DNA from: a virus
Virus record (IMG/VR): IMGVR_UViG_3300046557_000378
Length of the DNA stretch: 62,170 bases
Strand: one strand, 5' to 3'
Shown here: positions 1 through 62,170 of the stretch, piece by piece
Layout of the letters: every line of letters begins with the position of its first letter
Position numbering within the stretch: position 1 is the stretch's first letter
The notes under the pieces: generated by a model
Databases searched by the model: none
Seen by the model: the letters and a program-made list of their open reading frames with translations, nothing else
Told to the model about the DNA's origin: nothing
Made by a program: the position numbers and the translations under genes

Positions 1-50
1 GCGACCTGGCCCCCGAGGGGGCCGTCTCCGCTCGCCTGAGCCTGCTAGTC
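1..50. repeat. terminal direct repeat (identical to 62121-62170); circular-assembly overlap or terminal redundancy
   Basis: 50/50 nt identity read directly; an ORF is continuous across the junction. Confidence 0.95.
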
Positions 51-911
51 CCCGGCGCTGCCGCCGGCGAAGTCTGGTACGTCGACCGAGCCGAGTGGCT
101 CGTAGGTGGCCTGACGGCTCTGGCGGAGGCAGCGAGCGGCGGAGGAGCGGCAATCACCCTGCGCGGACTGACGACGGGCGGACCCACCTATACGTGGTCC
201 CTTGTCCGCATCGTGTCCGGCATGGCGGCACAGCCCGTTCGAGGATGGCTCGGCGATCTGACGTCTCAGACCATCACTGGGGACATCGCCGTTGCCACAG
301 ACTACGAGGCTCCGTTAGGAGTTCCCGTGCAGTGGCGCGTCATTCTCCTGGATCCCAGTGGCGTAGCCCGCATGAGCTACACCTCCGATCCGGTGACGCT
401 GGACGCTGAGACAACGGACGTGTGGCTGAAGGATCCCGGCCTACCGCAGCGATCCGTCCGAGTGACCGTCGCAACCCCGATGCCGACGTGGTCGCGTGCC
501 GCTCGGCAGGGCGTGAACCAGGTTAGGGGACGCGCTCTTCCCGTCGCCATCAGCGACGTCCGCGCTGGCAAGACCGGGGATCTCACCGTCGTCACGGAGA
601 CGGACGCAGACCGAGAGGCCCTGTGGTGGGTGCTCGAATCCGGAAGCACACTGCTCATCCAATGGCCTCCGGCGTGGGGTGAGGACGACATCTACGTCTC
701 GGTCGGCGACGTCCAGGCCGCCCCCGTCGTCGACTACGCGGAGTTCCACGACCGCACATGGGTGTTGCCATTGACCGAAGTGGACCGCCCGATCGGCGGA
801 GTCACGGGCAGTGCTGACCGCACCTGGCAGACCGTCAAGGACACCAACCCAACATGGGCCGATGTGCTAGCTGGCGCGTCGTCGTGGCTCGACGTCTACA
901 CGGGAGCGTGA
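1..911 (+). CDS. minor tail protein, C-terminal part (continuation of ORF 60836-62170; Dit/siphovirus tail-component-like)
   Basis: Frame 3 open from nt 3 to stop 909-911 and in phase with 60836 ORF through the 50-nt overlap (1285+911 nt = 732 codons); lies after tape measure. Confidence 0.85.
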   Translation, partial: DLAPEGAVSARLSLLVPGAAAGEVWYVDRAEWLVGGLTALAEAASGGGAAITLRGLTTGGPTYTWSLVRIVSGMAAQPVRGWLGDLTSQTITGDIAVATDYEAPLGVPVQWRVILLDPSGVARMSYTSDPVTLDAETTDVWLKDPGLPQRSVRVTVATPMPTWSRAARQGVNQVRGRALPVAISDVRAGKTGDLTVVTETDADREALWWVLESGSTLLIQWPPAWGEDDIYVSVGDVQAAPVVDYAEFHDRTWVLPLTEVDRPIGGVTGSADRTWQTVKDTNPTWADVLAGASSWLDVYTGA

Positions 912-918
912 GGCACTG

Positions 919-2028
919 ATGTATGCAGTCAGCAGCACATTCCTGAAGACCCTGGCGACCTCACACGTGATGGTTGCCAGGGTCGATGCCTACTACAACG
1001 GCGTACTTACGGCGTCTGCCCTTCCGTTCACCGACGGGGCTGTGACCGTCGACCGCGGGAGCAAGACGCGGAGGACGCTGACACTGACGGTCTCCGACCC
1101 GAAGTATCTGCCGTGGAGTGCAACCGACCCGCTCGCGGCCTACGGTCAACAGCTCGTCGTATCGCGCGGGATCAGATTCTCGAACGGTGCTGAAGAGTGG
1201 GTGCCGCTCGGGACGTTCCGCATCAACGAGCCTGGAGGCGACGTCCATCTAGGCCCCGTGAACATCACGGGCGCGTCGATGGAGTGCGCCGTCATCGACG
1301 ACAAGTTCCAGGCGCCGGCCACCACCCGTGGATACGGCGGATGCGTCGACGCTATTACGGCGCTCATCCGGCAGACGCTGCCTGACTCCATCATCGTCAA
1401 TCTCACCTCCGGAGCCCGCAATCCAACGTGCGCCGTTGCGACGTGGGATGCGGGCGGTGACCGATGGGACGCCGTTGTCCAAATCGCTCTGGCGATGCAA
1501 GCGGAGATCTACGTCGACGCTCAAAACCGCTTCGTGATAACCGACTTGCCTGATGTCGTAAACGGCACTGTTGCGTGGGACATCGCGGAGGGGGAAGGCG
1601 GAACGCTCATCTCGGCGGCCCGAACGATGCCACGAACGGCCGTTTGCAACGCCGTTGTGGCGTCGGGCGAGAACTCCGCTTCGGGAGCGGCTCCGGTAAG
1701 CGGAGTTGCCCGCGACACCGACCCTACGAGCCCCACCTATTGGGGTGGTCCGTTCGGCAAGGTCACCAAATTCGTTTCATCCGCCCTCTGGATAACGGCG
1801 GCTGACTGCGTGGCTAATGCGCAGTACGCGCTATTCGATGCCATCGCTCCGAATGTTCAGACGTCGATCGATTCTCTTCCGAATCCGGCGCTGGAGGGTA
1901 ACGACATCATCCGCCTGGCCTACGTGGGACGGAAGGAGCGCTATCTCGTGCAATCCCTGACGGTCCCGCTGACGCCAGACGGCAGCTTCGCCCTGGCGCT
2001 GCGCGGAGGGAAGGACGACAGCTCGTGA
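919..2028 (+). CDS. minor tail protein (tail-tip/Tal-like; N-terminus reminiscent of DUF5047-type prophage tail proteins)
   Basis: 369-aa ORF 8 nt after upstream stop; position after Dit-like gene. Confidence 0.7.
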   Translation: MYAVSSTFLKTLATSHVMVARVDAYYNGVLTASALPFTDGAVTVDRGSKTRRTLTLTVSDPKYLPWSATDPLAAYGQQLVVSRGIRFSNGAEEWVPLGTFRINEPGGDVHLGPVNITGASMECAVIDDKFQAPATTRGYGGCVDAITALIRQTLPDSIIVNLTSGARNPTCAVATWDAGGDRWDAVVQIALAMQAEIYVDAQNRFVITDLPDVVNGTVAWDIAEGEGGTLISAARTMPRTAVCNAVVASGENSASGAAPVSGVARDTDPTSPTYWGGPFGKVTKFVSSALWITAADCVANAQYALFDAIAPNVQTSIDSLPNPALEGNDIIRLAYVGRKERYLVQSLTVPLTPDGSFALALRGGKDDSS

Positions 2029-2279
2029 CGCTCTCAAAGCGCCTGGCGGACGCAGTGCAGCGCGCGGCAGAGCGCGCTGTCGAACAGCGCGCCTCGTCGT
2101 GGATTCTCGCCACTGTGACGGTCGTGAACACGGGCGGGACGGTCGACATTTCGACGGCCCGCGGTCCCGTTGCGGCCGTCCGTCGAATGGCGTCCTACTC
2201 GGCTCCAGTTGTGGGCGACGTCGTAAAGGTTTCACGCAACGCGGACGGTAACTGGGTCGTTGACGGCGCCCTTGCATAA
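2025..2279 (+). CDS. hypothetical protein, tail module
   Basis: 84 aa; GTG start overlaps upstream stop (GTGA coupling). Confidence 0.55.
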   Translation: MTLSKRLADAVQRAAERAVEQRASSWILATVTVVNTGGTVDISTARGPVAAVRRMASYSAPVVGDVVKVSRNADGNWVVDGALA

Positions 2280-2314
2280 CTCCTCTTTCCCGATGCGCAG
2301 GAGGCGCTAATCCA

Positions 2315-2947
2315 ATGCCCCGCAGTGATTCGTACAGTCAGAACGTGCAATACCCGGTCCTCGGTGACGCAGCGGATATCGAGCTAGCAACGCAAACGCT
2401 GATAGGCGGCATCGTTCCCAAGCTCGTCATGCGTTTCGCGGACGCCAACGCCCGTGCAGCAGCGTTGACCGGCTCAACGGCCCCCGTTCCCGGGATGATT
2501 ACCTACCTCGTCGCCGAAGACCGATGGGAGGGACGTCAGGGTGACGGAACATGGCTCCTGTTGTCTGACGGTCCGTGGCAGCCGTTGACCTACAAAACGG
2601 GTTACGCAGCGCATGACGGCGCACCCGGTTGGCGAAAGAAGGCGGGTGGCGGAATCGAACTCCGCGGGCGCGTCCGGAGAACTTCCGGCGGACCGTTCGA
2701 GGACGATGGATCACTCGTTCCGTTCGCATTGATCCCGTCCAGCATCGCGCCTGCCGCCTTCCGCTACTTCCTGGTCCCAGCGAAGCGGGTAACCGTCAGC
2801 GGGGTAACGCGGTACTCGTCGCGCGTGGAGGTCACAACCGCGGGCGTCTTGCAGTACACCGTCGAAGCCGGCGGAGGGGCAGGTACATCGGCCGACCCGG
2901 GTTGGATCGCGCTCGACGGAATCCAGTTCAGCCCCGCCGGCGACTGA
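2315..2947 (+). CDS. minor tail protein, possible receptor-binding protein
   Basis: 210 aa; AGGAGG RBS 8 nt upstream of ATG; last gene of tail block. Confidence 0.6.
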   Translation: MPRSDSYSQNVQYPVLGDAADIELATQTLIGGIVPKLVMRFADANARAAALTGSTAPVPGMITYLVAEDRWEGRQGDGTWLLLSDGPWQPLTYKTGYAAHDGAPGWRKKAGGGIELRGRVRRTSGGPFEDDGSLVPFALIPSSIAPAAFRYFLVPAKRVTVSGVTRYSSRVEVTTAGVLQYTVEAGGGAGTSADPGWIALDGIQFSPAGD

Positions 2948-2968
2948 CGCACACCACAAGACATTCAA

Positions 2969-2993
2969 GCCTCGCAGCAGCGGGGCGCTTTTT
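2969..2993 (+). terminator. intrinsic terminator-like hairpin
   Basis: GCCTCGC-agca-GCGGGGC (one G-U) followed by GCTTTTT. Confidence 0.55.
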
Positions 2994-3010
2994 CATGCCC
3001 TGGAGGAAAC

Positions 3011-3922
3011 ATGACCGCGCACATCTACCCCGGCGCTGACGCATCGACGCAGTGGTTCCACTCGAAGTACCCCGGCGACACCATGGCGCACCCCAACACG
3101 CTGGTGCTCCACACGACGGAGGGCGGCACCTTCCCCGACTACTCGGGCGGTTCCGTAGCCCCGACGTTCACCGTCCACCCGGACGGCAGGGTCCGTCAGC
3201 ACTTCTACGCCAACGAGTCCGCGCGAGCCCTCGTCAACGCGAGCGGTGGCGTGCAGACGAACACCCTGAACGCCGTGCAGATCGAGCTGATCGGTACGTG
3301 TGACAAGGGCGGTCCCGGAGTCATCTGGCCCAGTGCGACGGACGCTCAGCTCGCCGGGCTGGTCAAGCTCGTGAAGTGGCTGACGTCCACCTACCCGATA
3401 CCGCTGAAGTCGACGTCGAAGCCGTGGCTGAGTTACCCGACGTCGTACGGCTCGGCGAGCGGGCAGCGGATGAGCTTCGCGGAGTGGGAAGCCTTCAGCG
3501 GCATCTGCGGTCACCAGCACGTTCCCGAGAACTACCACGGCGACCCGGGTAACTTCCCGATCGCCCGGCTGATCAAGCTGGTTGGCGGGGCGACGTCGAC
3601 GCCCACCACGCCCACGAAGCCGACGACGAAGCCGACCGTCTCCGTCGCGCACCTGAACGCCGCGCGGGCGAAGGACATCCCCGCCGCGACCGGGCACACG
3701 ACCTACAAGGCCGAAGTCCTCGTATTTGAGAACGCCCTTGTGGCGGAGGGTCTGCTCAGCAAGTCCTACGCGGACGGATCCTTCGGCACGCTGACGCAGA
3801 CGGCCTACGACACGTTCCGGCGCAAGGTTCTGAAGCTGACCGGCTCCGACGCGACCGGCACCATCGGCCTGGCGTCGCTCAAGGCTCTGGCTGCGCGTCA
3901 CGGGTTCACGGCGAAGGCCTGA
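3011..3922 (+). CDS. endolysin: N-acetylmuramoyl-L-alanine amidase with C-terminal peptidoglycan-binding domain
   Basis: Amidase_2/PGRP-like N-terminus (TLVLHTTEG...HQHVPENYHGDPG), Thr/Pro linker, PG_binding_1-like end (YKAEVLVFENALVAEGLL...GSFG). Confidence 0.85.
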   Translation: MTAHIYPGADASTQWFHSKYPGDTMAHPNTLVLHTTEGGTFPDYSGGSVAPTFTVHPDGRVRQHFYANESARALVNASGGVQTNTLNAVQIELIGTCDKGGPGVIWPSATDAQLAGLVKLVKWLTSTYPIPLKSTSKPWLSYPTSYGSASGQRMSFAEWEAFSGICGHQHVPENYHGDPGNFPIARLIKLVGGATSTPTTPTKPTTKPTVSVAHLNAARAKDIPAATGHTTYKAEVLVFENALVAEGLLSKSYADGSFGTLTQTAYDTFRRKVLKLTGSDATGTIGLASLKALAARHGFTAKA

Positions 3923-4224
3923 TGAGTCCTGACGTCCTCGTTGCTGTGGTCACCGCCGCGTCAGTACTTGGCGCAGCGGTGATTGCGGCCGTCCCCGCAT
4001 TCCTCGCCCTCCACAGACGCACCACAGGTGCAGTCGCTCAGGAGGGGACGGCGACGAGAGAAGCCCTGGAGGGCATCGCGACCGCACTGAACACGCGCAT
4101 CGACGACGTCCGCGACGACATCGACGGCGTCCGGGAGGACGTCGCCCGCGTACGCGAGTGGCAGGCCGGCCACGACGCGGAGCACCTGCTGATCGACCGC
4201 CCACGCCCACGAGGAGACGCCTAA
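3922..4224 (+). CDS. membrane protein, holin-like/lysis-associated
   Basis: 100 aa; ATGA overlap with lysin stop; N-terminal TM VLVAVVTAASVLGAAVIAAVPAFLAL then charged helix. Confidence 0.5.
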   Translation: MSPDVLVAVVTAASVLGAAVIAAVPAFLALHRRTTGAVAQEGTATREALEGIATALNTRIDDVRDDIDGVREDVARVREWQAGHDAEHLLIDRPRPRGDA

Positions 4225-4226
4225 CC

Positions 4227-6590
4227 ATGCCCGCAATCCCGTCCGGTATCGCAACCGTCGTCCTCACTGGCCGGTACATCCGCCCGGACGGGACGCCGCT
4301 CTCTGGGTCACTCACATTCACGCCGCCGGCCACGCTGACTATGCCCGGGGCCGACACCATCAGCTCAGGCGCGGCGTCTATCGCGCTCGCCTCTGACGGA
4401 TCGTTCTCCGTCATCCTGATCGCCACTGACCAAGCGGGAATGCAGCCGTCCGACTGGACGTACACCGTCGTCGAGAAGCTCTCGCACGCGACGGGCCGGA
4501 CCTTCCCCATCAAGCTGCCTGAGGCAACGCCCGTCGTCGATCTGGCGGACATCGCGCCGACGGATCCCGACCAAGGTGACTACGTCATCATCACGGGGCC
4601 GGCAGGCAAGGACGGCTCGCAGATATACAGCGGGACGGGCGCCCCCTCCAACTCGCTGGGGGTCGACGGCGATTACTACGTCGACACGACGGTTGACGCA
4701 GTCCGCCTCTTCGGAGCGAAGGCATCCGGCGCCTGGCCGACGCCAGGAGTCCTCTTGAACGGCGTGACGTCCGTCAACGGCGAGACTGGCATCGTCTCTC
4801 TGTCGGCTGCGGACGTGGGCGCGGATGCAGCCGGTACAGCAGCCGCCCTAACGGCCGTCGGCCTCACCGACTGGGTCAACGTAAAGAATGCTTCGTATGG
4901 GGCTGTTGGCGACGGGGTTACCGACGACACGGCCGCGATACAGAGCGCGATCAGCGCTGTTGCGGCAACTGGCGGCGTCGTTTACCTCCCCGCAGGCAAG
5001 TACCTTCTGAACGGCTCCAGTGGCCTCAGTATCCCCACCAGCGCCGTGACCCTCCGCGGAGCGGGAACGGAGGCGTCAAGGATCCTCATCGGATCGAGCT
5101 TCACCGGGTCGTCAGCAATCACCGTAACGGGTGCCAACGCCCAAGTGACGGACCTTAGTGTCAACGGCAGCAGCACGACGACGACCAGCAACCCCGCGGC
5201 ACACGGCATCACTGTGAGTGGCGCCCGACGGCTGAGAGTCTTCAACTGCCAAATGTGGTACCTGAACGGATACGCCGTCCGTGCCCTGGCCACGAGCGGG
5301 AGCAGCACCACCAACCCGCACGGTACCCAGATCTCGAACGTCCGGATCAATCAGTGCGCCGGCGGGCTGTACTTCCTGGGCGACACCACTCAGGGCTACG
5401 CCGTCAACAGCTTCGTCACCGACGTGCATATTCAACAGAGCGGCGCGGCGAGCGGCACGAACGCCAACGCAGATGGCATCCGCATCGAGGATGCGTGGGA
5501 CGTACTACTGGAGAACGTCATTACGTGGCTCCAGGCCGGTACCGGATCGGCGTTCCATGTGATCGGCAACTGTGCCGCAACCTTCGCCAAGAACATCGAC
5601 GCGCTGGGGCCGAACAGTCTCGCCCCGAACGTGCTGGTGGAGGACGGGGCGAACGGAAGCCCGCAGAACGTGCAGATCAGCGGTGGCGTGATCCAGCAAG
5701 GCACCGTGGGAATCAAGATCTCCGGCGGCGCACAGCACGTTCACGTGGACTCCCTCCGGATCATCAACAACAGCGGGCACGGTGCGCAGGTCGACGGATC
5801 GGGCGTCGGCATCTACTTCCACAAGGTGTTCTTCTCGCAGTCGGGCCAGGGCGCTGCCGGCACGAACTACGACATCAACTGGAGTGGGACGGCGACGGGG
5901 CACGTCCTCAACTGCCGCTTCTCATCGCCCGTCGTCGCAACCGGCGTCGCAGGCGTGCAGCAGACGATCAACGTTGCTGCCGGACAGGGCGTCCGTGTCC
6001 TCAACACAGACTTCCAGGGCTCCGGCGCCAGTTCGGCCAACTGGTTCACGAACCTACCGATGGTGGTCACTCGCGTCGACGGCACCAACATGGAGCACAT
6101 TGGCAACCTGGACGTCCGGCTGCCGACCGGTACCCGCGTCAGCCTCCGACCCGTAGCAGCAGGTAACAACGCCCTTGCCATCAACGTGAACGGGGCAGAC
6201 TCCGTTGACCGATTCAGGCTTCTAGGCAGCGGTAACCAGGAGTTCGGCACCGGTGCAGTGGCCCGCGACACCACGTGGGGGCGCCAGGGAACTGCCCAGA
6301 TAGGCAGCCCCGACTCTGACATCATCATCGGCCTCGCAGGAAAGGGGCTGCGGGTGAAGGAGGGCACCAACGCACGCCAGGGGACGGTGACGCTGGTTGC
6401 CGGAGCGGCAACGGTGGCCAACACCTCCATCACGGCGACGTCTCGTGTCCAGCTGACGTCACAGGCGGACGGAGGCACGCCGGGATGGCTTCGAGTGAGT
6501 ACCCGGACGGTGGGGACGTCGTTTGTCATCACCTCGTCCAGCTCCTCCGACACGAGCACCGTGGCGTACTTCATCACGGAGCCCGCGTGA
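4227..6590 (+). CDS. tailspike/tail fiber with right-handed beta-helix (pectate-lyase-superfamily) domain
   Basis: ATG 4227 with GAGGAG RBS (track start 4158 is an Arg-rich extension overlapping the upstream gene); collagen-like GPAGKDG; YGAVGDGVTDDTAAIQSAI...GGVVYLPAGKY motif. Confidence 0.8.
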   Translation: MPAIPSGIATVVLTGRYIRPDGTPLSGSLTFTPPATLTMPGADTISSGAASIALASDGSFSVILIATDQAGMQPSDWTYTVVEKLSHATGRTFPIKLPEATPVVDLADIAPTDPDQGDYVIITGPAGKDGSQIYSGTGAPSNSLGVDGDYYVDTTVDAVRLFGAKASGAWPTPGVLLNGVTSVNGETGIVSLSAADVGADAAGTAAALTAVGLTDWVNVKNASYGAVGDGVTDDTAAIQSAISAVAATGGVVYLPAGKYLLNGSSGLSIPTSAVTLRGAGTEASRILIGSSFTGSSAITVTGANAQVTDLSVNGSSTTTTSNPAAHGITVSGARRLRVFNCQMWYLNGYAVRALATSGSSTTNPHGTQISNVRINQCAGGLYFLGDTTQGYAVNSFVTDVHIQQSGAASGTNANADGIRIEDAWDVLLENVITWLQAGTGSAFHVIGNCAATFAKNIDALGPNSLAPNVLVEDGANGSPQNVQISGGVIQQGTVGIKISGGAQHVHVDSLRIINNSGHGAQVDGSGVGIYFHKVFFSQSGQGAAGTNYDINWSGTATGHVLNCRFSSPVVATGVAGVQQTINVAAGQGVRVLNTDFQGSGASSANWFTNLPMVVTRVDGTNMEHIGNLDVRLPTGTRVSLRPVAAGNNALAINVNGADSVDRFRLLGSGNQEFGTGAVARDTTWGRQGTAQIGSPDSDIIIGLAGKGLRVKEGTNARQGTVTLVAGAATVANTSITATSRVQLTSQADGGTPGWLRVSTRTVGTSFVITSSSSSDTSTVAYFITEPA

Positions 6591-6605
6591 CGACTCCATC
6601 CCACT

Positions 6606-6639
6606 CCCGCGTCACATCACCCTCTGATTCCCCCATTAC
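6606..6639 (+). promoter_or_regulatory. phage-specific promoter-like motif, copy 1 (CCCGCGTCACA-N11-TTCCCCCATTAC)
   Basis: One of five near-identical sites; GTCACA 6611-6616 and CATTAC 6634-6639 are 17 nt apart; 31 nt before ATG 6670. Confidence 0.5.
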
Positions 6640-6669
6640 CTGTGTGTCATCACATGGAGGAGGAGACGG

Positions 6670-7269
6670 ATGGGCAACATCGGCATCATCGGCCGCGCGA
6701 GGGCCGGCAAGGACACCGCGGGGAAGTTCTTCGTCGACGGGCACGGGTACAGGCGGATCGGGTTCGCGGACGCGCTGAAGGAAGCGGCGCTGAGGCTGGA
6801 TCCGGTCGTCGGGTGCTTTCCGGACGAGGACACCCGAGCGGCCGTGTACGTGCACCTGTCGGAGGTCGTCGGTACGCACGGGTGGGAGGTTGCCAAGGAG
6901 ACCCCCGAAGTCCGCCGCATCCTCCAGGAACTCGGCTCCGCCATGCGCGCCGTCGACGAGGAGGTCTGGCTCCGCGCGGCACTGGCGAAGGTCCGCAACG
7001 CCAACGACCAGGGTGTGCCCGTCGTCATCACCGACGTCCGGTACCGCAACGAAGCGGCGTCCCTCGTCCGCGCCGGATTCCACCTGCTTCACATCAACCG
7101 ACCCGGCGTCCCGCAGCTCGACCACGAGTCGGAGCGGGATCTCGGGCCGGAGGACGCGCGCTACCTCGTCCAGAACGACGGCGATCTTGCCCACTTGGGT
7201 GAGCAGCTCGAACTCATCTGGGACGAGATTTTCGCCCTGGAGTCCGCCCGCCACTTCGCCCGCCTCTGA
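6670..7269 (+). CDS. deoxynucleoside monophosphate kinase-like P-loop kinase
   Basis: 199 aa; N-terminal Walker A GIIGRARAGKDT; size and pattern as phage dNMP kinases. Confidence 0.7.
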   Translation: MGNIGIIGRARAGKDTAGKFFVDGHGYRRIGFADALKEAALRLDPVVGCFPDEDTRAAVYVHLSEVVGTHGWEVAKETPEVRRILQELGSAMRAVDEEVWLRAALAKVRNANDQGVPVVITDVRYRNEAASLVRAGFHLLHINRPGVPQLDHESERDLGPEDARYLVQNDGDLAHLGEQLELIWDEIFALESARHFARL

Positions 7270-7278
7270 AAGGCATTC

Positions 7279-7521
7279 ATGCAGCAGATCCGAGACTTCC
7301 TGAACACGCTTTCCCTCCGTGCGGTCGTCGCGCTCCAGACGTTCGCTGCGACGGAGCCCGTGCGACTCCGGTCGATCCTGACGTCACTCGTCCTCGCCGG
7401 CGGGTTCCTCCTCCCGGCACTGGCCAACCACAACGTCGCGCAGGCCATCGCGAGCATCGGCGCCGTGGCGCTCCCCATCGCCGTCGGGGAGACGACGAGG
7501 GCAAGGGTGACGCCCGCCTAA
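7279..7521 (+). CDS. membrane protein (2 predicted TM, holin-like size)
   Basis: 80 aa; hydrophobic stretches AVVALQTFAA and SLVLAGGFLLPALA...IGAVALPIAV. Confidence 0.55.
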   Translation: MQQIRDFLNTLSLRAVVALQTFAATEPVRLRSILTSLVLAGGFLLPALANHNVAQAIASIGAVALPIAVGETTRARVTPA

Positions 7522-7582
7522 CGTACGAAAAGGGGTAAGCGCTCACCGCCTCCCCTGTGATGTAACCGATTCCGCCAAGCCT

Positions 7583-7615
7583 CCGTCTTCCCACCTGGGA
7601 GGGCGGGGGTTTTTG
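7583..7615 (+). terminator. intrinsic terminator
   Basis: CCGTCTTCCC-acct-GGGAGGGCGG (two G-U) followed by GGGTTTTT. Confidence 0.7.
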
Positions 7616-7628
7616 CGTTAAGAGCTTC

Positions 7629-7689
7629 GTAAGACGACTGACGGAGCTGCCTCATAGCGTGTTGTGGTGGTCGACATAATGCCTATACT
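7629..7689 (+). promoter_or_regulatory. early promoter/operator module 1 (palindrome variant + TTGTGG-N16-TATACT, GGTCGACATAA in spacer)
   Basis: GTAAGACGACTGAC 7629-7642; TTGTGG 7662-7667; TATACT 7684-7689, 6 nt before ATG 7696 (leaderless). Confidence 0.55.
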
Positions 7690-7695
7690 CCGGCC

Positions 7696-8322
7696 ATGCC
7701 GACCTCACCCGGCCCGCTACTGCAAGCGCTCGTCGACCTATGGGATCGACTACAAGCCGAAGTACCGGAGCTACCACGTATAACCCCTGTCGTCTCCCCG
7801 ACGACCAGGAGGAAAGACCACGGCCCCGAGAGGTGGAGGAGAGACGCCGACGGATCCGTATCGGGTCTCGTCATCACCGCTGACGTCCTGCATGAGGGCG
7901 CTGAAGCCACCCTCGTAATGGTCCTGCACGACGCTGCCCACATCCTCAACTGGACCCGCGACGTGCAAGACACAACGATGCGGGGCGTCTACCACAATCA
8001 GAGATTCCTGACGGCCGCGGAGGAAGTGGGCCTCGAATGGCCTGCCCACTCAGAGCGTGCTCCGGGACAGGGGTACGTCAACCCAGTGCTTAACGCGGTC
8101 GCCCACACACGGCACAAGCCTGATCTACAGAGGCTGACGGAGGTCATCCCGGAAATCCTCCCGCACCTGGAGGTTCCCGCGTCCTCCAGCGCCGGCCGCG
8201 TCGACCGGTTGACGTTGAAGTGCGGGTGCAAGCCAGCACGGTCCTTCCGCATCTCCAGAACGGTTGCTGCTCAAGGGCCGATCACGTGCAACGTGTGCGA
8301 CACCGAGTTCACCTCTGAATGA
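7696..8322 (+). CDS. hypothetical protein with HDAAH metallopeptidase-like motif and C-terminal Cys4 zinc-ribbon-like end
   Basis: 208 aa; VLHDAAHIL; LKCGC...ITCNVC; first gene after early promoter. Confidence 0.65.
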   Translation: MPTSPGPLLQALVDLWDRLQAEVPELPRITPVVSPTTRRKDHGPERWRRDADGSVSGLVITADVLHEGAEATLVMVLHDAAHILNWTRDVQDTTMRGVYHNQRFLTAAEEVGLEWPAHSERAPGQGYVNPVLNAVAHTRHKPDLQRLTEVIPEILPHLEVPASSSAGRVDRLTLKCGCKPARSFRISRTVAAQGPITCNVCDTEFTSE

Positions 8323-8412
8323 TCACCACGGCTACCGTGCGGTAAGGTCTGTCGAAAGTCAGTGATTGACGGTACTGTGCGTGCGGTAGCCGTGTGCCCT
8401 AGAGAGGTCAGG

Positions 8413-9180
8413 ATGAGCCGTAAGGACGTCGCCCGAGCGGGGCAAGGCATCGTGGCTGGCATCAAAGACGTCGCCCTGCCGGCGCTGGACCTCGACGAGA
8501 TCGAGAACGAGCCTGAAGGCGCGCTCATCGCGCGAGGTGCTGCCTACGCTCGTGAGTATGCGGCGATCGAGGACAAGCCGACGATCCTGGCAATGAACAT
8601 CGCCACCGTGCTACTCGCGATCAGGAAACAGCACGACGACTGGCTAGGCAGATCTCATGAGTACCGTCTGGTAGCAGCAGAGGTCTACGCACAGGCCAAC
8701 ATCCCGGATGACGCCAGAAAGCGACTTCAAGGCGCAGTCAGATACCACGTCGGAAACATGCTCCGTCGGTACCTGACCCCCCGTGAACTGAAGTCACTGG
8801 AGCTGCTGGACACGTCCCCGCTGGAGCGTCAGCAAGACAACCGAGCGACGAACTCAGTGCTCCTGTCTGCGATGCGGGTAAGCGCAGAGGTTGAGGCGTC
8901 AACTCCGAAGCGCGCCCCGGCGCCGGCGAAGGGGAAGGCGACGTCGAAGGAGACGGTCCCCGAACAAGGAGGGGGCGCAGGCCTCGTCGTCAAGGCGACT
9001 GCCGATCACCTCCGCCTGGCACACGCCGCATCCAACATCCTCGGGCAGCTCAACGCCAGCGTCATCGACGAGCACATGACCGACGGACAGCGCGCCAAAC
9101 TTGACGAGGAGCTAGCGGAGGTCGAACGCGTGACCCGTCGGCTACGTCGGATGCTGAAAAGGGCCGGTTCAGAGGCCTGA
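8413..9180 (+). CDS. hypothetical protein
   Basis: ATG 8413 in frame within track ORF 8362-9180, preceded by GAGAGG; helical, Lys/Ala/Pro-rich linker. Confidence 0.6.
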   Translation: MSRKDVARAGQGIVAGIKDVALPALDLDEIENEPEGALIARGAAYAREYAAIEDKPTILAMNIATVLLAIRKQHDDWLGRSHEYRLVAAEVYAQANIPDDARKRLQGAVRYHVGNMLRRYLTPRELKSLELLDTSPLERQQDNRATNSVLLSAMRVSAEVEASTPKRAPAPAKGKATSKETVPEQGGGAGLVVKATADHLRLAHAASNILGQLNASVIDEHMTDGQRAKLDEELAEVERVTRRLRRMLKRAGSEA

Positions 9181-9230
9181 TCCGGCCTCTACGTCGCCCC
9201 GCATCCTCGTCCCCGGCTGACACAAACTGC

Positions 9231-9299
9231 CAAACTAACCCCTTATTTCTAACTCTCTCTAACGCGTTATAGAGAGAAGTGAAAAGAAGGGTTAGTTTG
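9231..9299. repeat. 69-bp AT-rich imperfect palindrome, copy 1 (homologous to 41022-41090)
   Basis: CAAACTAACCCC...ACGCGT...GGGTTAGTTTG read directly; followed by ACGTTTTGG. Confidence 0.9.
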
Positions 9300-9385
9300 A
9301 CGTTTTGGCGCCGGACTGGCCACGGGGGAGGACGAGGTTCGTTGACGGCCTGCCGGGCATGGGGTGGACTCGCCATACTCGGCAG

Positions 9386-10129
9386 ATGGACACTCAAGAC
9401 CGGCAGGACGACGATCGGTGGCACCGGACGGCGCTTGTGGCCACTGTGGTTGCTGTGGTTGGTACCTGCCTCGCGGGGTTGAGTGCTGTTCTCGGGCCTA
9501 GTTACGATCCAGCGTGGTGGCAATTGGTGGTTCTCATCATTCTGCTCTCCGCTGTGGTGCTTGGGCTCATTGCCCTCACGTTCGTAATTGCCAGGCGCCG
9601 AGAGTTCCATCCCAGGGGGCTCACTTGGCTTCTGCTGCTTGGGATGCTGGTCCTCGTCGTGTGGCTTACCTGGTACAGCCTTCGGCACGTATTGGAGGCG
9701 TACCAAGCGCATGCCTCGCTGAGTCCGGATGACGCACCAGCCATCCTCGGGGCACTGTCCGGTAGCGTCGCCATGGCAACGGCTGTCAGCGTCATCGTTG
9801 TACGCCTTATGCGCGGGTTCGGCGCGATGAGGAAGGACAGCGGGAGCGGGACGGAGTCGGCCAGTAAGGGACGAGCCGAGATCATCAGGGCGGAGGCAGA
9901 GGCAGAGGCGATGTTGATCACGGCGAACGCTGAGGCTGAAGCCACGCGTATTCGGGCCCGAGTGGAGTTGCGTCGTGCGGAAACTGACACTATTCGTGCG
10001 GATCTTTATCGCATGTCTTATGAGTCTTTGAACGGTAGCCAACCCGTTCAAGGTCAGGGACCGAGTGCGACCGGGGATTCTGGCCCTGCGGTTGGTCTAC
10101 CTGGCACCGATCAGTCAGAAACAGTCTGA
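9386..10129 (+). CDS. polytopic membrane protein with C-terminal Glu/Ala-rich coiled segment
   Basis: ATG 9386 in frame in track ORF 9305-10129; about 5 hydrophobic helices; AEIIRAEAEAEAMLITANAEAEATRIRA tail. Confidence 0.65.
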   Translation: MDTQDRQDDDRWHRTALVATVVAVVGTCLAGLSAVLGPSYDPAWWQLVVLIILLSAVVLGLIALTFVIARRREFHPRGLTWLLLLGMLVLVVWLTWYSLRHVLEAYQAHASLSPDDAPAILGALSGSVAMATAVSVIVVRLMRGFGAMRKDSGSGTESASKGRAEIIRAEAEAEAMLITANAEAEATRIRARVELRRAETDTIRADLYRMSYESLNGSQPVQGQGPSATGDSGPAVGLPGTDQSETV

Positions 10130-10132
10130 AGT

Positions 10133-10166
10133 CCCGCGTCACATCTGCCCCCGCTTCCCCCATAAC
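10133..10166 (+). promoter_or_regulatory. phage-specific promoter-like motif, copy 2
   Basis: CCCGCGTCACA-N11-TTCCCCCATAAC; 39 nt before ATG 10205. Confidence 0.5.
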
Positions 10167-10204
10167 TCCTGTGTAAGCACGAGCAAGGCGACACAGGAGG
10201 CCGA

Positions 10205-11008
10205 ATGGCCGGAGTGAGCACGATCAAGCGTGGCGGCAGCCGCTTCTACATCGACCCGGACGACGGAGCGATCAAGGTTCCGGGCGTGACCAGCGTGGGC
10301 GGCATGCTGCCGAAGGACTTCCTGACGTTCTGGGCAGCGAAGGAGGCCGCGGATGCGGCCGTCAACAACTGGGACATCGTCTCGGAGCTGATCAAGCGCG
10401 ACCCGAAGGGCGCCGTCGACTACCTGAAAAATGCGCACCGACGGAAGACGACGGCCGCAAGTGACTTGGGGTCCACAGCGCACGACCTCTTCGAGCGCCT
10501 GGCGCGCGGGGAGACCATCAACCCGCGGCACGTGCACGTCGACGTGAAGCCCCACGTCAGGTGGTTCTCGGAGTTCCTCCAGGAGGTGCAGCCGGAGTTC
10601 CTGTACCTCGAAGAGACGGTCTGGAGCGACACCAACCACTACGCCGGCAGCTTCGACGCCATCGCGGTTGTCGACGGGGAGACGGTCGTCCTCGACTGGA
10701 AGACGTCGAAGGCCGTGTACGACTCGGTGGCGCTCCAGTTGAGTGCCTACCGCTACGCGGACCGCATCATCCTCTCGTCCGACGGATCCTCAGTTCCGAT
10801 GCCGCAGATGGCCGGCGGAGCCGTCCTCCACGTCCGCCCGGAGGGCTGGCAGTTCGTCCCCGTCAAGTGCGACGAGGAGATCTACGAGACGTTCCTCCAC
10901 CTGCGCGGAGTCTTCGACTGGGAGAGCGGCGGCAAGCGTGGCGTCGTCGGCCGGCCGATCGCATCCGGCGGCGAGCTGGTGACGGGGACGCAGAGGCGGG
11001 CAGCGTGA
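10205..11008 (+). CDS. RecB/Cas4-family PD-(D/E)XK exonuclease
   Basis: 267 aa; SFDAIAVVDGETVVLDWKTSK (D...DxK) and QLSAYRYA (QxxxY) motifs. Confidence 0.8.
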   Translation: MAGVSTIKRGGSRFYIDPDDGAIKVPGVTSVGGMLPKDFLTFWAAKEAADAAVNNWDIVSELIKRDPKGAVDYLKNAHRRKTTAASDLGSTAHDLFERLARGETINPRHVHVDVKPHVRWFSEFLQEVQPEFLYLEETVWSDTNHYAGSFDAIAVVDGETVVLDWKTSKAVYDSVALQLSAYRYADRIILSSDGSSVPMPQMAGGAVLHVRPEGWQFVPVKCDEEIYETFLHLRGVFDWESGGKRGVVGRPIASGGELVTGTQRRAA

Positions 11009-11010
11009 GG

Positions 11011-11574
11011 ATGCCGACGACGATGCTCCTCGCGCGGGTCTTCAACAAGGGCCGTGACGCGGTGGACGGCTACCGGGACCTCATTCCGTCGGAGGACGTC
11101 TCCAGTCTCCTGGACAGCTTGGAGACCGAAGCCCTTCGGGTGCTGTACGACGAGAACGAGGAGGGCGGCCATGCTCGCAGGGTGGTTGCCGGCGCGGCTC
11201 GCGCGCTGAACGTCGATCTCAATGAGGGAATTCACGACCAGTGGAGCCCCGAGAACATGGCGCGAGTCGTCAGCGCTGCGCAGGCGGTTGCCGACGACCG
11301 GGACCACTGGCGGCAGGAAGCGGAAAACCACGGCAAGCAGGCGGAGCTGTGGAAGTCGCTTGCGCAGCGCCAGGACAACACCGCTCCGCTCCGCACGGGA
11401 CTGCGAACCGCGGAGCGCGAGCGCGACCACTGGCGTGCGCGGTTCGAGGGCGCACAGGCCAACGCAGAGTACGTCCGGGGTCAGTACGGGCATCCGGACG
11501 AGGTCGACGAGCTGAAGGCGACCGTCGTCCGCCAGGCGCGCGAGATCACGCAGTTGAAGGGGGAGGGCGAGTGA
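11011..11574 (+). CDS. hypothetical coiled-coil protein
   Basis: ATG 11011, 2 nt after upstream stop, in frame in track ORF 10561-11574. Confidence 0.65.
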   Translation: MPTTMLLARVFNKGRDAVDGYRDLIPSEDVSSLLDSLETEALRVLYDENEEGGHARRVVAGAARALNVDLNEGIHDQWSPENMARVVSAAQAVADDRDHWRQEAENHGKQAELWKSLAQRQDNTAPLRTGLRTAERERDHWRARFEGAQANAEYVRGQYGHPDEVDELKATVVRQAREITQLKGEGE

Positions 11575-11885
11575 GCCTCGAAGACCTGTTGAGCAAGGTG
11601 GAGTTCGGCGGGCACACCGACTACGACGACGCAGCGATGATCCCGACACCCGTTGCGGATCTTCTCCGCGGCCTGGTAGGCGACGTCCAGGCGCTGATGG
11701 AAGTGGCGCAGCGTCCGCAGGCGGAGTCCGGCGCCATGTCCCGCCCCGACGCCTTGAAGCTCGCCCGCGAGCACGTCGAAGCCATGAGCACGAACGGCCG
11801 TGGCTACCAGGACGGCGTGAAGCTGCACGACAAGGTCCAGGCCATGGAGCGCTTCGCGCGCTTCCTGATGGGGGAGAGCGAATGA
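11571..11885 (+). CDS. hypothetical protein
   Basis: GTG 11571 overlaps upstream stop (GTGA); in frame in track ORF 11241-11885. Confidence 0.6.
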   Translation: MSLEDLLSKVEFGGHTDYDDAAMIPTPVADLLRGLVGDVQALMEVAQRPQAESGAMSRPDALKLAREHVEAMSTNGRGYQDGVKLHDKVQAMERFARFLMGESE

Positions 11886-12124
11886 GCGACGATCAGCATC
11901 CAGGTACCGATGAGTTCCCGGCGGTACGAAAGACCGCACACACCTTCGGGTGGACCATCGGGTTCCTGGCCGGCGTATCCGTCGAAGCGCTCTTTGCTTG
12001 GATCCTCCTGGCAGGGCTGAACGCCGCAATCTCGTCCGACGTGCCAGCTACCTACAGCGTGGCATTCCTTGTCACTCTCGCCACGGAGTCGACTCGGGAG
12101 GCCGTGCGGAGCCTTCGCAAGTAG
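11882..12124 (+). CDS. membrane protein
   Basis: 80 aa; ATGA coupling; two hydrophobic helices. Confidence 0.6.
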   Translation: MSDDQHPGTDEFPAVRKTAHTFGWTIGFLAGVSVEALFAWILLAGLNAAISSDVPATYSVAFLVTLATESTREAVRSLRK

Positions 12125-12188
12125 CACAAGTCACTCATGCTAGGCGTCCACATCGGGCGCCCCGCTTCGCATGCATGGAGGAGAGACC

Positions 12189-12827
12189 ATGACAGAGTTC
12201 GCCCCTGAGTTCCACGAGTGGCCCAAGACGAAGCGGCTCTTCAGGCCCATCACGGTGTCGGAGAAGCTCGACGGCTCGAACAGTGGCGTCGGGATCACCA
12301 AACTCGACTGGACGGACGACATCACCGCTCCGCCCGTGGACTTCAAGGTCGTGACTGTCGGCGCCGACGCGTACGCCGTTCACGCGCAGTCGAAGAACCG
12401 GATCATCTATCCCGGGAAGACCAGCGACAACTACGGCTTCGCCGGCTGGGTCTACGACAACGCCGCGGAACTCGTCGACGTCTTCGGCCCCGGACTGCAC
12501 TACGGCGAGTGGTGGGGGAGGGGGATCCAGCGAGGCTACGGCGTCGACGGTAAGCGGTTCTCGCTCTTCAACACGGCGCGGCACTTTGAGAACCCGGGGG
12601 CGGAGATCGGCGGTGTTCCGGTCGGTCCCGTTCCGGTGCTGTACGAGGGCATCTTCGACGAGTCCGCCATCACGGGCGCCCTGATGGACCTCCGGACGTA
12701 CGGTTCCGTCGCGGCCTCCGGCTTCGACAACCCGGAAGGCATCTGCGTCTACCACACACAGACCCGCAACGTCTTCAAGGTCACGCTTGACAACAACGAC
12801 GCCGGCAAGTGGGAGGCGGCTGCGTGA
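12189..12827 (+). CDS. ATP-dependent RNA ligase-like nucleotidyltransferase (minimal, adenylyltransferase domain only)
   Basis: Motif I SEKLDGSN, motif III-like YGEWWG, motif IV EGICVY, motif V FKVTL; ATG 12189 after GGAGGAGAG. Confidence 0.7.
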   Translation: MTEFAPEFHEWPKTKRLFRPITVSEKLDGSNSGVGITKLDWTDDITAPPVDFKVVTVGADAYAVHAQSKNRIIYPGKTSDNYGFAGWVYDNAAELVDVFGPGLHYGEWWGRGIQRGYGVDGKRFSLFNTARHFENPGAEIGGVPVGPVPVLYEGIFDESAITGALMDLRTYGSVAASGFDNPEGICVYHTQTRNVFKVTLDNNDAGKWEAAA

Positions 12828-12855
12828 GTCGTTTGACGGAGCCCGTCAGAGCGAC
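12828..12855. promoter_or_regulatory. inverted pair of palindrome half-variants (GTCGTTTGACGG-agc-CCGTCAGAGCGAC)
   Basis: Reverse-oriented copy of GTCAAACGAC operator variant directly after stop 12825-12827. Confidence 0.45.
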
Positions 12856-12942
12856 AGAAGACGACATGCGCAGCCCCGATTGGTGCCACCGTCACGGCTG
12901 CCACCGATCCCAGTGCCCCGGACCGAACCACTAGGAGGAGCG

Positions 12943-13155
12943 GTGACCGACGAGGAGTACGCCGCGGAGCTGGAGAGGGAGCGCAAGGAGCGGAACGACC
13001 GGGCGCTCTATCAAGTGCGGCCGGAGCGCGGCGAGTTCCTGCTCCAGCGTCGCAACGGTTCTGGACAGGCGTGGGGGTTCAGCAGATACGTCAAACGAGA
13101 GACCGCTGACCTGGCGGCAGCGTTCTTGAACAAGCTGAAGGAGGACGAGGCATGA
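12943..13155 (+). CDS. hypothetical protein
   Basis: GTG 12943 after TAGGAGGAG; upstream part of track ORF 12787-13155 is Arg/Pro-rich and unlikely to be coding. Confidence 0.55.
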   Translation: MTDEEYAAELERERKERNDRALYQVRPERGEFLLQRRNGSGQAWGFSRYVKRETADLAAAFLNKLKEDEA

Positions 13156-13216
13156 TCCTGCTTGCGCTGATCGCCGGACTGGTCATCGGATACGGCCTGG
13201 CGGAGTGGCGGGCCCT

Positions 13217-13405
13217 ATGACCCTCGAAGACCACGCCCGCGCGATAGAGGCCGCGATCAAGTCGGCTGCGGAGGAGGGCTACGAGCTGGACAACGGGGCC
13301 GGAACACCGCTCTTCGCCATCGAGCTGAACAAGGTGGTCGGCGGGGAGTTCATCGTCGCGCCAGAGTTCTCGGTGAAGATCTACGCCCCGTACAGCTACT
13401 ACTGA
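13217..13405 (+). CDS. hypothetical protein
   Basis: 62 aa; ATG 13217 in frame in track ORF 13205-13405. A possible 22-codon membrane micro-ORF (13152-13220) links it to the upstream gene. Confidence 0.55.
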   Translation: MTLEDHARAIEAAIKSAAEEGYELDNGAGTPLFAIELNKVVGGEFIVAPEFSVKIYAPYSYY

Positions 13406-13428
13406 CGCAAGTCACACATGCACTACCG

Positions 13429-13460
13429 AGCCCCCGGATGCTTCGGCGCCGGGGGCTTTC
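13429..13460 (+). terminator. terminator-like hairpin, member of a repeated hairpin+leader module
   Basis: AGCCCCCGG-11 nt-CCGGGGGCT then TTTCGG; about 85% identical to 20570-20600. Confidence 0.6.
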
Positions 13461-13490
13461 GGCGTGTAACCACACGAGAGGAGAGCCACC

Positions 13491-13670
13491 GTGATCAGCG
13501 GCGGACGCACCATCCACACGGCCGACGGCTCGTCGGTGAGCATCCGGCCCGTGGGCCTGGAGTACGACCTCGAAACCCGCAACGCGCTGGGGGAGACGAT
13601 CTCCACGGTCCGCATGAACTCCGACGACCTGGCGGGGCTGATCAGCGAGGCGGAGGAGGTGCAGGGATGA
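13491..13670 (+). CDS. hypothetical protein (59 aa, below ORF-track cutoff)
   Basis: GTG after GAGGAGAG RBS; stop overlaps next ATG (ATGA at 13667). Confidence 0.5.
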   Translation: MISGGRTIHTADGSSVSIRPVGLEYDLETRNALGETISTVRMNSDDLAGLISEAEEVQG

Positions 13671-13993
13671 GGACCGACGCACAAAGGCAACGCCTGATCA
13701 TCGCCGATCTGCTCGACGAACGAGCAGCGCAAGACCGGAAGTTCGGCCCGCAGGATCTTCCGAACGGTACGGACTCCGGTTCGTTCGGCCCTATCGCCGA
13801 CGCCCATCGAACCGAGTGCGACGCAGCGTTCGCCGCAGGGTGCGGCACCTTCCGTCACGTCTTCCTGGAGGAGGTTTTCGAGGCCATGGCGGAGAGCGAC
13901 CCCGTGAAGCTGCGAGCGGAGCTGGTGCAGGCAACTGCTGTCGGGGTCAAGTGGATTGAGGCCATCGACCGGGCTGCGGAGAGCGGCGGGTGA
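13667..13993 (+). CDS. MazG-like nucleotide pyrophosphohydrolase (tentative)
   Basis: 108 aa all-helical; ERAAQDRKFGPQ...LEEVFEAMAE...ELVQATAVGVKWIEAIDR pattern. Confidence 0.45.
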   Translation: MRTDAQRQRLIIADLLDERAAQDRKFGPQDLPNGTDSGSFGPIADAHRTECDAAFAAGCGTFRHVFLEEVFEAMAESDPVKLRAELVQATAVGVKWIEAIDRAAESGG

Positions 13994-14352
13994 GCCCCAA
14001 CCTCACACATGACCTGGGCCGCATGTTCGGGTCCATCCCCGACCCCGAGTCCGCCTACGGCGACCTCGTGACGCAGATGGCGCACGCCGAAGGCGGATAC
14101 ATCTGGAGCGAGGAGGAAGCCCGCGCGCTCGTTGATGCGGTCCTGAACGAGGCCGCGGAGAAGGTCCGTTGCACGGACGCCCCGGAGGGGCATGAGGACA
14201 CCTTCGACGCCGGCGCCGTGTGGGCGTCGGACCTGATACGTCCGGCGGGGGATCCCGTGATGGTGACTGTCGCCGTGGATCACACCCCGGTCAAGTTGGG
14301 GCTTCGCGCGTGGGCGGAAGAGCTGGACGCCTTGAAGGAGATGACCGAATGA
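13990..14352 (+). CDS. hypothetical protein
   Basis: 120 aa; GTGA coupling. Confidence 0.6.
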   Translation: MSPNLTHDLGRMFGSIPDPESAYGDLVTQMAHAEGGYIWSEEEARALVDAVLNEAAEKVRCTDAPEGHEDTFDAGAVWASDLIRPAGDPVMVTVAVDHTPVKLGLRAWAEELDALKEMTE

Positions 14353-14594
14353 GTATGGCCGACCTCGTAGCCGCCGGAGCCCCGGTGCTGCCGGAGGGGT
14401 GGTTCTACCGCCTCACGACGTCTGGACCCATCTGCGGGTGGCCAACGGTGGAGATCAGGCAGCCGGGACGGTGGTTCGGCTCGCGAGTCGTTTCCTACTC
14501 CCTCGTTCGCACCGAGGAGCACGACGAGCACCTGAGGAAGACGAGCGAGGCACTGGCGCTTCGCGGAGACCACGACCCGAAGGGCGGACGCTGA
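14349..14594 (+). CDS. hypothetical protein
   Basis: ATGA coupling; in frame in track ORF 14220-14594. Confidence 0.55.
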   Translation: MSMADLVAAGAPVLPEGWFYRLTTSGPICGWPTVEIRQPGRWFGSRVVSYSLVRTEEHDEHLRKTSEALALRGDHDPKGGR

Positions 14595-14806
14595 TGTTCG
14601 GAACCCATACCCCCACCATCGAAGAGCAACGCGAGGCACTGACGGAACAGCTCATGGACCACCGAGCATCGGTCCTGACGCCCATCTTCGACACGGCGGA
14701 CGGTATGCGCGCGGATCTGCTCGCCCGTGGCTGGTCGGAGCACGTCGTGGAGTACCTCGCCGGCCAGTGGCTCGCCTCGATGCTTGCGAAGATCGGGGCG
14801 AGGTAG
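14594..14806 (+). CDS. hypothetical protein
   Basis: ATG overlaps upstream stop (TGATG); in frame in track ORF 14399-14806. Confidence 0.55.
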   Translation: MFGTHTPTIEEQREALTEQLMDHRASVLTPIFDTADGMRADLLARGWSEHVVEYLAGQWLASMLAKIGAR

Positions 14807-15255
14807 TGCCGTACACCCTCGCCGACGCCATCCGCGACGAGTTCGAGCGCACGCACCCGAATGGCAAGAACACCCTTCTGTGCATCGGCCTGTGTCGGCG
14901 CTGGAAGGACCGGGAGGAGTTCCGCGAGACTCCGTGGCACGGCCGTGCGGCTGAGTGCGTGCGCTGTGAGGGGCTGCGCTACGTCGACGAACTGCGGCTC
15001 CGCCAAGCGTGGGAGCTGGAGCAAGAGCGGGTGAAGGTGCGGATGCTCGTCCGACACGTCCAACGGCTTCGGATGCAACGGATCTTGACACCCGTTGTCC
15101 GGTCGGCCGATGCCTTCGCGGCGCATCACCAGCCGTACTACGACGCCCTTGAGCGCGGTCAGCGCCGTTGGCTGGCGGCGTACATGTCGCTGCCGGAGCC
15201 CTCATTCAGGATGCGCTCGAAGCGCACACGACTGACGAAGGAGACGACTCGATGA
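14806..15255 (+). CDS. hypothetical protein with CxxxC...CxxC cluster
   Basis: GTG overlaps upstream TAG; LLCIGLC...ECVRCEG. Confidence 0.55.
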   Translation: MPYTLADAIRDEFERTHPNGKNTLLCIGLCRRWKDREEFRETPWHGRAAECVRCEGLRYVDELRLRQAWELEQERVKVRMLVRHVQRLRMQRILTPVVRSADAFAAHHQPYYDALERGQRRWLAAYMSLPEPSFRMRSKRTRLTKETTR

Positions 15256-15425
15256 CGCAGTCCCTGGCCTCCCTGATCTACCAGACGTGGGCCGACCAGT
15301 ACGACCGGGAGGCGGACCCGGCGACCGTCCAGGCCCGTCATAACATCCTGGCCGTGTGGGCGCCCCACCTCTACGCCCCGATGGTGCCGGAGACGTTCCG
15401 GGGTTCGAAGTGGGGGATGCGGTGA
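15252..15425 (+). CDS. hypothetical protein
   Basis: 57 aa; ATGA coupling. Confidence 0.5.
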   Translation: MTQSLASLIYQTWADQYDREADPATVQARHNILAVWAPHLYAPMVPETFRGSKWGMR

Positions 15426-15757
15426 GCGTCAGCGTCACCCAACGCACCGTGCTGGACTGCGAGATCGAGGGGCGTCACTTCCTCCTGGAGGTCCGCGTTC
15501 GGGACATCGGCGCCACGATCGGGACCGAGATCCTGGACGACGAATCGGCGCGCATCGTCGCCTACAGGTCTGGCACCCGTTACAGCGACCGGGCGGAGGA
15601 GATCGCAAGGGAGCACGTTCGAGAGTCATTGACGCGAGTCGCTGCGGACCCGGAACGCCGATCCGCATACCTGCCCGACCTCGTCCGTGTGCACCTGGCC
15701 GAAGTAGTCGCGGCCGAGCAGCCCTGGACCCCGGACGAAGAGGACGAGGAATGGTGA
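15422..15757 (+). CDS. hypothetical protein, acidic C-terminus
   Basis: GTGA coupling; in frame in track ORF 15356-15757. Confidence 0.55.
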   Translation: MSVSVTQRTVLDCEIEGRHFLLEVRVRDIGATIGTEILDDESARIVAYRSGTRYSDRAEEIAREHVRESLTRVAADPERRSAYLPDLVRVHLAEVVAAEQPWTPDEEDEEW

Positions 15758-16302
15758 CTTACCCGCAGCCCGGAGACTTCGCCCTGACGAGGATCGGCGG
15801 TCTCACCGGTCGGTTCATCGCTGCCGGCCAGTACCTCGTAGGCGACGGCTCACCGGTTCAGCATGCCCTCGTCTACGTCGGCAACGGTCAGATCGTCCAA
15901 GCCATGCCCGGCGGGGCGGAGCTGATCCCGCTGGAGGACGCGAACGAGCCGTACGTCTGGTCCTCCGGGAAGATCGAGCTGACGACATCGGAGCGCGTGC
16001 GCATCTGCGGTGCCGCGCGCGGCCTCGTCGGTACGCCGTACTCCTTCCTCGACTACGGCTCCATCGCCCTGGCGCACTACCACGTCCGCCCGGCGTGGGT
16101 GCGGGACTTCGTGGCGGACAGCGGACACCTGATCTGCTCGCAGCTCGTCGACGAGGCGTACCTCCGTGCGGCCGTGCATCTCTTCGACGACGGCCGGCTC
16201 CCGGGCGACGTGACACCGGGGGATCTGTGGAAGCTGCTGCACCCGAAGCGTGTGACATCGACGGACCGTGAGTTGGGGAGGTTGGCGTATGGAGCTGCAT
16301 GA
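15751..16302 (+). CDS. papain-fold (NlpC/P60-superfamily, YiiX/C92-like) hydrolase
   Basis: 183 aa; HALVYVGNG...AMPGG then GTPYSF...HLICSQLV pattern. Confidence 0.5.
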   Translation: MVTYPQPGDFALTRIGGLTGRFIAAGQYLVGDGSPVQHALVYVGNGQIVQAMPGGAELIPLEDANEPYVWSSGKIELTTSERVRICGAARGLVGTPYSFLDYGSIALAHYHVRPAWVRDFVADSGHLICSQLVDEAYLRAAVHLFDDGRLPGDVTPGDLWKLLHPKRVTSTDRELGRLAYGAA

Positions 16303-16708
16303 CCGGCTGTGTGACGCCGTAGACGTCATCCTGTACGGCCCTGACAGCCCGAAGAGCAATGCGGAGCACGCGGACGACTTGCTTGACGTGCTGCGGTCAG
16401 AGTTGGAGGAGCTGAGTCGGCTCCGCAACGCCTGGCGCGCCGCTCGCCGTCGGGCATCCCGTGCCATGGGTGCCTGGCGCTACATGCGTTGGCACGAGGA
16501 TGCGCAGAACAAGGAGATGCGGGCACAGGACGATTTCGCGTCGTGGCTCTGGAAGCAGATGTCCGAGCGCCGTAAGGAACGCGACCGCTACCGCCTCGCC
16601 TGGCTATCCGCCCGCCGGCGTGCCGCGGACGAGGCCAACTTCGGCACGGAGGCCCTGGCACTCCGGGACGCAGAGATCCGGCGCCTGAAGGCTCCGTCAG
16701 TCGACTGA
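16289..16708 (+). CDS. hypothetical basic coiled-coil protein
   Basis: ATG 16289 in frame in track ORF 16268-16708. Confidence 0.55.
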   Translation: MELHDRLCDAVDVILYGPDSPKSNAEHADDLLDVLRSELEELSRLRNAWRAARRRASRAMGAWRYMRWHEDAQNKEMRAQDDFASWLWKQMSERRKERDRYRLAWLSARRRAADEANFGTEALALRDAEIRRLKAPSVD

Positions 16709-16709
16709 C
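16696..16709. promoter_or_regulatory. perfect 14-bp palindrome GTCAGTCGACTGAC
   Basis: Overlaps stop codon 16706-16708. Confidence 0.6.
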
Positions 16710-16722
16710 GAACCCCAAAAGT

Positions 16723-16756
16723 CCCGCGTCACATCGACGCTCCATTCCCCCATAAC
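16723..16756 (+). promoter_or_regulatory. phage-specific promoter-like motif, copy 3
   Basis: CCCGCGTCACA-N11-TTCCCCCATAAC; 65 nt before ATG 16821. Confidence 0.5.
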
Positions 16757-16820
16757 TCCTATGTAAGGCCGAACGGCCGCACACAACACGCACACTGCCA
16801 CCTGCGAAAGGCATTCACGT

Positions 16821-17567
16821 ATGGCCAACAACCTTGCCTCCATCTGGGACGCCGACCCGGACGCCGCTCCGAAGGACCGTCCCAACTTCGCCGATGACAT
16901 CGTCGGCCGCTTCCGCTCCGGTCGCCTGGTCAAGCTGGGCACGAAGGAGACCCCGGAGTCGCTGAACGAGTGGCGCGTCACCACCGGTGACCCGTCCGTC
17001 GCTGCGAAGGTTGCGGAGCTGCTCGGCGGGGAGTCGGAGGAGTGGGAGACGGAGAAGGAGGACAACCTCCAGATCCTCACCGACGCCTCGTCCGTGCAGA
17101 TCATCATCGAGCCGGATGGCGTCGACGCGTCGTTCAAGCAGTTCGTTCCCGGCGCCGGTATGACGCACCACTGCGATGGGTTTTCCTACCTCTCGCCCGA
17201 CGAGGACAAGGGCCAGTCGTGCGGCTGCCCCTCGCTGATCGCGGAGCGGAAGCTGAAGGCGCAGCAGCAGCGAGGCCCGAAGCCGAGCGTGGACATCGAG
17301 TTCCGCCTCGCCGACGCTCCGGATCTCGGCAAGTTCCGGTTCAACAGCGGCAGTTGGAAGCTGGTCGAGACCCTCGCCCCGCTCTTCAAGTCGCTGGACG
17401 ACGCGGGCAACGAGACCAACCCGGTCCGTGCGTCGCTGACGATCGAGAACGTCACGTACGTCCCGCAGAAGGGCCCGCGCGCCGGCCAGACCGTCAGCTA
17501 CAACAAGCCCGTCATCAAGGTCTTCGGGCCCGTGACGGCGACCGCGGACCTGGCGAAGGCCGCGTAA
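16821..17567 (+). CDS. hypothetical early protein; possible phiC31-gp3-type recombination directionality factor (size/position only)
   Basis: 248 aa; Cys/His cluster HHCDG...CGCP; strong GC3 bias; own promoter motif and terminator. Confidence 0.7.
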   Translation: MANNLASIWDADPDAAPKDRPNFADDIVGRFRSGRLVKLGTKETPESLNEWRVTTGDPSVAAKVAELLGGESEEWETEKEDNLQILTDASSVQIIIEPDGVDASFKQFVPGAGMTHHCDGFSYLSPDEDKGQSCGCPSLIAERKLKAQQQRGPKPSVDIEFRLADAPDLGKFRFNSGSWKLVETLAPLFKSLDDAGNETNPVRASLTIENVTYVPQKGPRAGQTVSYNKPVIKVFGPVTATADLAKAA

Positions 17568-17594
17568 GTCACTGGCACTGCACGGCAGCGCGTT

Positions 17595-17639
17595 GCGCCC
17601 GCTCCTCCCCGATTCCGGCAGGGAGGGGTGGGCGCTTTC
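17595..17639 (+). terminator. intrinsic terminator
   Basis: About 15-bp imperfect stem GCGCCCGCTCCTCCCC/GGGAGGGGTGGGCGC then TTT. Confidence 0.65.
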
Positions 17640-17674
17640 CACGAGTCTACGCACACTGAGGAGATAGATGTCCC

Positions 17675-18761
17675 ATGCCGATTCTCGAACTCTGCGCCGG
17701 TTACGGCGGTCTCGGAATTGCGGTTGAGGCCCTGACGGGCGACAAGGTCACCGTCGTCGCGGAAGTCCACAGAGCTGCCTGCAAGGTCATGGCGCACCGA
17801 TTCCCCGACGCCCCCAACATCGGTGACGTGCGAACCCAGAACTGGGGCGCGCTGCTGGGCGAGGGGATCGACACCATCACGGCGGGCTTCCCCTGCCAGG
17901 ACATCAGCAACGCGGGACGCCGGGAGGGGATCAAGGGTGAGCGGAGCGGGATTTGGTTCAACATCGCTGAAGGAATACGGGTTCTTCGACCCCGACACGT
18001 CTACCTGGAGAACGTCGGAGCACTCCGAAATCGGGGGCTCGACTCGGTCCTCACATCGCTTCACGAGATCGGGTACGACGCGGCATGGACGTCTATACGA
18101 GCTTCCGACATTGGGGCTCCGCACCATCGCGACCGCTGGTTCTGCGTTGCCACACCTTCCGTCCCCGACGGTAAGTGACGCGACCCGCGGACCGGACTAC
18201 GCCAAGCGGACCCGGGAGGGATCCGGCGGCGACGACCTGGTGACGGCTATCGCCCGCCTCTTCCCGCGGGAGAAGGCGGAGAAGCTGTTCAAGACGCCGA
18301 CAGCAAACCTGGCCAGCAACGGCAGCGCGCAGCACCCGGACAAGCGCAAGGCGGGAGGCCACGGGCCGACGCTGGAGGACGAGGTGTGTTTCCTCCTGAA
18401 CGTCGAGCCTGACGCCGAGCACCCCGACGACGGTCCGCACTCGCCGGCCGACTGGTGGGGCGAGTTCGCCCGCGCCGTCTACCGCTGGGAAATCTTCATG
18501 GGCACTCCGGCGCCCGTGCCGATCATGCGCGGTCCGCGCGGGGGCGTGAAGCTGGCGCCCAAGTTCTGTGAATGGCTGATGGGCCTCCCCGACGGGTGGG
18601 TCACCGACGTTCCGGACCTGACGCGCGAAGAACAGATCGGGCGCATCGGTAACGGTGTCTGCCCGCAGCAAGCACACCACGCGTTCCGCTTCCTGAGAGA
18701 GCAGTTGAGCGCGGTACACACGGAGGAGAGCAGCACACATGGGCAAAGCCCGACTGACTGA
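17675..18761 (+). pseudogene. dcm: DNA (cytosine-5)-methyltransferase, reading frame interrupted (+1 shift needed near 18146-18160)
   Basis: Frame 2: motif I LELCAGYGG, IV GFPCQDIS, VI ENV, VIII HHRDRWF, stop 18176-18178. Frame 3 continues with LPSPTVSDATRG...EWLMGLPDGW...GNGVCPQQA. Confidence 0.8.
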
Positions 18762-19014
18762 CTTCACGGGCGCGGAGATCCGCGTCGGTGTCGTCATCGC
18801 GTACCCGACGCGTCAGGGGAACGTCGTCCGGAACAGTGAGGCCATCGTCCTGGAGACGATGAGCGACAAGAGCACGGGGCGCATCGTCCCGATGCTGAAG
18901 GTGAGGCCGACGGGGAGGGACTCGGGCTTCATCGCGCGCAAGACGCTGACGGTGCAGAACGTCGCCGCGAAGCACGTCGTAGTCATCGTAGACACGCAGG
19001 GGGAGAGCAAGTGA
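18739..19014 (+). CDS. hypothetical protein
   Basis: 91 aa; overlaps end of methyltransferase frame. Confidence 0.55.
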   Translation: MGKARLTDFTGAEIRVGVVIAYPTRQGNVVRNSEAIVLETMSDKSTGRIVPMLKVRPTGRDSGFIARKTLTVQNVAAKHVVVIVDTQGESK

Positions 19015-19760
19015 CGGAGACGTTCGAGGTGGGGCAGAAGGTCAAGCACTACACCCGCGGTGACGTGGAGGTCTCGTACGGTCCGTACGACAGCCCGTTC
19101 GGCGGCCCCCGGTACGTGGTGAAGCTGGACAGTGGGAAAGAGACAGCGGTTAGCCCCGACACTCTCACCGCCATCCCCGTGACCCCGAAGTTCGCCGTTG
19201 GCGACGAGGTGACGCTTCGAACGCGCGGGAGTAAGGCGACCGTGGAGTACGGCCCGTTCGACGATCGGGACGTGTACGTCGTGAAGCTCGTCGACGAGCC
19301 GACCGACCCGGACGGGGTCCGCACGTTCACGGCCCTAGCGAGTGTCATGCAGGCGGTGCCGGAGATCAAGGTCGGTGACCGAGTGCGGGTGGTGAAGGAC
19401 GATCCGGCGATCAGGACGGGCGAGTTCGTCGGGAAGACGGGCGTCGTCCAGGGTCTGAACAGGCGGAGCTCCCGACTCCCCTTCGACGTCAGGTTCGACG
19501 CTGGTCAGGGTGCGCACTACGGATCGTGGAACGTGGCGGAGGTCGAGCCCGTCACCGACGAGAACGCCCACACCCACGACGGCGTGACGTACGACCTGAC
19601 CGCGAAGTACAAGGACCGGGACAGCGACACGTGGCACCTAGCGGTGATCGACGGTCGGCTGTACGGCGGTACCTCGTGGGCTCCGCGTGACCGCCACGAC
19701 GGCATATCTGTTGAGTCGATCCTCGAATCCTGGGGACCCCTCACCCGCGTCACCACCTGA
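19011..19760 (+). CDS. repeat protein: three (F/I)KVGD SH3/KOW-like modules plus HDGVxYDL...DRDxDxW...GPLTRV C-terminal domain (paralog 1)
   Basis: 249 aa; GTGA coupling; internal repeats read directly. Confidence 0.7.
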   Translation: MTETFEVGQKVKHYTRGDVEVSYGPYDSPFGGPRYVVKLDSGKETAVSPDTLTAIPVTPKFAVGDEVTLRTRGSKATVEYGPFDDRDVYVVKLVDEPTDPDGVRTFTALASVMQAVPEIKVGDRVRVVKDDPAIRTGEFVGKTGVVQGLNRRSSRLPFDVRFDAGQGAHYGSWNVAEVEPVTDENAHTHDGVTYDLTAKYKDRDSDTWHLAVIDGRLYGGTSWAPRDRHDGISVESILESWGPLTRVTT

Positions 19761-19774
19761 CCAACCCCCACCAC

Positions 19775-19806
19775 AGCCCCCGGACAGCGACGATCCGGGG
19801 GCTTCT
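19775..19806 (+). terminator. terminator-like hairpin
   Basis: AGCCCCCGG-11 nt-CCGGGGGCT then TCT. Confidence 0.5.
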
Positions 19807-19833
19807 GCACGAGCCATTCACGGAGGAGAGAGC

Positions 19834-20556
19834 ATGGCGAGCACGTTCAAGGTCGGCGACAAGGTGAAGCACGAGACCTACGGCGAGGTGGAGTTGGCGT
19901 TCGGTCCTGTCGACTTCGGGTCCTTCACGGGCGGCTGGCTGGTGAAGCAGGAGGACGGGGACTACGCCGTGGCGACTTCCGGCGCTCTCTCGTCGATCGC
20001 GAAGTTCAAGGTTGGGGACCAGACGCAGGGCGTCCGTACCGGCCAGAACTACACCATCGACGCGGGGCCGTTCTTCGACCCGAGCGAGTGGTACGTGACG
20101 CGGAAGGAGAACGGCGACGTCACGTCCACCCACGCTCGGAACATGGTCGCCGTGGAGTCCGTCGCCGACCCCATCAAGGTCGGTGACGTCATACGCATCC
20201 CGCGCGACAACCTCCAGGGCGCGGACGTCAAGGCGGGTGACCTCCTCGTCGTCTCTCGTGTCGGCGCCGGCGTCGTCCGTGCCCACGCTGCCCCGGGAGC
20301 GCGTCAGCGCACGTGGGTCTTCGCGCCGCGGAACGTTCAGAAGGTCGACGCGGACTCCGTCACCGTCCACGACGGCGTGGTCTACGACCTGGCGGAGACC
20401 TACCTCGACCGCGACCGTGACGCCTGGAAGCTGCGTCGTAACCCGGAGCTGCGTGACGAGGTGCAGGCGCAGATGACCCCGATCGACCAGGATGAGTGGC
20501 GCCACTACACGCTGGGCAGCCTCGTTCGGAGCTACGGCCCCCTGACCCGCGTCTGA
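19834..20556 (+). CDS. repeat protein, paralog 2 of 19011-19760
   Basis: ATG 19834 after GGAGGAGAG; same module order and same GPLTRV end. Confidence 0.7.
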   Translation: MASTFKVGDKVKHETYGEVELAFGPVDFGSFTGGWLVKQEDGDYAVATSGALSSIAKFKVGDQTQGVRTGQNYTIDAGPFFDPSEWYVTRKENGDVTSTHARNMVAVESVADPIKVGDVIRIPRDNLQGADVKAGDLLVVSRVGAGVVRAHAAPGARQRTWVFAPRNVQKVDADSVTVHDGVVYDLAETYLDRDRDAWKLRRNPELRDEVQAQMTPIDQDEWRHYTLGSLVRSYGPLTRV

Positions 20557-20569
20557 CTCAACTCCCTTC

Positions 20570-20600
20570 AGCCCCCGGTGACTTCGGTCCCGGTGGCTTT
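20570..20600 (+). terminator. terminator-like hairpin, second copy of the hairpin+leader module
   Basis: AGCCCCCGG.../CCGGTGGCT TTTCGGCGTGTAAGCAC. Confidence 0.55.
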
Positions 20601-20640
20601 CGGCGTGTAAGCACATGTCGTCGGAAAGAGGAGAGACCGC

Positions 20641-20811
20641 ATGGCCAAGGTGATTGCGAAGAGCGGCGTCACGGTGGAGCTGAGCGGCCGTGAGGTGGAG
20701 CTGATCCGGCAGGCGCTGCGGCACTCCGTCAGCCACAACACCAACTGGAACGACACGGACGACAACGACGCGCGCGAGCTGGAGGGCGTGCTGTCCGAGT
20801 CCCCGGAGTGA
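20641..20811 (+). CDS. hypothetical protein (56 aa, below track cutoff)
   Basis: ATG after GAGGAGAG; stop overlaps next GTG (GTGA 20808). Confidence 0.5.
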   Translation: MAKVIAKSGVTVELSGREVELIRQALRHSVSHNTNWNDTDDNDARELEGVLSESPE

Positions 20812-21002
20812 CCGGACTCCACGTCATCGACGACGCCAGCGCCCCCGCGCTGGGCGACGTCCGTGACGCCGGCCCCGGTGACCTGATCTACATCCGCCCC
20901 GTAGCAACGAGCCGCCGCGACTTCCCGAAGTACTGGGAGGCCGCGGGGGTTGCGCTCGCACGGGGCGCGCAGGTGGTTGTGATGAGTCGAGAGGAGAGCT
21001 AG
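20808..21002 (+). CDS. hypothetical protein
   Basis: 64 aa; coupled. Confidence 0.5.
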   Translation: MTGLHVIDDASAPALGDVRDAGPGDLIYIRPVATSRRDFPKYWEAAGVALARGAQVVVMSREES

Positions 21003-21250
21003 TGCCGTACCGAGATTCCTTCGGTGTCAAGATCGAAGAGGACGACTACGTCATGTCAGCTTCGACGAGCGGCGGGAACGCCAAGCTGGGGACGGTCTAC
21101 CTCGCGGCGTCGGGTCGGCCCATGCTCCACGTGGCGCACTCGAACCACGGGATGCGCAACCGGCGCAGCGAGCTGGGGTACATGACGCTCGTCCTCCGCA
21201 AGGCGGACGGTTCGGTGCCCGCGCACGTGGCGGGGGAGGTGGCCGACTGA
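21002..21250 (+). CDS. hypothetical protein
   Basis: 82 aa; start overlaps upstream stop. Confidence 0.5.
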   Translation: MPYRDSFGVKIEEDDYVMSASTSGGNAKLGTVYLAASGRPMLHVAHSNHGMRNRRSELGYMTLVLRKADGSVPAHVAGEVAD

Positions 21251-21528
21251 TGGCGCGGCACACGGGTGACGACGCTGAGACCTTCCGCGCAGTCCTGGAG
21301 GTCGAGCGGGCGAAGCGAAACCCCGAATACCACTACCGCGACAACCGCGACGTACCGGAATTCCTGGACGAGTGGGAGCCCGGAGTCAGCTACATGGGTC
21401 CGTACTCGACGAAGGGCGCTGCGCGAGCGCAGTTCAGTCGGCACCGCCGGGGGACGCTGTGGGGCGGGGCTCGGCTCGTCCGTCAGTACGTGCAGTGTGC
21501 GGCGCTGACGTGGGAGGACGTCGAATGA
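21250..21528 (+). CDS. hypothetical protein
   Basis: 92 aa; TGATG coupling. Confidence 0.5.
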   Translation: MARHTGDDAETFRAVLEVERAKRNPEYHYRDNRDVPEFLDEWEPGVSYMGPYSTKGAARAQFSRHRRGTLWGGARLVRQYVQCAALTWEDVE

Positions 21529-21719
21529 GCCGCATCAACATCCATCAGACAACGACTGGTGACAGCCGACTGGAGATCAACCTCCCCGCGCTCCAGCGAG
21601 GCGAGGAGACGCACTCGTTCACCGACGGCGAGGAACTGGGAGCAGCGTCGACGATCATCGACATGGTGTCTGCGCTCGACAACGGCGAGGCCCTCGTCAT
21701 CACGCGCGAGATCTTTTAG
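21525..21719 (+). CDS. hypothetical protein
   Basis: 64 aa; ATGA coupling. Confidence 0.5.
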   Translation: MSRINIHQTTTGDSRLEINLPALQRGEETHSFTDGEELGAASTIIDMVSALDNGEALVITREIF

Positions 21720-21836
21720 GGGGCGTCGTGGGGCAACAACTTCTGATCGCCGCAACGCTCATCCCGTCCGGCGTCGCCCTGGCGGCCCTCGTCTTCCTCT
21801 GGGCCTACGCGACGATCCACAGAGAGGAGATCAACA

Positions 21837-22049
21837 GTGTTCCGAGTAGTACAGACGCGTGAGGCCTTCGCGTACCCGGAGGGCAAGGTATGGGGGCCGT
21901 ACGTCGAAGAGGTCGACGCGCAGGAACGGGTGAAGACACTCCGGGAGTTCGACGGTGACGGCGTCATCGAGTCTGGTGAGTTCGGCACCCCGTGCCGCAT
22001 CCTCGTCGACGCCGGCGGGGGAGGTGGAGGTCTTCTAGTCACGGCGTGA
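21837..22049 (+). CDS. hypothetical protein
   Basis: 70 aa; GTG after AGAGAGGAG. A 44-codon membrane micro-ORF (21728-21862) may precede it. Confidence 0.5.
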   Translation: MFRVVQTREAFAYPEGKVWGPYVEEVDAQERVKTLREFDGDGVIESGEFGTPCRILVDAGGGGGGLLVTA

Positions 22050-22138
22050 AGGCATTGTGTCTGTGTGTACCCGCATCCCACATCGCTCGTTGGCTCATGG
22101 TCAGTACTCATACCCGCTGTATCGAACGCGCGTACGAT

Positions 22139-22336
22139 ATGACAGAGGCAAGAGACGAAGGGGTGCGGGCAGTGACGGACGAAGCGGCACAGAGCACAAC
22201 CGGGGACGGGGTTCTTACGTACCGGGAACGCACGTGGACAGTTCAGTCAGAGCCCGTAGTCATCGACTCCGACGGAGGGTCTGACCTCGTCGAAGTCTGG
22301 GTCCGAAGAGGTGAGGGCATCGAGCAACCCCAGTAA
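22139..22336 (+). CDS. hypothetical protein
   Basis: 65 aa; ATG in frame in track ORF 21992-22336. Confidence 0.45.
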   Translation: MTEARDEGVRAVTDEAAQSTTGDGVLTYRERTWTVQSEPVVIDSDGGSDLVEVWVRRGEGIEQPQ

Positions 22337-22727
22337 GGCCAAAGGCACCGCGTGGGAGTCGGCCATCGTCGGCTATCTGCGCGAACACCACGACCCGGGC
22401 GTCCATCGGAATGTACAGATGGGCGCCCGCGACATTGGCGACGTCGCCGGCTACTACCTGCACGCGCTGGAGGCGAAAGCGGAGCGCACGATCACGCTCT
22501 CTGACTACATCGCGCAGGCCAACCGGGAGGCCGTCAACGCGGGTCAGCCGTACGGCTGCGCGGTGGTGAAGCGGCGGATGAAGGGGGTCTCTGACGGCTA
22601 CGTCGTGAGGGACTTGCGTACCGACGTGCGGTTGATGAACCGCATGAAGGTCATGGAGGAGGCGCTCCAGGACGTCGATTACGACCGCTGGTGCGACGTC
22701 GACGCGGAGCACAGGGAGGCAGCGTGA
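22311..22727 (+). CDS. PD-(D/E)XK Holliday-junction-resolvase-like nuclease
   Basis: 138 aa; KGTAWESAIVGYL...DIGDV...LEAK pattern. Confidence 0.55.
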   Translation: MRASSNPSKAKGTAWESAIVGYLREHHDPGVHRNVQMGARDIGDVAGYYLHALEAKAERTITLSDYIAQANREAVNAGQPYGCAVVKRRMKGVSDGYVVRDLRTDVRLMNRMKVMEEALQDVDYDRWCDVDAEHREAA

Positions 22728-22924
22728 AGAAAGCCGTCATCGAGTTCTCAGGAACCCTCACCGTTCGTCCTGGCGACGAGTACGAGGGGGAGGAGATGTC
22801 CCTCGAAGACGCGCGTGGGTGGGTGAGTCACGCCCTGGCGCGCGGCGACAAGCACGCATCGGGCTACGACACGTACGGCGGGGTGACGTCGGTCAGCTAC
22901 GAGGACTACGACCCGGAGGAGTAG
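22724..22924 (+). CDS. hypothetical acidic protein
   Basis: 66 aa; GTGA coupling. Confidence 0.5.
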   Translation: MKKAVIEFSGTLTVRPGDEYEGEEMSLEDARGWVSHALARGDKHASGYDTYGGVTSVSYEDYDPEE

Positions 22925-22972
22925 CTCCGCCAGTCGTCTAGCGCATCGCCACAACCGCAAAGCACTGACACA

Positions 22973-22999
22973 AGGGGCGTCCTTCGGGGCGCCCCTTTA
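22973..22999 (+). terminator. intrinsic terminator
   Basis: AGGGGCG...CGCCCCT then TTT; preceded by palindrome variant 22929-22942. Confidence 0.65.
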
Positions 23000-23024
23000 G
23001 GCATGACTCAAGAGGGGAGAGACC

Positions 23025-25538
23025 TTGCGACTGACGGAGATTCTGGGGCGGCTCGAAGGAGTTGAGGAGGATCATGACGGCTATCTCGCGCTCTGCCCCG
23101 CGCACCGGGACCGGAACCACCCGTCGCTGAAGCTGACACTGAAGGAGGGCGGAAAGCTTCTGCTCGTCTGCCGTACGGGATGCGTGCAGTCTGACGTACT
23201 GCTGAAGATGGATCTCCGTCCGTCCGACCTCTTCGACGTCGACGGCGAGGGCGTGAAGACCGTCAGCGCGAGGGCTCCGGAGACGATCGGCCCTGGAGAG
23301 ATCGCGGGACTTCGAGTCGCCGTTGACCAGTGGGTGAGCGCGCTTCAGCACCAGGGAATGGGGGCAGGGTTCGCCGATGCCGCGCGGCAGTACGCCGCGG
23401 ACCGGTTCGGCCTGTCTGCGGAGCAGTGTGCCGAACTCCTCGTCGGCCTCTCCACCCCCGCAGAGCAGTCGTGGCCGTGGCTCTCACGTGGCTTCACACG
23501 GTACCCCCGCCTAACCGTCCCGTTGGTTGGCTTCGACGGTGTGGTCCGCGGCCTACAGGGGCGCGACCTGTCGGGGAAGTGTCCGGCCCGTTGGGTCTCC
23601 CTGACCAATGTGGAGGGGCGGACGTGGGCGAAGTACGGCGTCCTCTCCGCAGGCGCCGGCTATGACACGATCCTTGTGACCGAAGGTCCCGGCGACGGAC
23701 TGACCTCCGTCGGTGTCGGCTACGACGCGCTCGTCATCCGTGGCGCCGGGCTCGCCCGTAACGCCGCCCTCGTCGCGGAACTGGTTACTCACCTACGAGG
23801 CCGTGACGTCGTCCTGGCCTTCGACCCTGACGACGCTGGCGCGCGAGGTATTGGCGCCCTGGCGACGGCGCTTGTGGAGGACGGGAACCACCCTCGTCAG
23901 CTCCCGTTCCCCAACGCGGGGGAGGATCTGACGGACTGGCGTACGCGGGACCCGGAGGCGTTTCCCGCGGACCTGCACCGCGCTGTCCGTGCGGCGTCGG
24001 TGGTTGATCTGGAGGTCGGTAAGCCCGCAGCTTCCGCGTCAACTTCCGCTCCGTCGACGGAGGTTGACGTCCCTGACACGGACACCGCACTTCAGGGCAT
24101 GAGCGCTTCCTCGCGCGAGATGTTCGATCTGACGGACGTCGGCCTTGCCGTGCGCCTGCGCGACTATATGCGGAGCCAGGGCGGGGGAGTGCGCTACGCG
24201 CGAGGGCTCGGGTTCCTCGTATGGGACGGAACGATCTGGACGCAGACGACGGACGCTGTACGCGAGGCGCTGCACCGCATGGGCGCAGAGATGATCGCGG
24301 ACGGCAGCGACTTCGAGCGGAAGCTTGCGTTGAAGGCTCTGACCAACCGGCACATCGACGGCATCTTGAAGGAGCTTCCGTCGGTGCCCGGAGTTCCCGC
24401 CCGCGCTGACGCGTTCGACGCCTGTCCGGAGCTGCTCACAGTGGCCAACGGAACGGTGAACCTGCGCACAGGGCAGATTCACCCGCACACCCCTGCGGAC
24501 ATGATCACGAAGCGTCTCGACGTCGCGTACGACTCCACAGCGGAGGCGACGAGGTGGGAGAAGTTCCTTGAGGAGATCTTCCCCAACCACCCCGAGCTGC
24601 CCTCGTACATGCGGCGGTTGGTCGGCTACGGAGTCACCGGATCGACGGCTGAACAGTGCTTCGCCTTCCTCCACGGCCAGGGCGCGAACGGGAAGTCGGT
24701 GTTCCTGGACGCCCTACTCCACGTGTTCAAGGGCGTCACGAAGTCGACGGAGTTCTCCACCTTCGAGCAGCGCGTGAACGTCGGGCAGGCGAGCCCCGAA
24801 CTGGCGTCGCTCCGTGGCGCTCGACTGGTCACAGCGTCGGAGACGGAGAAGTACAGCCGCCTCGCGGAGGCACTGGTCAAGCAGCTAACAGGCGGGGATC
24901 CGGTGACATGCCGGTTCCTCAATCAGAACCCGTTCACCTACGTCCCGCGGTTCCTATTGATGGTGGCCGGCAACTACAAGCCCGCCATCCTGTCGCAGGA
25001 TCTCGGGGTCTGGCGACGGGTCAAGCTCGTTCCCTTCGAGGCCACCTTCCGCGGCGCGAAGGCGGATACCTCACTGCCCGCGACCCTGCGGGACGAGGCG
25101 GAGGGCATTCTCGCGTGGGCCGTGCGCGGCGCGCAGGAGTGGTACGAGCACGGACTCCAGGAGCCCGGCTCCGTCGCCACGGCCACGCAGGACTACCGCG
25201 AATCGGAAGACCGTCTCGCGGAGTTCATCACCGCGCGCCTCGTCCAGGAGCCCGCCGTCCGCGTCGCCCCCATGGCGGTCCGGCGTGCCTACGCCGAGTG
25301 GGCGGAGGACGCAGGCCTGAGCCGCAAGGAGGTGCTCTCCGGATGGGCTCTTGGCGTCGAACTGGAGTCGCGAGGCTTCACGAAGGACAAGCGCCGGAGC
25401 AAGTGGGGTTTCAACGGGATCCGCCTCATGACCGACGAGGAGGCACAGACCGCGCGGGCAGCGGAGACAGAGGCACCCACTGACGAGCCTGACCCGTCGG
25501 CAGACATCTTCGGACAGCAGCGAGAGGAGGCAGCGTGA
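23025..25538 (+). CDS. DNA primase/helicase (zinc-binding N-terminus, Toprim, D5/P4-type SF3 NTPase)
   Basis: 837 aa; CPAHRD...CRTGC; ILVTEGPGDG...AFDPDDAG; Walker A GQGANGKS; TTG start after GAGGGGAGAG. Confidence 0.85.
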   Translation: MRLTEILGRLEGVEEDHDGYLALCPAHRDRNHPSLKLTLKEGGKLLLVCRTGCVQSDVLLKMDLRPSDLFDVDGEGVKTVSARAPETIGPGEIAGLRVAVDQWVSALQHQGMGAGFADAARQYAADRFGLSAEQCAELLVGLSTPAEQSWPWLSRGFTRYPRLTVPLVGFDGVVRGLQGRDLSGKCPARWVSLTNVEGRTWAKYGVLSAGAGYDTILVTEGPGDGLTSVGVGYDALVIRGAGLARNAALVAELVTHLRGRDVVLAFDPDDAGARGIGALATALVEDGNHPRQLPFPNAGEDLTDWRTRDPEAFPADLHRAVRAASVVDLEVGKPAASASTSAPSTEVDVPDTDTALQGMSASSREMFDLTDVGLAVRLRDYMRSQGGGVRYARGLGFLVWDGTIWTQTTDAVREALHRMGAEMIADGSDFERKLALKALTNRHIDGILKELPSVPGVPARADAFDACPELLTVANGTVNLRTGQIHPHTPADMITKRLDVAYDSTAEATRWEKFLEEIFPNHPELPSYMRRLVGYGVTGSTAEQCFAFLHGQGANGKSVFLDALLHVFKGVTKSTEFSTFEQRVNVGQASPELASLRGARLVTASETEKYSRLAEALVKQLTGGDPVTCRFLNQNPFTYVPRFLLMVAGNYKPAILSQDLGVWRRVKLVPFEATFRGAKADTSLPATLRDEAEGILAWAVRGAQEWYEHGLQEPGSVATATQDYRESEDRLAEFITARLVQEPAVRVAPMAVRRAYAEWAEDAGLSRKEVLSGWALGVELESRGFTKDKRRSKWGFNGIRLMTDEEAQTARAAETEAPTDEPDPSADIFGQQREEAA

Positions 25539-27454
25539 AGTACTTCCCCTACACCATCGCGGGCACGGAGACTATGACCCGCGTTCCGGAGACGGCCGCG
25601 GACCTCGACGAGTTCCGTCGGTGGGTGGAGAACAAGGCTCGCGCCGACGAGATGATCGGGGCGGACACGGAGACGACCGGACTCGACACGTTCTCTCCGA
25701 CGTACCGTCTGCGTACATCGCAGTTCGGCGACAAGCGGGACGCGTGGGTCCTTCAGACCGAACTCTCCGACCGCACCGCGGGAACGGCTCGGTGGGCGTT
25801 CGACGTGCTGCCCCGTCTCGTGCTCCATAACGCCACCTTCGACATGTTGGTCTTGGACCGTCACCTAGGGGTCCCGCTGGCGACGCTGGCGCCCAAGGTG
25901 ACGGACTCGAAGATTATCGCGCATCTGTTCGATTCGCGACCCCGACACGAGGGCGGCTACGGACTGAAGCTGAAGGAGCTGTGCGCGAGGGACATTGACC
26001 CCAACGCCCCTGACACGCAAGAGGACTTGACCGCTGTTTTCCGCTCCATCGGGGAGACGAAGGCCACCGGGTGGGCGAAGATCGACATCAACCACCCGAC
26101 CTACCTCCAGTACGCAGGACTTGACGCGATCCTCGTTTCTCGGTGGCTCCCTGTCGGCGAGGAACGGCTCCGCAAGGTCGGAGTTCGTCAGGCACTCGTG
26201 GACTTCGAGCACCGCGTGATGTACGTCTGCGCGGTCATGGAGCGCCGCGGGATGCTCGTCGACCAGGACTATGTGCGCCCGCTCGTGGAGCGGCTGACGG
26301 AGGAAGCGGCACTTCACGCCGGCAAGGCGTCGAAGTACGGCGTGAACTCCGTCAACGCTCCGGCGCAGGTCTCCGCGGCGCTGCTCGGCATGGGCGAGAC
26401 ACTGACGGAGCGCACGGACTCCGGCAACCTGAAGGTGGACAAGGAGATCCTCCAGGTTCTTGCCGACGTCGACCGGGATTGGGAGCGGATCGGCGCACGC
26501 AAGCCGAACCCTCTGGCGGACGCGGTTCTCCGCTCGAAGCGCGCGGGGAAGTGGGCGAAGTCGTACGGCGTCGCCATGCGCGACGGCCTGGACGTCGACG
26601 GCCGCATCCATCCGAACATCAACTCACTTCAGGCACGCACGGCGCGGATGTCCATCTCGCGTCCTCCGCTCCAGCAGCTCCCGTCGGGGGACTGGACGAT
26701 CCGGCGCGCGATGCTCGCGGACCCGGGGCACCGCATCTTCTCCGTCGACTACTCCGCGGTGGAGATGCGCGTCCTTGCCGCCCTGGCCGACGAGAAGACG
26801 ATGAAGCGTGCCATCGCGGAAGGTCGCGACCTGCACGACTTCACCGCCGAACTCATCTGGGGCCCGAACTTCACGAAGGGGCACCGAAAGATCGGCAAGG
26901 GTGTCGGCTTCGGGAAGGTCTACGGAGGCGGAGCAACGACCTTGAGCCGTCAGACTGGTGCCCCGCTGGACGAGGTGAAGCAGGCTGTTGCGGCGTACGA
27001 CAGGGTGTATCCGGGGATCAAGCGCTACTCGCGCGACGTCCAGCGGAAGGCACGGGCTAACGGCTACGTCGTCATCACACCCACGGGCCGGCGCCTGGCG
27101 CTGGACCGGGACAGGGTCTACGCGGCGACTAACTACGCGGTCCAGAGCACCGCGCGGGACGTGCTCTGCCAGGCCCTGTTGAACATGCACAACGCGGGTC
27201 TGACGGAGTACCTCCTCCTGCCGATCCACGATGAGTGCCTAGGGTCGGCCCCCGTCGACGTCGTGGACGAGGTGGCGCGAGAGGTGGGCGAGGCCATGCG
27301 GATGGACTTCTTCGGGGTCCCACTGGACACGGATCCGGAAGTCGGGGGCCGGAGTTGGGGGTCGCTGTACATGAAGACCCCTGACGGCAAGTACGACCAC
27401 GCTCTCCGCGCGCGGGAAGACGAGTGGTACGCAAGCGTGAGGCTGGCGGCATGA
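25535..27454 (+). CDS. family A DNA polymerase with 3'-5' exonuclease domain
   Basis: 639 aa; ExoI GADTETTGLD; RDLHD; motif B KIGKGVGFGKVYGGG; motif C LPIHDE. Confidence 0.9.
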   Translation: MKYFPYTIAGTETMTRVPETAADLDEFRRWVENKARADEMIGADTETTGLDTFSPTYRLRTSQFGDKRDAWVLQTELSDRTAGTARWAFDVLPRLVLHNATFDMLVLDRHLGVPLATLAPKVTDSKIIAHLFDSRPRHEGGYGLKLKELCARDIDPNAPDTQEDLTAVFRSIGETKATGWAKIDINHPTYLQYAGLDAILVSRWLPVGEERLRKVGVRQALVDFEHRVMYVCAVMERRGMLVDQDYVRPLVERLTEEAALHAGKASKYGVNSVNAPAQVSAALLGMGETLTERTDSGNLKVDKEILQVLADVDRDWERIGARKPNPLADAVLRSKRAGKWAKSYGVAMRDGLDVDGRIHPNINSLQARTARMSISRPPLQQLPSGDWTIRRAMLADPGHRIFSVDYSAVEMRVLAALADEKTMKRAIAEGRDLHDFTAELIWGPNFTKGHRKIGKGVGFGKVYGGGATTLSRQTGAPLDEVKQAVAAYDRVYPGIKRYSRDVQRKARANGYVVITPTGRRLALDRDRVYAATNYAVQSTARDVLCQALLNMHNAGLTEYLLLPIHDECLGSAPVDVVDEVAREVGEAMRMDFFGVPLDTDPEVGGRSWGSLYMKTPDGKYDHALRAREDEWYASVRLAA

Positions 27455-27861
27455 GGCCTGCGCGTCTCGTGCCCCCAACGGCGGGACGTGCTACCGCAGT
27501 TGGCCGCACGGTGGCGGGAATTCGCCCCTCTGCCGTGCGTGTCGCACCTCGTCCCATGCGCATCACACCGTCTCTTCGTCCCCCGGAGCCCCCGCTGTAC
27601 CCCTCCCGTCGTGACGTTCTGCGACGGTGGGAGGAGTTGGAGGTGTGGTCCTGTGCCTACTGTGACTGCGCTTTCAACAAAAAGGTTGTACCGGAGGTGG
27701 ACCACGTTCGTCCGCTTGCGAAGGGCGGTCTTCACGAGTGGTCCAACTTCGCCCCGGCGTGCGCCTGGTGCAACCGCACGAAGGGTGATCAGGATGTTGT
27801 CAAATGGCTGGTCAAAACCACTGGTGAGAGTCTCACCGTGGAGCGCGCAGCGGACACGTAG
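27451..27861 (+). CDS. HNH endonuclease
   Basis: ATGA overlap with polymerase stop; CAYCDC...VDHVRPLAKGG...N..PAC.WCN. Confidence 0.8.
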   Translation: MRPARLVPPTAGRATAVGRTVAGIRPSAVRVAPRPMRITPSLRPPEPPLYPSRRDVLRRWEELEVWSCAYCDCAFNKKVVPEVDHVRPLAKGGLHEWSNFAPACAWCNRTKGDQDVVKWLVKTTGESLTVERAADT

Positions 27862-27944
27862 CGGTACACCGCACCGAGTCAACGTGCTTCACACTCTCTT
27901 CACTATGTAACGAATTAATTACGTCGAATCGCTCACGTCCCGGC

Positions 27945-27990
27945 TATGTCGACCGACATAACCCCAGGTGAGATTGGGTGGTCGACATAA
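27945..27990. promoter_or_regulatory. operator cluster: 16-bp dyad TATGTCGACCGACATA plus GGTCGACATAA
   Basis: Read directly in the AT-richer intergenic region 27862-28130. Confidence 0.5.
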
Positions 27991-28130
27991 CCCGGTCGCG
28001 TGCTCCGTATCGCCAAAGCGGACGTAGTTACCCATATGGGGCCGGATAGCGGAGCTGATCCGGCCGCTTGCTCATTGCCTGTGGAGGATGCGTGACTTAC
28101 AGTCCTGATCACGTCGCAGACGGACGGCGA

Positions 28131-28439
28131 ATGACCGAATTTCTTGACGCGCTTGATCGTGCGTCAGCTGAGGTCCGGCAGTTCGTCAACGCCTACGGCG
28201 ACGCAGTGACCATGCCGGGACGTCGTCCCGATGTGGATGCGGACGGAACCGGCCGGCAGGCGACGCACGGACCATCCCGCCCGACGGAGCTTGTGGCCCT
28301 AGACCTCGGTCGCGGAGCGCTCCAAGCAGAACTGAATAACGGCGTCAAGTGGCTGCCCTACGCGATAGCGGCAGTTCAAGGCGTCGCCGCATCCATGGAT
28401 CGCGCGCTCGCCCGATGGGAGGGGGAGGACGTGGCCTGA
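28131..28439 (+). CDS. hypothetical protein
   Basis: ATG 28131 in frame in track ORF 28068-28439. Confidence 0.5.
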   Translation: MTEFLDALDRASAEVRQFVNAYGDAVTMPGRRPDVDADGTGRQATHGPSRPTELVALDLGRGALQAELNNGVKWLPYAIAAVQGVAASMDRALARWEGEDVA

Positions 28440-28457
28440 ACAGTCCGGGGGGACGGG

Positions 28458-28679
28458 TTGATCATCATCACGGGGCCGCAAGCCACTGACGATGAAGTCG
28501 GGGATGTAGAAGAGATGGCGGCTTTGCTCGGGGCGCTGCCTGCCTACAGCGCCGCGATTCAGTGGGCGACGGTAACCGCCCTGTACTGCCTGGCCGGTTG
28601 GGAGACGTGCTCCCTGGCCGTGGCCGATGTTGCCGTGGCCGACGCACTCGGCCTGACGGTCCGGCACCTGCCTGTCTGA
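28458..28679 (+). CDS. hypothetical protein
   Basis: 73 aa; TTG start; acidic N-terminus, hydrophobic C-terminal half. Confidence 0.45.
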   Translation: MIIITGPQATDDEVGDVEEMAALLGALPAYSAAIQWATVTALYCLAGWETCSLAVADVAVADALGLTVRHLPV

Positions 28680-28684
28680 CCTCC

Positions 28685-28737
28685 GCTAGTCGACTGACGA
28701 AGCCCCCGTTCCTGCACGGGACGGGGGCTTTCGTTTG
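28685..28737 (+). terminator. palindrome variant GCTAGTCGACTGAC (28685-28698) followed by intrinsic terminator (28700-28737)
   Basis: AAGCCCCCGT-11 nt-ACGGGGGCTT then TCGTTT. Confidence 0.65.
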
Positions 28738-28771
28738 CCCAAATCACTGCGTGACCCAGGTCACTTACGAT

Positions 28772-28805
28772 CCCGCGTCACAACTAGCTCAGATTCCCCC
28801 ATTAC
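28772..28805 (+). promoter_or_regulatory. phage-specific promoter-like motif, copy 4 (upstream of sigma gene)
   Basis: CCCGCGTCACA-N11-TTCCCCCATTAC; 34 nt before ATG 28839. Confidence 0.5.
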
Positions 28806-28838
28806 CTCAGTACGCAAGGCACACACGGAGGAGACGGC

Positions 28839-29630
28839 ATGAACCGCATCGAGGTCACGGACGAGCAGATCCTTGCCGCACAGACGGGCGACGGTGACGC
28901 CATGTGGGACATCGTCCAGTCGTTCGACCCCATGCTGAAGAGCATCATCCGCAGCGCCGCCCCGAGCGCCAGCGCGGAGGACGCGGAGGATCACCTCCAA
29001 GAGGGACGCGCGGTATTGATCCAGCACATTCGCGACTACGACTCGTCGTCCTCGTCGGCTCAACTCTCCTCCTACGTCTACCGTGCTGTGCGCCGCGCCA
29101 TCGCGGAGGCGGACGTCGTGTCGAAGACTCCACTCACCATTGACGCAACGGCGGCGCTCCGTGTGCGCTGGGCGCTGTGGGAGTGCGGGGGAGACACCGA
29201 GCGGGCGTGGGCGACGTTCCGTGACGCGACGTCGCCGACGAAACGGATGAGCCGGGAACTGTTCATCGCGATGGTGGAGGCACTCGCCGGTACGGAGAGT
29301 CTGGACAGTCCGTTCGCGGGATCGCTTACCAGGCGTGCGGGCGCGATGGAGCGGGACAACGGCCTGACGCTCGCCGACGTCCTGGAAGACCGGGCGACGT
29401 CGGTCACCGACCCCCTGGAGCGCCGCGACCTCGCACGCTGGCTCATGACGCAGATCCCGCAACGTCAGTCACTCGCACTCCGCGCTTTCTACGGCGTCGG
29501 CATGACTCGCATGACCGACCCGGAACTGTGCGCGGACCTGGAGGTCAACGGCGTCGCCCTCCGACGGCTCCGCTCCCGCGGAGTGGCCTCCGCCCGCACC
29601 GTGGCCGACGCTCACGACCTTGCTGCGTAA
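28839..29630 (+). CDS. sigma-70-family RNA polymerase sigma factor (group-3-like)
   Basis: 263 aa; region-2-like DAMWDIVQSFDPMLKSII...EDHLQEGRAVLIQHIRDYD...SYVYRAVRRAI; region-4-like IPQRQSLALRAFYGVGMTRMTDPELCADLEVNGVALRRLRSRG. Confidence 0.7.
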   Translation: MNRIEVTDEQILAAQTGDGDAMWDIVQSFDPMLKSIIRSAAPSASAEDAEDHLQEGRAVLIQHIRDYDSSSSSAQLSSYVYRAVRRAIAEADVVSKTPLTIDATAALRVRWALWECGGDTERAWATFRDATSPTKRMSRELFIAMVEALAGTESLDSPFAGSLTRRAGAMERDNGLTLADVLEDRATSVTDPLERRDLARWLMTQIPQRQSLALRAFYGVGMTRMTDPELCADLEVNGVALRRLRSRGVASARTVADAHDLAA

Positions 29631-29664
29631 GACATTAACCATCATCTGACCTGGAGTTACGACC

Positions 29665-29811
29665 ATGAAGCGACTTCCTTCCCTCGACGACTACGACGTC
29701 GACGGTGTCCGCCTCGACGAGGCCGCCCTCTGGGGTGACGACATCAGGTACGCGGTGGAGGCCCGGAACGACTCAATGCCTCTCGACGGTTTCTCCGTCG
29801 AATCGCTCTGA
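29665..29811 (+). CDS. hypothetical acidic protein (48 aa, below track cutoff)
   Basis: ATG 34 nt after sigma stop; Asp-rich; ends 10 nt before operator 29822. Confidence 0.4.
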   Translation: MKRLPSLDDYDVDGVRLDEAALWGDDIRYAVEARNDSMPLDGFSVESL

Positions 29812-29821
29812 CCCACCCTCC

Positions 29822-29835
29822 GTCAAACGACTGAC
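29822..29835. promoter_or_regulatory. palindrome variant GTCAAACGACTGAC
   Basis: 28 nt before ATG 29863. Confidence 0.55.
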
Positions 29836-29862
29836 GCAGCTACAAGACACGAGGAGAGCCCC

Positions 29863-30330
29863 ATGGAGTTCACGCTGAAGTGCAAGCTCGACAGCAACGA
29901 GCGCGACCGCATCGAAGTCTCACGCGACTACGACGGCGACATCCGGTTCTACGCCCCCGCCAACAACACGGTGTTCACCGACGACTCCGGGGCGCGCGAG
30001 TTCGCCCGGAAGATCCTCGCGCTCGTCGGGGACGAGGCGCCGGAGGCGGAGCCGCTCAAGGTCGGTGACCTGGTGGAGGTCACCGTCGACCGTCACCACG
30101 ACACATCGGACGTCGGCAAGCGCGGGCGGCTGACGCGGATCGACACGGATGACGTCCCATACGGCGTCACCCTGGACAACGGCGCCTTCATCTGGGTCAC
30201 GGACGTCCGTAAGGTGCCGCCGACGGTCTCGTCCACCCGGTCCACCCTTCTCGCCGAAGCCCGCCGCGAGGCAGGTACCGGCGCCTCGCCGGCCGACGTT
30301 CTGGCGTACGCGAAGTTCCTGTCCGAGTAG
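29863..30330 (+). CDS. hypothetical protein with one KVGD SH3/KOW-like module (family member 3)
   Basis: 155 aa; LKVGDLVEVTV...; N-terminal domain shared with 30379 ORF. Confidence 0.65.
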   Translation: MEFTLKCKLDSNERDRIEVSRDYDGDIRFYAPANNTVFTDDSGAREFARKILALVGDEAPEAEPLKVGDLVEVTVDRHHDTSDVGKRGRLTRIDTDDVPYGVTLDNGAFIWVTDVRKVPPTVSSTRSTLLAEARREAGTGASPADVLAYAKFLSE

Positions 30331-30334
30331 CTCC

Positions 30335-30348
30335 GTCAGTCGACTGAC
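30335..30348. promoter_or_regulatory. perfect palindrome GTCAGTCGACTGAC
   Basis: 5 nt after stop 30328-30330, 31 nt before ATG 30379. Confidence 0.6.
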
Positions 30349-30378
30349 GCACCGCAAGACATCAACAGAGGAGAGAAC

Positions 30379-30951
30379 ATGACCGAGTACACGATCCGAT
30401 GCAACTCCGGTGTCAGCGACGTCATCATCGCCTACCGGGAGTCTGGCAGCGACTCCGTGAAGCTGAAGGGCACGCGTAGCGGAGAGTTCGCCATCGACGC
30501 GTACGCCACCCCGGACACCGCCCGCACATTCGCCCGCGGCATCCTCGCCCTGGCCGACGAGATCGACGGGGGAGAGGTTGCGGAGGCGGCCCCTCCCGCG
30601 CGTACCCCGGTGGTCGGCGACAAGGTCCGCGTCGCCGAAGACGACGCATTCAACCGGAGGGGCGAGTTCGTCGGCCTGGTCGGGACGCTGAAGGAGATCC
30701 GCTCCAGCGCCCGCCGGCTCCCGTACTACGTCGAGTTCGGCACCGGATCCGGGAAGCACGGCGACTCCGTGAACGGATCGTGGTACTGCGCGAGGGTCGA
30801 ACTCGTCGACGAGCCGGATACTGCCCCGGACCCGGAGCCGTCCCTCAGCGTGCGCGGTGAGTTCGTGGTGGAGGCTCAGGCGCTGCTCGTCGGCAAGGAG
30901 TACACGGCCATGGACCTCGTCACCGTGGCGGCGTTCCTGTCGGCGCCGTAG
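30379..30951 (+). CDS. hypothetical protein with one VVGD SH3/KOW-like module (family member 4)
   Basis: 190 aa; VVGDKVRVAEDDAFNRRGEFVG... matches module 3 of 19011 ORF. Confidence 0.65.
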   Translation: MTEYTIRCNSGVSDVIIAYRESGSDSVKLKGTRSGEFAIDAYATPDTARTFARGILALADEIDGGEVAEAAPPARTPVVGDKVRVAEDDAFNRRGEFVGLVGTLKEIRSSARRLPYYVEFGTGSGKHGDSVNGSWYCARVELVDEPDTAPDPEPSLSVRGEFVVEAQALLVGKEYTAMDLVTVAAFLSAP

Positions 30952-30955
30952 CTCC

Positions 30956-31024
30956 GTCAAACGACTGACGGAGGAAGTTTCTCCACGAACCATGTTGTGG
31001 TGGTCGACATAACTGTGCCATAGT
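30956..31024 (+). promoter_or_regulatory. early promoter/operator module 2
   Basis: GTCAAACGACTGAC 30956-30969; TTGTGG 30995-31000; N18 with GGTCGACATAA; CATAGT 31019-31024. Confidence 0.5.
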
Positions 31025-31088
31025 CGACCCCGCAAGGCACTGACGGAGAGGGGCGCTCCACACGGGGCGCCCCAGGGGAGGGGACGAG

Positions 31089-31400
31089 ATGGCCACCATC
31101 ACCGATTGGTCGGGCAAGGAAGTCACTGGCGTTCTTTCCGACGTCCCCGCCAAGTGGGCGTCTGTGAACGTGAGGGACGCGGGCTTCTCGCACTACGAGG
31201 CTGGCGGTGACCTGATCCGGGCGCGCGTCGAGTACAGCCACAAGCGCGGTTACTGGATCTGGGAGCTGTACTCGGGGTGCAGGTACGTGCCTGTTGACGA
31301 CAACGAGTACCGCACTCCCAAGACCTGTACCACGGCGCTCCAGGCTATTCGCGCCGTACAGCGCGCTGCCCGGAAGCACCGTGTAGCGCAGTACTTCTAG
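31089..31400 (+). CDS. hypothetical protein
   Basis: 103 aa; first six codons (MATITD) duplicated at 33138. Confidence 0.6.
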   Translation: MATITDWSGKEVTGVLSDVPAKWASVNVRDAGFSHYEAGGDLIRARVEYSHKRGYWIWELYSGCRYVPVDDNEYRTPKTCTTALQAIRAVQRAARKHRVAQYF

Positions 31401-31471
31401 CCGAAACGTCCTCCGGGGCGTCCGCGGGGCATGGCCTACCCGCGTTGAAGAGGCAGGCCGTTGGAGGGGAA

Positions 31472-31687
31472 ATGCGCGTCACTGGACGTTGGATCGACGA
31501 GGACGACAAGAACGGTCGGATGCCTGGAAAGTTCGGTACCGCTGAGGAGGCTGAGGACGCCGCCCGGAAGTTCATGGAGGGACACCCCACCGTGACCAGG
31601 GTGTCGATCAGCCACGAAACGGGCGGATGGCTCACCGACGTGGACCGAAGCGGAAAGTCGTCGCACGGGTGGCGTGCGAACCCCTGA
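31472..31687 (+). CDS. hypothetical protein
   Basis: ATG 31472 after GGAGGGG; in frame in track ORF 31445-31687. Confidence 0.5.
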   Translation: MRVTGRWIDEDDKNGRMPGKFGTAEEAEDAARKFMEGHPTVTRVSISHETGGWLTDVDRSGKSSHGWRANP

Positions 31688-31693
31688 ACCCCC

Positions 31694-31767
31694 GCCCCCA
31701 TAGGCAAGCCCGTCGACCTGGTACCCCCAGTGCCGGCGGGCGCGCGGTTCGAATCCGCGGCGGGGCA
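31694..31767 (+). pseudogene. tRNA remnant: intact T arm and 3' acceptor strand, degenerate 5' two-thirds
   Basis: CGCGG-TTCGAAT-CCGCG then GCGGGGC-A; 5' strand pairs 5/7; no D or anticodon arm can be drawn. Confidence 0.6.
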
Positions 31768-31802
31768 CGCGAAGCACCACACCCTGATTGAAAGTAGGAG
31801 CC

Positions 31803-32423
31803 ATGCCTCGACCCTCCCGCGCGCCGCTCATCGGAAGCCTCGCCCTGGCGGCAGTCGCCACGGCCGCAGCCATGTCGACGGTCCTGTCCGTCGCCTCCGA
31901 CGCGCAGGCGCCGGGTAACCCGCGCCTGTCCGACGTCACCACGGCGCCCGTCGTGACGCCCTCCCCGGTCGCTCCGTCGCCCTACCGCCCGACGCCGCAC
32001 ACGTCGCGTGAGGGGGAGCGCAAGGCACTGCCGCCGTCCTCCATCCTGCGCCTCACCACTCAGTCGACGAGGCCGGCGACGCCGCACCCCGTCGCGACGC
32101 CTCCGGCGGACATCAGGATCACCTACTACCGCGACTGCTCAGGGAACCCCCAGCCGTGCGTGGACGCGGGTTCCCTGACGCAGTACGCGGGACGGATCCT
32201 CGCCGGCCACAACTACATGGGCTACCAGTGGCTTTCCCGAGTCCCCGTCGGCCGCACGGTCCGCGTCATCTCCGGTCCACTCGCCGGGACGTACAAGGTC
32301 TACGGGCACCTGACCATCGGGCGCCAGGGCGGAGCCATCCCGAACTTCCCGGGGTCGCCGTCGCTGGTGCTTCAGACCTGCGAGGGAAGCGGGACGGGGT
32401 TCACGCTGCTGCACCGGGCGTAG
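31803..32423 (+). CDS. secreted sortase-like (class E/F-type fold) protein, tentative
   Basis: Signal-like N-terminus (LIGSLALAAVATAAAMSTVLSVASDAQA), Pro-rich linker, ILAGH...VGRTVRV...YKVYGH...LVLQTCEG...R matching the His/TLxTC/Arg layout. Confidence 0.45.
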   Translation: MPRPSRAPLIGSLALAAVATAAAMSTVLSVASDAQAPGNPRLSDVTTAPVVTPSPVAPSPYRPTPHTSREGERKALPPSSILRLTTQSTRPATPHPVATPPADIRITYYRDCSGNPQPCVDAGSLTQYAGRILAGHNYMGYQWLSRVPVGRTVRVISGPLAGTYKVYGHLTIGRQGGAIPNFPGSPSLVLQTCEGSGTGFTLLHRA

Positions 32424-32432
32424 CACCACAAG

Positions 32433-32636
32433 TCACTTACGTCGCCAACGGAAGATTGACTCAAGCAGTCCTCGGTAGAAGTAGGTCAGTGCGCGGATGA
32501 TGTCGGGGCGAGCGGCCTCCGACGTGCCACGGACACCGATGCGTAGGGTGATGATGCCGCCCACTATCACGACGACAACGAGGGCTAGCAGGTAGAGGGG
32601 CGCGACAGCCCATGGAACGACGCTGGCGTACGACAT
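32433..32636 (-). CDS. small membrane protein
   Basis: 67 aa; TM PWAVAPLYLLALVVVVIVGGIITL; GAGAGGAG RBS 4 nt upstream of ATG. Confidence 0.6.
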   Translation of the reverse strand: MSYASVVPWAVAPLYLLALVVVVIVGGIITLRIGVRGTSEAARPDIIRALTYFYRGLLESIFRWRRK

Positions 32637-33006
32637 GCGTCTCCTCTCAAAGTTGCTGCCTTCGAGAGGTCACCGCCCTGTGACGGTGCTTCAACCTCAA
32701 CGAAGGACAGGTTTTCCTGTCGACACGGCGCCCGCTTACCGTGCTCCGCCGGAGCGGATGTTTCGTTGAGGTCGTGTGCGCGACCTTCGGTACTGCATAG
32801 CGGGCGGGATAGCCGTCGGCTGGTAAGGCCGTCAGTGCCATCCCATACAGGGCATTCAGAAGCCCCAGCATCCTGTGGGGCAATGCCCCTGCAGGACGGA
32901 ATACGTGAGTGCGGCACCTCGGCGGCGGCGCCTCTTGTCTGTCGCGCAGGACGGTACACCACACATCGTCAGCCGCGCCAACTAGCTTGAGAGAACGGGA
33001 GTTGAA
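32637..33006 (-). other. highly structured untranslated region (candidate long 5' leader or ncRNA)
   Basis: No credible ORF; RBS-occluding hairpin 32643-32669; 79-nt cloverleaf 32694-32772 closed by an 11-bp helix; nested helices 32848-32891; TTCAAC-N16-TAGTTG promoter-like on minus strand at 33006-32979. Confidence 0.4.
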
Positions 33007-33038
33007 GGTGTAGGAGGCCGCGACGACGGCAGGGCTCC

Positions 33039-33101
33039 GTCAAACGACTGACGTTACTTCCCCTAAGGGTATTGTGGTGGTCGACATAACTGTGCCATAG
33101 T
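33039..33101 (+). promoter_or_regulatory. early promoter/operator module 3
   Basis: GTCAAACGACTGAC 33039-33052; TTGTGG 33072-33077; CATAGT 33096-33101. Confidence 0.5.
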
Positions 33102-33137
33102 GAGGGCAACGCAAGGGACTGACGAATGGGACGCAAA

Positions 33138-33350
33138 ATGGCCACCATCACCGACACTCAGATAGTTCGCATCGACACCGCCAACGACGAGCGTCGCAGC
33201 GTCTTCAGCATCCTGGTGGACGGTGGCTTTGACCCCGACGGCATCCGCCACGGCATCCGCGCTTCCGCGGGCCGTATTTGCCCCGCCCACTGCATCACCT
33301 GCCGCAACAACCGCGCTCACGCCAGCTGCGTTGGCTGCCCCGACTGCTAA
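33138..33350 (+). CDS. small Cys-rich protein
   Basis: 70 aa; C-terminal CPAHCITC...C.GCPDC (7 Cys in 24 aa). Confidence 0.55.
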   Translation: MATITDTQIVRIDTANDERRSVFSILVDGGFDPDGIRHGIRASAGRICPAHCITCRNNRAHASCVGCPDC

Positions 33351-33363
33351 ACCGAGCCACCCC

Positions 33364-33397
33364 GGAGCCCCTGTCAATTTCCGGCGACAGGGGCTCC
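33364..33397 (+). terminator. 12-bp stem-loop (no T-run)
   Basis: GGAGCCCCTGTC-10 nt-GACAGGGGCTCC. Confidence 0.5.
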
Positions 33398-33441
33398 ACA
33401 GCACCCCCAACTCACACACCACGCACACGAACTGAGGAGCC

Positions 33442-34089
33442 ATGAGAGCCAACCTGCGGGATCCACTCCTGATTCAGGCCGTCATAGCCGCAGCCCTCTC
33501 CTTCGCGCACATCCACGACATCGCGGACGCCGCGGGGCAGCACGGGTGGAAGGCATGGGCGTACCCGATCAGCGTCGACCTCCTCTTGGTCATGGCCTGG
33601 AAGCAGATCCGGGAGGCCGCGGAGGGTGAGTCGAAGCGCGCGCCGTGGGTGTGGTTCCTCCTGTCCATGGCCGCGTCGATCGGGGCGAACATTGCGACGG
33701 CCGGCGTCCTCGACCTGGAGCATCCCCCGACGATCCTCCGCGTCCTCGTCGCCGGCTGGCCCGTGCTCGCGTTCTTTGGTGGCTCGTTGCTCGTCCACTC
33801 GCGCAAGCCACGCACGGATGGGTCGCAGGAGGCCGCTGGAGAGCCTGCGGGGGATCAGGTGGAGGAAGTGGTCCCGGAGCCCGTGAAAGTTACCCCTGCG
33901 CGCGTCCTGGTGTCGTACAAGGAGGCTGCCGACGTCCTGGGCGTGGCCGTCGAAACGGTGCGAGGCGCGGCGAACGGATCGAACCCCCGACTGATGAAGT
34001 ACCCGGCGCCGGATGACCCCCGAGCCGTCCGCGTCGACCTGAGCGAGGCCCGTAGGGTCATCAACAACCGTCGCCCCGTGGCTGGGTAA
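33442..34089 (+). CDS. DUF2637-like membrane protein with C-terminal excisionase/MerR-type HTH
   Basis: 215 aa; 4 TM N-terminal half (AALSFAHIHDIA...AYPISVDLLLV); C-terminal VSYKEAADVLGVAVETVRGAA. Confidence 0.6.
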   Translation: MRANLRDPLLIQAVIAAALSFAHIHDIADAAGQHGWKAWAYPISVDLLLVMAWKQIREAAEGESKRAPWVWFLLSMAASIGANIATAGVLDLEHPPTILRVLVAGWPVLAFFGGSLLVHSRKPRTDGSQEAAGEPAGDQVEEVVPEPVKVTPARVLVSYKEAADVLGVAVETVRGAANGSNPRLMKYPAPDDPRAVRVDLSEARRVINNRRPVAG

Positions 34090-34168
34090 AGCAGTTTTAA
34101 AAGACCATAGACATCCTGTGCTCCGGCCTAGGCGTTTCGTGACGCTTATGCCACCATAATTCCTGAGT

Positions 34169-34345
34169 ATGCCCTCTGAGAAGCGTAGCGGAGACGCCGC
34201 AACCTCCGCCCCCATAAAAGCCGCCGTTGACCTGCGGATTGGGGGAGTGCGCCTCACTGTTCAGCGAGTGCCTCCATGGCTCTTAGCCCTTCCGGCTTCG
34301 GTTATCGGTTCGGGCGCGGGCATGGCTTGGTGGACCCACCGATGA
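34169..34345 (+). CDS. small membrane-anchored protein (58 aa, below track cutoff), paralog of 41905-42063
   Basis: DLRIGGVRLTVQRVP...WW aligns with ELRIGGFRVTAERIP...WW. Confidence 0.5.
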   Translation: MPSEKRSGDAATSAPIKAAVDLRIGGVRLTVQRVPPWLLALPASVIGSGAGMAWWTHR

Positions 34346-34411
34346 CACCACGAGTTCCCGTCGACCACATCGGCGGGGGCTTCGCCATGTCCGGACGTAG
34401 GATCCTGCCAC

Positions 34412-34669
34412 GTGGCCGATATTTCGTTCGATGACCTGATCAACCTGGAGCGTGACGCCGTCGAGGCGTACGAGGTGGCGCGGACGCTGGACTACTCCGC
34501 GGAGGCGTGGAAGCCGTGGCTGGACGCTGCCGCAGCCTTCCATGCGGCTGTCACCGCGTACGCCAAGCAGGAGGGGAAGGACCGGATGTCGGTCGAGATG
34601 GACGTGAAGAAGACCGTCCGTCACCCGGCGCCGACAGAACCGCTCGTGTCCAGTGATAGCCCAGACTGA
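34412..34669 (+). CDS. hypothetical protein
   Basis: 85 aa; GTG start; helical. Confidence 0.5.
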   Translation: MADISFDDLINLERDAVEAYEVARTLDYSAEAWKPWLDAAAAFHAAVTAYAKQEGKDRMSVEMDVKKTVRHPAPTEPLVSSDSPD

Positions 34670-34778
34670 CTCCGTGCCGCCGGAGCTGGAGCGCCGAAAT
34701 TTGGTTTCTCTCGATCGCCGGTAGATGTCGGAATGCGCAGCGGTCTGGCTGGCGAGGTAGGGGCCAGATGCCCGGCTG

Positions 34779-35297
34779 TCAGCTGGATGACGGGGGATGG
34801 AACGGCGGAGCGGCCCGCGGGGGCGGCTGAATGCCTTCACCGCCGTCCCCCTGCAACTGCTCCGTACGCCCCGTGACGATCATCGTTTTCCGCTCCAGCA
34901 AGCTCCGGAATGTCTCCAGTGGCACCCCTCTCCGCCGCTCTCTCGCCTGGATGAGCGCGAATTTTGCCTGCGCATCCAGGACTAGCAAAGCGTTGGTGCG
35001 AACCCTTGCCTCCTCTGCACGGACCTGCGGGTGGAGGAAGCTGGCAGCAGCAACCAGACCTGCACTGATGAGAGCCAGGATCGCCGCTGGCACGCGAGCG
35101 CCTGTCGCCGTCAGACCTGTGGTGCCGGATATCGCGGCGATTACAGCCGCCGGCAACCCCAAGACAGAGTGCACCAGCTCCCAATTTCGCGCCTGGACAC
35201 TGCCAATGTGCGCAAGTCTTTGACAATCTTGGCGGAAATCTTCGATCTCGCTCTCCACGCTTCTCGGGACCGGCGCGTCGCCTGCGCTAGTGGCCAT
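34779..35297 (-). CDS. SLATT-like 2TM protein (tentative)
   Basis: 172 aa; N-terminal helix, TM hairpin VLGLPAAVIAAISGTTGL / VPAAILALISAGLVAAASFL, C-terminal helices; opposite strand to neighbours. Confidence 0.45.
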   Translation of the reverse strand: MATSAGDAPVPRSVESEIEDFRQDCQRLAHIGSVQARNWELVHSVLGLPAAVIAAISGTTGLTATGARVPAAILALISAGLVAAASFLHPQVRAEEARVRTNALLVLDAQAKFALIQARERRRGVPLETFRSLLERKTMIVTGRTEQLQGDGGEGIQPPPRAAPPFHPPSSS

Positions 35298-35572
35298 GAG
35301 ACCGCCCCCCTCGCTCTAAGACCTCGGACACGCGTCATCCGAACTTGGACCGAGGGTGGCACCGTGATGAGTGTCCGGCCAGCCCATCCACCAGAAATCT
35401 TGTGCAGCGTGGAGGCCTTACCTTTCCACATCCGCTAGGAGATACCGGAGTAGGCCGGGGCCGGGCGGACATGGAGCTAGGAATCGACAACGCGTGACCT
35501 ATGGTGAGCAGTATTGACGTAACTGCGCTGGACTACTGCTGTTCATGACGGCTGCGCTCTATCGTCGTTGGC

Positions 35573-36106
35573 ATGGGGGACGCCTTCTTGAAGGCTCGCA
35601 ACAAGGTACGGCTCGGCCGTCAACTGCGATGGGCAGGGGCTGGCGTCTTCTGCGCTGTGGCTCTGGCGGCGCTGCTTTTTCCCTTCTCGGGAGGGCATGC
35701 GCGGGCGCCCACTGTGGATCATTCCTACTCCTCACAATCCTCTCCCGTCTCGGTAGTTACTTCCCGGCCTTCAGACGAGGGGACGAGCGGCGGAGAGGGG
35801 GTGAGCCCGCCTGCGTCCATTCCGCCGCCAGCTTCATCGAACGGCGAGACAAGCCTGCCGTCGGCTAGCTCTGCTCAACCACAGCCTCCCGCGCCGTTGA
35901 CGCCGACGTCCAACTCGGCCGTGGTAGATGTCCCTCCGCCGTATGCCCCTGCGGAGCCCGGCGCCGGCACGAACAATGCGGCTGAGATCATCAAGGCGAC
36001 TGCTTACCTTGTTGGGGCGATCGGAGGCGCAGCGGCTGCGGTTGTTGGGCAGGTTGTCTCGATGCGCGCAACGCGAAGGACAGCGCCACGGGATATGGAT
36101 CCCTAG
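35573..36106 (+). CDS. membrane protein with Ser/Pro-rich low-complexity ectodomain
   Basis: 177 aa; N- and C-terminal TM segments. Confidence 0.55.
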   Translation: MGDAFLKARNKVRLGRQLRWAGAGVFCAVALAALLFPFSGGHARAPTVDHSYSSQSSPVSVVTSRPSDEGTSGGEGVSPPASIPPPASSNGETSLPSASSAQPQPPAPLTPTSNSAVVDVPPPYAPAEPGAGTNNAAEIIKATAYLVGAIGGAAAAVVGQVVSMRATRRTAPRDMDP

Positions 36107-36122
36107 GAGCCCCCACCGCGCG

Positions 36123-36157
36123 AGAGCCCCGCCGGATGATCCGACGGGGGCTCTTTG
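36123..36157 (+). terminator. intrinsic terminator
   Basis: AGAGCCCCGCCGG...CCGACGGGGGCTCT then TTG. Confidence 0.6.
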
Positions 36158-36403
36158 CGGCGTGCGTTGGGCGACGTCGCCGCGCTTCACGGCGTCGGCG
36201 AGTGCGCCCCACGCGGCACTGCCAAAGACGACTGCCCGCCCGGCATGGCTCAGAGCTCCGGAGGGGGACACGTGCGGCAGTACGGGAGGAACAGCGCCGT
36301 CGCCTGACGCACCGCGGGATGGCTCTAGGCACCCTTGACGTCTGCGCCCTCCGGCGTGATGGTCGTAGAACATTGCGCAACCCGCGTGACAACGGAGGTC
36401 ATC

Positions 36404-36646
36404 ATGGCTCTACGCTCATTCGGCAAGGACCCCGAAACCAACGGCGACCACTGCCCGACTGTGTGGCTCGACGAGGAGAAGCAGGAGTTTGTGTTCCAGG
36501 GGTGGAAGGCGGACGAGGTTCTCCAGGCAGAATGCCTTGCTACGGGATCCATCCCCGACACGGAGGCAGTCGTCCGGCTGCCTGCCCGCATGGTTCAGCA
36601 GATCAGGGAGGCGTGCGATGCCGCAGATGGTGCCGCCGTTCGGTGA
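36404..36646 (+). CDS. small protein, first gene of a three-gene cassette
   Basis: 80 aa; ATG after ACGGAGG; DHCPTVWLDEEKQEFVFQGWK; overlaps next gene by 29 nt. Confidence 0.55.
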   Translation: MALRSFGKDPETNGDHCPTVWLDEEKQEFVFQGWKADEVLQAECLATGSIPDTEAVVRLPARMVQQIREACDAADGAAVR

Positions 36647-37142
36647 ACTGATCGCAGGCTGTCACCACTCCGCCGTTCACCTGGAGACGCGGGACGTCTA
36701 CGGAGTCGAAGAAGAGGACGCCGACTTCGCAGCGTGGCGTAACGGACAGGCGTACGACCTGAGTGATCGGGCGTCCTGGTGGAACGGCTTCCATCAGTCC
36801 ATCGCTGACGCCGTGGCACGTGGCGTTACCGTTCGTCGTGCCCGCGTCGTGTCGGAGCCCGTCAGTGAGTACATCCGCTACGAGCATTCGTGCACGGCGC
36901 AGAACATCGCGGCCGGCGAAGACATTCGGTGGCTGCCGCGACGTCTGGCGTCGGATCTTCTGATCCCCGGCAACGACCTTTGGATCTTCGACGACCGACT
37001 GATCCGGTCCAGCCTCTTTGCAGGCGACGGACGGTTTGTCGTTGACGTCATGGAGGACGCGGCCGACGTCGTGAAGCGCCACGCAGAAGCGTTCGCTGCC
37101 GTCTGGGAACGTGCCATCCCGCACGAGGACTTCCGGATCTGA
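36618..37142 (+). CDS. DUF6879-like protein (tentative)
   Basis: 174 aa; SAVHLETRDVY...ARVVSEPVSEYIRYE...AGEDIRWLPRR...DLWIFDD pattern. Confidence 0.55.
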   Translation: MPQMVPPFGELIAGCHHSAVHLETRDVYGVEEEDADFAAWRNGQAYDLSDRASWWNGFHQSIADAVARGVTVRRARVVSEPVSEYIRYEHSCTAQNIAAGEDIRWLPRRLASDLLIPGNDLWIFDDRLIRSSLFAGDGRFVVDVMEDAADVVKRHAEAFAAVWERAIPHEDFRI

Positions 37143-37155
37143 GCGACGCGCACCG

Positions 37156-38007
37156 ATGCAATCTCCCTACCCGTCGACGGCTCTTGACGCCGCACGCCGC
37201 GCCATCGCGGAGCAACTCCGCGAGATCCGGCGTGACGCTGGGCTGACGGGTAGGGAGGTCGCAGCCCGCGCAGGGTGGTTGCCCTCGAAGGTCTCACGCC
37301 TCCAGAGCGCAACTACGCCCCCGTCGGACGACGACATCCGCGCATGGTGCGTCGCGTGCAACGCTGAGGACAGGGTCCCGGATCTCCTGGCGGCGAACCG
37401 CACGGCAGAGTCCATGTACTTGGAGTGGCGCCGTGTCCAGCGAACAGGGCTCAGGCGACTTCAGGAGTCGCGCATCCCGCTGTACGAGCGAACGCAACAG
37501 TTCCGCGTCTACAGCTCTACCGTCATCCCTGGCTTCCTCCAGACCTACGAGTATGCGGCGGCCCTCTTGGGGAACATCGCGCGCGTCCACGGCACACCAG
37601 ACGACGTCGACGACGCGGCAGCCGCGCGGGTCGAGCGCTCGCACATCATCCGCGAGGGAGGGCACCGCTTCGGGATCCTCCTGGAGGAGTCTGTTCTCCG
37701 CCACATTGTGGGGGAGGCAGCGACCATGGCGGGGCAACTGGGCTATCTACTCTCGGTGATGGCTCTGCCGTCCGTGTCGGTCGGGATCATTCCGGCGAGT
37801 AGACCGCGGGGGATGTGGACGCTGGAGACGTTCACGCTGTTCGACGACGAGCGCGTTCATGTGGAACTGCTGACGGCCGCTATCACCGTGACGACGCCCG
37901 GAGAGATCTCGCAGTACGCCCACGCGTTCGAGGAAATGGCGTCACTCGCGGTACACGGAGCCGGCGCGCGCACGCTCATCTCAGCGGCCATTGACTCGCT
38001 CGATTGA
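37156..38007 (+). CDS. XRE-family HTH regulator with DUF5753-like C-terminal domain (WhiJ/Scr1-type)
   Basis: 283 aa; HTH LREIRRDAGLTGREVAARAGWLPSKVSRLQS; long C-terminal domain with IPGFLQTYEYA. Confidence 0.65.
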   Translation: MQSPYPSTALDAARRAIAEQLREIRRDAGLTGREVAARAGWLPSKVSRLQSATTPPSDDDIRAWCVACNAEDRVPDLLAANRTAESMYLEWRRVQRTGLRRLQESRIPLYERTQQFRVYSSTVIPGFLQTYEYAAALLGNIARVHGTPDDVDDAAAARVERSHIIREGGHRFGILLEESVLRHIVGEAATMAGQLGYLLSVMALPSVSVGIIPASRPRGMWTLETFTLFDDERVHVELLTAAITVTTPGEISQYAHAFEEMASLAVHGAGARTLISAAIDSLD

Positions 38008-38097
38008 AGTTGCATAGAACTTCGTAGGATTCCGTGGAACTTCCCCTCCCGCCCGTTCTAGCTTCGACGTACAGAAGCCCGCGGCGGAGGTGCAGGG

Positions 38098-38319
38098 ATG
38101 GCGCTGGAGACGACGCTCAGAGAGCCCGTTCAACTGACAGACCCACTCGATGCCGAGCCCCCGGAACCGGCGCCCGGCTGTGACGTCTGCGGCGCGCTGA
38201 TGCGGCAGTGGAGGCAGGCAACGGAGAAGGGAAGTCCCGCGCACGACCCGTCGCACGCAACGGACCTTGCCGTCGAAATCAAACGGCACCCGCACGCGTG
38301 GCAGAAGGAGAAGCGGTGA
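38098..38319 (+). CDS. hypothetical protein
   Basis: 73 aa; coupled (GTGA) to next ORF. Confidence 0.45.
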   Translation: MALETTLREPVQLTDPLDAEPPEPAPGCDVCGALMRQWRQATEKGSPAHDPSHATDLAVEIKRHPHAWQKEKR

Positions 38320-38807
38320 CGGGAATAGATCCCTTCCCCGAGGTGCGTACGCGCGTTGAACTCGGCGCCTTGCCGCCACGTGAGTGGATCGAGTGCGCGG
38401 GGTGCCTCGAACACGAATCCGTGGGCGATCCCATCGATCAGATGCTCTGGGCGGGGCAGCACGCCAAAGAGCATCCCGCCCACGACCGGTTTCGTACCGT
38501 GCGCCAGTCTGCCTTCCGCATCGCGCCGGCGGGGTTCGCCGTATCTGTCGACGTTCAGAGCGCCGAGGACGAGCCCGTATGCGACGTCACGGTCACGCTC
38601 CCCAGTGATCCGGAGTGGCTGACGCGGTTCGGCTTCGAACCGAAATTGGGCAGCGTCACCGTGACGTGCAGCGAACCGCCCCATACAGGCGCGGAGGGGG
38701 ACGTCGTCCACTGTGGTCACATCTTTGGCGACGACGGAGAGACGGTGACCGGCACCTACTACTGGGGTCCTGGCTACCGCCCGACGTCGCTTGCGCCACC
38801 CCCCTGA
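38316..38807 (+). CDS. hypothetical protein, N-terminus DUF7848-like (tentative)
   Basis: 163 aa; ECAGC...WAGQHAKEHPAHDRFRTV pattern. Confidence 0.5.
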   Translation: MTGIDPFPEVRTRVELGALPPREWIECAGCLEHESVGDPIDQMLWAGQHAKEHPAHDRFRTVRQSAFRIAPAGFAVSVDVQSAEDEPVCDVTVTLPSDPEWLTRFGFEPKLGSVTVTCSEPPHTGAEGDVVHCGHIFGDDGETVTGTYYWGPGYRPTSLAPPP

Positions 38808-39200
38808 GCCCGCTCGCTGGCTGCCTGTGCAGTTGGCGCGCGGCGGGCGCAGCGGGGGTCTGGGGTAGCTGATGTGAGGTCGGCCGACGCCCCAACCCCC
38901 GCCAGCGTCCGAACTCCTCGTCTCCGGCGTGCCCATCACACACGGCCGCGGACGAGGTGCCGACGTGGTTGGTTTCGCACCTTCCTGGCCACGTCGGAGC
39001 TGGGATCCCGCTCGTCCGTCTGCCGTGACTTGGGCGAGCGGGGTTCCCAGCGCCAGAACTTCCCGTCCCGAGCGATCGGAGGCGGGGCACCGCCCGTCGG
39101 TGGAGTCCCTGTCGCCAGGGACTGCCCGGGGCGGTACAGGAGCCCCACTCGTGCGACGTCCCCCGCGTTGCGTGAGTGGGGCTTCTTCATGATGCTGACA

Positions 39201-39248
39201 TACGCAGGTTCTTCTAGTACGACAACCCGTACACGGGATACCTGCGTA
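39201..39248. other. candidate attP (48-bp imperfect inverted repeat)
   Basis: TACGCAGGT...ACCTGCGTA perfect 9-bp outer arms, inner GTACG/CGTAC symmetry, centre AA; ends 15 nt before int ATG. Confidence 0.45.
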
Positions 39249-39263
39249 GGTATACTCGGACTC

Positions 39264-40826
39264 ATGACAACCCGCGTACTGGGCGCCAGGCGGCTGAGCC
39301 GCGTCAAGGACAACTCGACATCGTTCGAGCGGCAAGGCATAGCCATCGAGACGGTAGCCGCGTCTGTTGGGGGAGAAGTCGTCGCGTGGGCGGACGACCC
39401 TGACGTCAGTGCCGCGAAGGTGGCACCTAAGGACCGTCCGGAACTTGGCCCCTGGTTCGAGCGCCCCGACGAGTTCGACGCTATCGCATGGTGGAGGCTC
39501 GACAGGGCCGTTCGAAGCATGCGGGATATGGCATGGCTTGCAGGGTGGGCGCGCGATAAGAAAAAGCGTTTGATCTTCGCTGAAGGACCCGGCGGGGGAC
39601 GCCTTGAACTCGATATGTCGTCCCCCATGTCAGAGCTGATTCTGATGATTCTGGCCTTCGCCGCTCAGATGGAAGTCCAGGCAATTCAGGAGCGCACGGA
39701 AGGATCTACTGAATACCTCCGCAGCGTCGGCCGATGGAAAGGCGGACGGGTGCCTTTCGGGCGCATGCCGATCCCACATCCGGAGGAAGGCGAAGGATGG
39801 TGGCTGGGACGTCACGACAAAACAGCGAGCATCGTTGACGACATGGTGAAGCTCGTGATCGACGGAACGTCGTACAACGCACTCGCCGCGTGGCTAAACA
39901 GCAAACACCCTGGCGTCACGCCTTCCAATCACCGCCGTTCCCTGGCCACTCCGCCGAAAGAGCCGGACCCCAACGTCCGTTGGAATCCAGGGATGGTGAG
40001 TTCGTTCCTCCGTCAACCGTCGTTGAGGGGGTGGTCGATGATCGGCGACGATCCCGTGCGTGACGAGGAGGGTGAGCCCGTCAGGCTGGGTCCGCCTCTG
40101 ATCGACGATGAGACATGGAGGAGGCTCCAGGCGGAAATGGACACCAGGGAAGGAAACGGGGGCCGCAACAAGAGCGACACGCACCCGCTCCTGGGCGTTG
40201 CCTACTGCGGATCATGCGAAGGCAAGCTGTACCAAGGGTGGATCTCTGCCGGGGAGCGTCGCACAGCCAAGCGGCAGTACCGATGCGCAGCGAAGGCGCA
40301 CGGGCGCATATGCCGTAAGCCCGCGTACGTCACGGCGGATCCGGTGGACGAGTGTGTCGAAGAGGCCTTCCTCGATCAGTTCGGCCGCTTCGAGTTGATC
40401 GAGGTCATCGTCATCCCCGGTGTGGACCGCCGCGACGAGATCAAGGAGTTGGAGGCGGACGTCGAGACCCTCGCCGGGCAACTGGCCAACCTCCGCGGCG
40501 CTGCTGCGGACGCCGTCGGCCGGCAGATACAGGGGCGGTCCGACAAGCTTGCGCGTCTCCAGGAACAACCTGTCATTCCCGCGCGAACGGAGGAGGTGCG
40601 TACAGGCGTGACCTACGGCGACGCATGGCGCCGGGCAAAGGCCGACAGGGACTTGCATGCGTGCCGGAAGATGCTCCGCGATGTCGGGCTCCGTGTGACC
40701 GTTGGAGAGACGTACCGGGGCGCCCGTGACGTTCGCGCAAGGCTCAGTGTGGATGTGGTGACGCCGGATGACGTTGATCTCGCCCAGGATGCCCTTGACG
40801 ACGTGGCGGAGCAGGAGCGCCATTAG
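39264..40826 (+). CDS. int: large serine recombinase (integrase)
   Basis: 520 aa from ATG 39264; N-terminal RLSRVKDNSTSFERQ catalytic-Ser motif, Bxb1-like order; TATACT 39251-39256 suggests a leaderless mRNA; the 130 upstream in-frame codons are Arg-rich and non-coding-like. Confidence 0.85.
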   Translation: MTTRVLGARRLSRVKDNSTSFERQGIAIETVAASVGGEVVAWADDPDVSAAKVAPKDRPELGPWFERPDEFDAIAWWRLDRAVRSMRDMAWLAGWARDKKKRLIFAEGPGGGRLELDMSSPMSELILMILAFAAQMEVQAIQERTEGSTEYLRSVGRWKGGRVPFGRMPIPHPEEGEGWWLGRHDKTASIVDDMVKLVIDGTSYNALAAWLNSKHPGVTPSNHRRSLATPPKEPDPNVRWNPGMVSSFLRQPSLRGWSMIGDDPVRDEEGEPVRLGPPLIDDETWRRLQAEMDTREGNGGRNKSDTHPLLGVAYCGSCEGKLYQGWISAGERRTAKRQYRCAAKAHGRICRKPAYVTADPVDECVEEAFLDQFGRFELIEVIVIPGVDRRDEIKELEADVETLAGQLANLRGAAADAVGRQIQGRSDKLARLQEQPVIPARTEEVRTGVTYGDAWRRAKADRDLHACRKMLRDVGLRVTVGETYRGARDVRARLSVDVVTPDDVDLAQDALDDVAEQERH

Positions 40827-40923
40827 GTTACGGATTCATAACGTCGGAGTAGTGTCATCGCACACCCTTTGGGTATCTCGGTGGCGTTGGCAGCCGTCTC
40901 GTCCACGTCGACCAGCGTCCCCA

Positions 40924-40977
40924 TCATCCACAGGCGTCTGTGGATAACTGCAAAGCGTTACCGGTTTCTGTGGATTC
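40924..40977. other. cluster of three DnaA-box-like 9-mers
   Basis: TCATCCACA (40924-40932, +), TGTGGATAA = TTATCCACA (40939-40947, -), TGTGGATTC (40969-40977, -). Confidence 0.35.
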
Positions 40978-41021
40978 GCAACACTGCGTAGTCACGTGAC
41001 CCGTCGAACGGTCCAAAACGT

Positions 41022-41090
41022 CAAACTAACCCCCTACTTCTAACTCTTCTAATACGCGTTAGAGAGAAGTAGAAAAAGGGGGTTAGTTTG
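41022..41090. repeat. 69-bp AT-rich imperfect palindrome, copy 2
   Basis: About 85% identical to 9231-9299; preceded by CCAAAACGT (reverse complement of the copy 1 3' flank). Confidence 0.9.
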
Positions 41091-41127
41091 CCACTCTGTC
41101 GCACCCCCGCCGGAGGGTGCTACCAAG

Positions 41128-41157
41128 ATCACTACCGCGTCACACTTCCCCCATAAC
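41128..41157 (+). promoter_or_regulatory. phage-specific promoter-like motif, copy 5 (spacer 10 bp shorter)
   Basis: CCGCGTCACA-c-TTCCCCCATAAC; an alternative -35-like ATCACT lies 18 nt upstream of CATAAC. Confidence 0.4.
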
Positions 41158-41355
41158 AGTAGTAGGAGGGGAGGACGTGCGGCCGTCGCGAATGGCGGAC
41201 GGTCCGCTCCCCTCCCTGACGGCCGGCGCCGCTCCTGCGCTCCCCGTACTCTCTCCTCCGGGTTGAGCGCGGTTGAGCGGCCCCGGCTGTCCCAAGACTT
41301 CCTTGCCCGGTGCATGGGACTTCGACCCGCTCGAAGCCCGGAACGGGGGAGGGTA

Positions 41356-41467
41356 GATCACGTAGTGCAGCGGCCAAGCACACCCGAGGGAGTAGGGATC
41401 GAGTCCCGCCGTCTGACGGCAAGTGGTCGCCCCTGGCGTATCGCCGGTTCGAATCCGGTCGTGATCA
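41356..41467 (+). ncRNA. tRNA-like element (acceptor, D and T arms; 60-nt non-canonical core)
   Basis: GATCACG-TA-GTGC-AGCGGCCAA-GCAC ... GCCGG-TTCGAAT-CCGGT-CGTGATC-A. Confidence 0.4.
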
Positions 41468-41646
41468 CTCGCTGTGTGGAGGGTTCGAAAGCGAGCGCGG
41501 ATTGTGAGAGCGCGTGATGCCACGCAGTGGTCATGGTTCCGGGTAAGTCCCCGGCACGCGACGACCAACACCCGGACCTTGTGGGTCCGTGGCGAGTCCA
41601 CTTGCGCCCCGTACGGCGGGGAGGCGGCATACGGACTCACAACCCA

Positions 41647-41671
41647 CCCCGTCCCTTGTGGGCGGGGTTTT
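41647..41671 (+). terminator. intrinsic terminator
   Basis: CCCCGTCCC-ttgt-GGGCGGGG then TTTT. Confidence 0.75.
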
Positions 41672-41745
41672 CGACGTCACCGGAGCCGGACGCGAAGCGG
41701 TGACGCGGTCAGGACTTCGCGCCACTGGCCGCACGGTGACGTCAA

Positions 41746-41819
41746 GCCTCCGTAGCTCAGTTGGCTAGAGCGCTGCTCTCGTAAAGCAGAGGTCGCGCGT
41801 TCGACTCGCGCCGGGGGCT
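41746..41819 (+). tRNA. tRNA-Thr (anticodon CGT)
   Basis: Hand-folded cloverleaf: acceptor GCCTCCG/CGGGGGC, D arm GCTC-AGTTGGCTA-GAGC, anticodon arm CTGCT-CTCGTAA-AGCAG, T arm GCGCG-TTCGACT-CGCGC. Confidence 0.85.
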
Positions 41820-41823
41820 CTCA

Positions 41824-41901
41824 CGGGACGTGGCCAAGTTGGTTCAGGGCGCCCGCTTTGGGAGCGGGAGGGCGAAGGTTCGAGTCGCACCATCCCGACC
41901 A
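41824..41901 (+). tRNA. tRNA-Pro (anticodon TGG) with encoded CCA and aberrant T stem
   Basis: C1-G72, A73, anticodon arm CCCGC-TTTGGGA-GCGGG; T stem GAAGG/CGCAC pairs only at its two ends. Confidence 0.6.
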
Positions 41902-41904
41902 TAA

Positions 41905-42063
41905 CTAGTGTCCCGCCCACCAGGTGAGTGCGGCGGTTGCAACTCCGGTAAGTGCCGACAGGGCTTTCACGGGGATGCGCTCTGCTGTGACGCGGAAGCC
42001 TCCGATGCGGAGCTCGAAGTATGGCGCTGTCTTGGCGGTGATGTCGCGCTGGCCGCTCGTCAT
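41905..42063 (-). CDS. small membrane-anchored protein, paralog of 34169-34345
   Basis: 52 aa from internal ATG of track ORF 41905-42096. Confidence 0.45.
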   Translation of the reverse strand: MTSGQRDITAKTAPYFELRIGGFRVTAERIPVKALSALTGVATAALTWWAGH

Positions 42064-42213
42064 GGTGTGTCCTCCCACCGCTGCACGTGACTGCACGCGA
42101 ACTGTGCCACGAGCTTCAGACGGCCTGGAATCCTCTTAACGAAGAGGGCGACCGGTTGCAAGACTGGGGCACGCCGGGGAAAACTGAAGATTAGATGACT
42201 TTCACCCGAGACG

Positions 42214-42252
42214 CAGCCCCGCCGCGGAGGACGACTCCCGCGTGCGGGGCTG
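42214..42252 (-). terminator. stem-loop downstream of 42260 gene
   Basis: CAGCCCCGC-21 nt-GCGGGGCTG. Confidence 0.5.
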
Positions 42253-42259
42253 AGCTACG

Positions 42260-42454
42260 TCAAGCGGAGTTGGTGCCGCGCGCCCATGCTGCAAGCTCCT
42301 TGATTACCTCGACGACGACACGTTGTCGAGGTTCGGGAAGGAACGGCCAGGCTATCCAGGCAGGCGTGGACAGGGCGACGATGAGCAGGACGGGGAGGAC
42401 GCGGACGGCAGTCAGCAGAGCCTCGGAGACTCCCGGTGGAACGTGCGGAACCAT
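42260..42454 (-). CDS. small membrane protein
   Basis: 64 aa from internal ATG; TM VLPVLLIVALSTPAWIAWPFL. Confidence 0.5.
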   Translation of the reverse strand: MVPHVPPGVSEALLTAVRVLPVLLIVALSTPAWIAWPFLPEPRQRVVVEVIKELAAWARGTNSA

Positions 42455-42647
42455 GTTGTGCTCCCCCGTGTTCGGAGGCGGGCGCCAGTCGTTCGTAACT
42501 GGCACCCCTTGCTTACGTACGGGTTCTCCGCGGATGTTCTGATTCCGTTTGACGTGTGAGGGTGTCGGCTACTTCTGAGCCTGGTTAGGCGTCACGTTAC
42601 GTAAATTGGTGTAGTCGTTTCGCTCGGTGCGGTTGTCACCGGGGCGT

Positions 42648-42908
42648 TTAAGCGACGCCCTTTGAAACGGCGCGGAACGTCAGCGTCCAATACACCTGCC
42701 GGTACCCATGCGCATTCTTCTCGCCCTCTTGCTGATGCTCCAGAGCCCAACCCGCGGCCTCGACACGGGTGATGGCCTGAGCTAGCCCGCCATCTGGCCG
42801 GCCAGGTATGGCGTGGACGATGCGGACGTAGACCTGATCCCCGCGCTTGTACGCCTTCATGGCCACCTTGTCGGGTGCCGAAGGGTCGCGCCTCGTAAAG
42901 AGCCCCAT
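42648..42908 (-). CDS. hypothetical protein
   Basis: 86 aa from internal ATG of track ORF 42648-43133; the upstream part is Arg/Cys-rich. Confidence 0.5.
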   Translation of the reverse strand: MGLFTRRDPSAPDKVAMKAYKRGDQVYVRIVHAIPGRPDGGLAQAITRVEAAGWALEHQQEGEKNAHGYRQVYWTLTFRAVSKGVA

Positions 42909-42937
42909 GACCGAACACAGTAGCGGGAGGTGAGCGT

Positions 42938-43246
42938 GTGTCAGCCTGGATTGGCAGCACGCGTAGAGCCCGCCTTCCGAAGGACTGGCCTCGTCGCCGG
43001 CTCCGTGTACTAAGGCGCGATAAGCACTCATGCACCATGGCGTTCTCCGACGGTCGCGTGTGTGGCGCACCTGCGAACCAGGTGGACCACATCGAGCCCG
43101 GTGACGACCACAGCATGGCCAACCTCCAGGCACTGTGCGCCTGGTGCCACACGCACAAGAGCAGCAGCGAGGGAGGCACAGCAGCCGCCCTCACGCGCGT
43201 GCGCACACACAGGCCCAAGCCCACACACCCAGCCCTGGAGGACTGA
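42938..43246 (+). CDS. HNH endonuclease (packaging-associated type)
   Basis: 102 aa; VDHIEPG...NLQALCAWCHTHK. Confidence 0.8.
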   Translation: MSAWIGSTRRARLPKDWPRRRLRVLRRDKHSCTMAFSDGRVCGAPANQVDHIEPGDDHSMANLQALCAWCHTHKSSSEGGTAAALTRVRTHRPKPTHPALED

Positions 43247-43367
43247 TGGAGCCACGCGCAGAGGCACCCACGCAGGGCGCTACCACGTGTAGGTGGACGT
43301 GGTACGCAGGGCGTAGATGGGTGGACAACGGCAGCACGCACCCACGTGACACGGATGGGGACGAGGC

Positions 43368-43619
43368 ATGAGTGGTGCCCATGTGGTGCTGGAGGAGGCA
43401 GACGACGCAGGCGCAGACGGAGTGATCGTCACGCGCGTGAGCATCAACGGTGTTGACGTCGGCAAGCTTGCCGGCCCTCCGAAGGTCAAGGTCGGTCACG
43501 ACCGCCAGTGCACGACGGTGACCATCGTCCTCGTGCCGAGTCGCCTGGAGATCAGGGGCGAGCTTGCCGACGGCGAACGTCGCCCGCCTCGCGCCGGATT
43601 CGCTGCGAAGATCGACTAG
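43368..43619 (+). CDS. hypothetical protein
   Basis: 83 aa. Confidence 0.5.
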   Translation: MSGAHVVLEEADDAGADGVIVTRVSINGVDVGKLAGPPKVKVGHDRQCTTVTIVLVPSRLEIRGELADGERRPPRAGFAAKID

Positions 43620-43871
43620 CCCTGGACCCAGGGGGGTGACCCCCTCCGGGAGGATCTCCGAATCGTAAAGGTGCTGGGCCTCGCTGTCTGTACGGGTCTG
43701 GGGGATGCCGTCACGGCGTCCGCAGGAGCCCGCTGGAGCCTCGAACCGCACCCTTCCGGGGTGTTGAGGGGTTCGAATCGGCACACGGGCGCACAGCGAT
43801 CCGGTCTCACAGTGAAATGAATCATCGCAGGTCAGTGGACTAAAAGCGTTCGCGGCCGATAGGATGAACCC

Positions 43872-44486
43872 ATGCCAACGACACCCGCCAGGACGTGCGA
43901 GCAGTGCTCGTCGCCCCTTCCACTGATGGCCCGTCAGCACGCTCGGTACTGCGACACGCGGTGTCGGTCGAAGGCATTCAGGGCGCAGAAGAACGACGCG
44001 ACTCCACGCGAGCTGACGATCCGCGACAGGTGGATCCGGCGCAGCGCGACGAAGGTCCCCGTGACGATCGGCGGCATGCCGGCGTCGTCGACGGACCCGC
44101 GCACCTGGAGCACGCACAAGGACGCTGCCGCCTCGACGGCCAGCGTCGGTCTGGGTTTCGTGCTGAGCGACGAGGACGACATCGTCTGCCTGGACCTGGA
44201 CCACTGCTTGAACCCGCTCACGGGCCGTCTGGCTCCGTGGGCCGCAGCCATCATCCGTGACGCGGGAGCCACCTACGTAGAGGTTTCCCCGTCCGGGGAC
44301 GGACTGCACATCTGGGGCCGTGCCGACGTCCGACAGGGACGGAAGCTTCGGCGCCCCGACGGTACGGCCGTAGAGATCTACGGGACCGGCCGCTACATCG
44401 CAATGACGGGGCGCCGACATGGCAACGCCCCATCATTGCTAGCGGACGTCTCCGAGGTCATTCGTCGGCTGACTGAGGCGGATTGA
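43872..44486 (+). CDS. AEP-superfamily primase-polymerase (Prim-Pol)-like protein with N-terminal zinc ribbon
   Basis: 204 aa; CEQC...CDTRC; RW...KVP; GLGFVLSDEDDIVCLDLDHC; VEVSPSGDGLHIWG. Confidence 0.6.
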   Translation: MPTTPARTCEQCSSPLPLMARQHARYCDTRCRSKAFRAQKNDATPRELTIRDRWIRRSATKVPVTIGGMPASSTDPRTWSTHKDAAASTASVGLGFVLSDEDDIVCLDLDHCLNPLTGRLAPWAAAIIRDAGATYVEVSPSGDGLHIWGRADVRQGRKLRRPDGTAVEIYGTGRYIAMTGRRHGNAPSLLADVSEVIRRLTEAD

Positions 44487-44913
44487 TCTCCCGGCGCTGC
44501 GGACCGCGAATCTCTTCGACAAGCTCCCGGATCGCGCGTACGGCCTTCTTAGCCTCGCGGCAGACGACGGGCACTCTACGAAGTGCCGACACAACCACCC
44601 ATGACACGGCGCTGATCCCCGAAACGATCGCCGCAGCCCATCCGTACGCTTCCATCTGGCTCGACGAGCCTCTCTGATAAGAGCGGTCGGGCCGAAGCGA
44701 AAAGGGCGCGCTCGGCCCGACCACATAACTGTGGTCGAAGCCGAGATGCGCCCTCGACGGCCGCGCGTCCGGCTCCCGAAGGGCCGTTCGCGCGAAGTAC
44801 GAATCTCGAAGTTCGTTGGTCTCAAAGAAAACTTCGTCGATGGTGTCTTTCAACGTCAGGCCCGTCGAGTCCTGACGCCTAGCAAAACTCAGGGCCTCAA
44901 CATACCAGGGCAA
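44458..44913 (-). CDS. hypothetical C-terminally membrane-anchored protein (opposite-strand insert)
   Basis: 151 aa; visibly lower GC; TM WAAAIVSGISAVSWVVVSAL; converges on and overlaps AEP gene by 29 nt. Confidence 0.55.
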   Translation of the reverse strand: MPWYVEALSFARRQDSTGLTLKDTIDEVFFETNELRDSYFARTALREPDARPSRAHLGFDHSYVVGPSAPFSLRPDRSYQRGSSSQMEAYGWAAAIVSGISAVSWVVVSALRRVPVVCREAKKAVRAIRELVEEIRGPQRREINPPQSADE

Positions 44914-44971
44914 TCCTCAGCAGTCCAAACACCCTGTATAGGGGCCTAGTTGTGTCAAAGGAGGAGCGCCC

Positions 44972-45436
44972 ATGGCAGGCCGCGGACCCGCCCCCAAGGA
45001 CCCAACCAAGCGCCGTCGGCGCAACGCCGCGGATCCCGAGACGGTCATCACCCCTGACGACGAGACCCGCGGCCCTGAACTGCCGGAGGGCGTCCTAGGC
45101 GTCGACACGAAGACGGGCGAACTCTACGAGTGGCACCCCATGACCGTGGCGTGGTGGCAGACCTGGCGCGAGTCCGCGCAGGCGTCGACGTTCACCGCTA
45201 CCGACTGGTCGTTCCTCATCGACACGGCCCTCATGCACCACTCGATGTGGGACAAGGGTCAATGGACCCTGGCTGCTGAAGTCCGGCTCAGGGCAGCCAA
45301 GTTCGGCGCCACGCCGGAGGACAGGGCCCGACTGAAGCTCAAGGTCGACGAGCCCTCCGCATCCCCTCAGAAGCCCGCACAGCGCCCCGACGGGGTGACT
45401 GACATCAACTCGCGCAGGGCGCGTCTTACAGGCTAG
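44972..45436 (+). CDS. terminase small subunit (P27-like)
   Basis: 154 aa; GRGPAPKDPTKRRRRN N-terminus; immediately upstream of large terminase. Confidence 0.75.
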   Translation: MAGRGPAPKDPTKRRRRNAADPETVITPDDETRGPELPEGVLGVDTKTGELYEWHPMTVAWWQTWRESAQASTFTATDWSFLIDTALMHHSMWDKGQWTLAAEVRLRAAKFGATPEDRARLKLKVDEPSASPQKPAQRPDGVTDINSRRARLTG

Positions 45437-45444
45437 GAGACCGG

Positions 45445-47154
45445 ATGCCGCACGTCACTGTGCGCGCCCCCGGTCACGACCGCTCCCGCTCGCTCGGGTG
45501 GCTGTCGGTCGCATGGATGGAGTACTTCGTCGTGCACGGCCCTGGTGACGTCCAGGGAGAGCCTGTACGCCACGGCGACGAGTACACAGGCTTCGTCGTT
45601 GACTGCTACGCGGTTGACGACGACGAGGGAAAACTCCTCTACGACTCCGCGTTCTTCTCCCGCCCGAAAGGGTGCGATAAGAGCGGGCTCGGTGCCCGCA
45701 TCGGGCTCTTCGAGGCGTTCGGCCCCTGCCGGTTCGACGGATGGGCGGAAGGCGGTGAGGTCTACGAGGACCCTTGGGGTCTCGGCTTCGAGTACGTCTA
45801 CGAGCCCGGTGAGCCGATGGGACGCCCGGTCCGCGTCCCGTACCTCCGCATCATGGCAACGGAGGAAGGCCAGACCGGCAACGTCTACGACACCATCCAT
45901 TTCAACCTGACCGACGAGGCGTCACGCCTTTCGCAAATCCCGGGCGTAGACCCCGGATTGACAAAGATCAACCTTCCCGACGGCGGAGAGATAACGCCGT
46001 CAACGGCGTCCGCATCGTCGAAAGACGGCGGTAAGGAAACGTGGGTCTGTTTCGACGAGACCCATCTGTACAACACGCCTGAACTGCGCCGGATGTACAC
46101 GACAATGACTCGTAACCTCCGGAAGCGAAAGAAGAACGCCGGCACATGGTATTTGGAAACAACGACCATGTTCGCCCCCGGTCAAGACTCTGTAGCTGAA
46201 AAGACCTACGAGGAAGCCGAAGCCATCCGTGAGGGGAGGAAAAAGCGCGGTCGCGCGCGACTCCTCTACGACCACCGATACGGCGTCTGCAAAGACCTCA
46301 AGAACGAGGACGAACTCCGCGCGGCGCTGATCGACTCCTACGGCGACGCCATGGAGTGGATGGACATCGAGACCCTTGTCGATGACTTCTACGACCTGCG
46401 TAACGATGCCGCGGACGGCAAGCGCTACTTCCTCAACTCCCGGACGTCCTCCTCCGACGCGTGGATGGACTCCGACGCGTGGGAGGTATGCCGCCGGCCG
46501 GAGGAGATAGCCCCCGGTGAACTGGTCACACTCGGGTTCGACGGCTCGATTCGCGACGACGCAACGGCGTTGTGCGCCTGTCGGGTGTCTGACGGGCACC
46601 TGCAACTTCTCGGCGTCTGGGAGAAGCCCGAAGGGCCCGAAGGCGAGGGCTGGCAAGTCGACCGCGAGTCCGTTGACAACACCGTTGCCCGAGCGTTCGA
46701 CAAATACGAGGTCTGCGGTTTCTACTGCGACCCGCCGCACTGGCAGGACTACGTGGACAAATGGACGTCGGAGCACAGCGAAGGCCTCCAGGTGTGCGCC
46801 ACACAGGCACGCCCGCTGGAATGGTGGACCAACCGGCCAACGGCGATGGAACACGCGTTGGACCGCTTCGTTGAGGCCGTTGACGACAAGGCGTTGTCGT
46901 TTGCCGGAACTGAACGCTCGGATGACGAGGAATCGTTTTCCAAACTCGGGGCAACGCTCACCCGTCACGTACTAAACGCCAAGCGACGCCCGATGGGGCG
47001 CAACCACATGGGCATCGGCAAGGAACACGCTAAGTCCTCGAAGAAAATCGACGCCGCCATGTCCGCCACGCTCGCTTACGAGTGCCGCGCTGACGCCATC
47101 GCGGCCGGAATCACGAAGCGCAAAAAGCGCTCGTCCAAGCTACACGCCTTTTAG
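45445..47154 (+). CDS. terminase large subunit
   Basis: 569 aa; position and size; ATPase then nuclease-like halves (CFDETH, GFDGS...D). Confidence 0.85.
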   Translation: MPHVTVRAPGHDRSRSLGWLSVAWMEYFVVHGPGDVQGEPVRHGDEYTGFVVDCYAVDDDEGKLLYDSAFFSRPKGCDKSGLGARIGLFEAFGPCRFDGWAEGGEVYEDPWGLGFEYVYEPGEPMGRPVRVPYLRIMATEEGQTGNVYDTIHFNLTDEASRLSQIPGVDPGLTKINLPDGGEITPSTASASSKDGGKETWVCFDETHLYNTPELRRMYTTMTRNLRKRKKNAGTWYLETTTMFAPGQDSVAEKTYEEAEAIREGRKKRGRARLLYDHRYGVCKDLKNEDELRAALIDSYGDAMEWMDIETLVDDFYDLRNDAADGKRYFLNSRTSSSDAWMDSDAWEVCRRPEEIAPGELVTLGFDGSIRDDATALCACRVSDGHLQLLGVWEKPEGPEGEGWQVDRESVDNTVARAFDKYEVCGFYCDPPHWQDYVDKWTSEHSEGLQVCATQARPLEWWTNRPTAMEHALDRFVEAVDDKALSFAGTERSDDEESFSKLGATLTRHVLNAKRRPMGRNHMGIGKEHAKSSKKIDAAMSATLAYECRADAIAAGITKRKKRSSKLHAF

Positions 47155-47166
47155 GGAGGTTCGCGA

Positions 47167-48681
47167 GTGCCTATCGATGCTACGAAGGTCGAGTCTCCCG
47201 GCTGGTGGCTTCAGCGGCTCGGTAAGAAGCTGCTCGACGAGCGTGACGACTGCCGTGACGCTGACGGGGAGACGGAGCCAGGCCTCAACACGCTGCGGCG
47301 CTACGCGGAGAACAAGGCCCCGCTGCCGCACGTCCCCGGCATCGACCCCGCGGAGATCGCGGAATGGATGAAGGACGCGCGCACCAACTGGACGTCACTC
47401 GTCATCGACTCCCCGGTTGAGCGCATGCACGTCGACGGATTCCGCTTCGGATCGCCCTCTGACGGCGACACTGCGCAGGCCGCGGACGACGACGCCAACC
47501 GCATATGGCAGGAGAACAGCCTCGACGCGGATGCCGACCTAGTCCACTACGGAGCCCTGTCCCAGCGACGGGCGTTCGTCATGGTGGAGGAGGAAGCCGG
47601 GCGCCCGGTCCTGACCCACGAGTCGCCACGCCAGGTGGCTGTGGAGCACGTCCAGGGCAGCCGGCGGAAGTTGGCCGCGGGCTTGAAGATGTGGCGCGAC
47701 GACTGGACTGGCGACACTCGCGCGACGCTGTGGACGCCAGAGAGTGTGTACGACTTCGTGACGAAGTCGCAGTCCCCGGTGTTCGCTGGCAACTCGGCGT
47801 CGCTCCGTGGCTGGGATGCCTTCGCGCTCCCCAGCTCGACGGACGGCACACGGGCCAACCTGTTGCGTGCGGTCCCTATCGTCCCCTTCATCAACCGGCG
47901 CAACCGACGGCTGATGGGCTTCGCGGAGCACGAAGACGTGCTGACGATTCAGAACCGGATCACGCTCTCGCTGATCAACCTGATTGCCGCCATGAAGTAC
48001 GGCGCATTCAGGCAGCGTTACGCGTCGGGCCTGGAGGTCGACGAGGACCCGATCACGGGTAAGAAGCTCACGCCCTACAAGCTCGACATCAAGAGTCTGT
48101 GGACGTCGGAGGACCCGGAGACGAAGTTCGGCGAGTTCGCCGCGACGGACCTCGCTCCGTACGTGCGCGCAGTCGAATCCGCGGTACAGGATCTCGCGGC
48201 CATCAGTCGCACGCCTCCGCACTACCTGATCGGCGCTGTAGTCAACGTCTCCGGCGACGCTCTGAAGGCAGCGGAGACAGGGCTCGTCAGCAAGGTCCGG
48301 GATCGTCAGCGCACCTTCGGCGAGTCCTGGGAACAGACGATGAGATTGGCGTTCCGTGTCCTAGGGGACGAGGCGAAGGCCACGGCGTACACCGCCGAAA
48401 CCCTCTGGCGTGACCCCGAATCCCGCTCCATCAGTGAACTCGCGGACGCTGCTGTGAAGGCGGAGGCCGCGGGCGTTCCCTGGCGTCAGCGCATGGAGGA
48501 CATGGGCTACACGCCCGCACAGATCGCGCGGATGGAGATCGACCGCGCGGCGGACGCGATCACCGCGCAGGCTGCCGCGGACGCTGCGGCCCCACAGCCG
48601 ACGTCCCTGGACGCTGCCCGTGCGGCACGCGATCAGCGGACCGTGATCGGACGAGGCGCCAATGCCCCTGTCGCCGCTTGA
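47167..48681 (+). CDS. portal protein
   Basis: 504 aa directly after terminase. Confidence 0.85.
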   Translation: MPIDATKVESPGWWLQRLGKKLLDERDDCRDADGETEPGLNTLRRYAENKAPLPHVPGIDPAEIAEWMKDARTNWTSLVIDSPVERMHVDGFRFGSPSDGDTAQAADDDANRIWQENSLDADADLVHYGALSQRRAFVMVEEEAGRPVLTHESPRQVAVEHVQGSRRKLAAGLKMWRDDWTGDTRATLWTPESVYDFVTKSQSPVFAGNSASLRGWDAFALPSSTDGTRANLLRAVPIVPFINRRNRRLMGFAEHEDVLTIQNRITLSLINLIAAMKYGAFRQRYASGLEVDEDPITGKKLTPYKLDIKSLWTSEDPETKFGEFAATDLAPYVRAVESAVQDLAAISRTPPHYLIGAVVNVSGDALKAAETGLVSKVRDRQRTFGESWEQTMRLAFRVLGDEAKATAYTAETLWRDPESRSISELADAAVKAEAAGVPWRQRMEDMGYTPAQIARMEIDRAADAITAQAAADAAAPQPTSLDAARAARDQRTVIGRGANAPVAA

Positions 48682-49462
48682 CCGTCGCTATGGGTCGGCC
48701 GTACGAAGCGTCTGGACGAGCGTCCTCGGGCGAACTGACCAGTCCTGGAAGGGCCTTCGGTCCTGGCGCGACGCCGATATGCGCACCTTCCAGCGTCGGG
48801 CACTTCCGATCATCCTGGCTGGCGAACGCCAGGTAGCGACGCTCACGGCGGCCTACTTGGAGCAGCTCTACAAGGAGATCGACGACAAGGCGAAGCGCGT
48901 AGCCCTCGACTTGGACGCAGTGACGGGCAAATCCCTTCGCGGCGTCGACCCGAGCGAGGTCTACGCGCGCCCCTTCACCGAGGTGTACACGGCGCTCTCC
49001 AAGGGGACGCCGCTCGATGCCGCAGTAGATCAGGGCGCACGCCGCTTGGAGACCCTCGTAAAGACGGATCTCCAACTCGCCCGAACGCACACCGTGCGCG
49101 AAGTGTCGGCCGACATGCCGCGCTTCACCTACACCGTGCGCGAGCTGCAAGGTGAGTACGACTGTGCGCTCTGCATCGTCGCTTCGACTCAGCGCTACCT
49201 CAAACGAGATCTCGCTCCGATCCATCCCGGGTGTGACTGCCTGATCAAGACGGTCACGGCGGACGAGGATCCCGGGCAGGTCATCGACGAGCAGAAGCTT
49301 GAGCAGATTCACAAGGCCGTGGAAGACGCCCTAGGTCAGTCAGACCGGGGCGGACGAGCCATCGACTACCGACAGATTCTCGTGACCAACGATCACGGGG
49401 AGATCGGGCCCGTTCTGGGCTTCAAGGGTCAGCGCTTCACAGGCCCTGACGGAATCCTTTGA
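48662..49462 (+). CDS. MuF-like head morphogenesis/minor capsid protein
   Basis: 266 aa after portal; CALC...HPGCDC motif. Confidence 0.65.
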   Translation: MPLSPLDRRYGSAVRSVWTSVLGRTDQSWKGLRSWRDADMRTFQRRALPIILAGERQVATLTAAYLEQLYKEIDDKAKRVALDLDAVTGKSLRGVDPSEVYARPFTEVYTALSKGTPLDAAVDQGARRLETLVKTDLQLARTHTVREVSADMPRFTYTVRELQGEYDCALCIVASTQRYLKRDLAPIHPGCDCLIKTVTADEDPGQVIDEQKLEQIHKAVEDALGQSDRGGRAIDYRQILVTNDHGEIGPVLGFKGQRFTGPDGIL

Positions 49463-49517
49463 GGAATTCAGAGGCCTGGGACCTGGTCAAGCGATTTCAA
49501 CTCGACTGAGTTCGATC

Positions 49518-50168
49518 TCATATGTCCTGAAGGCCGTCTGGTAGTTGTCGGTGCCCGTTAGGGGCTAGCGGGAGGTTTCGTAGGCTGATACCGAGCGGCT
49601 GAAGGGCAATCTTGTATGTTTCGTTCAAATACACGCGCGCCTTATCCGCATCGTTGATCATTTCGGTAAGGGTCTCGAAATCAGACTGTTGCACCGGGGC
49701 CGGGAGCTGGCTGTTCCAAGGTGGAATTGGAAGGTTGCCGCGCTGGATCTCCTGAACTAGGCGCTGGGTCTCCTGAACTCGATGTATGTAGGTCCCCAGC
49801 TTTCTGCCTGCCACTATGGCAAGGCTGTTAAACGTGAGCGTCCCCGAACCAACGTGTATGAAGGCGCGAGTTGCGTTGGCTTGAGCTTCGCGTGACTTCT
49901 GTGTCAGCTCCTCTAAGCGATTCCCGAATTCTTGCTCGTCCACATGTTTGCCGTTGGAGATGGCGTGCAGGGTGTCCTGGAGGAAGAAGATCACGTTTTG
50001 CCCTTTGATGCGTATCTGGATGCCGAGCTCAAGGGCTTGTTCAATCTTCCTCTCGCGGACTTCCGTTTGGCGATCATTGCTGGTCCTCTTCGCTGCGGCG
50101 AGCGAAGACCAGCCGGTAAGTCCCGCTCCGATGATCGCCCCGACTAATCCTGATATGGCCTCCCACAT
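49518..50168 (-). CDS. hypothetical N-terminally membrane-anchored helical protein (opposite-strand, low-GC moron)
   Basis: 216 aa from ATG 50168; TM ISGLVGAIIGAGLTGW; AT-richer codons than all neighbours. Confidence 0.6.
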   Translation of the reverse strand: MWEAISGLVGAIIGAGLTGWSSLAAAKRTSNDRQTEVRERKIEQALELGIQIRIKGQNVIFFLQDTLHAISNGKHVDEQEFGNRLEELTQKSREAQANATRAFIHVGSGTLTFNSLAIVAGRKLGTYIHRVQETQRLVQEIQRGNLPIPPWNSQLPAPVQQSDFETLTEMINDADKARVYLNETYKIALQPLGISLRNLPLAPNGHRQLPDGLQDI

Positions 50169-50275
50169 GAACACAGGGTCCCAGCGGGGATCCGCTGGGA
50201 CCAGAGAAAGAGGCCATTCATCTTCCGACCTGACGCCCGACATGGGCTGACGACTCCCGACAGGGGATAACACGC

Positions 50276-50965
50276 ATGCAGCTTCCGCACTCCTTCGCGC
50301 TCTCGCGCGCCCCGTACACGATCCTCGGCTACCGCAAGGACGGCCGTCCGATCCGCTTCATCGGAGGTGGCGACGGCACAGGCGACGGCACGGGTACCGG
50401 CTCCACGGGCGCTGGCGACGGTACGGCCCTCAACGAGCACGGCTATCCAGACGGTAAGCCCGTCGCGGAGATGACGTCGGAACAACAGGTCGCCTACTGG
50501 AAGCACCACGCGCGCAAGCACGAGCAGCGCGCCAACTCGGGTCCCGACGCCACGGAGCTGGAGCGCCTGAAGGTCCGTGACGCGGCGCTGAAGAAGATCG
50601 AGGACGAGAAGCTCACCGCGGACGAGCGAGCGGCGCAGGAGCGTCGGGCACTGGCGGCAGCACGGGACACCGCCACCTCAACCGCAACGACGCTGACCGA
50701 CGAGAACACCCGCCTCAAGGTCGCCCTGGCGAAGGGCCTGACTCTGGCGCAGGCGAACCGGCTGAGCGGCTCCACGCAGGCGGAGTTGGAGGCCGACGCG
50801 GATGCCTATCTCGCGGAGGTCGGCCAGACCGGCACCCAGACCGGAGGTAACTCCGGCGGAGGTGCTCAGCGCTCCGGCGGCAACCGCGGAGGCGACGTCG
50901 ACGGCGGAGCCAAGACCGTGGCGGCCGGCGCGGACCTCTACAAGCAGCGCCACGCGAAGCAGTAA
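50276..50965 (+). CDS. scaffolding protein
   Basis: 229 aa; Gly/Asp/Thr-rich then long Ala/Glu/Arg coiled coil; between MuF and capsid genes. Confidence 0.7.
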   Translation: MQLPHSFALSRAPYTILGYRKDGRPIRFIGGGDGTGDGTGTGSTGAGDGTALNEHGYPDGKPVAEMTSEQQVAYWKHHARKHEQRANSGPDATELERLKVRDAALKKIEDEKLTADERAAQERRALAAARDTATSTATTLTDENTRLKVALAKGLTLAQANRLSGSTQAELEADADAYLAEVGQTGTQTGGNSGGGAQRSGGNRGGDVDGGAKTVAAGADLYKQRHAKQ

Positions 50966-50986
50966 CGACCCCTCAACGGAGGATCA

Positions 50987-51385
50987 ATGAACCTCGGACT
51001 CATCACCGAGTCTTTCTCGCAGGACAAGCGTGACTGGATCGGCCACGAGCACGGCACGGACCTCGCCGTCAGCGTGACCCTCGACGTCACCAAGTTCACG
51101 GCGGGCACCCACTACCCGGACGGCTACATCAAGAGCGGCCTCCCGCTCGGCAAGATCACCACGGGCGGCAAGTACGGCCTGTACGACGACACCGCGACCG
51201 ACGGCCGACAGACCTGCGTGGGCTTCCTCTTCACGGGCGTGGAGGTCGTCACGCGGCGTGGCGCGACCCTCCCCACTGCCGTCGCTTCGATGCTCCTCCA
51301 CTGCGTGATCAAGGAGAGCAAGCTCCCCGTCGCCGTGGACGCCGCCGGCAAGGTCGATCTCGCCAGCCGCGTCATCTTCATCTGA
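50987..51385 (+). CDS. head decoration protein (lambda gpD-like position)
   Basis: 132 aa immediately upstream of major capsid. Confidence 0.55.
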   Translation: MNLGLITESFSQDKRDWIGHEHGTDLAVSVTLDVTKFTAGTHYPDGYIKSGLPLGKITTGGKYGLYDDTATDGRQTCVGFLFTGVEVVTRRGATLPTAVASMLLHCVIKESKLPVAVDAAGKVDLASRVIFI

Positions 51386-51401
51386 GAGGTAACCACCAGC
51401 T

Positions 51402-52418
51402 ATGCAGCTCATTGACGAGTTCGCGACTCCCGCGGAACTCACGGGCTACGCGCGAGCGGCCCTTGCCGACCGCCCGGAGAACGCGGAGACCCTCGACCGC
51501 TGGCTCCCGAACCGCACGATCAACGATCTCTCCTACCGCTTCACGCGAGGCGGAGGCGGCCTGACGGAAGCGGCCGTGTTCCGCGCCTACGACGCGTCGT
51601 CTGACGTCGCCGTGCGCCCCGGTGGCGCGCGAGTGAGTGGCGAACTGCCGCCCATCTCCCGCAAGATCCCCGTGGGGGAGTACGAACGGATCAAGCGGAG
51701 GAACGTCGACACCCAGAACGCGGAGATCCGCGATGCCATGCTCGACGACGGCGTCCGACTGGCCCGTCAGATCGAAGCCAGGCTCGAACTCGCGCGTGGC
51801 GAGGCTCTGTTCTCCGGTGCGGTGAACCTGAACGAGAACGGCGTGCAGGCCAGCGTCGACTTCGGCCGCAACGCCGCGCACTCCGTGACCGCTTCGACCC
51901 CGTGGAACACCTTCGCTACGGCGGACGCCTACGGCGACCTGTCGGCCTGGCTCGACGTCTACAACGCGACGAACGGCCGTCTCCCGGCTTACACCCTGAT
52001 GTCTCGCCTGGCCTACAACTGGCTGCGCCGGAACACGGGTCTGACGAAGCTCGCGAACTCGCTGAACCCTCCGACGGTTCTGACCCGGGACGCGCTGAAC
52101 ACCGTCCTCGGTGACTACGACATCCCGCCCGTCCTCATCTACGACGCGCAGGTTTCCGTGAGCGGCACCGCCACGCGAGTCACTCCCGTGGACAAGATCT
52201 TGTTCCTCCCGGAGTTCGGCGACGCCGTAGGCCAGACCCTGTGGGGCGTCCCGGTGGAGGCCGACGACCCGCGGTATGGGCTGGGCGGTGACGCTGCCGG
52301 CGTCGCGGTCGGTGGCTACAAGAGCGAGGACCCGCAGACCGTGTGGACCCGCGCCGTGGCCATCGCGCTTCCCGTCGTGGCTGCGCCCGACCTCACTTTC
52401 CAGGCCGACGTACTCTGA
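51402..52418 (+). CDS. major capsid protein (lambda gpE-type)
   Basis: 338 aa; MQLIDEFATPAELTGY N-terminus typical of the E-family; position. Confidence 0.8.
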   Translation: MQLIDEFATPAELTGYARAALADRPENAETLDRWLPNRTINDLSYRFTRGGGGLTEAAVFRAYDASSDVAVRPGGARVSGELPPISRKIPVGEYERIKRRNVDTQNAEIRDAMLDDGVRLARQIEARLELARGEALFSGAVNLNENGVQASVDFGRNAAHSVTASTPWNTFATADAYGDLSAWLDVYNATNGRLPAYTLMSRLAYNWLRRNTGLTKLANSLNPPTVLTRDALNTVLGDYDIPPVLIYDAQVSVSGTATRVTPVDKILFLPEFGDAVGQTLWGVPVEADDPRYGLGGDAAGVAVGGYKSEDPQTVWTRAVAIALPVVAAPDLTFQADVL

Positions 52419-52441
52419 CTCGAAGCGCGAGGCATTCACGC

Positions 52442-52687
52442 ATGGCAACCCTGACAACGAACGTCCACGTGACGGACGCAGAGGGCACGGCCCACGTGTT
52501 CGGCCCCGCGGACGATGTCCCGGAGTGGGCGCAGGCGCTCATCACGAACCCGAAGGCGTGGGCGGAGGCCGCACCGACCTCCGTCAGTCGACTGACGGAG
52601 CCCGCTCCGGCGCGGAAGGCTACGCCCGCCAAGCGGACCCCCGCGCGGCGAAAGGCGGCTGACGGTGGCGCTGTTCAGTCCGACTGA
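52442..52687 (+). CDS. hypothetical protein with basic C-terminus
   Basis: 81 aa; contains the 22-bp perfect palindrome. Confidence 0.5.
   Translation: MATLTTNVHVTDAEGTAHVFGPADDVPEWAQALITNPKAWAEAAPTSVSRLTEPAPARKATPAKRTPARRKAADGGAVQSD
52579..52600. promoter_or_regulatory. 22-bp perfect palindrome CTCCGTCAGTCGACTGACGGAG
   Basis: Read directly; core identical to 16696 and 30335 copies. Confidence 0.6.
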
Positions 52688-53045
52688 GCTTCGGACACTG
52701 CTGAAGCAACCTCTCACCGACGCTGAGTGCGCACTCGCTCACGACCTCACCGACGACGCCTTTTACGGCGAGGTCGGGGAGCGGCTGACCGACCCGCCAC
52801 AGCGCGGAGTCAAGTCGGTCGCTCTCATGGTCGCGGCACGCATCCTGACGAACCCCGGCGGACTTCGGTCCGAACAGGCGGGCGGCATGCTCCAGTCCTA
52901 CGCGGATTCGGAGACTGGCGTCGTCCTGTCCGACGATGAGCGTCGCCGGCTACGTCGCGCGGTCGGCCTGTCGACGGGAGCGTCTTCCCTGGACATCGGT
53001 CCGGAGGACGTAGCCCCGCCCATGCCGGTTTGGCGGCCGACGTGA
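52665..53045 (+). CDS. head-tail adaptor
   Basis: 126 aa; first of four small genes between capsid and major tail. Confidence 0.55.
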   Translation: MALFSPTELRTLLKQPLTDAECALAHDLTDDAFYGEVGERLTDPPQRGVKSVALMVAARILTNPGGLRSEQAGGMLQSYADSETGVVLSDDERRRLRRAVGLSTGASSLDIGPEDVAPPMPVWRPT

Positions 53046-53398
53046 GTCTCTTCGGGCAGATCTTCAACGAGACGATCACTATCGAGCGTTCCGGCACACC
53101 GACTCGGGACTCAACAGGGTCCGAGGTGCCGGGCTCTCCCGTGCGCGTGGACGTCGACTTCTGTGCCGTCATGCCGCCCTACGGTGTGACGGTCGGCAGC
53201 TCGACGGAGACACACGACGCCTCGACGACCATCGAAACCCGCCGTGTCCTCTTCGCCCCGCTCGGAACCGACGTCCGCCCCGCGGACCGCATCGTCCGGA
53301 GCAACGGCGAGATCTGGCAGGTACAGGGCCGACCCAACGTCCTGCCCGCGACATCCCTTGCCCACCTGGAAGCGAATCTGACGGAGGTGACCGGCTGA
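53042..53398 (+). CDS. head closure (stopper) protein
   Basis: GTGA coupling; 118 aa; position. Confidence 0.5.
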   Translation: MSLFGQIFNETITIERSGTPTRDSTGSEVPGSPVRVDVDFCAVMPPYGVTVGSSTETHDASTTIETRRVLFAPLGTDVRPADRIVRSNGEIWQVQGRPNVLPATSLAHLEANLTEVTG

Positions 53399-53757
53399 TG
53401 GCCTACCGCTCGCGCTACACCGGACGCTACTCCGGCATTGGTTCGATGCTCTCGCGACCCTGGCTCCAGGCCCCGTGCCTGGCTGCGGCGGAGAAGTTGA
53501 AGACGATCGCGGAGGCACGCTCTCCAGTCGGCGACCCCAGAACTGACCCGCACTCAGGCCGGTACAAGGCGTCGTTCAGCGTGGTGCCCATCACGAAGAA
53601 CGTGCCGTTTCGCGGTAAGCCACGGCGACGTTCTGGGGCGCGGCTGGTCAACTCATCCCCGGAAGCATGGATGGTCGAGTACGGAAACGGCGACACCCCC
53701 CGCTACCTGGTGCTCTGGAAGAGCGTCGAAGATCTGAAGGCGGCTCATCGTGCCTGA
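53398..53757 (+). CDS. neck/tail completion protein (HK97 gp10-like)
   Basis: 119 aa; TGATG coupling; position. Confidence 0.5.
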   Translation: MAYRSRYTGRYSGIGSMLSRPWLQAPCLAAAEKLKTIAEARSPVGDPRTDPHSGRYKASFSVVPITKNVPFRGKPRRRSGARLVNSSPEAWMVEYGNGDTPRYLVLWKSVEDLKAAHRA

Positions 53758-54115
53758 CGTCGAAGCGGTGCTAGCCCCGTGGGCGGAGTCGACGTTCGGC
53801 GTGTTCAGCGCCGCAGAGACCCCCGCGGACCTTGAGAAGCGGCTCCCCGTGATCCGTGTTGAGCGGGGCGGGGGAGACGACGATCGGTTCAGCGGGCACC
53901 CCAGGGTGTTCGTCGACGTCTTTGCCGCCACGGCCGACGAGGCTCGCACCCTAGCGAACACGGTTCGTGACGCGCTGCTCTTCCTCCGCGGTCCCGTGAA
54001 CGGCGCCGTCATCCGAAGCGTCCGATGCGACTCCGGCCCTTCTCGGCAACCGTGGGTGAGCGAAGCGGTACATCGTCGCGGAGCCACGTACACCGTGAGC
54101 CTCCGGGCTGCGTAA
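53750..54115 (+). CDS. tail terminator
   Basis: 121 aa immediately upstream of major tail gene. Confidence 0.5.
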   Translation: MPDVEAVLAPWAESTFGVFSAAETPADLEKRLPVIRVERGGGDDDRFSGHPRVFVDVFAATADEARTLANTVRDALLFLRGPVNGAVIRSVRCDSGPSRQPWVSEAVHRRGATYTVSLRAA

Positions 54116-54179
54116 ACCACTGACAACCTGACCCGACGCCGACGAGGCGGGCGGGTCTCTCGCATGCCCTGGAGGGCAC

Positions 54180-54773
54180 ATGGCGGACACCCGCAATGCC
54201 GATCTCACTTTCGGCGCAAACGACTACCTGATGTACCTGGCGCCGCTGAACACGGCGGCCCCGACCGGGTTCGCGGACCCCGCCTCCGCGTGGCTGTGCC
54301 TGGGATGGGTGACCACCGACGGCGGGCTCTTCAAGATCGACGAGGAAACCAAGGACGTCGACGCGGCCGGCAGCCTGGAGCCGATCCGGACGCTGATGAC
54401 GAAGTCGACGAAGAGCCTTCAGGTTACGTTCCTGGAGGGCCTCAACCCGCTCGTCCGCAGCCTCTACGACAACGTTCCGGTGGCGTCCATCGAGCCGGCG
54501 ACGGGCGTAGCGTCCTACGACCTGCCCGACAAGCCGAACGACCTGAGGTACGCCTACATCGCCGACACGATGGACGGCGACAAGAGGATGAGGTTTTACA
54601 TGCCCAACGGCAAGGTCGTGGAGCGCGGGGACGAGCAGCCGCAGACGACCGACGTCATGAACGTGCAGATGACGTTCAAGTTCTACAAGGGCAGCACCGG
54701 TGCGGCCGTGAAGCGCTACATCGACTTCGCCGACCTGGACGTCAGCGGGTTCTTCCCGTCGTCCGGCGGCTGA
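54180..54773 (+). CDS. major tail protein
   Basis: 197 aa; upstream of G/GT chaperone pair. Confidence 0.75.
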   Translation: MADTRNADLTFGANDYLMYLAPLNTAAPTGFADPASAWLCLGWVTTDGGLFKIDEETKDVDAAGSLEPIRTLMTKSTKSLQVTFLEGLNPLVRSLYDNVPVASIEPATGVASYDLPDKPNDLRYAYIADTMDGDKRMRFYMPNGKVVERGDEQPQTTDVMNVQMTFKFYKGSTGAAVKRYIDFADLDVSGFFPSSGG

Positions 54774-54794
54774 TCCATCAGTCCCTCATGAACC

Positions 54795-54830
54795 AGCGGG
54801 GCCCGTATCTGCGCGGGTCCGGGCCCCGCT
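54795..54830 (+). terminator. 11-bp stem-loop after major tail gene (attenuator-like, no T-run)
   Basis: AGCGGGGCCCG-14 nt-CGGGCCCCGCT. Confidence 0.5.
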
Positions 54831-54851
54831 CGCACTGCACCACCGACCCGC

Positions 54852-54865
54852 GCTAGTCGACTGAC
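54852..54865. promoter_or_regulatory. palindrome variant GCTAGTCGACTGAC
   Basis: 29 nt before ATG 54894. Confidence 0.5.
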
Positions 54866-54893
54866 GCACCCCAGACATAGGAGACCCGCGCGC

Positions 54894-55217
54894 ATGACCA
54901 CTGAGACCACCCCCGCTGAGGCGCAGGAGACGGAAGCGACCCAGGAGTACGTCACGGCGTCCCTCGCCGGAGAGTCGATCCGCGTCAAGACGGTCGAGTA
55001 CTGGCGTCCCTCGTTCCTGCGCGCGCTGCGCCAGGGCGACTACGACACGTGGGCGGAGGGTGCCATCCACCCCGACGACGTGGCGTCGTTCATCGACGCG
55101 GACGCGACCTTCAAGGAGATCAACGAGTTCACGTCGGAGGCCATGAGCGCTGCCGGGGAGGCCCCGGGAAAGTCTGGCGGACCCTCGCCACGCTCGACGC
55201 GCACCCGGAAGCGCTAG
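54894..55217 (+). CDS. tail assembly chaperone (G-like)
   Basis: 107 aa; between major tail and tape measure. Confidence 0.8.
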   Translation: MTTETTPAEAQETEATQEYVTASLAGESIRVKTVEYWRPSFLRALRQGDYDTWAEGAIHPDDVASFIDADATFKEINEFTSEAMSAAGEAPGKSGGPSPRSTRTRKR

Positions 55218-55624
55218 AGGCCGACCTCCTCCGCTACTTCAACGTCGACGTCCTTGACGTCTACCGCGGGCGGATGTCCATACGCAGGCTGCGGGTGCTC
55301 ATTGAGCACCTGCCGTCGGAGAGCGCGACCCTGACCGCCATCCGTCGGTCGATGCCCGTGAGCGAGCTGGAGCGTGCGACCGAGGAGCACCGTCCGGACC
55401 TCGCTCCCTGGAGCGGTACGGAAGTTCTCCTGGCGACCCTGACGGACGAGGTACGCCTCCTCCGCATGATCACGGTGGCTGCCAACGGCGGAACGCCGGA
55501 GCCATTCACACCTACGCCACGACCGGGGGTTCCCCCGAAGTCCGCGCAACAGAAGCGGGGGCTCACCGAAGAGCAGCGCCGCGCGCTTGACCCGCGGCTG
55601 AGAAATCAGACGCAGGAGGCGTAG
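54894..55624 (+). CDS. tail assembly chaperone, -1 frameshift fusion (GT-like)
   Basis: -1 frame open from the slip site to 55624; downstream frame equals track ORF 55049-55624. Confidence 0.75.
55166..55172 (+). promoter_or_regulatory. -1 programmed frameshift slippery heptamer G_GGA_AAG
   Basis: In zero frame CCG GGA AAG; identical to the lambda G/GT slip sequence. Confidence 0.75.
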
Positions 55625-58600
55625 TGGCTGGCGACCTTGACATTGTCGGTGGGGCAGCGGTCGACGTTGTCCCCATCGTCCCCAATTTCCACACGAAGCT
55701 GAAGGCCATCGTCCTCCCCATCGCTGACAGGGTCGGCGAAGAGGCGGGACAGAAGATGGGCGAGGCGATATCGAAGCACATCGTCATCGCCATCCCGGAC
55801 GGAATCACCGACGGCGGAAAGATCGGTGTCCGTCTCGCCGGCAAGCAGGGCGACGACGCGGGCGGGGCGTTCGCGCGCTCCATCCGCCGGAAGCTCGAAG
55901 CGGCGTTCAAGGCCATGCCCAAGCTCGACGTCAAGCTTGGCGACACTGGCGTTGACGCTGAACTCGCGCGCATCCGGGCGAAGTTGGAGCAGCTCTCCAA
56001 CAAGCGCGTCGGCATCGACGTCAGCGCAGAGGACGCAGAGGCGGAGATAACCCGCCTAGAGGCCAAGCTTCAGGAACTTGGAGCGCAGCACCCGAACGTG
56101 GCGGTCCGCGCGGATACAGCAGCCGCTCGCGCTGCTCTCGCGGAGATCCGTGCGGAGATCGCTGCCGTCGGTGGACGGCGAACCGTGACCCTGGAGGTCG
56201 ACGGAGCTTTCGGCGCCAAGCTGCGTGCGGTCGTGGCGGAGGCTCAGGCTTCCATCCCGGACATCAACGTCGACGCAGACACGTCGCCCGCGCGCGCTGA
56301 GGTTCAGGAACTCCGGGCACGCCTGGCCGCGCTGGCTGACGTCCGTGTCGGGATCGACATTGACGCCGGCACGGCACTGGCAGAGATCCAGGCTATTCAG
56401 GAGCGGCTAGAGCTCCTCTCCATTCAGCGTCACGACATCGACGTTCGAGTTGATGCCGCTCGCGCGGCGGCTCAACTTGCGGCCCTGGATGCCGAAGTCG
56501 ACTCGGTCAAGATCCTGAACATCAAGGCACTGGCAGACACTTCGGGGGCCTCGTCGGCCCTCATGGGTCTCGGCGTGCAGATGGCCATCCTGACGGCCAT
56601 TCCGCTGGGCCCCGTGCTCGCGGCGGGAATTGGCGCCATCGCCTCCGCTGCCGTTGCCGCCGGCGCCGGAGTCGGTGTCCTGGCACTGGCTGCGGTACCC
56701 GCCATCAAGGGCGTCACAGAGGCCATCACAGCGAAGTCGGCCGCGGACAAGGAAGCTTCCTCCGCGTCGGACAACTCCGTCGCTGCGGGCAACAGAGCAG
56801 CGCAGAGTGCCCTTCAGACGGTCGGCGCCCAACAGGCCCTGACGTCAGCGCACCGCAACGCCGCGCGGTCGATCGCGCAGGCCAGCGAGCAGATAGAGAA
56901 CGCGGAACGGTCCGTCGCGCAAGCCTCGCAGCGTGCCGCGGAACAGCGTCGGCAGGCTGTCGATAGCGTCGTCCAGGCGGAGCGCTCCCTCGCGGACGCT
57001 CAGCGACAGGAACAGCAAGCACAAACGGACCTGACGCAGGCGCGGAAGGACGCTGCACAGCAACTCGCCGACCTGAACGACAAGTTGACGGACGGCAAGC
57101 TCTCCGAGCGGGACGCCACCCTCCGTGTGACGGAGGCGGAAGAGCAGCTCAATCAGACGCGGCTCGCGTTCGACGCCGGCAAGGCATCAGACACCGACCT
57201 CGCTCGCGCTCAGCTCTCCTACGACCAGGCTGTTCAGGCGCAGAAGGAGCAGTCGAAGAACTACACGCAGCTCCAAGCCGACGCAAAGGCCGCAGAGAAG
57301 GCAGGCGTCAACGGCAACGCCAACGTCAAGACGGCCGCACAGCAGCTCGCCGACGCTCAGCAGAACGTCAAGGACCAGGTAACGGCCCTCGCAAAGGCTC
57401 AGCGAGACGCAGCTCAAGCGGAAATCGACGCGGCACAGTCGGTCGCCGATGCTCAGCGGAACCTTGCTGACGCAGTCCAGAACGCGGCAAACACGCAGGT
57501 CGACGCGGCGGATTCGATCGCGTCCGCCGAGCGTGGTGTCGAGTCGGCTCGACTGTCGAGCAGCAACGCAACCGGAACCGCGACGACGAAGGCCGACGAG
57601 TACAAAAGGGCCCTAGCCAAGCTGACGCCCGCGCAACGTGACCTCTACGACTCGATCGCCGGCCCCAAGGGGCTGACGAAGGCGTTAAAGGACTGGAGCA
57701 AGGAACTTCAGCCTGACGTTCTGCTGCTCTTCACGAGGGGCGTTGACGGGGCGAAGAACTCTCTGCCCGGACTGACGCCGCTCGTCAAGACCACGGCGGA
57801 TGCGGTGGGCATCCTCTTCGACAAGGCGTCTAAGGCGCTGAGGTCGCCGTTCTGGACGGGCTTCAAGGACGACATCAACAAGAACGCAAAGCCCGCGATC
57901 GTCGGACTAGGAATTTCGTTCGGCAACATCATCACGGGCATGGCCGGAATCGTTGACGCCTTCCTTCCGCACATGGACGGCATCTCGAAGACGATGCAGC
58001 GGATCACGAAGCGATTCGCCGACTGGGGGAAGAACCTCAAGGGTTCGCCGTCATTCGAGAAGTTCCTGCAGTATGTCAAGGACAACTCTCCGGGGCTGGC
58101 AGAATTCCTAGGCGATCTGCTGTCTACGATTGTCGACGTAGCCCAGGCGCTGGCTCCGCTGAGCCAGACAGCCATGGACGTGGTTAAGCCGATGTTGGAC
58201 GGCATTTCGTGGCTCGCGAACCATGCGCCGTGGACAATCCAGCTTCTGTGGGGGCTGTACACGGTATTCAAGGCGATCACGCTTATGCAAGCGGGTTTCG
58301 CAGCGGCAATGCTGATTTATGACATCGCCGTAGCCGGCGCCACGCTAGTTACAAGCGGGTGGGCTGCAGCGATCCAGGCGACAGGCATTGTCCCTCTGAT
58401 TGAGGCAATCGTCCTGGTCATTGCGTTGCTCGTCATCGGCATCATCTGGGCGTACAAGAACGTCGGTTGGTTCCGAACCATAGTTGACACCTCCTGGCAC
58501 TTCATCCGCGACGTCACGGTCTGGCTCTGGGAAAAGGCGCTGAAGCCTGTATTCCAGGGGATGTGGACGCTGATCAAGCTGGTCGGCGACATCTCTGTCT

Positions 58601-60651
58601 GGCTGTGGCAGAAGGCGCTATCCCCGGCGTTCGACGCCATCGGGCTGGCAGCGCGGATCCTGTTCGCGGTCGTGGTCGTCGCCGTTCTGACGCCCATGTG
58701 GCTCGCTTTCCAGGCTCTCGGCTTGATATCCATGTGGCTGTGGGAGAAGGCAATCAAGCCGTCTCTCGGGTTCATCGGGGCGTTGGCGGTATGGGTCTGG
58801 AAGAACCAGCTTCAGCCGTTCTTCCAGAGCATGTGGAATGCGATCCAGTGGGTCGGCGCCAAGTTCAAATGGCTTTACGACCACGCTATCAAGCCGATAT
58901 CCGAATGGATCGGCAGCAAGGTGAAAGCCCTATGGGACAGCTGGCTTTCCCCGGCATTCTCGTCTATCTGGGACGGAATCCAGTGGCTTGGCGGTAAGTT
59001 CAAGTGGCTGTACGACAAGGGCGTCAAACCCATCGTCGACGACATAGCCAGCGCCTTCAAGTCGATGGGCAAGAGCATCAAGGCGGCGTGGGATGACGTA
59101 GTTGACCACTCCAAGACGCCCGTCAACTTCATCATCAAGTGGGTGTACACGAACGGCATCAAGGCCGTTTGGGACAAGGTCGCTTCATTCGTCGGACTCT
59201 CGAAACTCCCTGCCGCACCGAAGCTGCTGGAGGCCGGCGGAACCGTCGGGAGCGGCTGGGGAACTGCCCGCCCGATGGTGACGAACCGTCCGACGGCGAT
59301 CGTCGGCGAAGGCAACCCGCGATACCCGGAATACGTCATCCCGACGGATCCGAAGTACCGGGGACAAGCGCAGGCACTACACCGTCAGGCCGGTACGCAG
59401 CTCCTCGAATCCGGCGGAGTTCTCGGCGGAATCTGGGACTGGACGAAGGACACCGTCTCTGACGTCGTCGGCAAGGGCGTCGACTGGGCGAAGACCGGAG
59501 CAAGTCTCCTCTCCGACCCCTCGTCGGTGTGGAAGAAGCTCACGACGCCGATCCTCAACAAGGTGTCGGACGGAGTCGGCACTTCCCCCATGGGCAAGGC
59601 GCTGACGCAGTACCCGACGAAGATGGTCGCGGGACTGAAGGACAAGATCGTCACTGCCGCGGAGTCTCTGTTCTCCAGCGGTGGCGGAGGTGGCGGGCAG
59701 TGGATCAAGCCCGTCAACGTGCCCTTCGGAACGCGCTTCGGAGTCTCCGGCCCCATGTGGTCGTCCGGGCATCACACGGGCCTGGACTTCCCGGCACCGA
59801 CCGGTACCCCCGTTCACGCGGTGGCCGACGGTGATGTCACGGGAGCAGCGAGCGGAGGCCCGTACGGAAATCACGTCATTCTCTCCCATGGTGGAGGCCT
59901 AGCGTCGCTCTACGCCCACATGTCGAAGATCCTGACGGCAGTCGGCAAGCACGTGACGCAGGGCCAGGAGATCGGCAAGGTCGGCGCGACGGGCAACGTC
60001 ACCGGTCCACACCTCCACCTGGAGGCACGCGTCAACGGCGCGGCCGTCGACCCGATGCCATACCTGACGGGATCGAAGGGCTTCACCGCTGGCGCAGCCG
60101 GTACGGCGCAGAAGTACGCGAAGGGCATGCTCGGCCAACACGGCTGGGACGCAGGGCAGTTCGGTCCGCTGAAGAGCCTGTGGCAGGGCGAGTCCGGTTG
60201 GAACTACCGCGCAAAGAACCCCAGTTCAGGCGCCTACGGCATCCCGCAGGCGCTCCCCGCGTCGAAGATGGCGTCCGCCGGCTCCGACTGGCTGACGAAC
60301 TACGCGACGCAGATCCGTTGGGGTCTCGGTTACATCGACGACCGGTACGGCACGCCGGCCAACGCCTACTCCAAGTGGATGGCACGCAGCCCGCATTGGT
60401 ACGACGATGGAGGCATGCTCCCGACGGGCCTGTCCCTTGTCGCCAACGGAACCGGCTCGCCTGAGCCCGTGTTCACCGGATCCCAGTGGTCCGACATCCG
60501 CGCGGCGAAGAGCGGTGGCGGAACGAGCACCATCCATGCCGACGTGAAGGTCTTCATCGGCGACCGCGAGATCACGGACATCGTCGACACCCGCATCGAG
60601 CTGCACGAGGACTCGACAGCTTCGGCAATCACTACTGGAAGGTGGGTCTGA
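55624..60651 (+). CDS. tape measure protein with embedded M23 peptidase and transglycosylase-like domains
   Basis: 1675 aa; coiled coils, W-rich TM repeats; HHTGLDFPAPTGTPVHA...GPHLHLE; WQGESGWNYRAKNPSSGAYGIPQA. Confidence 0.9.
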   Translation: MAGDLDIVGGAAVDVVPIVPNFHTKLKAIVLPIADRVGEEAGQKMGEAISKHIVIAIPDGITDGGKIGVRLAGKQGDDAGGAFARSIRRKLEAAFKAMPKLDVKLGDTGVDAELARIRAKLEQLSNKRVGIDVSAEDAEAEITRLEAKLQELGAQHPNVAVRADTAAARAALAEIRAEIAAVGGRRTVTLEVDGAFGAKLRAVVAEAQASIPDINVDADTSPARAEVQELRARLAALADVRVGIDIDAGTALAEIQAIQERLELLSIQRHDIDVRVDAARAAAQLAALDAEVDSVKILNIKALADTSGASSALMGLGVQMAILTAIPLGPVLAAGIGAIASAAVAAGAGVGVLALAAVPAIKGVTEAITAKSAADKEASSASDNSVAAGNRAAQSALQTVGAQQALTSAHRNAARSIAQASEQIENAERSVAQASQRAAEQRRQAVDSVVQAERSLADAQRQEQQAQTDLTQARKDAAQQLADLNDKLTDGKLSERDATLRVTEAEEQLNQTRLAFDAGKASDTDLARAQLSYDQAVQAQKEQSKNYTQLQADAKAAEKAGVNGNANVKTAAQQLADAQQNVKDQVTALAKAQRDAAQAEIDAAQSVADAQRNLADAVQNAANTQVDAADSIASAERGVESARLSSSNATGTATTKADEYKRALAKLTPAQRDLYDSIAGPKGLTKALKDWSKELQPDVLLLFTRGVDGAKNSLPGLTPLVKTTADAVGILFDKASKALRSPFWTGFKDDINKNAKPAIVGLGISFGNIITGMAGIVDAFLPHMDGISKTMQRITKRFADWGKNLKGSPSFEKFLQYVKDNSPGLAEFLGDLLSTIVDVAQALAPLSQTAMDVVKPMLDGISWLANHAPWTIQLLWGLYTVFKAITLMQAGFAAAMLIYDIAVAGATLVTSGWAAAIQATGIVPLIEAIVLVIALLVIGIIWAYKNVGWFRTIVDTSWHFIRDVTVWLWEKALKPVFQGMWTLIKLVGDISVWLWQKALSPAFDAIGLAARILFAVVVVAVLTPMWLAFQALGLISMWLWEKAIKPSLGFIGALAVWVWKNQLQPFFQSMWNAIQWVGAKFKWLYDHAIKPISEWIGSKVKALWDSWLSPAFSSIWDGIQWLGGKFKWLYDKGVKPIVDDIASAFKSMGKSIKAAWDDVVDHSKTPVNFIIKWVYTNGIKAVWDKVASFVGLSKLPAAPKLLEAGGTVGSGWGTARPMVTNRPTAIVGEGNPRYPEYVIPTDPKYRGQAQALHRQAGTQLLESGGVLGGIWDWTKDTVSDVVGKGVDWAKTGASLLSDPSSVWKKLTTPILNKVSDGVGTSPMGKALTQYPTKMVAGLKDKIVTAAESLFSSGGGGGGQWIKPVNVPFGTRFGVSGPMWSSGHHTGLDFPAPTGTPVHAVADGDVTGAASGGPYGNHVILSHGGGLASLYAHMSKILTAVGKHVTQGQEIGKVGATGNVTGPHLHLEARVNGAAVDPMPYLTGSKGFTAGAAGTAQKYAKGMLGQHGWDAGQFGPLKSLWQGESGWNYRAKNPSSGAYGIPQALPASKMASAGSDWLTNYATQIRWGLGYIDDRYGTPANAYSKWMARSPHWYDDGGMLPTGLSLVANGTGSPEPVFTGSQWSDIRAAKSGGGTSTIHADVKVFIGDREITDIVDTRIELHEDSTASAITTGRWV

Positions 60652-60652
60652 C

Positions 60653-60832
60653 GTGCCCGACGAGCCAACGACTGACGACGAGGGCGAAGGCGAGGTCGTT
60701 CCCCCCATCGTCGACTACACGCCGGAGGAGGTGGACCCCGATCCGGTGATCGTTCCGAGCACACCAGAGAGCAACGACGGATCGTCCATCATCAACGACG
60801 GCCCGACGTACCCGGCACCCGGGGAGGGCTAA
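60653..60832 (+). CDS. hypothetical acidic Pro-rich protein (59 aa, below track cutoff)
   Basis: GTG 2 nt after TMP stop; stop 3 nt before next GTG. Confidence 0.4.
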   Translation: MPDEPTTDDEGEGEVVPPIVDYTPEEVDPDPVIVPSTPESNDGSSIINDGPTYPAPGEG

Positions 60833-60835
60833 GCA

Positions 60836-62170
60836 GTGGCCATCACTGGCAACCTTCTGTCGGCCAACGCGGAGAGCATCGAAACGGATGCCTCCGCGTG
60901 GTCGGCGCTGGTCAACGCGGCGACCCTCACGCAGGGCTCAGGGGGCACGCTCGGTACCCATTGCCTGTCGTTCAAGTCCGTTGCGGCGGGGGACTGCCAA
61001 GTCGGTCTTGCCGCTCGGGTCGCAGTGACGCCAGGTGTCGAGCACTGGAGTTGCGCCTCGATCTTCCCGCCGGCGAGTGGCGCCACGGCGTGGCTTGAGA
61101 TCCGCTGGTACACATCCGGCGGGACGCTGATCAGTACGACGACGGGGCCGACGATCGCCGCCCCGGCCGCAACCTGGTTCCAGATAGCGGCAGTTGGAAC
61201 CGCCCCTGCCACGGCGGCAACTGCGCTAGTCGTTTTGCGCGTCACGGCAACGGCCGCTACTCAAAGCTGGTTCGCCGACAGGATCTTCCTGGGGCAGACG
61301 ATCCGGTCGACGGGCAACCTGTTGCCGTGGAGCACGGAGACGATCGAAGTCGACCGCTCCGGATGGGCTGCGGACACGAACTGCACGCTCGGCATCTCCA
61401 CGACGTCGTACACGTGGTATCAGTCGATGATCCTCACGTCGTCCGCGGCCGGCGCATGCCTAGCGCGGAATGCGGTGGCGGACGCTCCAGCAGTGACGCC
61501 AGGCGTCGAGTACGCAGCACAGGTTCAGGTGTCACCCGGAGTCAGCGCGCTGTCCTTCGCGATTCAGATCCGGTGGAGGGACGCGTCAGGGACGGAGATC
61601 GGAACCTCCTCCGCAGCCTTCACGCCGGCGAGCGGCCAATGGACGCGGTGCACAGTCGCTGCGACCGCCCCGGTCGGTGCCGTGACTGCACGCGTTGCAC
61701 TGGCACCCACGGCAACAGCCGCAGGGCAACAGTGGGTCCTCGACCGCATGCTCCTCGCGCCGACGAGCGCGCTCATGACGTCCGGGAACCTACTTCCCTA
61801 CAACACGAGCGACATCGAACAGGACTCGACCGGTTGGACGGTGACCGGCGGGACGGCCACGCAGACGACGGAGCAAGTCCTAGGCGGTGCCTACGCCTTG
61901 CGAATCGCCGCTACTGGCGGCGACGTCGTGGCAACGATCACCGTACCTGTTGGCGGCGTGCAAGAGGATCTCGGCTATCAGTTCGCTCCCTGCGTCTACA
62001 AGCCCGTCACTCGCGTCTACCAAACGCGCATCGAGTGGTTGAACTCCGCAGGCGATGCGGTGCGGACGAGGTGGCAGTCCTGGACCGGCGCCGTGGGTGG
62101 GTGGGCCGTCGCACGCATGGGCGACCTGGCCCCCGAGGGGGCCGTCTCCGCTCGCCTGAGCCTGCTAGTC
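60836..62170 (+). CDS. minor tail protein, N-terminal part with three tandem ~150-aa carbohydrate-binding-module-like repeats (continues at nt 51-911)
   Basis: No stop to window end; repeats each begin GNLL(S/P)xN...E.D..GW; full product is 731 aa after removing the overlap. Confidence 0.85.
   Translation, partial: MAITGNLLSANAESIETDASAWSALVNAATLTQGSGGTLGTHCLSFKSVAAGDCQVGLAARVAVTPGVEHWSCASIFPPASGATAWLEIRWYTSGGTLISTTTGPTIAAPAATWFQIAAVGTAPATAATALVVLRVTATAATQSWFADRIFLGQTIRSTGNLLPWSTETIEVDRSGWAADTNCTLGISTTSYTWYQSMILTSSAAGACLARNAVADAPAVTPGVEYAAQVQVSPGVSALSFAIQIRWRDASGTEIGTSSAAFTPASGQWTRCTVAATAPVGAVTARVALAPTATAAGQQWVLDRMLLAPTSALMTSGNLLPYNTSDIEQDSTGWTVTGGTATQTTEQVLGGAYALRIAATGGDVVATITVPVGGVQEDLGYQFAPCVYKPVTRVYQTRIEWLNSAGDAVRTRWQSWTGAVGGWAVARMGDLAPEGAVSARLSLLV
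62121..62170. repeat. terminal direct repeat (identical to 1-50)
   Basis: Read directly. Confidence 0.95.

Follow-up and report, generated by a model that had tools for sequence, protein, structure and literature searches.

Two segments of a phage genome, 2.08 kb apart and in direct orientation, carry nearly the same palindrome, TTGTGG motif and -10-like hexamer, and enclose several small genes. Do they mark the ends of a cassette gained or lost by recombination, or do they head neighbouring transcription units, and which polymerase and regulators would then act on them? We addressed these questions in the whole stretch of DNA available, 62,170 nucleotides long (the window), and in its relatives.

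A composite palindrome-promoter module shared by a phage lineage

The 18-mer that starts with TTGTGG and ends with GGTCGACATAA occurs exactly at 7662, 30995 and 33072 of the window, where ~0.01 copies are expected by chance, and a version with three mismatches lies at 27973; the 11-mer GGTCGACATAA has five matches against 0.65 expected. Each exact copy has a dispersed palindrome 17–23 bp upstream and is followed by a -10-like hexamer, TATACT at 7684 or CATAGT at 31019 and 33096, after a TTGTGG-to-hexamer spacer of 16 bp at 7662 and 18 bp at 30995 and 33072. The shared architecture that the initial annotation ascribed to three modules was thus borne out, and the palindrome variants that it placed upstream of them were located at 7627, 30954 and 33037, as part of a family of at least eight sites in the window (0.15 expected).

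The same composite of palindrome and promoter is present in six related phages, namely Samy and five IMG/VR contigs. We aligned 24 modules from the seven phages (the window, Samy and the IMG/VR contigs, including L139, L140, L142, L143 and G001). Their -35 region is covered by a near-invariant block of 14 bp that begins with GTTGTGG; TTGT, GTGG and CG are invariant, and GGTCGA, also part of the block, is invariant or nearly so. From the block to the end of the -10 the family keeps a fixed frame of 30 bp, and in Samy the loss of one G in the block is offset by an extra base ahead of the -10, which preserves the frame. The -10 itself is NATNNT-like, with A2 and T6 (A-11/T-7) in all 24 modules and T1 only in the two repressor-operon copies, and nearly all copies show a TGn extended -10, the TG lying 1 nt upstream of the hexamer (-15/-14). 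Across phages the palindromes vary while the promoter is constant. Because the motif is common to the related phages, it is a sound but unremarkable regulatory feature and does not delimit a special mobile cassette; the module is probably a standard unit of this Streptomyces phage lineage, composed of a repressor site and a host-read promoter. Searching genome contigs with a 14-mer from the motif returned, among the matches listed, scattered single hits in unrelated taxa, none with the full block. Across 401 genomes of the class, the 14-bp block had single matches in 64, the one inspected being inside a coding region; with single matches only, this sample contains no multi-copy prophage relatives and gives no sign of a host regulon.

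The spacer box within the module

It had been proposed that GGTCGACATAA constitutes a second operator type. In the alignment, only its GGTCGA part is (nearly) invariant, whereas CATAA is replaced in L139 and L140 and absent in L142 and L143, the L142 spacer at this position even differing between copies. Judged by this alignment, CATAA would be a lineage-specific spacer, and GGTCGACATAA does not appear to be a family-wide operator. Its reported downstream mirror at 31001–31030 is indeed a 7-nt inverted repeat, but one confined to this copy and absent from the positional orthologues. At the fourth site (27945–27990), which is conserved in six relatives, the presumed perfect 16-bp dyad turned out to be a 7+2+7 arrangement with a central AC that is not self-complementary. 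Samy gene 66, downstream of the counterpart of this site, has 36–123 reads in uninduced lysogens (PMC11302927).

We also considered that the CGACATAA box in the spacer may bind a second regulator in the sub-lineage formed by the window, Samy, G001, L139 and L140. The same regulator would then bind the dyad-plus-box at 27945–27990, and the promoters would have a second input. Such a protein would be compatible with the explanation favoured below. Within a genome, copies of the box as far as 25 kb apart are uniform; the box also recurs as the 7+2+7 dyad plus a second copy at the conserved fourth site, and is found in a second set of Samy promoter motifs (class 2, described below). However, gene conversion can produce uniformity within a genome, L142 and L143 retain the promoter without the box, and in Samy the box has moved by 1 nt with respect to the two promoter elements, with no visible consequence. 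Moreover, no candidate binding protein was found, a protein atlas search with the DUF7169 protein giving nothing. We consider a second regulator unlikely.

The near-invariant 14-bp block exceeds what a -35 element needs, and hence an extra factor may bind. PafBC-type sigma adaptation provides a model for a factor acting at promoters with a poor -35. By analogy, the block and the lineage-specific CGACATAA box could together be the docking site of a conserved factor, phage- or host-encoded, that remodels host RNA polymerase, which we regard as distinctly unlikely; if true, the repressor operon and the whole accessory array would belong to a single regulon that answers to both the repressor and the factor. 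None of the DasR, AdpA, LexA, PHO and RecA-NDp motifs, compared by eye, fits the block in both sequence and spacing.

The class-1 promoters are most likely read by host RNA polymerase

The module promoters, hereafter class 1, had been described as HrdB-like. Their A-11/T-7 and their 16–18 bp spacer or TGn agree with an HrdB-type promoter, but TTGTGG matches a TTGACA-type -35 at only three of six positions, and a consensus sigma-70 scan of 27500–34500 called no promoter. CATAAC was tried as the real -10 and rejected, as nothing is conserved 16–18 bp upstream of it in class-1 modules.

The polymerase question could be approached through Samy, a relative of the window phage, using raw RNA-seq counts from seven samples of uninduced lysogens (PMC11302927, S1 Data and S3 Table), a paper in which the promoters are not discussed. 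A few induced cells could contribute to these counts. At all five Samy copies of the class-1 module, gene-level counts step up, by 4- to 200-fold. The 200-fold step is found at the orthologue of the third module; gene 31 has 16,689 reads versus 33 for the upstream gene 30. Per kb, the other four modules show step-ups of 9-fold (genes 71 to 72), 7-fold (77 to 78), 7-fold (81 to 82) and 4-fold (84 to 85), the orthologue of the unit A promoter (Samy 47410) giving a 9-fold step-up at its first gene. The Samy sigma gene, 68, has 5 reads summed over the seven samples. Given these step-ups in lysogens with almost no sigma mRNA, host RNA polymerase most likely reads the class-1 promoters. What remains of the HrdB-like assignment are thus promoters, most likely host-read, each with a repressor-type palindrome upstream.

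If instead the phage-encoded sigma factor (28839–29630) read the class-1 motif, the modules would be middle promoters and not host-type. Its gene is present in every phage carrying the motif, the 14-bp block departs from the -35 consensus of HrdB, phiC31 early promoters start with a similar GGTTG..CGAC, and the sigma-type class 2 motif has a -10-like box that CATAAC in the spacer resembles. Yet Samy lysogens show the step-ups at five class-1 copies, and it is the different, five-copy class 2 motif that precedes the sigma gene and the replication operons, with a box that varies with the sigma. The class-1 spacer box does not follow this variation across phages, and a single sigma factor can hardly be expected to recognise -35 regions this dissimilar; the phage sigma is an improbable reader of class 1. 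In Samy, the first genes after four of the five class 2 promoters give only 6–136 reads per kb.

The palindrome as a putative repressor operator

Samy has 11 palindrome sites. The cross-phage consensus is a perfect palindrome, although in relatives the palindromes at the corresponding position are altered. Two features expected of phiC31-type CIRs were found, a near-identical palindrome in many intergenic copies and a copy upstream of the repressor gene: the site at 7627–7644 precedes the SprT-like/repressor operon, an arrangement that recurs in Samy at 24787. SAMYPH_32, the Samy counterpart of the putative repressor (Table 1), is annotated as related to phiC31 c; the window protein has no Pfam or PHROG match, and its own similarity to c is marginal (BLASTP E = 0.008 over 94 aa). 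The ATG of the operon follows the -10 by 6 nt in the window and 7 nt in Samy, without a Shine-Dalgarno sequence, as in actinobacterial leaderless genes.

In the explanation that we favour, the immunity-group-specific palindrome of 18–20 bp is most likely the operator of the repressor encoded at 8362–9180, and a sigma-70-family promoter 4–23 bp downstream, followed by a conserved leader, would be read by host RNA polymerase. The 7661 copy, with the best -10 and a short spacer, would drive a leaderless SprT-like/repressor transcript in lysogens, probably under autoregulation. The repressor would hold down the 30994 and 33071 copies in lysogens, leaving them leaky, and, on the timing that we infer, they would fire without a phage factor once the repressor is gone. 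Counting against this explanation, some 62–68 bp separate the operator centre in the window from the predicted start downstream of it, a long distance for repression by simple occlusion.

An accessory array of promoter-headed units

The array (Table 1) is located between the sigma operon and a DUF2637 gene, its first and last units being headed by the 30994 and 33071 copies. The leader of the first unit is 92–95% identical in Samy, L142 and L143, and the L143 homologue of the hammerhead-like element scores 40.5 bits. A tRNA 3' remnant had been assigned to the interval 31089–33035, in which ARAGORN called no tRNA; what is present is a highly conserved tRNA-like element, 96–100% identical over 32–70 nt in six relatives. 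The peptidase is 62–75% identical to genes of Samy, L139 and L140, and a PDB sequence search with it gave no match. On the opposite strand, 32431–32796 aligns to Samy 50358–50716 at 74%, and a 68-nt core within 32637–33033 is 90% identical in Samy and G001. SAMYPH_79 has 311–1149 reads in uninduced Samy lysogens (PMC11302927). For the last unit, taking the longest ORF behind the second module would put the start at 33126, but the leader alignment with relatives favours 33138, in agreement with the MATITD start originally assigned. Three Samy units end in copies of the hairpin at 33364–33397.

Table 1. Predicted features of the accessory array, the fourth site and the repressor operon
Feature	Position	Strand	Details
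Palindromic operator (predicted), copy 1, CIR-like family	30951–30971, core 30954–30971	.	motif count, relatives
Class-1 promoter, unit A	30994–31024	+	block 30994–31007, spacer, TGn, -10 hexamer 31019–31024
Predicted 5' leader, conserved start CGCAAGGCAC	31031–31088	+	hairpin 31050–31073, then Shine-Dalgarno
ORF 103 aa (MATITD...)	31089–31400	+	no family; no homologue in relatives
Hammerhead type II ribozyme-like element, variant core	31399–31462	+	30.5 bits, gathering score 37
ORF 71 aa, no family	31472–31687	+	
tRNA-like element	31694–31767	+	T arm, acceptor strand, CCC anticodon-like loop, no D arm
Secreted peptidase (predicted), sortase-like per Samy annotation	31803–32423	+	phrog_17228, E = 8e-51
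Convergent small membrane-protein gene	32433–32636	-	homologue of SAMYPH_79
Non-coding stretch, presumed promoter and leader of minus-strand gene	32637–33033	-	alignment to Samy
Palindromic operator (predicted), copy 2	33034–33054	.	repeat comparison, motif family
Class-1 promoter, last unit	33071–33101	+	-10 hexamer 33096–33101
ORF 70 aa (MATITD..., Cys-rich C-terminus)	33138–33350	+	then terminator hairpin 33364–33397
Third module	7627–7689	+	operator 7627–7644, promoter 7661–7689 (TATACT), predicted leaderless
SprT-like gene 7696–8322 and putative immunity repressor 8362–9180	7696–9180	+	phrog_6361; repressor 63% to SAMYPH_32
Fourth site, two CGACATAA boxes around conserved 13-mer	27945–27990	+	upstream of DUF7169/sigma operon

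Direct comparison of 30951–31105 with 33035–33154 confirmed the mosaic direct repeats, with 20 identical nt (30951/33034), a 43-nt block at 86% identity of which 30 nt are identical, and 17 nt at the start codons. The two repeats are the ordinary heads of neighbouring transcription units, and what was taken for a cassette combines a convergent small gene with the first member of a variable array, in which two to four units are each headed by a promoter. That 31089–33035 entered or leaves by homologous recombination between duplicated promoter regions is highly improbable: the directly oriented identical blocks, the varying number of units and a start-codon identity for which promoter function does not account argue for it only weakly, whereas Samy, L139 and L140 retain the peptidase-bearing first unit, flanked by modules, in the same place, the interval consists of two convergent units and not one cassette, and efficient homologous recombination would call for longer identical tracts. 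Among the relatives examined, which have two to four modules in the array, we found neither a single promoter copy without the cassette nor an empty site with its junction inside the repeat. The sole resolvable indel between close relatives, 789 bp in L140 versus L139, comprises an entire unit, including an operator that differs in specificity, and has its boundaries outside the modules. Its length matches no module spacing (1038 and 1512 bp), indicating that it moved as a complete unit and not by promoter-promoter crossover. As modular gain and loss of units in the array is real, the cassette idea is right in spirit at the level of the family.

Relation to known phage systems

The lineage consists of Samy-like, phiC31-type temperate Streptomyces phages, and its modules are a member of the known phiC31-type operator/promoter network. 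In phiC31, the repressor c reportedly binds the CIRs, next to a multi-copy early promoter, as is said of work by Ingham and co-workers in 1993 and 1994, Wilson and co-workers in 1995 and Smith and co-workers in 1999. The phiC31 early promoters have been described as phage-specific. In the phiC31 record AJ006589 we counted 16 CIR copies and ~10 promoter copies (for example, a CIR at 27544 and a promoter at 27585). Both systems have dispersed, near-identical intergenic palindromes that precede a standardised promoter by a few tens of bp, one copy before the repressor operon, the same genome layout and a sigma-like gene. They differ in all these sequences, the repressors being only marginally similar, and the window lineage has two promoter classes, of which class 1 shows canonical -10 features and, in Samy lysogens, appears to be active without the phage sigma.

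The stoperators known from cluster A mycobacteriophages, bound by L5 gp71, are asymmetric 13-bp sites oriented with transcription, and reportedly keep the prophage silent by stopping both initiation and read-through. The window lineage likewise has many putative repressor sites genome-wide, at gene boundaries and beside promoters, but as palindromes of 18–20 bp. The promoters themselves resemble actinobacterial extended -10 and leaderless promoters in their TGn, A-11/T-7, weak -35 and, for the repressor operon, closely following ATG; a leaderless repressor message is also known from lambda PRM/cI. Unlike the class-1 modules, ordinary host promoters are not known to have a near-invariant 14-bp block over the -35 region.

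With the modules placed, the transcription map of the lineage is complete: host-read, repressor-controlled promoters would drive both the repressor operon and the accessory array, and a separate sigma-type class the replication genes and the sigma gene. This gives a testable account of a phiC31-like prophage with a leaky but silent accessory region, and corrects two attractive, unsupported ideas, the second operator type and the repeat-bracketed cassette. The modules would also provide compact repressible Streptomyces promoter parts with several natural operator specificities, useful for synthetic biology in antibiotic producers.

Morons are said, following Hendrix and co-workers, to be independent promoter-gene-terminator units in temperate phages. 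The array units are similarly small, preceded by a promoter of their own and often closed by a terminator, and vary between otherwise collinear relatives. In contrast to morons, most of them carry the standard operator and promoter of the phage, with expression held low in lysogens. The convergent small gene alone resembles a moron expressed in lysogens.

A conserved operator-promoter module in the window and its relatives

The window is GC-rich and resembles Streptomyces phage sequence; among deposited phages, only Streptomyces phage Samy is closely related to it, with 77–79% identity in patches. The initial annotation had described three modules in which a palindrome, a putative repressor operator, is followed by a TTGTGG motif. 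These modules are present: the 18-mer composed of TTGTGG and an adjoining 11-mer occurs exactly at 7662, 30995 and 33072, as compared to ~0.01 expected matches, and a degenerate copy is found at 27973. A palindrome from a family of at least eight sites lies 17–23 bp upstream of each exact copy, and the annotated -10-like hexamers were likewise found in place. Two details required correction, as the "perfect 16-bp dyad" at 27945 is actually a 7+2+7 arrangement, and the downstream mirror at 31001–31030 is confined to that single copy.

This module (class 1) is a real, well-conserved regulatory element. Samy carries the motif at five places, all of them intergenic and co-directional with the genes, and it is also present in the IMG/VR provirus G001 and in four further viral contigs recovered via the sigma-factor protein. 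Across 24 aligned modules from 7 phages, a 14-bp block spanning the -35 region hardly varies, and in every copy (24/24) the second and sixth bases of the -10 hexamer are A and T, respectively. TG stands one base 5' of this hexamer in nearly all lytic copies, and a conserved leader follows the promoter. The Samy block has one G fewer, and one base is added before the -10, so that TTGT through the -10 still spans 30 bp. The upstream palindrome varies by phage, with three main versions whose consensus is a perfect palindrome, and is located 4–23 bp from the block across the modules. Judged by sequence, this variation looks like that of heteroimmune repressor/operator pairs.

The class-1 modules belong with the phiC31-type operator/promoter elements. 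In the phiC31 record, this architecture recurs in different sequences, comprising 16 palindromes and ~10 promoter copies, with some pairs ~23–40 bp apart. The ORF at 8362–9180 is 63% identical to the putative immunity repressor of Samy; its similarity to phiC31 c in a direct comparison is marginal.

Host RNA polymerase as the most likely reader

The phage codes for a sigma-70-family protein (Sigma70_r2, PHROG sigma families), and a second, sigma-type promoter-like motif (class 2) precedes the nucleotide kinase, the exonuclease operon, the RDF/replication operon, the sigma gene and the tRNA block (see table). Samy has the same five sites. In the window copy at 41133, the two boxes are 10 nt closer together.

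For an independent test of what reads the class-1 promoters, we used the published Samy RNA-seq data (PMC11302927, S3 Table and S1 Data), summing gene-level counts over seven uninduced samples. The sigma gene (gene 68) received 5 reads, while gene 31, after the repressor-operon module, received 16,689 and gene 30, just upstream of it, 33 (PMC11302927). Per-kilobase counts stepped up 9x from gene 71 to 72, 7x from 77 to 78, 7x from 81 to 82 and 4x from 84 to 85 across the other modules, and genes 72, 82 and 85 ranked with the most highly expressed genes of the prophage in one or two of the uninduced conditions (PMC11302927). For four of the five class 2 promoters, the first genes reached merely 6–136 reads per kb; gene 95, behind the fifth, compressed copy, showed good expression, which may stem from integrase-gene read-through. 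In the repressor-operon copy, the ATG comes 6 nt past the -10 in the window and 7 nt past it in Samy, and lacks a Shine-Dalgarno sequence, as is the geometry of actinobacterial leaderless genes. Given the step-ups, the low class 2 counts and this geometry, host RNA polymerase most likely reads the class-1 promoters, as far as gene-level counts from a relative can tell. The annotated host-type character agrees with expression at near-silent sigma, but not with the -35, which matches the consensus poorly, nor with a simple promoter scan, which made no call in 27500–34500.

Just 5' of the sigma gene's own promoter, a 14-bp inverted repeat (GTGAC..GTCAC, 28751–28764) is present in every relative examined. 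In Samy lysogens, reads drop ~100-fold from the gene upstream of sigma to the sigma gene (PMC11302927), and the repeat may serve as a switch controlling sigma expression.

The GGTCGACATAA box

The GGTCGACATAA box had been proposed as a second operator type, a reading that has weak support at best. The box recurs at 27945–27990 but is not family-wide: only its GGTCGA part, which lies inside the conserved 14-bp block, is general, whereas the CATAA part reads differently in the relatives L139 and L140 and is absent in L142 and L143, which yet retain the promoter. The spacer even differs between module copies of L142, and the palindromic GTCGAC is likewise not conserved among the aligned modules. 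Although class-1 promoters do not generally carry the box, a second regulator acting through it in the window's sub-lineage is conceivable, because it recurs at a site kept in six relatives. At this site, two CGACATAA boxes flank a fixed 13-mer and are preceded by an AT-rich stretch (27905–27990 in all), directly after the HNH/polymerase genes. The Samy gene downstream of its counterpart is transcribed in lysogens (PMC11302927). The site may represent a promoter, an iteron-bearing origin or a regulator site.

Apparent movement of array units as whole pieces

In all relatives, 2 to 4 module-headed units with very variable gene content are arrayed between the sigma operon and the DUF2637 gene. 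The first unit, behind the 30994 promoter, is conserved in position; its leader hairpin is common to the window, Samy, L142 and L143, and its peptidase is also found in Samy, L139 and L140. The direct repeats 30951–31105 and 33035–33154 were borne out, sharing identical blocks of 20, 30 and 17 nt. The interval between them (31089–33035) had been read as a cassette gained or lost by repeat recombination. This cassette reading has weak support at best. The variable array is in keeping with it, but the interval, rather than being one unit, holds the first unit and, convergent with it, a small gene, and no relative with a single module was found among those examined. The homologue of the small gene, SAMYPH_79, has 311–1149 reads and ranks with the most strongly expressed genes of the prophage in 8/10 uninduced conditions (PMC11302927); on these counts, the gene would be a lysogen-expressed moron.

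The closest pair, L139 and L140, differs by a 789-bp indel carrying a complete unit, whose length fits no module spacing. The operator of the inserted unit (L140 13947–14736) matches the window type at 17/18 positions, while the other L140 operators are of another type, which points to whole units being exchanged between immunity groups. Because the indel is a complete unit with a foreign operator and a length off the module spacings, array units appear to move as whole operator-promoter-gene pieces; promoter-promoter crossover was not in evidence in this indel or the relatives examined. Function does not account for the 17 identical nucleotides at the two start codons, which are probably the trace of a short tract of conversion or recombination. 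Several array units are closed by one and the same terminator hairpin with a 12-bp stem, found at 33364–33397 and at Samy 50318, 51984 and 52846; the units thus have standard tails besides standard heads.

RNA elements in the first unit

The hammerhead-like element of the window reaches 30.5 bits, short of the gathering score (37), and its catalytic core carries U in place of C3; the L143 copy, whose core is canonical, scores 40.5 bits, and the same core sequence is found in the L144 copy. The tRNA-like element has no D arm and was not called by ARAGORN. It is 96–100% identical over 32–70 nt in six relatives, whereas neighbouring proteins are just 35–75% identical. Together, the two elements suggest RNA processing of the first unit's transcript.

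Coordinates of promoter-like, coding and RNA features
Feature	Position	Strand	Description
Class 2 motif	6605, 10132, 16722, 28771, 41133	+	GCGTCACA box, ~17 nt, CAT(A/T)AC
Small membrane-protein gene	32433–32636	-	Convergent with peptidase; Samy homologue SAMYPH_79
Hammerhead type II ribozyme (ribozyme-like in the window)	31399–31462; L143 12601–12664; L144 11795–11862	+ (window)	Between two small ORFs, first unit
tRNA-like element	31694–31767	+	Perfect T arm, acceptor 3' strand, CCC anticodon-like loop with C33

Follow-up and report, generated by a model that had tools for sequence, protein, structure and literature searches.

The window analyzed here is a stretch of 62,170 nt of viral DNA (IMG/VR record IMGVR_UViG_3300046557_000378), and it carries a module of ~2.7 kb (~36318-39000) adjoining the integrase gene int, a position already recognized in an earlier, sequence-only reading of this DNA (Table 1). 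The module consists of five genes and two promoter regions and is larger than the three-gene unit first described: the genes for an 80-aa protein, a DUF6879 protein and an XRE-DUF5753 regulator, which formed the cassette in that reading, do belong to it, but two more co-conserved genes for a 73-aa protein and a DUF7848 protein have to be added. All five genes follow each other in this order on the (+) strand, and the description as a compact co-directional unit holds. The three open reading frames named at first lie exactly where they had been placed and the peptide strings quoted from them are present in the translations. Genes 1 and 2 overlap by 29 nt, and genes 2 and 3 are separated by a gap of 13 nt. 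No in-frame TTA (bldA-dependent) codon was seen in genes 1-3 when the sequence was read by eye, and a search with Rfam over 35500-42000 returned two tRNAs and nothing else.

Table 1. Features of the module and its surroundings; positions refer to the 62,170-nt window.
Feature	Position	Strand	Remarks
GC-rich hairpin	36122-36155	+	16 nt past the stop of ORF 35573-36106
Promoter/operator region of the cassette (first region)	36318-36403	+	non-coding conservation across loci with unrelated flanks
CTCTAG element, first region	36323-36328		
-35 element, first region	36335-36340		TTGACG; 17-nt spacer
-10-like element, first region	36358-36363		GATGGT
Half-sites, first region	36364-36371; 36375-36381		CGTAGAAC; GCGCAAC; 10-bp phase
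Palindrome, first region	36373-36380		TTGCGCAA
Gene 1	36404-36646	+	80 aa; unnamed family; RBS GGAGG at 36394-36398
Gene 2	36618-37142	+	DUF6879 protein, 174 aa; Pfam PF21806
Gene 3	37156-38007	+	WhiJ/Scr1-type regulator, 283 aa; Pfam HTH_31 + DUF5753
Second regulatory region	38013-38061	+	upstream of gene 4; conserved in 10 loci
Three half-sites, second region	38013-38040		CATAGAAC, CGTAGGAT, CGTGGAAC; 10-bp phase
Inverted half-site copy, second region	38055-38061		GTTCTAG
Gene 4	38098-38319	+	73 aa; CxxC motif and histidines; unnamed family; gene-caller supported
Gene 5	38316-38807	+	163 aa; N-terminal DUF7848; Pfam PF25232
Probable attP region	38996-39251		inverted-repeat candidates
Candidate inverted repeats, attP region	38996-39009 with 39041-39054; 39198-39209 with 39240-39251		
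Terminator-like hairpin	39138-39186	+	21-nt arms, then TTCTTC; between cassette and int
Large serine integrase (int)	39264-40826	+	PHROG 95, E 9e-80; Resolvase + Recombinase; context, not part of the cassette

The Pfam search supported both families that the sequence-only reading had named. The gene 2 product matches DUF6879 (PF21806) with 184.3 bits (cut-off 23.9, E 1.6e-54) over profile positions 3-166 of 167, and the regulator matches HTH_31 with 43.6 bits (residues 17-72) and DUF5753 with 113.8 bits (residues 113-276). The two upstream partners had been regarded as unstudied, and we likewise found no mention of DUF6879 in the literature searched. Invariant polar residues are dense in the DUF6879 family (H21, E23, D26, R74, R76, E101, R108, D120, D125 and others) and absent from DUF5753; such a set is as compatible with a catalytic or ligand-binding site as with an interface. 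The single lysine of the DUF6879 protein, K154, lies outside the invariant or nearly invariant columns. None of the cassette proteins matched a toxin family in Pfam, PHROGs, PADLOC or NCBIfam, and a search of solved structures by sequence gave HTH matches for the regulator only and chance matches for the other two proteins.

Despite the absence of a family match in Pfam, PHROG, PADLOC or NCBIfam, the 80-aa reading frame is a real conserved gene, with 98 close homologues, 346 cluster representatives (50% identity) at E <= 1e-3 and with D9, P10, P18, D23, G33, W34, P51, E54, R58, P60, R62 and M63 invariant in the alignment of the family. The small gene is located upstream of the DUF6879 gene in 151/166 cases, the usual overlap being 29, 32, 26 or 23 nt (29-35 nt with independent gene callers), and natural fusions of both proteins occur in P0325 (three independent contigs), L148 and L041. 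The 80-aa protein is an obligate partner for DUF6879. The possibility that it represents a diverged DUF397 protein was rejected at the sequence level: an hhalign comparison with DUF397, for which an alignment was derived from the fetched loci, gave P 0.18, and DUF397 was absent from the Pfam matches of 22 family members even at E <= 10, where chance matches only were obtained (e.g. Subtilosin_A in 4/22).

The regulator is composed of an XRE HTH (17-72), a long helix and the DUF5753 domain (~107-283), which contains no lysine. It matches PHROG 9908 and, weakly and with the HTH only, PHROGs of repressor families. The NCBIfam equivalog model Sco1979 scores 83.4 bits, far below the cut-off of 350, and the protein is accordingly a paralogue within the Sco1979 family and not an equivalog. 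Its identity to a canonical phage-borne XRE regulator is ~29%. The gene 4 family is linked to the cassette in 21 loci, in 15 of them directly after the XRE gene and in 6 divergently upstream, and the 73-aa protein shares 63% identity with the copy in the S. albidoflavus group. The start of gene 5 overlaps the stop of gene 4 (GTGA). DUF7848 (PF25232) was found at residues 24-72 of its product with 26.2 bits, just above the cut-off of 24.5; the chromosomal counterpart scores 52.5 bits, and DUF7848 genes also come after the cassette in chromosomal loci.

The cassette promoter was located by conservation across loci; a scan for sigma-70-type promoters over 34000-41500 found nothing. Both promoter regions share one class of motif, namely phased GTAGAAC repeats. 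The 18-bp operator-like element of the first region (36364-36381) occurs once in the 62-kb genome, and within the phage genome the 18-mer or the pattern of phased half-sites is confined to this element and to 38014-38040. One extra match to the operator pattern with 3 mismatches is located inside a coding region and is within chance expectation. The conserved operator-like element overlaps the cassette promoter, and autoregulation by the regulator is predicted from this arrangement. XRE HTH dimers usually bind palindromes. The half-sites observed here are mostly direct repeats, and it is possible that the binder could be another protein of the module.

Two hairpins flank the cassette. The sequence-only reading had credited the cassette with a terminator of its own upstream of gene 1, and the hairpin itself is real (centroid stem of -21.6 kcal/mol), but it lacks a U-tract, does not fold better than shuffled sequences (z = -1.3) and was not called by the terminator scan. 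This hairpin lies outside the mobile module and may terminate the upstream ORF 35573-36106. For the second one, between cassette and int, a similar hairpin is found upstream of int in phage Samy.

The synteny of the module was analyzed for 166 DUF6879 genes in 160 fetched loci. In 147/166 cases a small gene is located upstream and an XRE gene downstream on the same strand, which is far beyond chance, and the exceptions are mostly due to contig ends. A variant order XRE-DUF397-DUF6879, with DUF397 directly upstream of DUF6879, ties DUF6879 to the canonical XRE/DUF397 pairs. The statement that such families are mostly chromosomal in Streptomyces was supported. Furthermore, 88 plasmids carry the cassette, and in 70/80 IMG/VR contigs it lies near the ends of predicted proviruses, an enrichment that could partly reflect host DNA drawn in by the boundary prediction. 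In genomes of the S. albidoflavus group the same module with the same promoter is embedded among ordinary metabolic genes, with no phage genes. Homology with the locus of S. prunicolor begins at ~36318 and breaks at ~38998, so that the block has sharp ends.

The region 38996-39251 probably holds attP, as suggested by its repeats, the break in homology with S. prunicolor and the situation in Samy, where the stretch from the 5' end of int to the adjacent gene contains the att repeat. In an integrated prophage the cassette would then form the terminal gene block on one side. Samy and Picard hold XRE/DUF397 pairs in the corresponding slot beside int. The Samy pair was over-expressed in 10/10 non-inducing conditions, and the authors of the Samy study discuss lysogen-expressed genes as possible morons, including ones for resistance to other phages; SAMYPH_32 is the putative repressor of this phage (PMC11302927). 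Expression in a lysogen has been seen only for a 29%-identical paralogue of the regulator in another phage. In the window, a homologue of the PhiC31 c-type repressor (the proposed repressor of Samy, SAMYPH_32) is encoded at 8362-9180 (62% identity, E 1e-105) and spans 7696-9180 together with a SprT-like neighbour. Among 50,697 phage records, only Kromp (MH744420) has a DUF6879 gene. Its genes gp31-gp30-gp29 correspond to the first three genes of the cassette, in the same order and with the same 29-nt overlap; gp31 is a member of the 80-aa family, the proteins are 49% identical to those described here and all three are annotated as hypothetical. The Kromp cassette lies between tail/lysis genes and an integrase gene, but this integrase is of the tyrosine type and not a serine integrase as here, genes for the 73-aa protein and DUF7848 are missing and the promoter-proximal repeats differ in sequence. 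An immunity repressor is annotated separately in Kromp. A SLATT/2TM effector-like gene (E 1.4e-15) was found 1.1 kb upstream of the cassette in the window; linkage of such a gene to the cassette was observed in 0/160 loci.

Structural models were obtained with AlphaFold2 (pLDDT 94.5 for DUF6879 and 89.8 for the regulator). Foldseek matched the DUF6879 model to 48 PDB chains at E <= 1e-3, and among the matches listed all have either a PLD fold (PLD3, PLDs, Zucchini, FAM83 and its relative BJ-TSA-9, poxvirus F13) or are effector domains of the TrmB family; matches in BFVD were likewise of PLD type, including poxvirus F13-like proteins. The DUF5753 domain of the regulator matched a PLD (7e0m, E 5.5e-5) and also FAM83, NucT, Nuc, Zucchini and TrmB/TrmBL2. 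The TM-scores are modest at ~0.5 (target-normalised ~0.5-0.6 to single-domain PLD nucleases), with rmsd values of 5-7 A. In both models the order of secondary-structure elements is identical (H-E-H-H-E-H-E-E-E-E-H). A comparison of DUF6879 with DUF5753 by hhalign gave P 2-3e-5 in both directions (reversed controls 0.08), but the sequence similarity depends on alignment depth, because profiles from shallower alignments gave P 0.15 and 0.06, which is not significant. The HKD motif HxK(x)4D(x)6GSxN is absent from both proteins, and no histidine in the translated DUF6879 protein precedes x-Lys. According to the models, both DUF6879 and the DUF5753 domain adopt a PLD-superfamily fold lacking HKD and should be catalytically dead.

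In size and fold both domains resemble the single-domain PLD nucleases Nuc, NucT and Zucchini/PLD6, which work as dimers with one site formed from two domains. These nucleases have HxK(x)4D, whereas DUF6879 and DUF5753 do not, and nuclease activity cannot be assumed. As HKD is absent, we compared both with binding domains rather than with enzymes: the TrmB effector domain and the DUF1669 domain of FAM83 are catalytically inactive PLD folds with a binding function, and both are among the Foldseek matches. TrmB resembles the regulator in having a PLD-like domain attached to a DNA-binding one, but the HTH of TrmB is a winged helix and not of the XRE type. Neither TrmB nor FAM83 shows sequence similarity to DUF6879 or DUF5753, and we know of no stand-alone copy of the PLD-like domain encoded beside TrmB.

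On the side of the regulator, the closest comparison is with the WhiJ-SCO4542 and Scr1/Scr2 (SCO4441/4442) clusters, as the HTH_31 + DUF5753 architecture is common to all of them. WhiJ-like XRE-DUF5753 regulators are present in 10 to >20 copies per Streptomyces genome and affect sporulation and antibiotic production (PMC4255298; PMC10364602), and the WhiJ-type family is multi-copy, restricted to actinomycetes and horizontally mobile (PMC4255298), as is the cassette. In both cases a small partner gene is located beside the regulator gene. The partners differ: in the cassette the 80-aa family and DUF6879 are encoded upstream, whereas the WhiJ-type partner is a DUF397 protein encoded downstream, and the cassette has two extra downstream genes (73-aa, DUF7848). 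Neither the 80-aa nor the 73-aa protein gave a DUF397 match, and the control DUF397 partners in L023 and Samy were recognized. A gene for an anti-sigma-factor-like ATPase (SCO4544 type), which is optional in WhiJ-type clusters, was not found among the ORFs of 33442-38807. According to the WhiJ model, SCO4542, a small DUF397 protein, lifts the repression exerted by WhiJ (PMC4255298).

Taking these data together, we regard the cassette, with somewhat more confidence than doubt, as a WhiJ-type signalling module that is autonomous and horizontally mobile, carried by a PhiC31/Samy-like temperate Streptomyces phage in a variable, lysogeny-expressed accessory slot by attP and int. The XRE-DUF5753 protein would bind the GTAGAAC repeats and control its own operon as well as that of genes 4 and 5, and DUF6879 together with the 80-aa protein would correspond to the sensor domain of the regulator but without an HTH. 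PLD-fold domains normally work in pairs, as in the two-domain dimers of the PLD nucleases; therefore, we propose that the small-protein/DUF6879 unit pairs with DUF5753 or competes for it. Through pairing or competition, some signal would shift the regulator from its DNA-bound to its free state or back, by the same logic as in the published model of the relief of WhiJ repression by SCO4542. A lysogen would express the module and be altered in its physiology (development, antibiotic production) or in its response to incoming phages, and the module would not maintain lysogeny. A more specific version appears possible but rather doubtful to us. It assumes that DUF6879 and the 80-aa protein form an HTH-less paralogue of the sensor domain that controls WhiJ-type regulators through a mixed pair of dead PLD-like domains, and that phages like this one, Kromp, Samy and Picard use such modules for reprogramming the development of the host or for detecting superinfection.

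The sequence-only reading had offered an immunity repressor module, a toxin-antitoxin-like unit or a defence unit as explanations. The cassette is not the immunity module of the phage. An XRE HTH protein encoded beside int, its weak HTH-only matches to repressor families and the lysogen expression of the Samy paralogue would be in line with a repressor of lytic genes whose induction is modulated by the two upstream proteins. This explanation is largely refuted and we consider it highly improbable, as the window encodes the PhiC31 c-type repressor homologue with its SprT-like neighbour elsewhere, the operator motif is confined to the cassette and is not found at lytic promoters outside it, the identical module with its promoter is present on plasmids and on chromosomes without phage genes, and in both Kromp and Samy a different gene carries the repressor annotation. 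A toxin-antitoxin or abortive-infection unit, in which DUF6879 would be a nuclease or phosphodiesterase toxin, the 80-aa protein perhaps an adaptor or chaperone and XRE-DUF5753 the autoregulating antitoxin, can be considered as well: a compact unit is found in multiple copies and in mobile form on chromosomes, plasmids and a phage and at provirus ends, XRE/DUF397 pairs were earlier proposed as TA systems (PMC2701414), nucleases with a PLD fold exist (Nuc, Zucchini, PLD3), DUF6879 has many invariant charged residues and the SLATT-like effector gene is close by. Nevertheless, we judge it unlikely. HKD is absent and K154, the sole lysine of DUF6879, is not conserved, PADLOC and the known toxin families gave no match, and for 14 related XRE/DUF397 pairs no toxicity was seen in S. 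coelicolor (PMC10364602). Furthermore, the 190-aa domain of the regulator and the putative toxin share a fold, which argues for paralogous partners rather than for toxin and antidote, and the two further co-regulated genes have no role in such a scheme.

It is also conceivable that the module serves as a switch for defence or superinfection exclusion, with the regulator silencing effectors (genes 4 and 5 of the cassette, or genes of the host) until the small-protein/DUF6879 unit senses an incoming phage and sets the regulator free. This would agree with the accessory slot by int, where the paralogous Samy module is lysogen-expressed among the suggested morons, with the SLATT/2TM neighbour, with a weak HTH match of the regulator to the defence regulator capH (PADLOC, E 0.0047) and with the observation that many genomes have the module in mobile or variable regions only. 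We nevertheless assign it the same low probability as the toxin-antitoxin unit. In PADLOC-DB 2.0 the 80-aa, DUF6879, 73-aa and DUF7848 proteins gave no match and the regulator weak HTH matches only, linkage of the SLATT gene to the cassette was seen in none of the 160 loci, the module of the S. albidoflavus group is located among ordinary metabolic genes, and the effects of the WhiJ-type modules studied so far concern development and antibiotic production rather than resistance to phages (PMC4255298; PMC10364602).

How WhiJ-like regulators sense their signal and what their C-terminal domain is have been standing questions since the whiJ work (PMC4255298; PMC10364602). With a WhiJ-type signalling module as the preferred reading, the PLD-like structural assignment of DUF5753 and DUF6879, the conserved and unstudied set of partners and the conserved operator motif make the mechanism directly testable. 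If true, the mixed pairing of PLD-like domains would constitute a previously undescribed signalling principle and would account for the switching of the many WhiJ/DUF5753 regulators in Streptomyces. At a single slot by the integrase gene, related temperate phages of Streptomyces exchange WhiJ-type modules of different kinds, and this exchange in combination with the transcription in the Samy lysogen suggests that developmental regulators of host type routinely arrive in the host together with a prophage.

The three ORFs that the sequence-only reading had placed at 36404-36646, 36618-37142 and 37156-38007 are present there, and its family guesses for the second and third were confirmed by Pfam, which assigned gene 2 to DUF6879 (184.3 bits, E 1.6e-54, nearly the whole profile covered) and gene 3 to HTH_31 plus DUF5753 (43.6 and 113.8 bits, respectively). 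The 80-aa protein encoded by gene 1 has no family match in Pfam, PHROG, PADLOC or NCBIfam; it is conserved, with 98 close homologues and 346 cluster representatives (E <= 1e-3; library of 1.84 billion proteins). No mention of DUF6879 was found in the searchable literature. Using profiles of the three proteins, we searched the ORFs of 80 genomic and 80 IMG/VR loci encoding DUF6879 relatives. The grouping of DUF6879 with an XRE-DUF5753 regulator is borne out by these neighborhood statistics: of 86 DUF6879 genes found in genomic loci, 75 are immediately preceded by the small gene and immediately followed by the regulator gene, all on one strand, and the same arrangement occurs in 72 of the 80 viral loci, the remainder being mostly truncated at contig ends. 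The overlap of genes 1 and 2 is almost always 29, 32, 26 or 23 nt in the fetched loci, so that the frame relation is constant, and 29-35 nt according to independent annotations.

Features of the phage genome and of the cassette (window coordinates)
Feature	Coordinates	Strand	Remarks
Tail fibre	4158-6590	+	C-terminal domain (residues 722-810) matches polysaccharide deacetylase PHROG, E 7.6e-25
SprT-like metalloprotease	7696-8322	+	SAMYPH_31 homologue, 63% identity
Putative PhiC31 c-type immunity repressor	8362-9180	+	SAMYPH_32 homologue, 62% identity, E 1e-105
Primase	23025-25538		
DNA polymerase	25535-27454		
RNA polymerase sigma factor	28839-29630	+	PHROG 351, E 3.5e-14
DUF2637 protein	33442-34089	+	67.8 bits; 'excisionase' PHROG match; 81% nucleotide identity to SAMYPH_86 (PhiC31 gp25-like)
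SLATT-like/2TM effector protein	34779-35297	-	172 aa; PADLOC '2TM effector' E 1.4e-15; NCBIfam SLATT_4 44 bits, under 55-bit cut-off
Promoter/operator region before gene 1	36323-36381		CTCTAG-N6-TTGACG-N17-GATGGT, immediately followed by CGTAGAAC-ATT-GCGCAAC, then RBS
Gene 1	36404-36646		80 aa; preceded by GGAGG at 36394-36398
Gene 2 (DUF6879)	36618-37142		174 aa; 29-nt overlap with gene 1; GGGAGG upstream
Gene 3 (XRE-DUF5753 regulator)	37156-38007		283 aa
Half-sites in regulator/73-aa gene spacer	38013-38040		three half-sites in phase; inverted copy at 38055-38061
Gene 4	38098-38319		73-aa protein
Gene 5	38316-38807		DUF7848 protein
Large serine integrase	39264-40826		
Two tRNA genes	41746-41901		
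Large terminase	45445-47154		
Portal	47167-48681		
Tape measure protein	55624-60651		

As a conserved unit, the cassette extends beyond three genes. Of the 160 loci, 21 contain a homologue of the 73-aa protein, directly after the regulator in 15 and divergently upstream in 6, and the phage and chromosomal proteins share 63% identity. The gene 5 product exceeds the Pfam threshold for DUF7848 (26.2 vs 24.5 bits), and a DUF7848 gene also follows in chromosomes of the S. albidoflavus group and of S. violaceus. DNA homology to an S. prunicolor contig extends from about 36318, just upstream of the -35 box, to about 38998, beyond which the contig carries an unrelated P450-like gene; the transferable block therefore comprises five genes in about 2.7 kb.

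The non-coding DNA 5' of gene 1 is conserved among loci with unrelated flanks, and its two half-sites, in a 10-bp phase, overlap the expected transcription start. At the equivalent position more distant loci carry CGTAGAAG-TC-TGTAGAAG or CATGGAAC-ATC-CTGCAAC, and the half-site array in the spacer after the regulator is conserved in all 10 aligned loci. The operator-like 18-mer occurs only once in the 62-kb phage, even with three mismatches allowed, and outside the two arrays the phased pair pattern has a single match there, with three mismatches and within a coding region, which is no more than chance would give. Both scans of the 62-kb phage gave no indication of regulator targets outside the module.

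The 80-aa protein and DUF6879 are fused into a single polypeptide in several lineages. One such fusion of 252 aa (P0325) occurs on three independent contigs directly upstream of a split cassette, and further fusions were found in an IMG/VR locus (L148) and in S. spirodelae (L041); the small domain is also tandemly duplicated in some proteins. In a variant locus (L023), which reads XRE-DUF5753, DUF397, DUF6879, the position of the 80-aa protein is taken by DUF397, and this connects DUF6879 with the canonical WhiJ-type pairs. Sequence comparison detected no similarity of the 80-aa family to DUF397. Canonical XRE-DUF5753/DUF397 pairs often lie just upstream (about 0.4-1.5 kb) of the cassette (L021, L034, L042, L050, L067), and therefore two kinds of WhiJ-type module cluster. 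Within 4 kb, the S. spirodelae locus combines its fusion protein and a regulator with a second DUF6879 gene and an XRE/DUF397 pair in divergent orientation. In metagenome contigs that have both fused and split cassettes (L169-L171), the regulator is followed by a radical SAM/SPASM-like gene, and in S. albidoflavus-group loci (L166-L168) a radical SAM gene points towards the module from the opposite strand; this link is perhaps a coincidence.

AlphaFold2 gave confident models of DUF6879 (pLDDT 94.5, pTM 0.89) and of the regulator (pLDDT 89.8). A Foldseek search of the PDB placed the DUF6879 model in the phospholipase D superfamily (best E 7e-7, query-normalised TM about 0.5), with matches to PLD3, bacterial PLDs, Zucchini/PLD6, FAM83 DUF1669, poxvirus F13 and the TrmB/TrmBL2 effector domain, and a viral structure library returned the PLD family again. 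The N-terminus of the regulator matched XRE-type HTH proteins and its DUF5753 part 7e0m (E 5.5e-5), FAM83, NucT, Nuc, Zucchini and the TrmB sugar-binding domain. DUF6879 and the DUF5753 part of the regulator model have one identical order of secondary-structure elements, H-E-H-H-E-H-E-E-E-E-H, and the modeled structures show a common fold. Profile-profile comparison of diverse alignments from the fetched loci gave P 2.8e-5 one way and 1.8e-5 the other (controls: reversed sequences P about 0.08, HTH part P 0.32). Shallower alignments of database hits recovered the C-terminal register without significance (P 0.15 and 0.06), and for this reason we regard common ancestry only as likely. The translated sequences of both domains lack the catalytic HKD motif: DUF6879, with one lysine, has no HxK, and the DUF5753 domain has no lysine at all. 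As DUF6879 retains invariant polar residues missing from DUF5753 (H21, E23, D26, Y28, R74, R76, E101, R108, D120, D125, H169 and others), it may have a ligand-binding site or some activity of a non-canonical kind. We found no mention of the PLD-like nature of both domains in the searchable literature.

The window is the genome of a temperate siphovirus related to the PhiC31-like Streptomyces phage Samy. The phage sigma factor is another host-type regulator aboard, and the DUF2637 gene forms the left border of a variable slot in common with Samy. Samy (SAMYPH_91/90) and Picard (gp25/gp24) each have an XRE-DUF5753 gene and a DUF397 gene in this slot, with early or lysis genes on one side and the serine integrase on the other. 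In published transcriptomes the two Samy genes belong to the small set of prophage genes that are over-expressed in each of 10 non-inducing conditions (PMC11302927). The regulator of our phage is only 29% identical to SAMYPH_91 and the integrases 27% over about 350 residues; therefore, the slot is conserved and its contents are exchanged. Two paralogous small ORFs, 34169-34345 (+, 58 aa) and 41905-42096 (-, 63 aa), with 37% identity (E 6e-8), the motif LRIGG(V/F)R(L/V)T.(Q/E)R(V/I)P and a hydrophobic tail, flank the accessory region and the integrase on both sides. Two imperfect inverted repeats (38996-39054 and 39198-39251) lie in the 455 bp that separate the DUF7848 gene from the integrase, and the homology break with the S. 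prunicolor contig falls inside the first. Most probably attP is located between 38996 and 39251, and either repeat could be its core; with attP there, the cassette would be the last gene block at one prophage end. The S. prunicolor contig may derive from one end of a related prophage, or from an island next to the P450-like gene.

DUF6879 relatives are abundant in Streptomyces and the related mycelial actinomycetes Kitasatospora, Actinomadura, Streptosporangium and Catenulispora, with several copies in some genomes (L013/L025, L033/L071), and occur on 88 plasmids. Among 50,697 phage records only Streptomyces phage Kromp has one: its gp31-gp30-gp29 correspond to genes 1-3, each with a hypothetical annotation, and lie between tail/lysis genes and the integrase. 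In a 34-kb circular element the cassette adjoins an integrase. Furthermore, 70 of the 80 IMG/VR cassettes lie at most 10 kb from a contig end, about three quarters of these within 4 kb, which matches a site beside the attachment site, although host DNA from boundary prediction may contribute.

The sequence-only reading had offered an immunity repressor module as one option, and this is contradicted by four independent observations: Kromp has its immunity repressor annotated on a different gene, outside gp31-gp30-gp29; the module also resides, away from phage genes, in S. albidoflavus-group chromosomes; the 18-mer is unique in the phage; and the homologue of SAMYPH_32, the putative immunity repressor of Samy (PMC11302927), is another gene. 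Judged by these homologies, the immunity region is likely the metalloprotease/repressor pair and not the cassette. DUF6879 could also be the effector of a toxin-antitoxin or abortive-infection unit, as the unit is mobile and multi-copy and DUF6879 combines a PLD fold with invariant charged residues, but neither known toxin families nor an HKD motif lend support. A defence switch is suggested solely by the position of the cassette and by the neighboring SLATT-like protein, a candidate stand-alone membrane effector, in the phage accessory region, of the kind known from CBASS and retron-like defence systems; however, such a gene lies beside the cassette in none of the 160 other loci.

In the whiJ model, the regulator represses development until the adjacent small protein SCO4542 (DUF397) interacts with it and lifts repression (PMC4255298), and 14 XRE/DUF397 pairs of S. 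coelicolor behave as pleiotropic regulators, not as toxin-antitoxin systems (PMC10364602). From the conserved non-coding DNA we infer that the module's own regulator would bind the phased GTAGAAC repeats and control two operons within the module, its own and that of the 73-aa and DUF7848 genes. Gene fusion and the conserved gene overlap suggest that the 80-aa protein works with DUF6879 as a single functional unit. Because of the common PLD-like fold, and as PLD-fold domains normally act in pairs (Nuc, Zucchini), this unit may pair with the DUF5753 domain, or compete for it, and thereby switch the regulator. The cassette is a regulatory module of the WhiJ type whose set of partners is unstudied, and a temperate phage carries it as an accessory unit; new are its five-gene extent, the candidate shared operator, the gene fusions and the PLD-like nature of DUF6879 and DUF5753.

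What the first reader, a model, noticed from the sequence alone, without database searches (positions are those of the whole stretch)
41128..41671. About 510-nt promoter-to-terminator unit without coding capacity, upstream of the tRNA pair
About 510 nt lie between promoter-motif copy 5 and a strong terminator (41647-41671), with no credible long ORF. Track ORFs 41263-41517, 41310-41507 and 41474-41755 are Arg-rich, lack an RBS and overlap each other. Only a 29-codon ORF (41177-41266) has a good AGGAGG-N7-GTG.

Helices and repeats seen by eye:
- GCACCC/GGGTGC at 41101-41120.
- A 51-nt imperfect hairpin at 41165-41215 that would occlude that RBS.
- A tandem GGTTGAGCG x2 at 41261-41280.
- The tRNA-like element at 41356-41467.
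- CTCGCT-loop(GGGTTCGAA)-AGCGAG at 41468-41495.
- CCGG...CCGG at 41539-41554.
- GGACC-ttgtg-GGTCC at 41574-41588.
- CCCCG-tacgg-CGGGG at 41607-41621.

tRNA-Thr starts 75 nt after the terminator. This suggests a phage ncRNA, or a precursor processed together with the tRNAs.
Basis: partly seen in the sequence, partly recalled or inferred. Interest (0 to 1): 0.75.

Follow-up and report, generated by a model that had tools for sequence, protein, structure and literature searches.

The report
Phage tRNA-operon leader plus anticodon-less tRNA mimic
The roughly 510-base stretch does not code for protein: it is the head of a Streptomyces phage tRNA operon, made of a conserved folded leader RNA and a previously unannotated tRNA-Glu look-alike with no anticodon, which recurs in other actinobacterial phages and whose function is unknown.

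Summary
Its interpretation, a phage non-coding RNA or tRNA co-precursor, is supported and can be made much sharper.

Window 41128-41671 lies just downstream of a large serine integrase in a Samy-like Streptomyces phage. It contains:
1. A phage promoter-like motif.
2. A 193-nt leader of three helices, P1 to P3 (fold z = -5.1). P1 and P2 head tRNA arrays in 19 distinct related phage or prophage sequences and covary strongly.
3. A 112-nt tRNA-like gene at exactly 41356-41467.
4. Spacer hairpins and a conserved terminator-like hairpin.
5. tRNA-Thr and tRNA-Pro downstream.

The tRNA-like gene belongs to a family of at least 20 distinct full-scoring sequences, plus one divergent candidate (L026, 48 bits). 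Members come from Streptomyces, Arthrobacter and Glutamicibacter phages or prophages and from metagenome contigs. The acceptor, T and an 8-bp "anticodon" stem covary; the D arm and 4-nt variable loop are of tRNA-Glu type. In place of the anticodon loop there is a three-way junction: a T-loop-like hairpin, a capped hairpin and a D-loop-like strand. It therefore cannot decode.

Rfam 15 does not match it. ARAGORN gives no proper call: nothing in the window, and one off-register call in one relative. The only GenBank phage carrying it (EvePickles) does not annotate it.

No ORF is conserved. Function is inferred, not shown: most likely a processed, non-decoding tRNA-Glu mimic, with a leader RNA released alongside it.

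The parts
41135..41157 (+). Promoter-like motif copy 5: CCGCGTCACA (41135-41144), then CTTCCCC, then CATAAC (41152-41157). The presumed transcription start is about 41163-41165.
   Evidence: Five copies lie in the window, all on the + strand. CATAAC or CATTAC sits at a fixed distance from helix P1 in 19 related leaders. It is not a sigma-70 consensus match. Promoter function is inferred.
41165..41215 (+). Leader helix P1. A purine-rich 5' arm (GGAGGGGAGG, which contains the 'RBS') pairs with CCUCCCCUCC. The inner hairpin is capped by GCGAAUGGCG.
   Evidence: It is in the minimum-free-energy fold. In 19 sequences the inner stem is 99% paired with 4 of 6 pairs changed on both sides, and the outer stem has 5 of 6.
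41218..41291 (+). Leader helix P2, a long hairpin with an apical C/U-rich loop UACUCUCUCCUC (41247-41258). The loop is anti-Shine-Dalgarno-like.
   Evidence: Searches support the helix; the basal stem is 98.5% paired with 5 of 7 pairs changed on both sides. The core precedes tRNA arrays in 16 IMG/VR contigs. A P2-like hairpin lies directly 5' of tRNA-Thr in phiC31.
41301..41352 (+). Leader helix P3: CUUCC..CCCGG..[GGG-A-CUUCGA-CCCGC-UCGAAG-CCC]..CCGG..GGGAGG. In Streptomyces-type phages it sits immediately 5' of the tRNA-like gene.
   Evidence: Two compensatory pairs are seen in L016 (CUUCAG/CUGAAG). P3 is present in window, L003/L033, L008, L016, L060 and L065, and absent in L059.
41356..41467 (+). 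tRNA-like gene, a tRNA-Glu paralogue without an anticodon. Sub-parts:
- acceptor 41356-41362 / 41460-41466
- D arm 41365-41381
- extended 8-bp stem 41383-41390 / 41431-41438
- T-loop-like hairpin 41395-41407
- hairpin 2 at 41408-41420
- D-loop-like strand AAGUGGUCGC 41421-41430
- variable loop 41439-41442
- T arm 41443-41459
- discriminator A 41467
No CCA is encoded.
   Evidence: The covariance model scores it 105 bits, E 3e-20. ARAGORN and Rfam do not call it.
41468..41495 (+). Spacer hairpin CUCGCU-(16 nt, containing GGGUUCGAA)-AGCGAG. It is not conserved in relatives.
   Evidence: No tRNA or covariance-model hit.
41565..41646 (+). Conserved spacer block. It holds hairpin CGGACC-UUGUG-GGUCCG (41573-41589) and the composite hairpin GAGUCC...[CCCCG-UAC-GGCGGGG]...GGACUC (41594-41638).
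   Evidence: It is about 97% identical in L065 and, up to about 41640, in L060, while the flanks are unalignable. The first hairpin recurs before tRNAs in Samy and L008. The relatives are close, so there is little covariation.
41647..41671 (+). Terminator-like hairpin CCCCGUCCC-UUGU-GGGCGGGG followed by UUUU.
   Evidence: It is conserved, with one compensatory and one wobble change, in L033, where it abuts the 5' end of tRNA-Thr. It is nearly identical in L065. The terminator scan does not flag it.
41746..41901 (+). tRNA-Thr(CGU) at 41746-41820 and tRNA-Pro(UGG) at 41824-41901, the decoding tRNAs of the same array.
   Evidence: ARAGORN. Rfam scores 65.3 and 38.8 bits.

Best explanation
Window 41128-41671 is the non-coding 5' part of the tRNA operon of a Samy-like temperate Streptomyces phage. 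It lies between the serine integrase gene and tRNA-Thr/tRNA-Pro.

Proposed sequence of events:
1. A phage-specific promoter-like motif starts transcription near 41163 (inferred).
2. The transcript first forms a 193-nt leader of three helices, P1 to P3 (shown by thermodynamics and covariation).
3. Next comes a 112-nt tRNA-shaped RNA with a normal acceptor stem, D arm, 4-nt variable loop and T arm of tRNA-Glu type. Its anticodon loop is replaced by an 8-bp stem ending in a three-way junction: a T-loop-like hairpin, a capped hairpin and a D-loop-like AAGUGG strand (shown by covariation in 19 sequences).
4. Because it keeps every feature that the tRNA-maturation machinery reads, I infer the following. 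RNase P cuts at 41356 and releases the leader as a separate structured RNA. The 3' end is trimmed and CCA is added. The result is a stable tRNA mimic that cannot read a codon.
5. Spacer hairpins and a conserved hairpin with a U4 tail follow. tRNA-Thr and tRNA-Pro are made by read-through or from an unrecognised promoter (inferred).

My best guess for the mimic's role, at about 0.25 probability, is that it binds a host protein that recognises the tRNA-Glu core or elbow, as a decoy or recruiter. The distal 'second elbow' would be the effector surface.

The confidence given (0.72) is for the identity, organisation and processing model, not for the decoy role.
For: Non-coding:
- No Pfam hit for any ORF in the interval.
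- The GTG of the 29-codon ORF is replaced in most relatives.
- 1- and 2-nt indels break every frame.

Leader:
- Minimum free energy -115.4 kcal/mol, z = -5.14, 0 of 200 shuffles fold as well.
- The same three helices come out of RNAalifold on 4 sequences, with 11 compensatory pairs.
- For P1 and P2 in 19 distinct sequences, 95.7% of cells are paired versus 40-52% when partners are slid. 15 pairs change on both sides versus 3-6 in controls. 0 of 500 shuffles reach the observed values.
- All 15 newly recovered IMG/VR contigs with the P2 core carry ARAGORN-called tRNA genes, and the coordinates checked place them just downstream. The other relatives examined do too.
- phiC31 has a P2-like hairpin abutting its tRNA-Thr.

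tRNA-like element:
- Independent pattern scans and a covariance model recover 20 distinct sequences at 83-125 bits, plus a divergent one (L026, 48 bits). They come from IMG/VR, GTDB genomes (2 Streptomyces, 1 Glutamicibacter), metagenomes and the GenBank phage EvePickles.
- On a MAFFT alignment, 89.4% of cells are paired versus 33-42% slid, with 21 pairs changed on both sides and 0 of 500 shuffles.
- On the model-fitted alignment, 92.8% are paired; all 7 acceptor pairs and all 8 pairs of the extended stem show changes on both sides.
- The best non-member hits of the model are the phages' own tRNA-Glu(UUC) genes (58.9 and 57.4 bits, versus 41.5 bits or less for the other decoding tRNAs). They share its D arm.
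- Hairpin 2 is capped by GNRA, UUCG or other loops of variable length, so it is not an anticodon.

Expression of the homologous operon: Samy's four tRNAs are induced on prophage activation (PMC11302927).
Against: - There are no transcript data for this phage. The promoter motif is not a sigma-70 match, and copy 5 has an aberrant spacing.
- Processing by RNase P and CCA addition are inferred from shape only. CCA is encoded in only two lineages.
- 10 of 19 members have an unpaired 1:72 position, which could alter processing or recognition.
- The hairpin with U4 at 41647-41671 might end the transcript, leaving tRNA-Thr and tRNA-Pro without an identified promoter.
- The 3' half (41468-41646) is conserved only in two close relatives and is not thermodynamically unusual. 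Part of the interval may be junk left by tRNA loss.
- Nothing here identifies a binding partner, and no protein gene is constantly adjacent.
- GenBank annotates a hypothetical CDS (SAMYPH_95) over the leader in Samy.
Confidence: 0.72

Rival explanations
1. The interval is evolutionary debris. On this view the tRNA-like element is a dead tRNA-Glu gene that suffered an insertion in its anticodon loop, and the rest is spacer left after tRNA genes were lost. None of it would have a function of its own.
For: - The window has only 2 decoding tRNAs where relatives have 4 to 8.
- 41468-41560 is unalignable to any relative.
- 41672-41742 looks like a gutted tRNA, because its L065 counterpart keeps a T arm.
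- The 3' half does not fold better than shuffles.
Against: - A pseudogene would not keep base pairing through dozens of compensatory changes across Streptomyces, Arthrobacter and Glutamicibacter phages.
- It would not keep the inserted module's T-loop-like hairpin and AAGUGG strand.
- It would not be the only tRNA-shaped gene in phages that carry no tRNAs at all, such as EvePickles, L005, L006, L007 and L009.
- The leader is likewise conserved with covariation.
Confidence: 0.07
2. The tRNA-like element is an intron-containing pre-tRNA. On this view the roughly 45-nt insert is removed and a decoding tRNA-Glu results.
For: - The same D-arm search pattern also retrieved archaeal tRNA-Glu and tRNA-Gln genes with genuine anticodon-loop introns of similar size (L010, L017, L023, L037, L050, L052).
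- ARAGORN produced a 93-nt 'tRNA-Gln' call overlapping the L016 copy.
Against: - No conserved anticodon or U33 can be placed next to the stem. The bases following the stem differ between members: AGUAGGG, CGUAGGG, UAGCAGG, UUCCGCA.
- No bulge-helix-bulge motif is evident.
- The insert is far too short for a group I intron.
- To my knowledge bacteria lack the splicing endonuclease.
- The insert itself is the most sequence-conserved internal part, which is the opposite of a spliced-out spacer.
- The ARAGORN call in L016 is off-register and is not reproduced in any other member.
Confidence: 0.04
3. The leader P1-P2 is chiefly a cis-acting regulatory RNA. It could be a processive antiterminator like the put RNAs of phage HK022, or an attenuator. 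It would let RNA polymerase read through the internal hairpin and U-tract into tRNA-Thr, tRNA-Pro and beyond. This is compatible with the best explanation for the tRNA-like gene.
For: - Two adjacent stem-loops start within a few nucleotides of the presumed transcription start.
- They sit at a fixed distance from the -10-like CATAAC in 19 phages.
- A conserved terminator-like hairpin lies inside the array, immediately 5' of tRNA-Thr, in L033 and L065.
- No promoter motif lies between it and tRNA-Thr.
Against: - No sequence similarity to any Rfam family, including known antiterminator RNAs.
- The hairpin has only four U's and may not terminate at all.
- In phiC31 and L056, P2 lies 35 nt or less from the first tRNA, which is the position expected for an ordinary pre-tRNA leader.
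- A convergent minus-strand gene follows the tRNAs, so long read-through is not obviously needed.
Confidence: 0.12
4. A small protein is encoded in the interval. Candidates are the 29-codon ORF at 41177-41266 with its AGGAGG-N7-GTG, a homologue of Samy's annotated SAMYPH_95, or the 166-codon minus-strand ORF at 41140-41640.
For: - There is a good Shine-Dalgarno sequence at the right spacing.
- GenBank annotates an 80-aa hypothetical protein over the equivalent leader region in Samy.
- Long ORFs exist on both strands.
Against: - The GTG is GAG, GAC or GCG in most relatives, and 1-2-nt indels shift the frame.
- The SD is the 5' arm of helix P1 and pairs with CCUCCCCUCC.
- No ORF has a Pfam hit, and the Samy record itself says 'not related to a phrog'.
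- The minus-strand ORF runs through the covarying tRNA-like gene and through sequence that is unalignable between relatives.
- Long spurious ORFs are expected at about 65% G+C.
Confidence: 0.03

Closest known systems
Canonical tRNA-Glu, including the phage-encoded tRNA-Glu(UUC) genes in the same arrays (L003/L033, L008)
   Same: - A 7-bp acceptor stem, U8-A9, and the D arm GUGC-AGNGGYCWA-GCAC.
- A 4-nt variable loop UAAC.
- The T arm GCCGG-UUCGAAU-CCGG.
- The family model scores these tRNA-Glu genes higher than any other decoding tRNA in the search (58.9 and 57.4 bits).
   Different: - There is no 7-nt anticodon loop and no anticodon.
- The stem is 8 bp and opens into a three-way junction of about 45 nt.
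- Length is 108-121 nt.
- The 1:72 position is often unpaired.
- Rfam RF00005 does not detect it, and ARAGORN gives no proper call: none in the window and one off-register call in L016.
tmRNA (SsrA)
   Same: It is a tRNA-shaped acceptor/T-arm module in which the anticodon arm is replaced by other RNA. Some actinophages encode tmRNA (own knowledge).
   Different: - tmRNA is 250-400 nt, carries pseudoknots and a tag reading frame, has the G3-U70 alanine identity pair, and lacks a D stem (own knowledge).
- Here there is a full D stem, no G3-U70 (pair 3:70 is G-C, C-G or U-A in 18 of 19 and G-U in one), no ORF, and no ARAGORN or Rfam tmRNA call.
Bacterial Y RNA-like YrlA (tRNA-mimicking partner of Ro60/Rsr; Chen et al. 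2014, PMC4201824)
   Same: It is a non-decoding bacterial or phage ncRNA of about 100 nt with T-arm and D-arm mimicry. It is also found in phages.
   Different: - In YrlA the RNA's 5' and 3' ends form the Ro-binding stem and the acceptor-like helix is closed (own knowledge). Here the ends form an open acceptor stem.
- There is no Rfam hit to any Y RNA family at E<=10.
- No rsr gene was noticed nearby (not searched systematically).
Archaeal intron-containing pre-tRNA-Glu and pre-tRNA-Gln
   Same: They have the same D arm and variable loop and a similar overall length. They were retrieved by the same search pattern.
   Different: Those keep a recognisable anticodon (CUC, UUC or UUG) next to the stem, and their inserts are unconserved. 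Here no anticodon can be placed and the insert is conserved and structured.
sRNAs released from tRNA precursors, such as the E. coli 3'ETS-leuZ sponge, and the viral tRNA-linked ncRNAs (TMERs) of murine gammaherpesvirus 68
   Same: A tRNA or tRNA-like module is used as a processing handle so that flanking structured RNA is liberated by tRNA-maturation enzymes. This is the mechanism I infer for the leader.
   Different: There is no sequence or structural similarity. Release and function of the leader are untested here. This comparison rests on my own knowledge.
ROOL and GOLLD large ncRNAs of phages and prophages
   Same: They are structured ncRNAs of unknown function that typically lie next to tRNA arrays in phage genomes (own knowledge).
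   Different: Those are about 500-800 nt with unrelated architecture. There is no Rfam hit to either. The leader here is 193 nt.

Membership tests
Canonical decoding tRNA (Rfam RF00005) | Acceptor stem, D arm and T arm with a GTTCRANNC loop, forming a cloverleaf. | tested here: met
   The acceptor, D and T helices are 91-100% paired, with covariation in the acceptor and T stems. The T loop is UUCGAAU or UUCAAAU in every member, with only position 57 varying.
Canonical decoding tRNA (Rfam RF00005) | A 5-bp anticodon stem closing a 7-nt loop with U33 and a readable anticodon. | tested here: not met
   An 8-bp stem opens into a three-way junction of about 45 nt. No conserved triplet or U33 is present.
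Canonical decoding tRNA (Rfam RF00005) | Recognised by standard tRNA finders and models. | tested here: not met
   ARAGORN finds only tRNA-Thr and tRNA-Pro in the window. RF00005 gives no hit at 41356-41467 even at E<=10. ARAGORN makes no proper call in any relative; there is one off-register call in L016.
tmRNA | G3-U70 pair, a tag-peptide reading frame, pseudoknots, and no D stem. | tested here: not met
   Pair 3:70 is G-C, C-G or U-A in 18 of 19 members, with a single G-U. The 4-bp D stem is present in all members (100% paired). The RNA is 112 nt with no ORF. There is no ARAGORN tmRNA call and no Rfam hit.
YrlA / bacterial Y RNA | A match to Rfam Y-RNA models; a Ro-binding stem made by the RNA termini; linkage to an rsr (Ro60) gene. 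| tested here: not met
   There is no Y-RNA family hit at E<=10 in the window or in the best family member. The termini form a tRNA acceptor stem. Linkage to rsr was not searched.
Intron-containing pre-tRNA | A recoverable anticodon loop after removal of the insert, plus a bulge-helix-bulge or group I intron structure. | tested here: not met
   The bases flanking the stem are not conserved as an anticodon loop. The insert is 40-55 nt and is conserved. Splicing itself cannot be tested with these tools.
Rho-independent terminator (41647-41671) | A G+C-rich hairpin immediately followed by a U-tract. | tested here: inconclusive
   An 8-9-bp GC-rich stem with a 4-nt loop is present and conserved. 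It has only 4 U's, so it fails the scan criterion of at least 5 T in 8. In L033 it abuts tRNA-Thr.
Sigma-70-type promoter | TTGACA-N16-18-TATAAT-like hexamers. | tested here: not met
   The scan finds 0 sites in 40700-42300. The repeated phage motif has GTCACA-N17-CATAAC in four copies but GTCACA-N7-CATAAC in copy 5. Activity is not testable here.
Any described RNA family (Rfam 15, 4227 models) | A score at or near a family's gathering threshold. | tested here: not met
   The only gathering-level hits in the window are the two tRNAs. At E<=10 nothing credible overlaps 41128-41671, and nothing overlaps the family's best-scoring member.

The most novel reading that the evidence does not exclude
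Actinobacterial phages encode a dedicated, non-decoding tRNA-Glu mimic. Its anticodon end has been rebuilt into a second tRNA-elbow-like module made of a T-loop-like hairpin and a D-loop-like strand. On this reading it acts in trans on a host tRNA-recognising protein. It could work as a decoy against a tRNA-directed defence or toxin, or as a way to capture GluRS, GluTR or a tRNA-elbow reader. In Streptomyces phages it would be delivered together with a conserved leader sRNA released from the same precursor by RNase P.
Probability: 0.22. Interest if true: 0.85.

Novelty: new variant of a known kind. Interest (0 to 1): 0.66.

Why it matters
Phage tRNA genes are usually read as codon-usage helpers or as replacements for tRNAs cut by host defences. 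This gene keeps the whole tRNA body under strong selection but has discarded the anticodon. It is also the only tRNA-shaped gene in several phages. Its value to the phage therefore cannot be decoding.

That makes it a concrete, easily testable candidate for tRNA mimicry in phage-host conflict in Actinobacteria, a group where phage ncRNAs are almost unexplored.

The conserved leader RNA marks the head of tRNA operons in the relatives of Samy and, in reduced form, in phiC31, whose integrase region is a widely used genetic tool. It shows that at least one annotated 'hypothetical protein' there (SAMYPH_95) is probably an RNA.

Both elements are invisible to Rfam and are not correctly called by ARAGORN. 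They would be missed by routine annotation.

Tried and rejected
1. Rfam at gathering and at E<=10 on the window region and on the best family member. Only the two tRNAs and chance miRNA or snoRNA hits appeared.
2. A D-loop::insert pseudoknot (GGCCA with UGGCC). It is 81% paired, but no pair changes on both sides among 16 sequences. The single suggestive case (L026, GGAUU/AAUCC) comes from a poorly aligned outlier. Geometry also argues against pairing in cis. I left it as inconclusive.
3. A constant protein partner. The flanking genes differ: protease and scaffold; HNH and terminase; DNA methyltransferase; and phrog_1467 twice.
4. Homologues of the phiC31 sigma-like gp12, repressor or integrase in the window, to explain the promoter motif. 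None was found by tblastn.
5. A search for the conserved 3' block in IMG/VR. Only the close relatives L060 and L065 were found, plus two chance matches inside coding sequence.
6. tRNA remnants in 41468-41745. Neither Rfam tRNA nor the family model hits there.
7. Literature searches for a described actinophage tRNA-like RNA, for Samy transcript maps and for phiC31 promoters. Nothing relevant turned up except the statement that Samy's tRNAs are induced. The phiC31 genome paper is not held.
8. BLAST of the element against 50,697 GenBank phage records. Only EvePickles matched.
Full report
OBSERVATION. I re-read 40700-42300.
- The 51-nt hairpin at 41165-41215 is exactly helix P1 of the minimum-free-energy fold.
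- AGGAGG (41164-41169)-N7-GTG (41177) opens a 29-codon frame.
- The three overlapping Arg-rich ORFs are in the mechanical ORF list.
- ARAGORN and Rfam find tRNA-Thr(CGU) at 41746-41820 and tRNA-Pro(UGG) at 41824-41901, and nothing else in the window.
- The generic promoter and terminator scan finds nothing in the region. The hairpin at 41647-41671 has a 4-U tail.

CONTEXT. The ORF at 38874-40826 is a large serine recombinase, with Resolvase, Recombinase and Zn-ribbon Pfam domains. The only GenBank phage similar at the DNA level is Streptomyces phage Samy. Samy has the same order: integrase, gap, tRNA array, HNH, cos. phiC31 also has integrase, a 437-nt gap and then tRNA-Thr.

Between the integrase stop codon and the finding lies an AT-rich 77-nt palindrome (41018-41094). 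It has a second copy at 9231-9300.

The 'promoter motif' is real. CCCGCGTCACA-N12-TTCCCCCATWAC occurs at about 6608, 10135, 16725 and 28774, always on the + strand and upstream of RBS-bearing hairpins. Copy 5 (41135-41157) has the two halves 1 nt apart. This short version, with CATAAC at a fixed distance from the first helix, is the one conserved in front of the leader in related phages. Promoter activity is an inference.

NOT CODING.
- None of the ORFs in 41132-41755 on either strand has a Pfam hit, and neither does Samy's annotated SAMYPH_95.
- In alignments with relatives the GTG start is usually GAG, GAC or GCG.
- 1-2-nt indels occur inside every candidate frame. Examples are CTCTCTCC versus CTCTCC, GTTG-AGCG versus GTTGAAGCG, and AACGGGG versus ACGGGG.
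- The Shine-Dalgarno sequence is itself the 5' arm of helix P1.

LEADER (41163-41355). It folds at -115.4 kcal/mol, z = -5.14, and none of 200 dinucleotide shuffles does as well. It forms three helices: P1 41165-41215, P2 41218-41291 and P3 41301-41352.
- RNAalifold on the window plus three relatives returns the same three helices, with 11 compensatory pairs. The relatives are L033, Streptomyces sp. CA-135486 (L008) and S. fulvorobeus (L016).
- A pattern from the P2 apex found 16 IMG/VR contigs, one of which (L003) was already known. All 15 new ones carry ARAGORN-called tRNA genes, and the coordinates checked place them just downstream of the leader.
- On 19 distinct leaders, P1 and P2 are 95.7% paired, against 40-52% when partners are slid by 1-3 columns. 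15 pairs change on both sides, against 3-6 in controls. 0 of 500 column shuffles reach the observed values.
- The invariance of the P2 apex (CUCCCCG-yACUCUCCU-CCGGG) is partly an ascertainment effect of that search pattern. However, Samy, L008 and L016 were found independently and share it.
- phiC31 has a P2-like hairpin, GCCGGUCACUCCCCUG-AUCUCUCC-CAGGGUUGAGCGACCGGC, ending 5 nt before its tRNA-Thr.
- The P2 loop is C/U-rich and complementary to GGAGG-type Shine-Dalgarno sequences. I note this but could not test it.

tRNA-LIKE GENE (41356-41467). BLAST of the region hit an unannotated intergenic stretch of Arthrobacter phage EvePickles, between the capsid maturation protease and scaffold genes. 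Pattern scans of IMG/VR, GTDB genomes and JGI metagenomes, followed by a covariance model, recovered 20 distinct sequences at 83-125 bits plus one divergent sequence (L026, 48 bits).

Anatomy:
- A 7-bp acceptor stem, then U8-A9.
- The D arm GUGC-AGNGGYCWA-GCAC.
- An 8-bp stem where the anticodon stem would be.
- Then, instead of a 7-nt loop: AGUA, a T-loop-like hairpin (GGG-AUCGAGU-CCC or GG-UUCGAGU-CC), a second hairpin of variable length capped by GAAA, GAGA, GUAA, UUCG and so on, and a conserved A-A-N-N-G-G-C strand that resembles a D loop.
- Then the 3' strand of the stem, a 4-nt variable loop (UAAC), the T arm GCCGG-UUCGAAU-CCGG, the acceptor 3' strand and a discriminator.

Covariation:
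- On a plain MAFFT alignment with a structure I drew, 89.4% of cells pair, against 33-42% slid. 21 pairs change on both sides, against 11 or fewer in controls. 0 of 500 shuffles reach the observed values.
- On the model-fitted alignment of 19 sequences, 92.8% pair. All 7 acceptor pairs and all 8 extended-stem pairs change on both sides. That alignment leans towards the structure, which is why I also give the MAFFT figures.
- The D stem hardly varies: a single one-sided C-to-U change in 19 sequences.

Origin. The model's best non-member hits are the phages' own tRNA-Glu(UUC) genes (58.9 and 57.4 bits, against 41.5 or less for the other decoding tRNAs). These share the D arm and the short variable loop. 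The element is therefore a tRNA-Glu paralogue.

Two sub-types exist:
- The Streptomyces type has G1-C72 and A73. It usually follows leader helix P3 at the head of a tRNA array.
- The Arthrobacter type has N1.A72 and C73. It stands alone in phages with no ARAGORN-detectable tRNA.

CCA is encoded in only two lineages. Flanking genes differ between phages. The element has the same orientation as the flanking genes in the loci where I picked them (L002, L006, L040, L007, L009).

3' PART (41468-41671).
- 41468-41560 aligns with nothing.
- 41565-41671 is about 97% identical to L065 and, up to about 41640, to L060. These are close relatives, so this says little about structure.
- Individual hairpins recur as spacers in front of tRNAs in Samy and L008.
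- The terminator-like hairpin is conserved, with one compensatory change, in L033, where it directly abuts tRNA-Thr.
- The 71 nt between it and tRNA-Thr (41672-41742) have a 10-bp terminal inverted repeat. The L065 counterpart still has a T arm, so this looks like a gutted tRNA.
- This half does not fold unusually well (z = -1.2).

MECHANISM.
- Shown: the interval is non-coding; the leader and the tRNA-like RNA have conserved, covarying secondary structures; they head tRNA arrays; the tRNA-like RNA has no anticodon loop.
- Inferred from established tRNA biology: RNase P recognises the acceptor/T-arm stack and would cut at 41356, releasing the leader. The 3' end would be trimmed and CCA added. 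The product is a stable tRNA-shaped RNA that cannot decode.
- Inferred from the conservation pattern: the constrained surface is the tRNA-Glu core and elbow plus the distal module. This follows from a nearly invariant D arm, T loop and insert motifs, next to a freely covarying acceptor stem. It points to recognition by a protein that reads the tRNA-Glu body rather than its ends. I put about 0.25 on a decoy or recruiter role.
- The proposal that the T-loop-like hairpin and the AAGUGG strand form a second 'elbow' is a structural inference only.

KNOWN RELATIVES. It works like a tRNA mimic, but it fails the membership tests for four families:
- Decoding tRNA: no anticodon loop.
- tmRNA: no G3-U70 identity pair, no ORF, and a D stem is present.
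- YrlA: the termini form an acceptor stem, and there is no Rfam hit.
- Intron-bearing pre-tRNA: no recoverable anticodon, and the insert is conserved.

Rfam 15 has nothing for either the leader or the element. The GenBank record of EvePickles leaves it unannotated. My literature searches found no description. I therefore rate it a new variant of a known kind (tRNA-like ncRNA), not a categorically new thing.

VERDICT. The most interesting component is the anticodon-less tRNA-Glu mimic family. The second is the conserved tRNA-operon leader RNA. Interest is 0.66: the structures are solid and unannotated, but function is unknown and expression is untested.

Noticed in passing
window 41018-41094 and 9231-9300: An AT-rich palindrome of about 77 nt (CAAACTAACCCCCTA...TAGGGGGTTAGTTTG) sits in a 65% G+C genome, between the integrase stop codon and the promoter motif, with a second copy 32 kb away. 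It is conserved in Samy, L033 and L008, and changes in the inner arms keep the palindrome. It is probably a bidirectional terminator or an operator.
   Followed up: partly
window ~6608-6650, 10135-10166, 16725-16756, 28774-28805: There are four further copies of the phage promoter-like motif CCCGCGTCACA-N12-TTCCCCCATWAC, all on the + strand. Three of the four (not the 16725 copy) are followed by an RBS (GGAGG...ATG); in the 10135 copy the RBS lies in the 3' arm of a 5'-UTR hairpin (CUCCUGUGU...ACACAGGAG). GTCACA-N17-CATAAC would be a weak sigma-70-like pair.
   Followed up: partly
L003 7423-7495(-), L033 7425-7497(-), L008 4898-4970(+): The phage 'tRNA-Glu(UUC)' genes that are the closest paralogues of the tRNA-like element have the anticodon loop CCUUCCG, with C33 and C37 instead of the near-universal U33 and a purine at 37. 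Their decoding competence is questionable.
   Followed up: no
window 41672-41742; L065 homologue: The 71 nt between the terminator-like hairpin and tRNA-Thr are bounded by a 10-bp inverted repeat, GACGTCACCG/CGGTGACGTC. The L065 counterpart retains a T arm (GCGGGTTCGAATCCCGT). This looks like a decayed tRNA or tRNA-like gene.
   Followed up: partly
L001 3225-3467 (Samy SAMYPH_95): The GenBank CDS 'hypothetical protein, not related to a phrog' overlaps the conserved, covarying leader helix P2. It is probably a mis-annotated RNA region.
   Followed up: partly
window 31687-31803: This intergenic stretch contains a perfect T-arm-like sequence, GCGCGG-TTCGAAT-CCGCG, flanked by a possible acceptor-like pairing (CCCCGC/GCGGGG). 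Neither ARAGORN nor the family model calls it.
   Followed up: no
window 41905-42063 (-): A small convergent ORF (internal start MTSGQRD...) with a strong GGGAGGA-N6-ATG ribosome-binding site ends 4 nt after tRNA-Pro. Long read-through from the tRNA operon would therefore collide with it. It has no Pfam hit.
   Followed up: no
L026 6304-6424(-) (Ga0326734_1000198): A lower-G+C contig with 18 tRNA genes, including a tRNA-Stop(UUA) suppressor candidate, carries a divergent copy of the tRNA-like element (48 bits). Its D loop GGAUU and insert AAUCC are complementary, which is the only hint of a D-loop::insert pairing.
   Followed up: partly
window 41824-41901: tRNA-Pro(UGG) scores only 38.8 bits against RF00005, with three mismatched T-stem pairs. 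It is possibly a weakened tRNA.
   Followed up: no
L045 4222-4281(+): Immediately upstream of the tRNA-like element in this metagenomic contig there is a weak, sub-threshold match to the RAGATH-16 RNA motif (21.9 bits against a gathering score of 65.6, E 0.06). It is probably chance.
   Followed up: no
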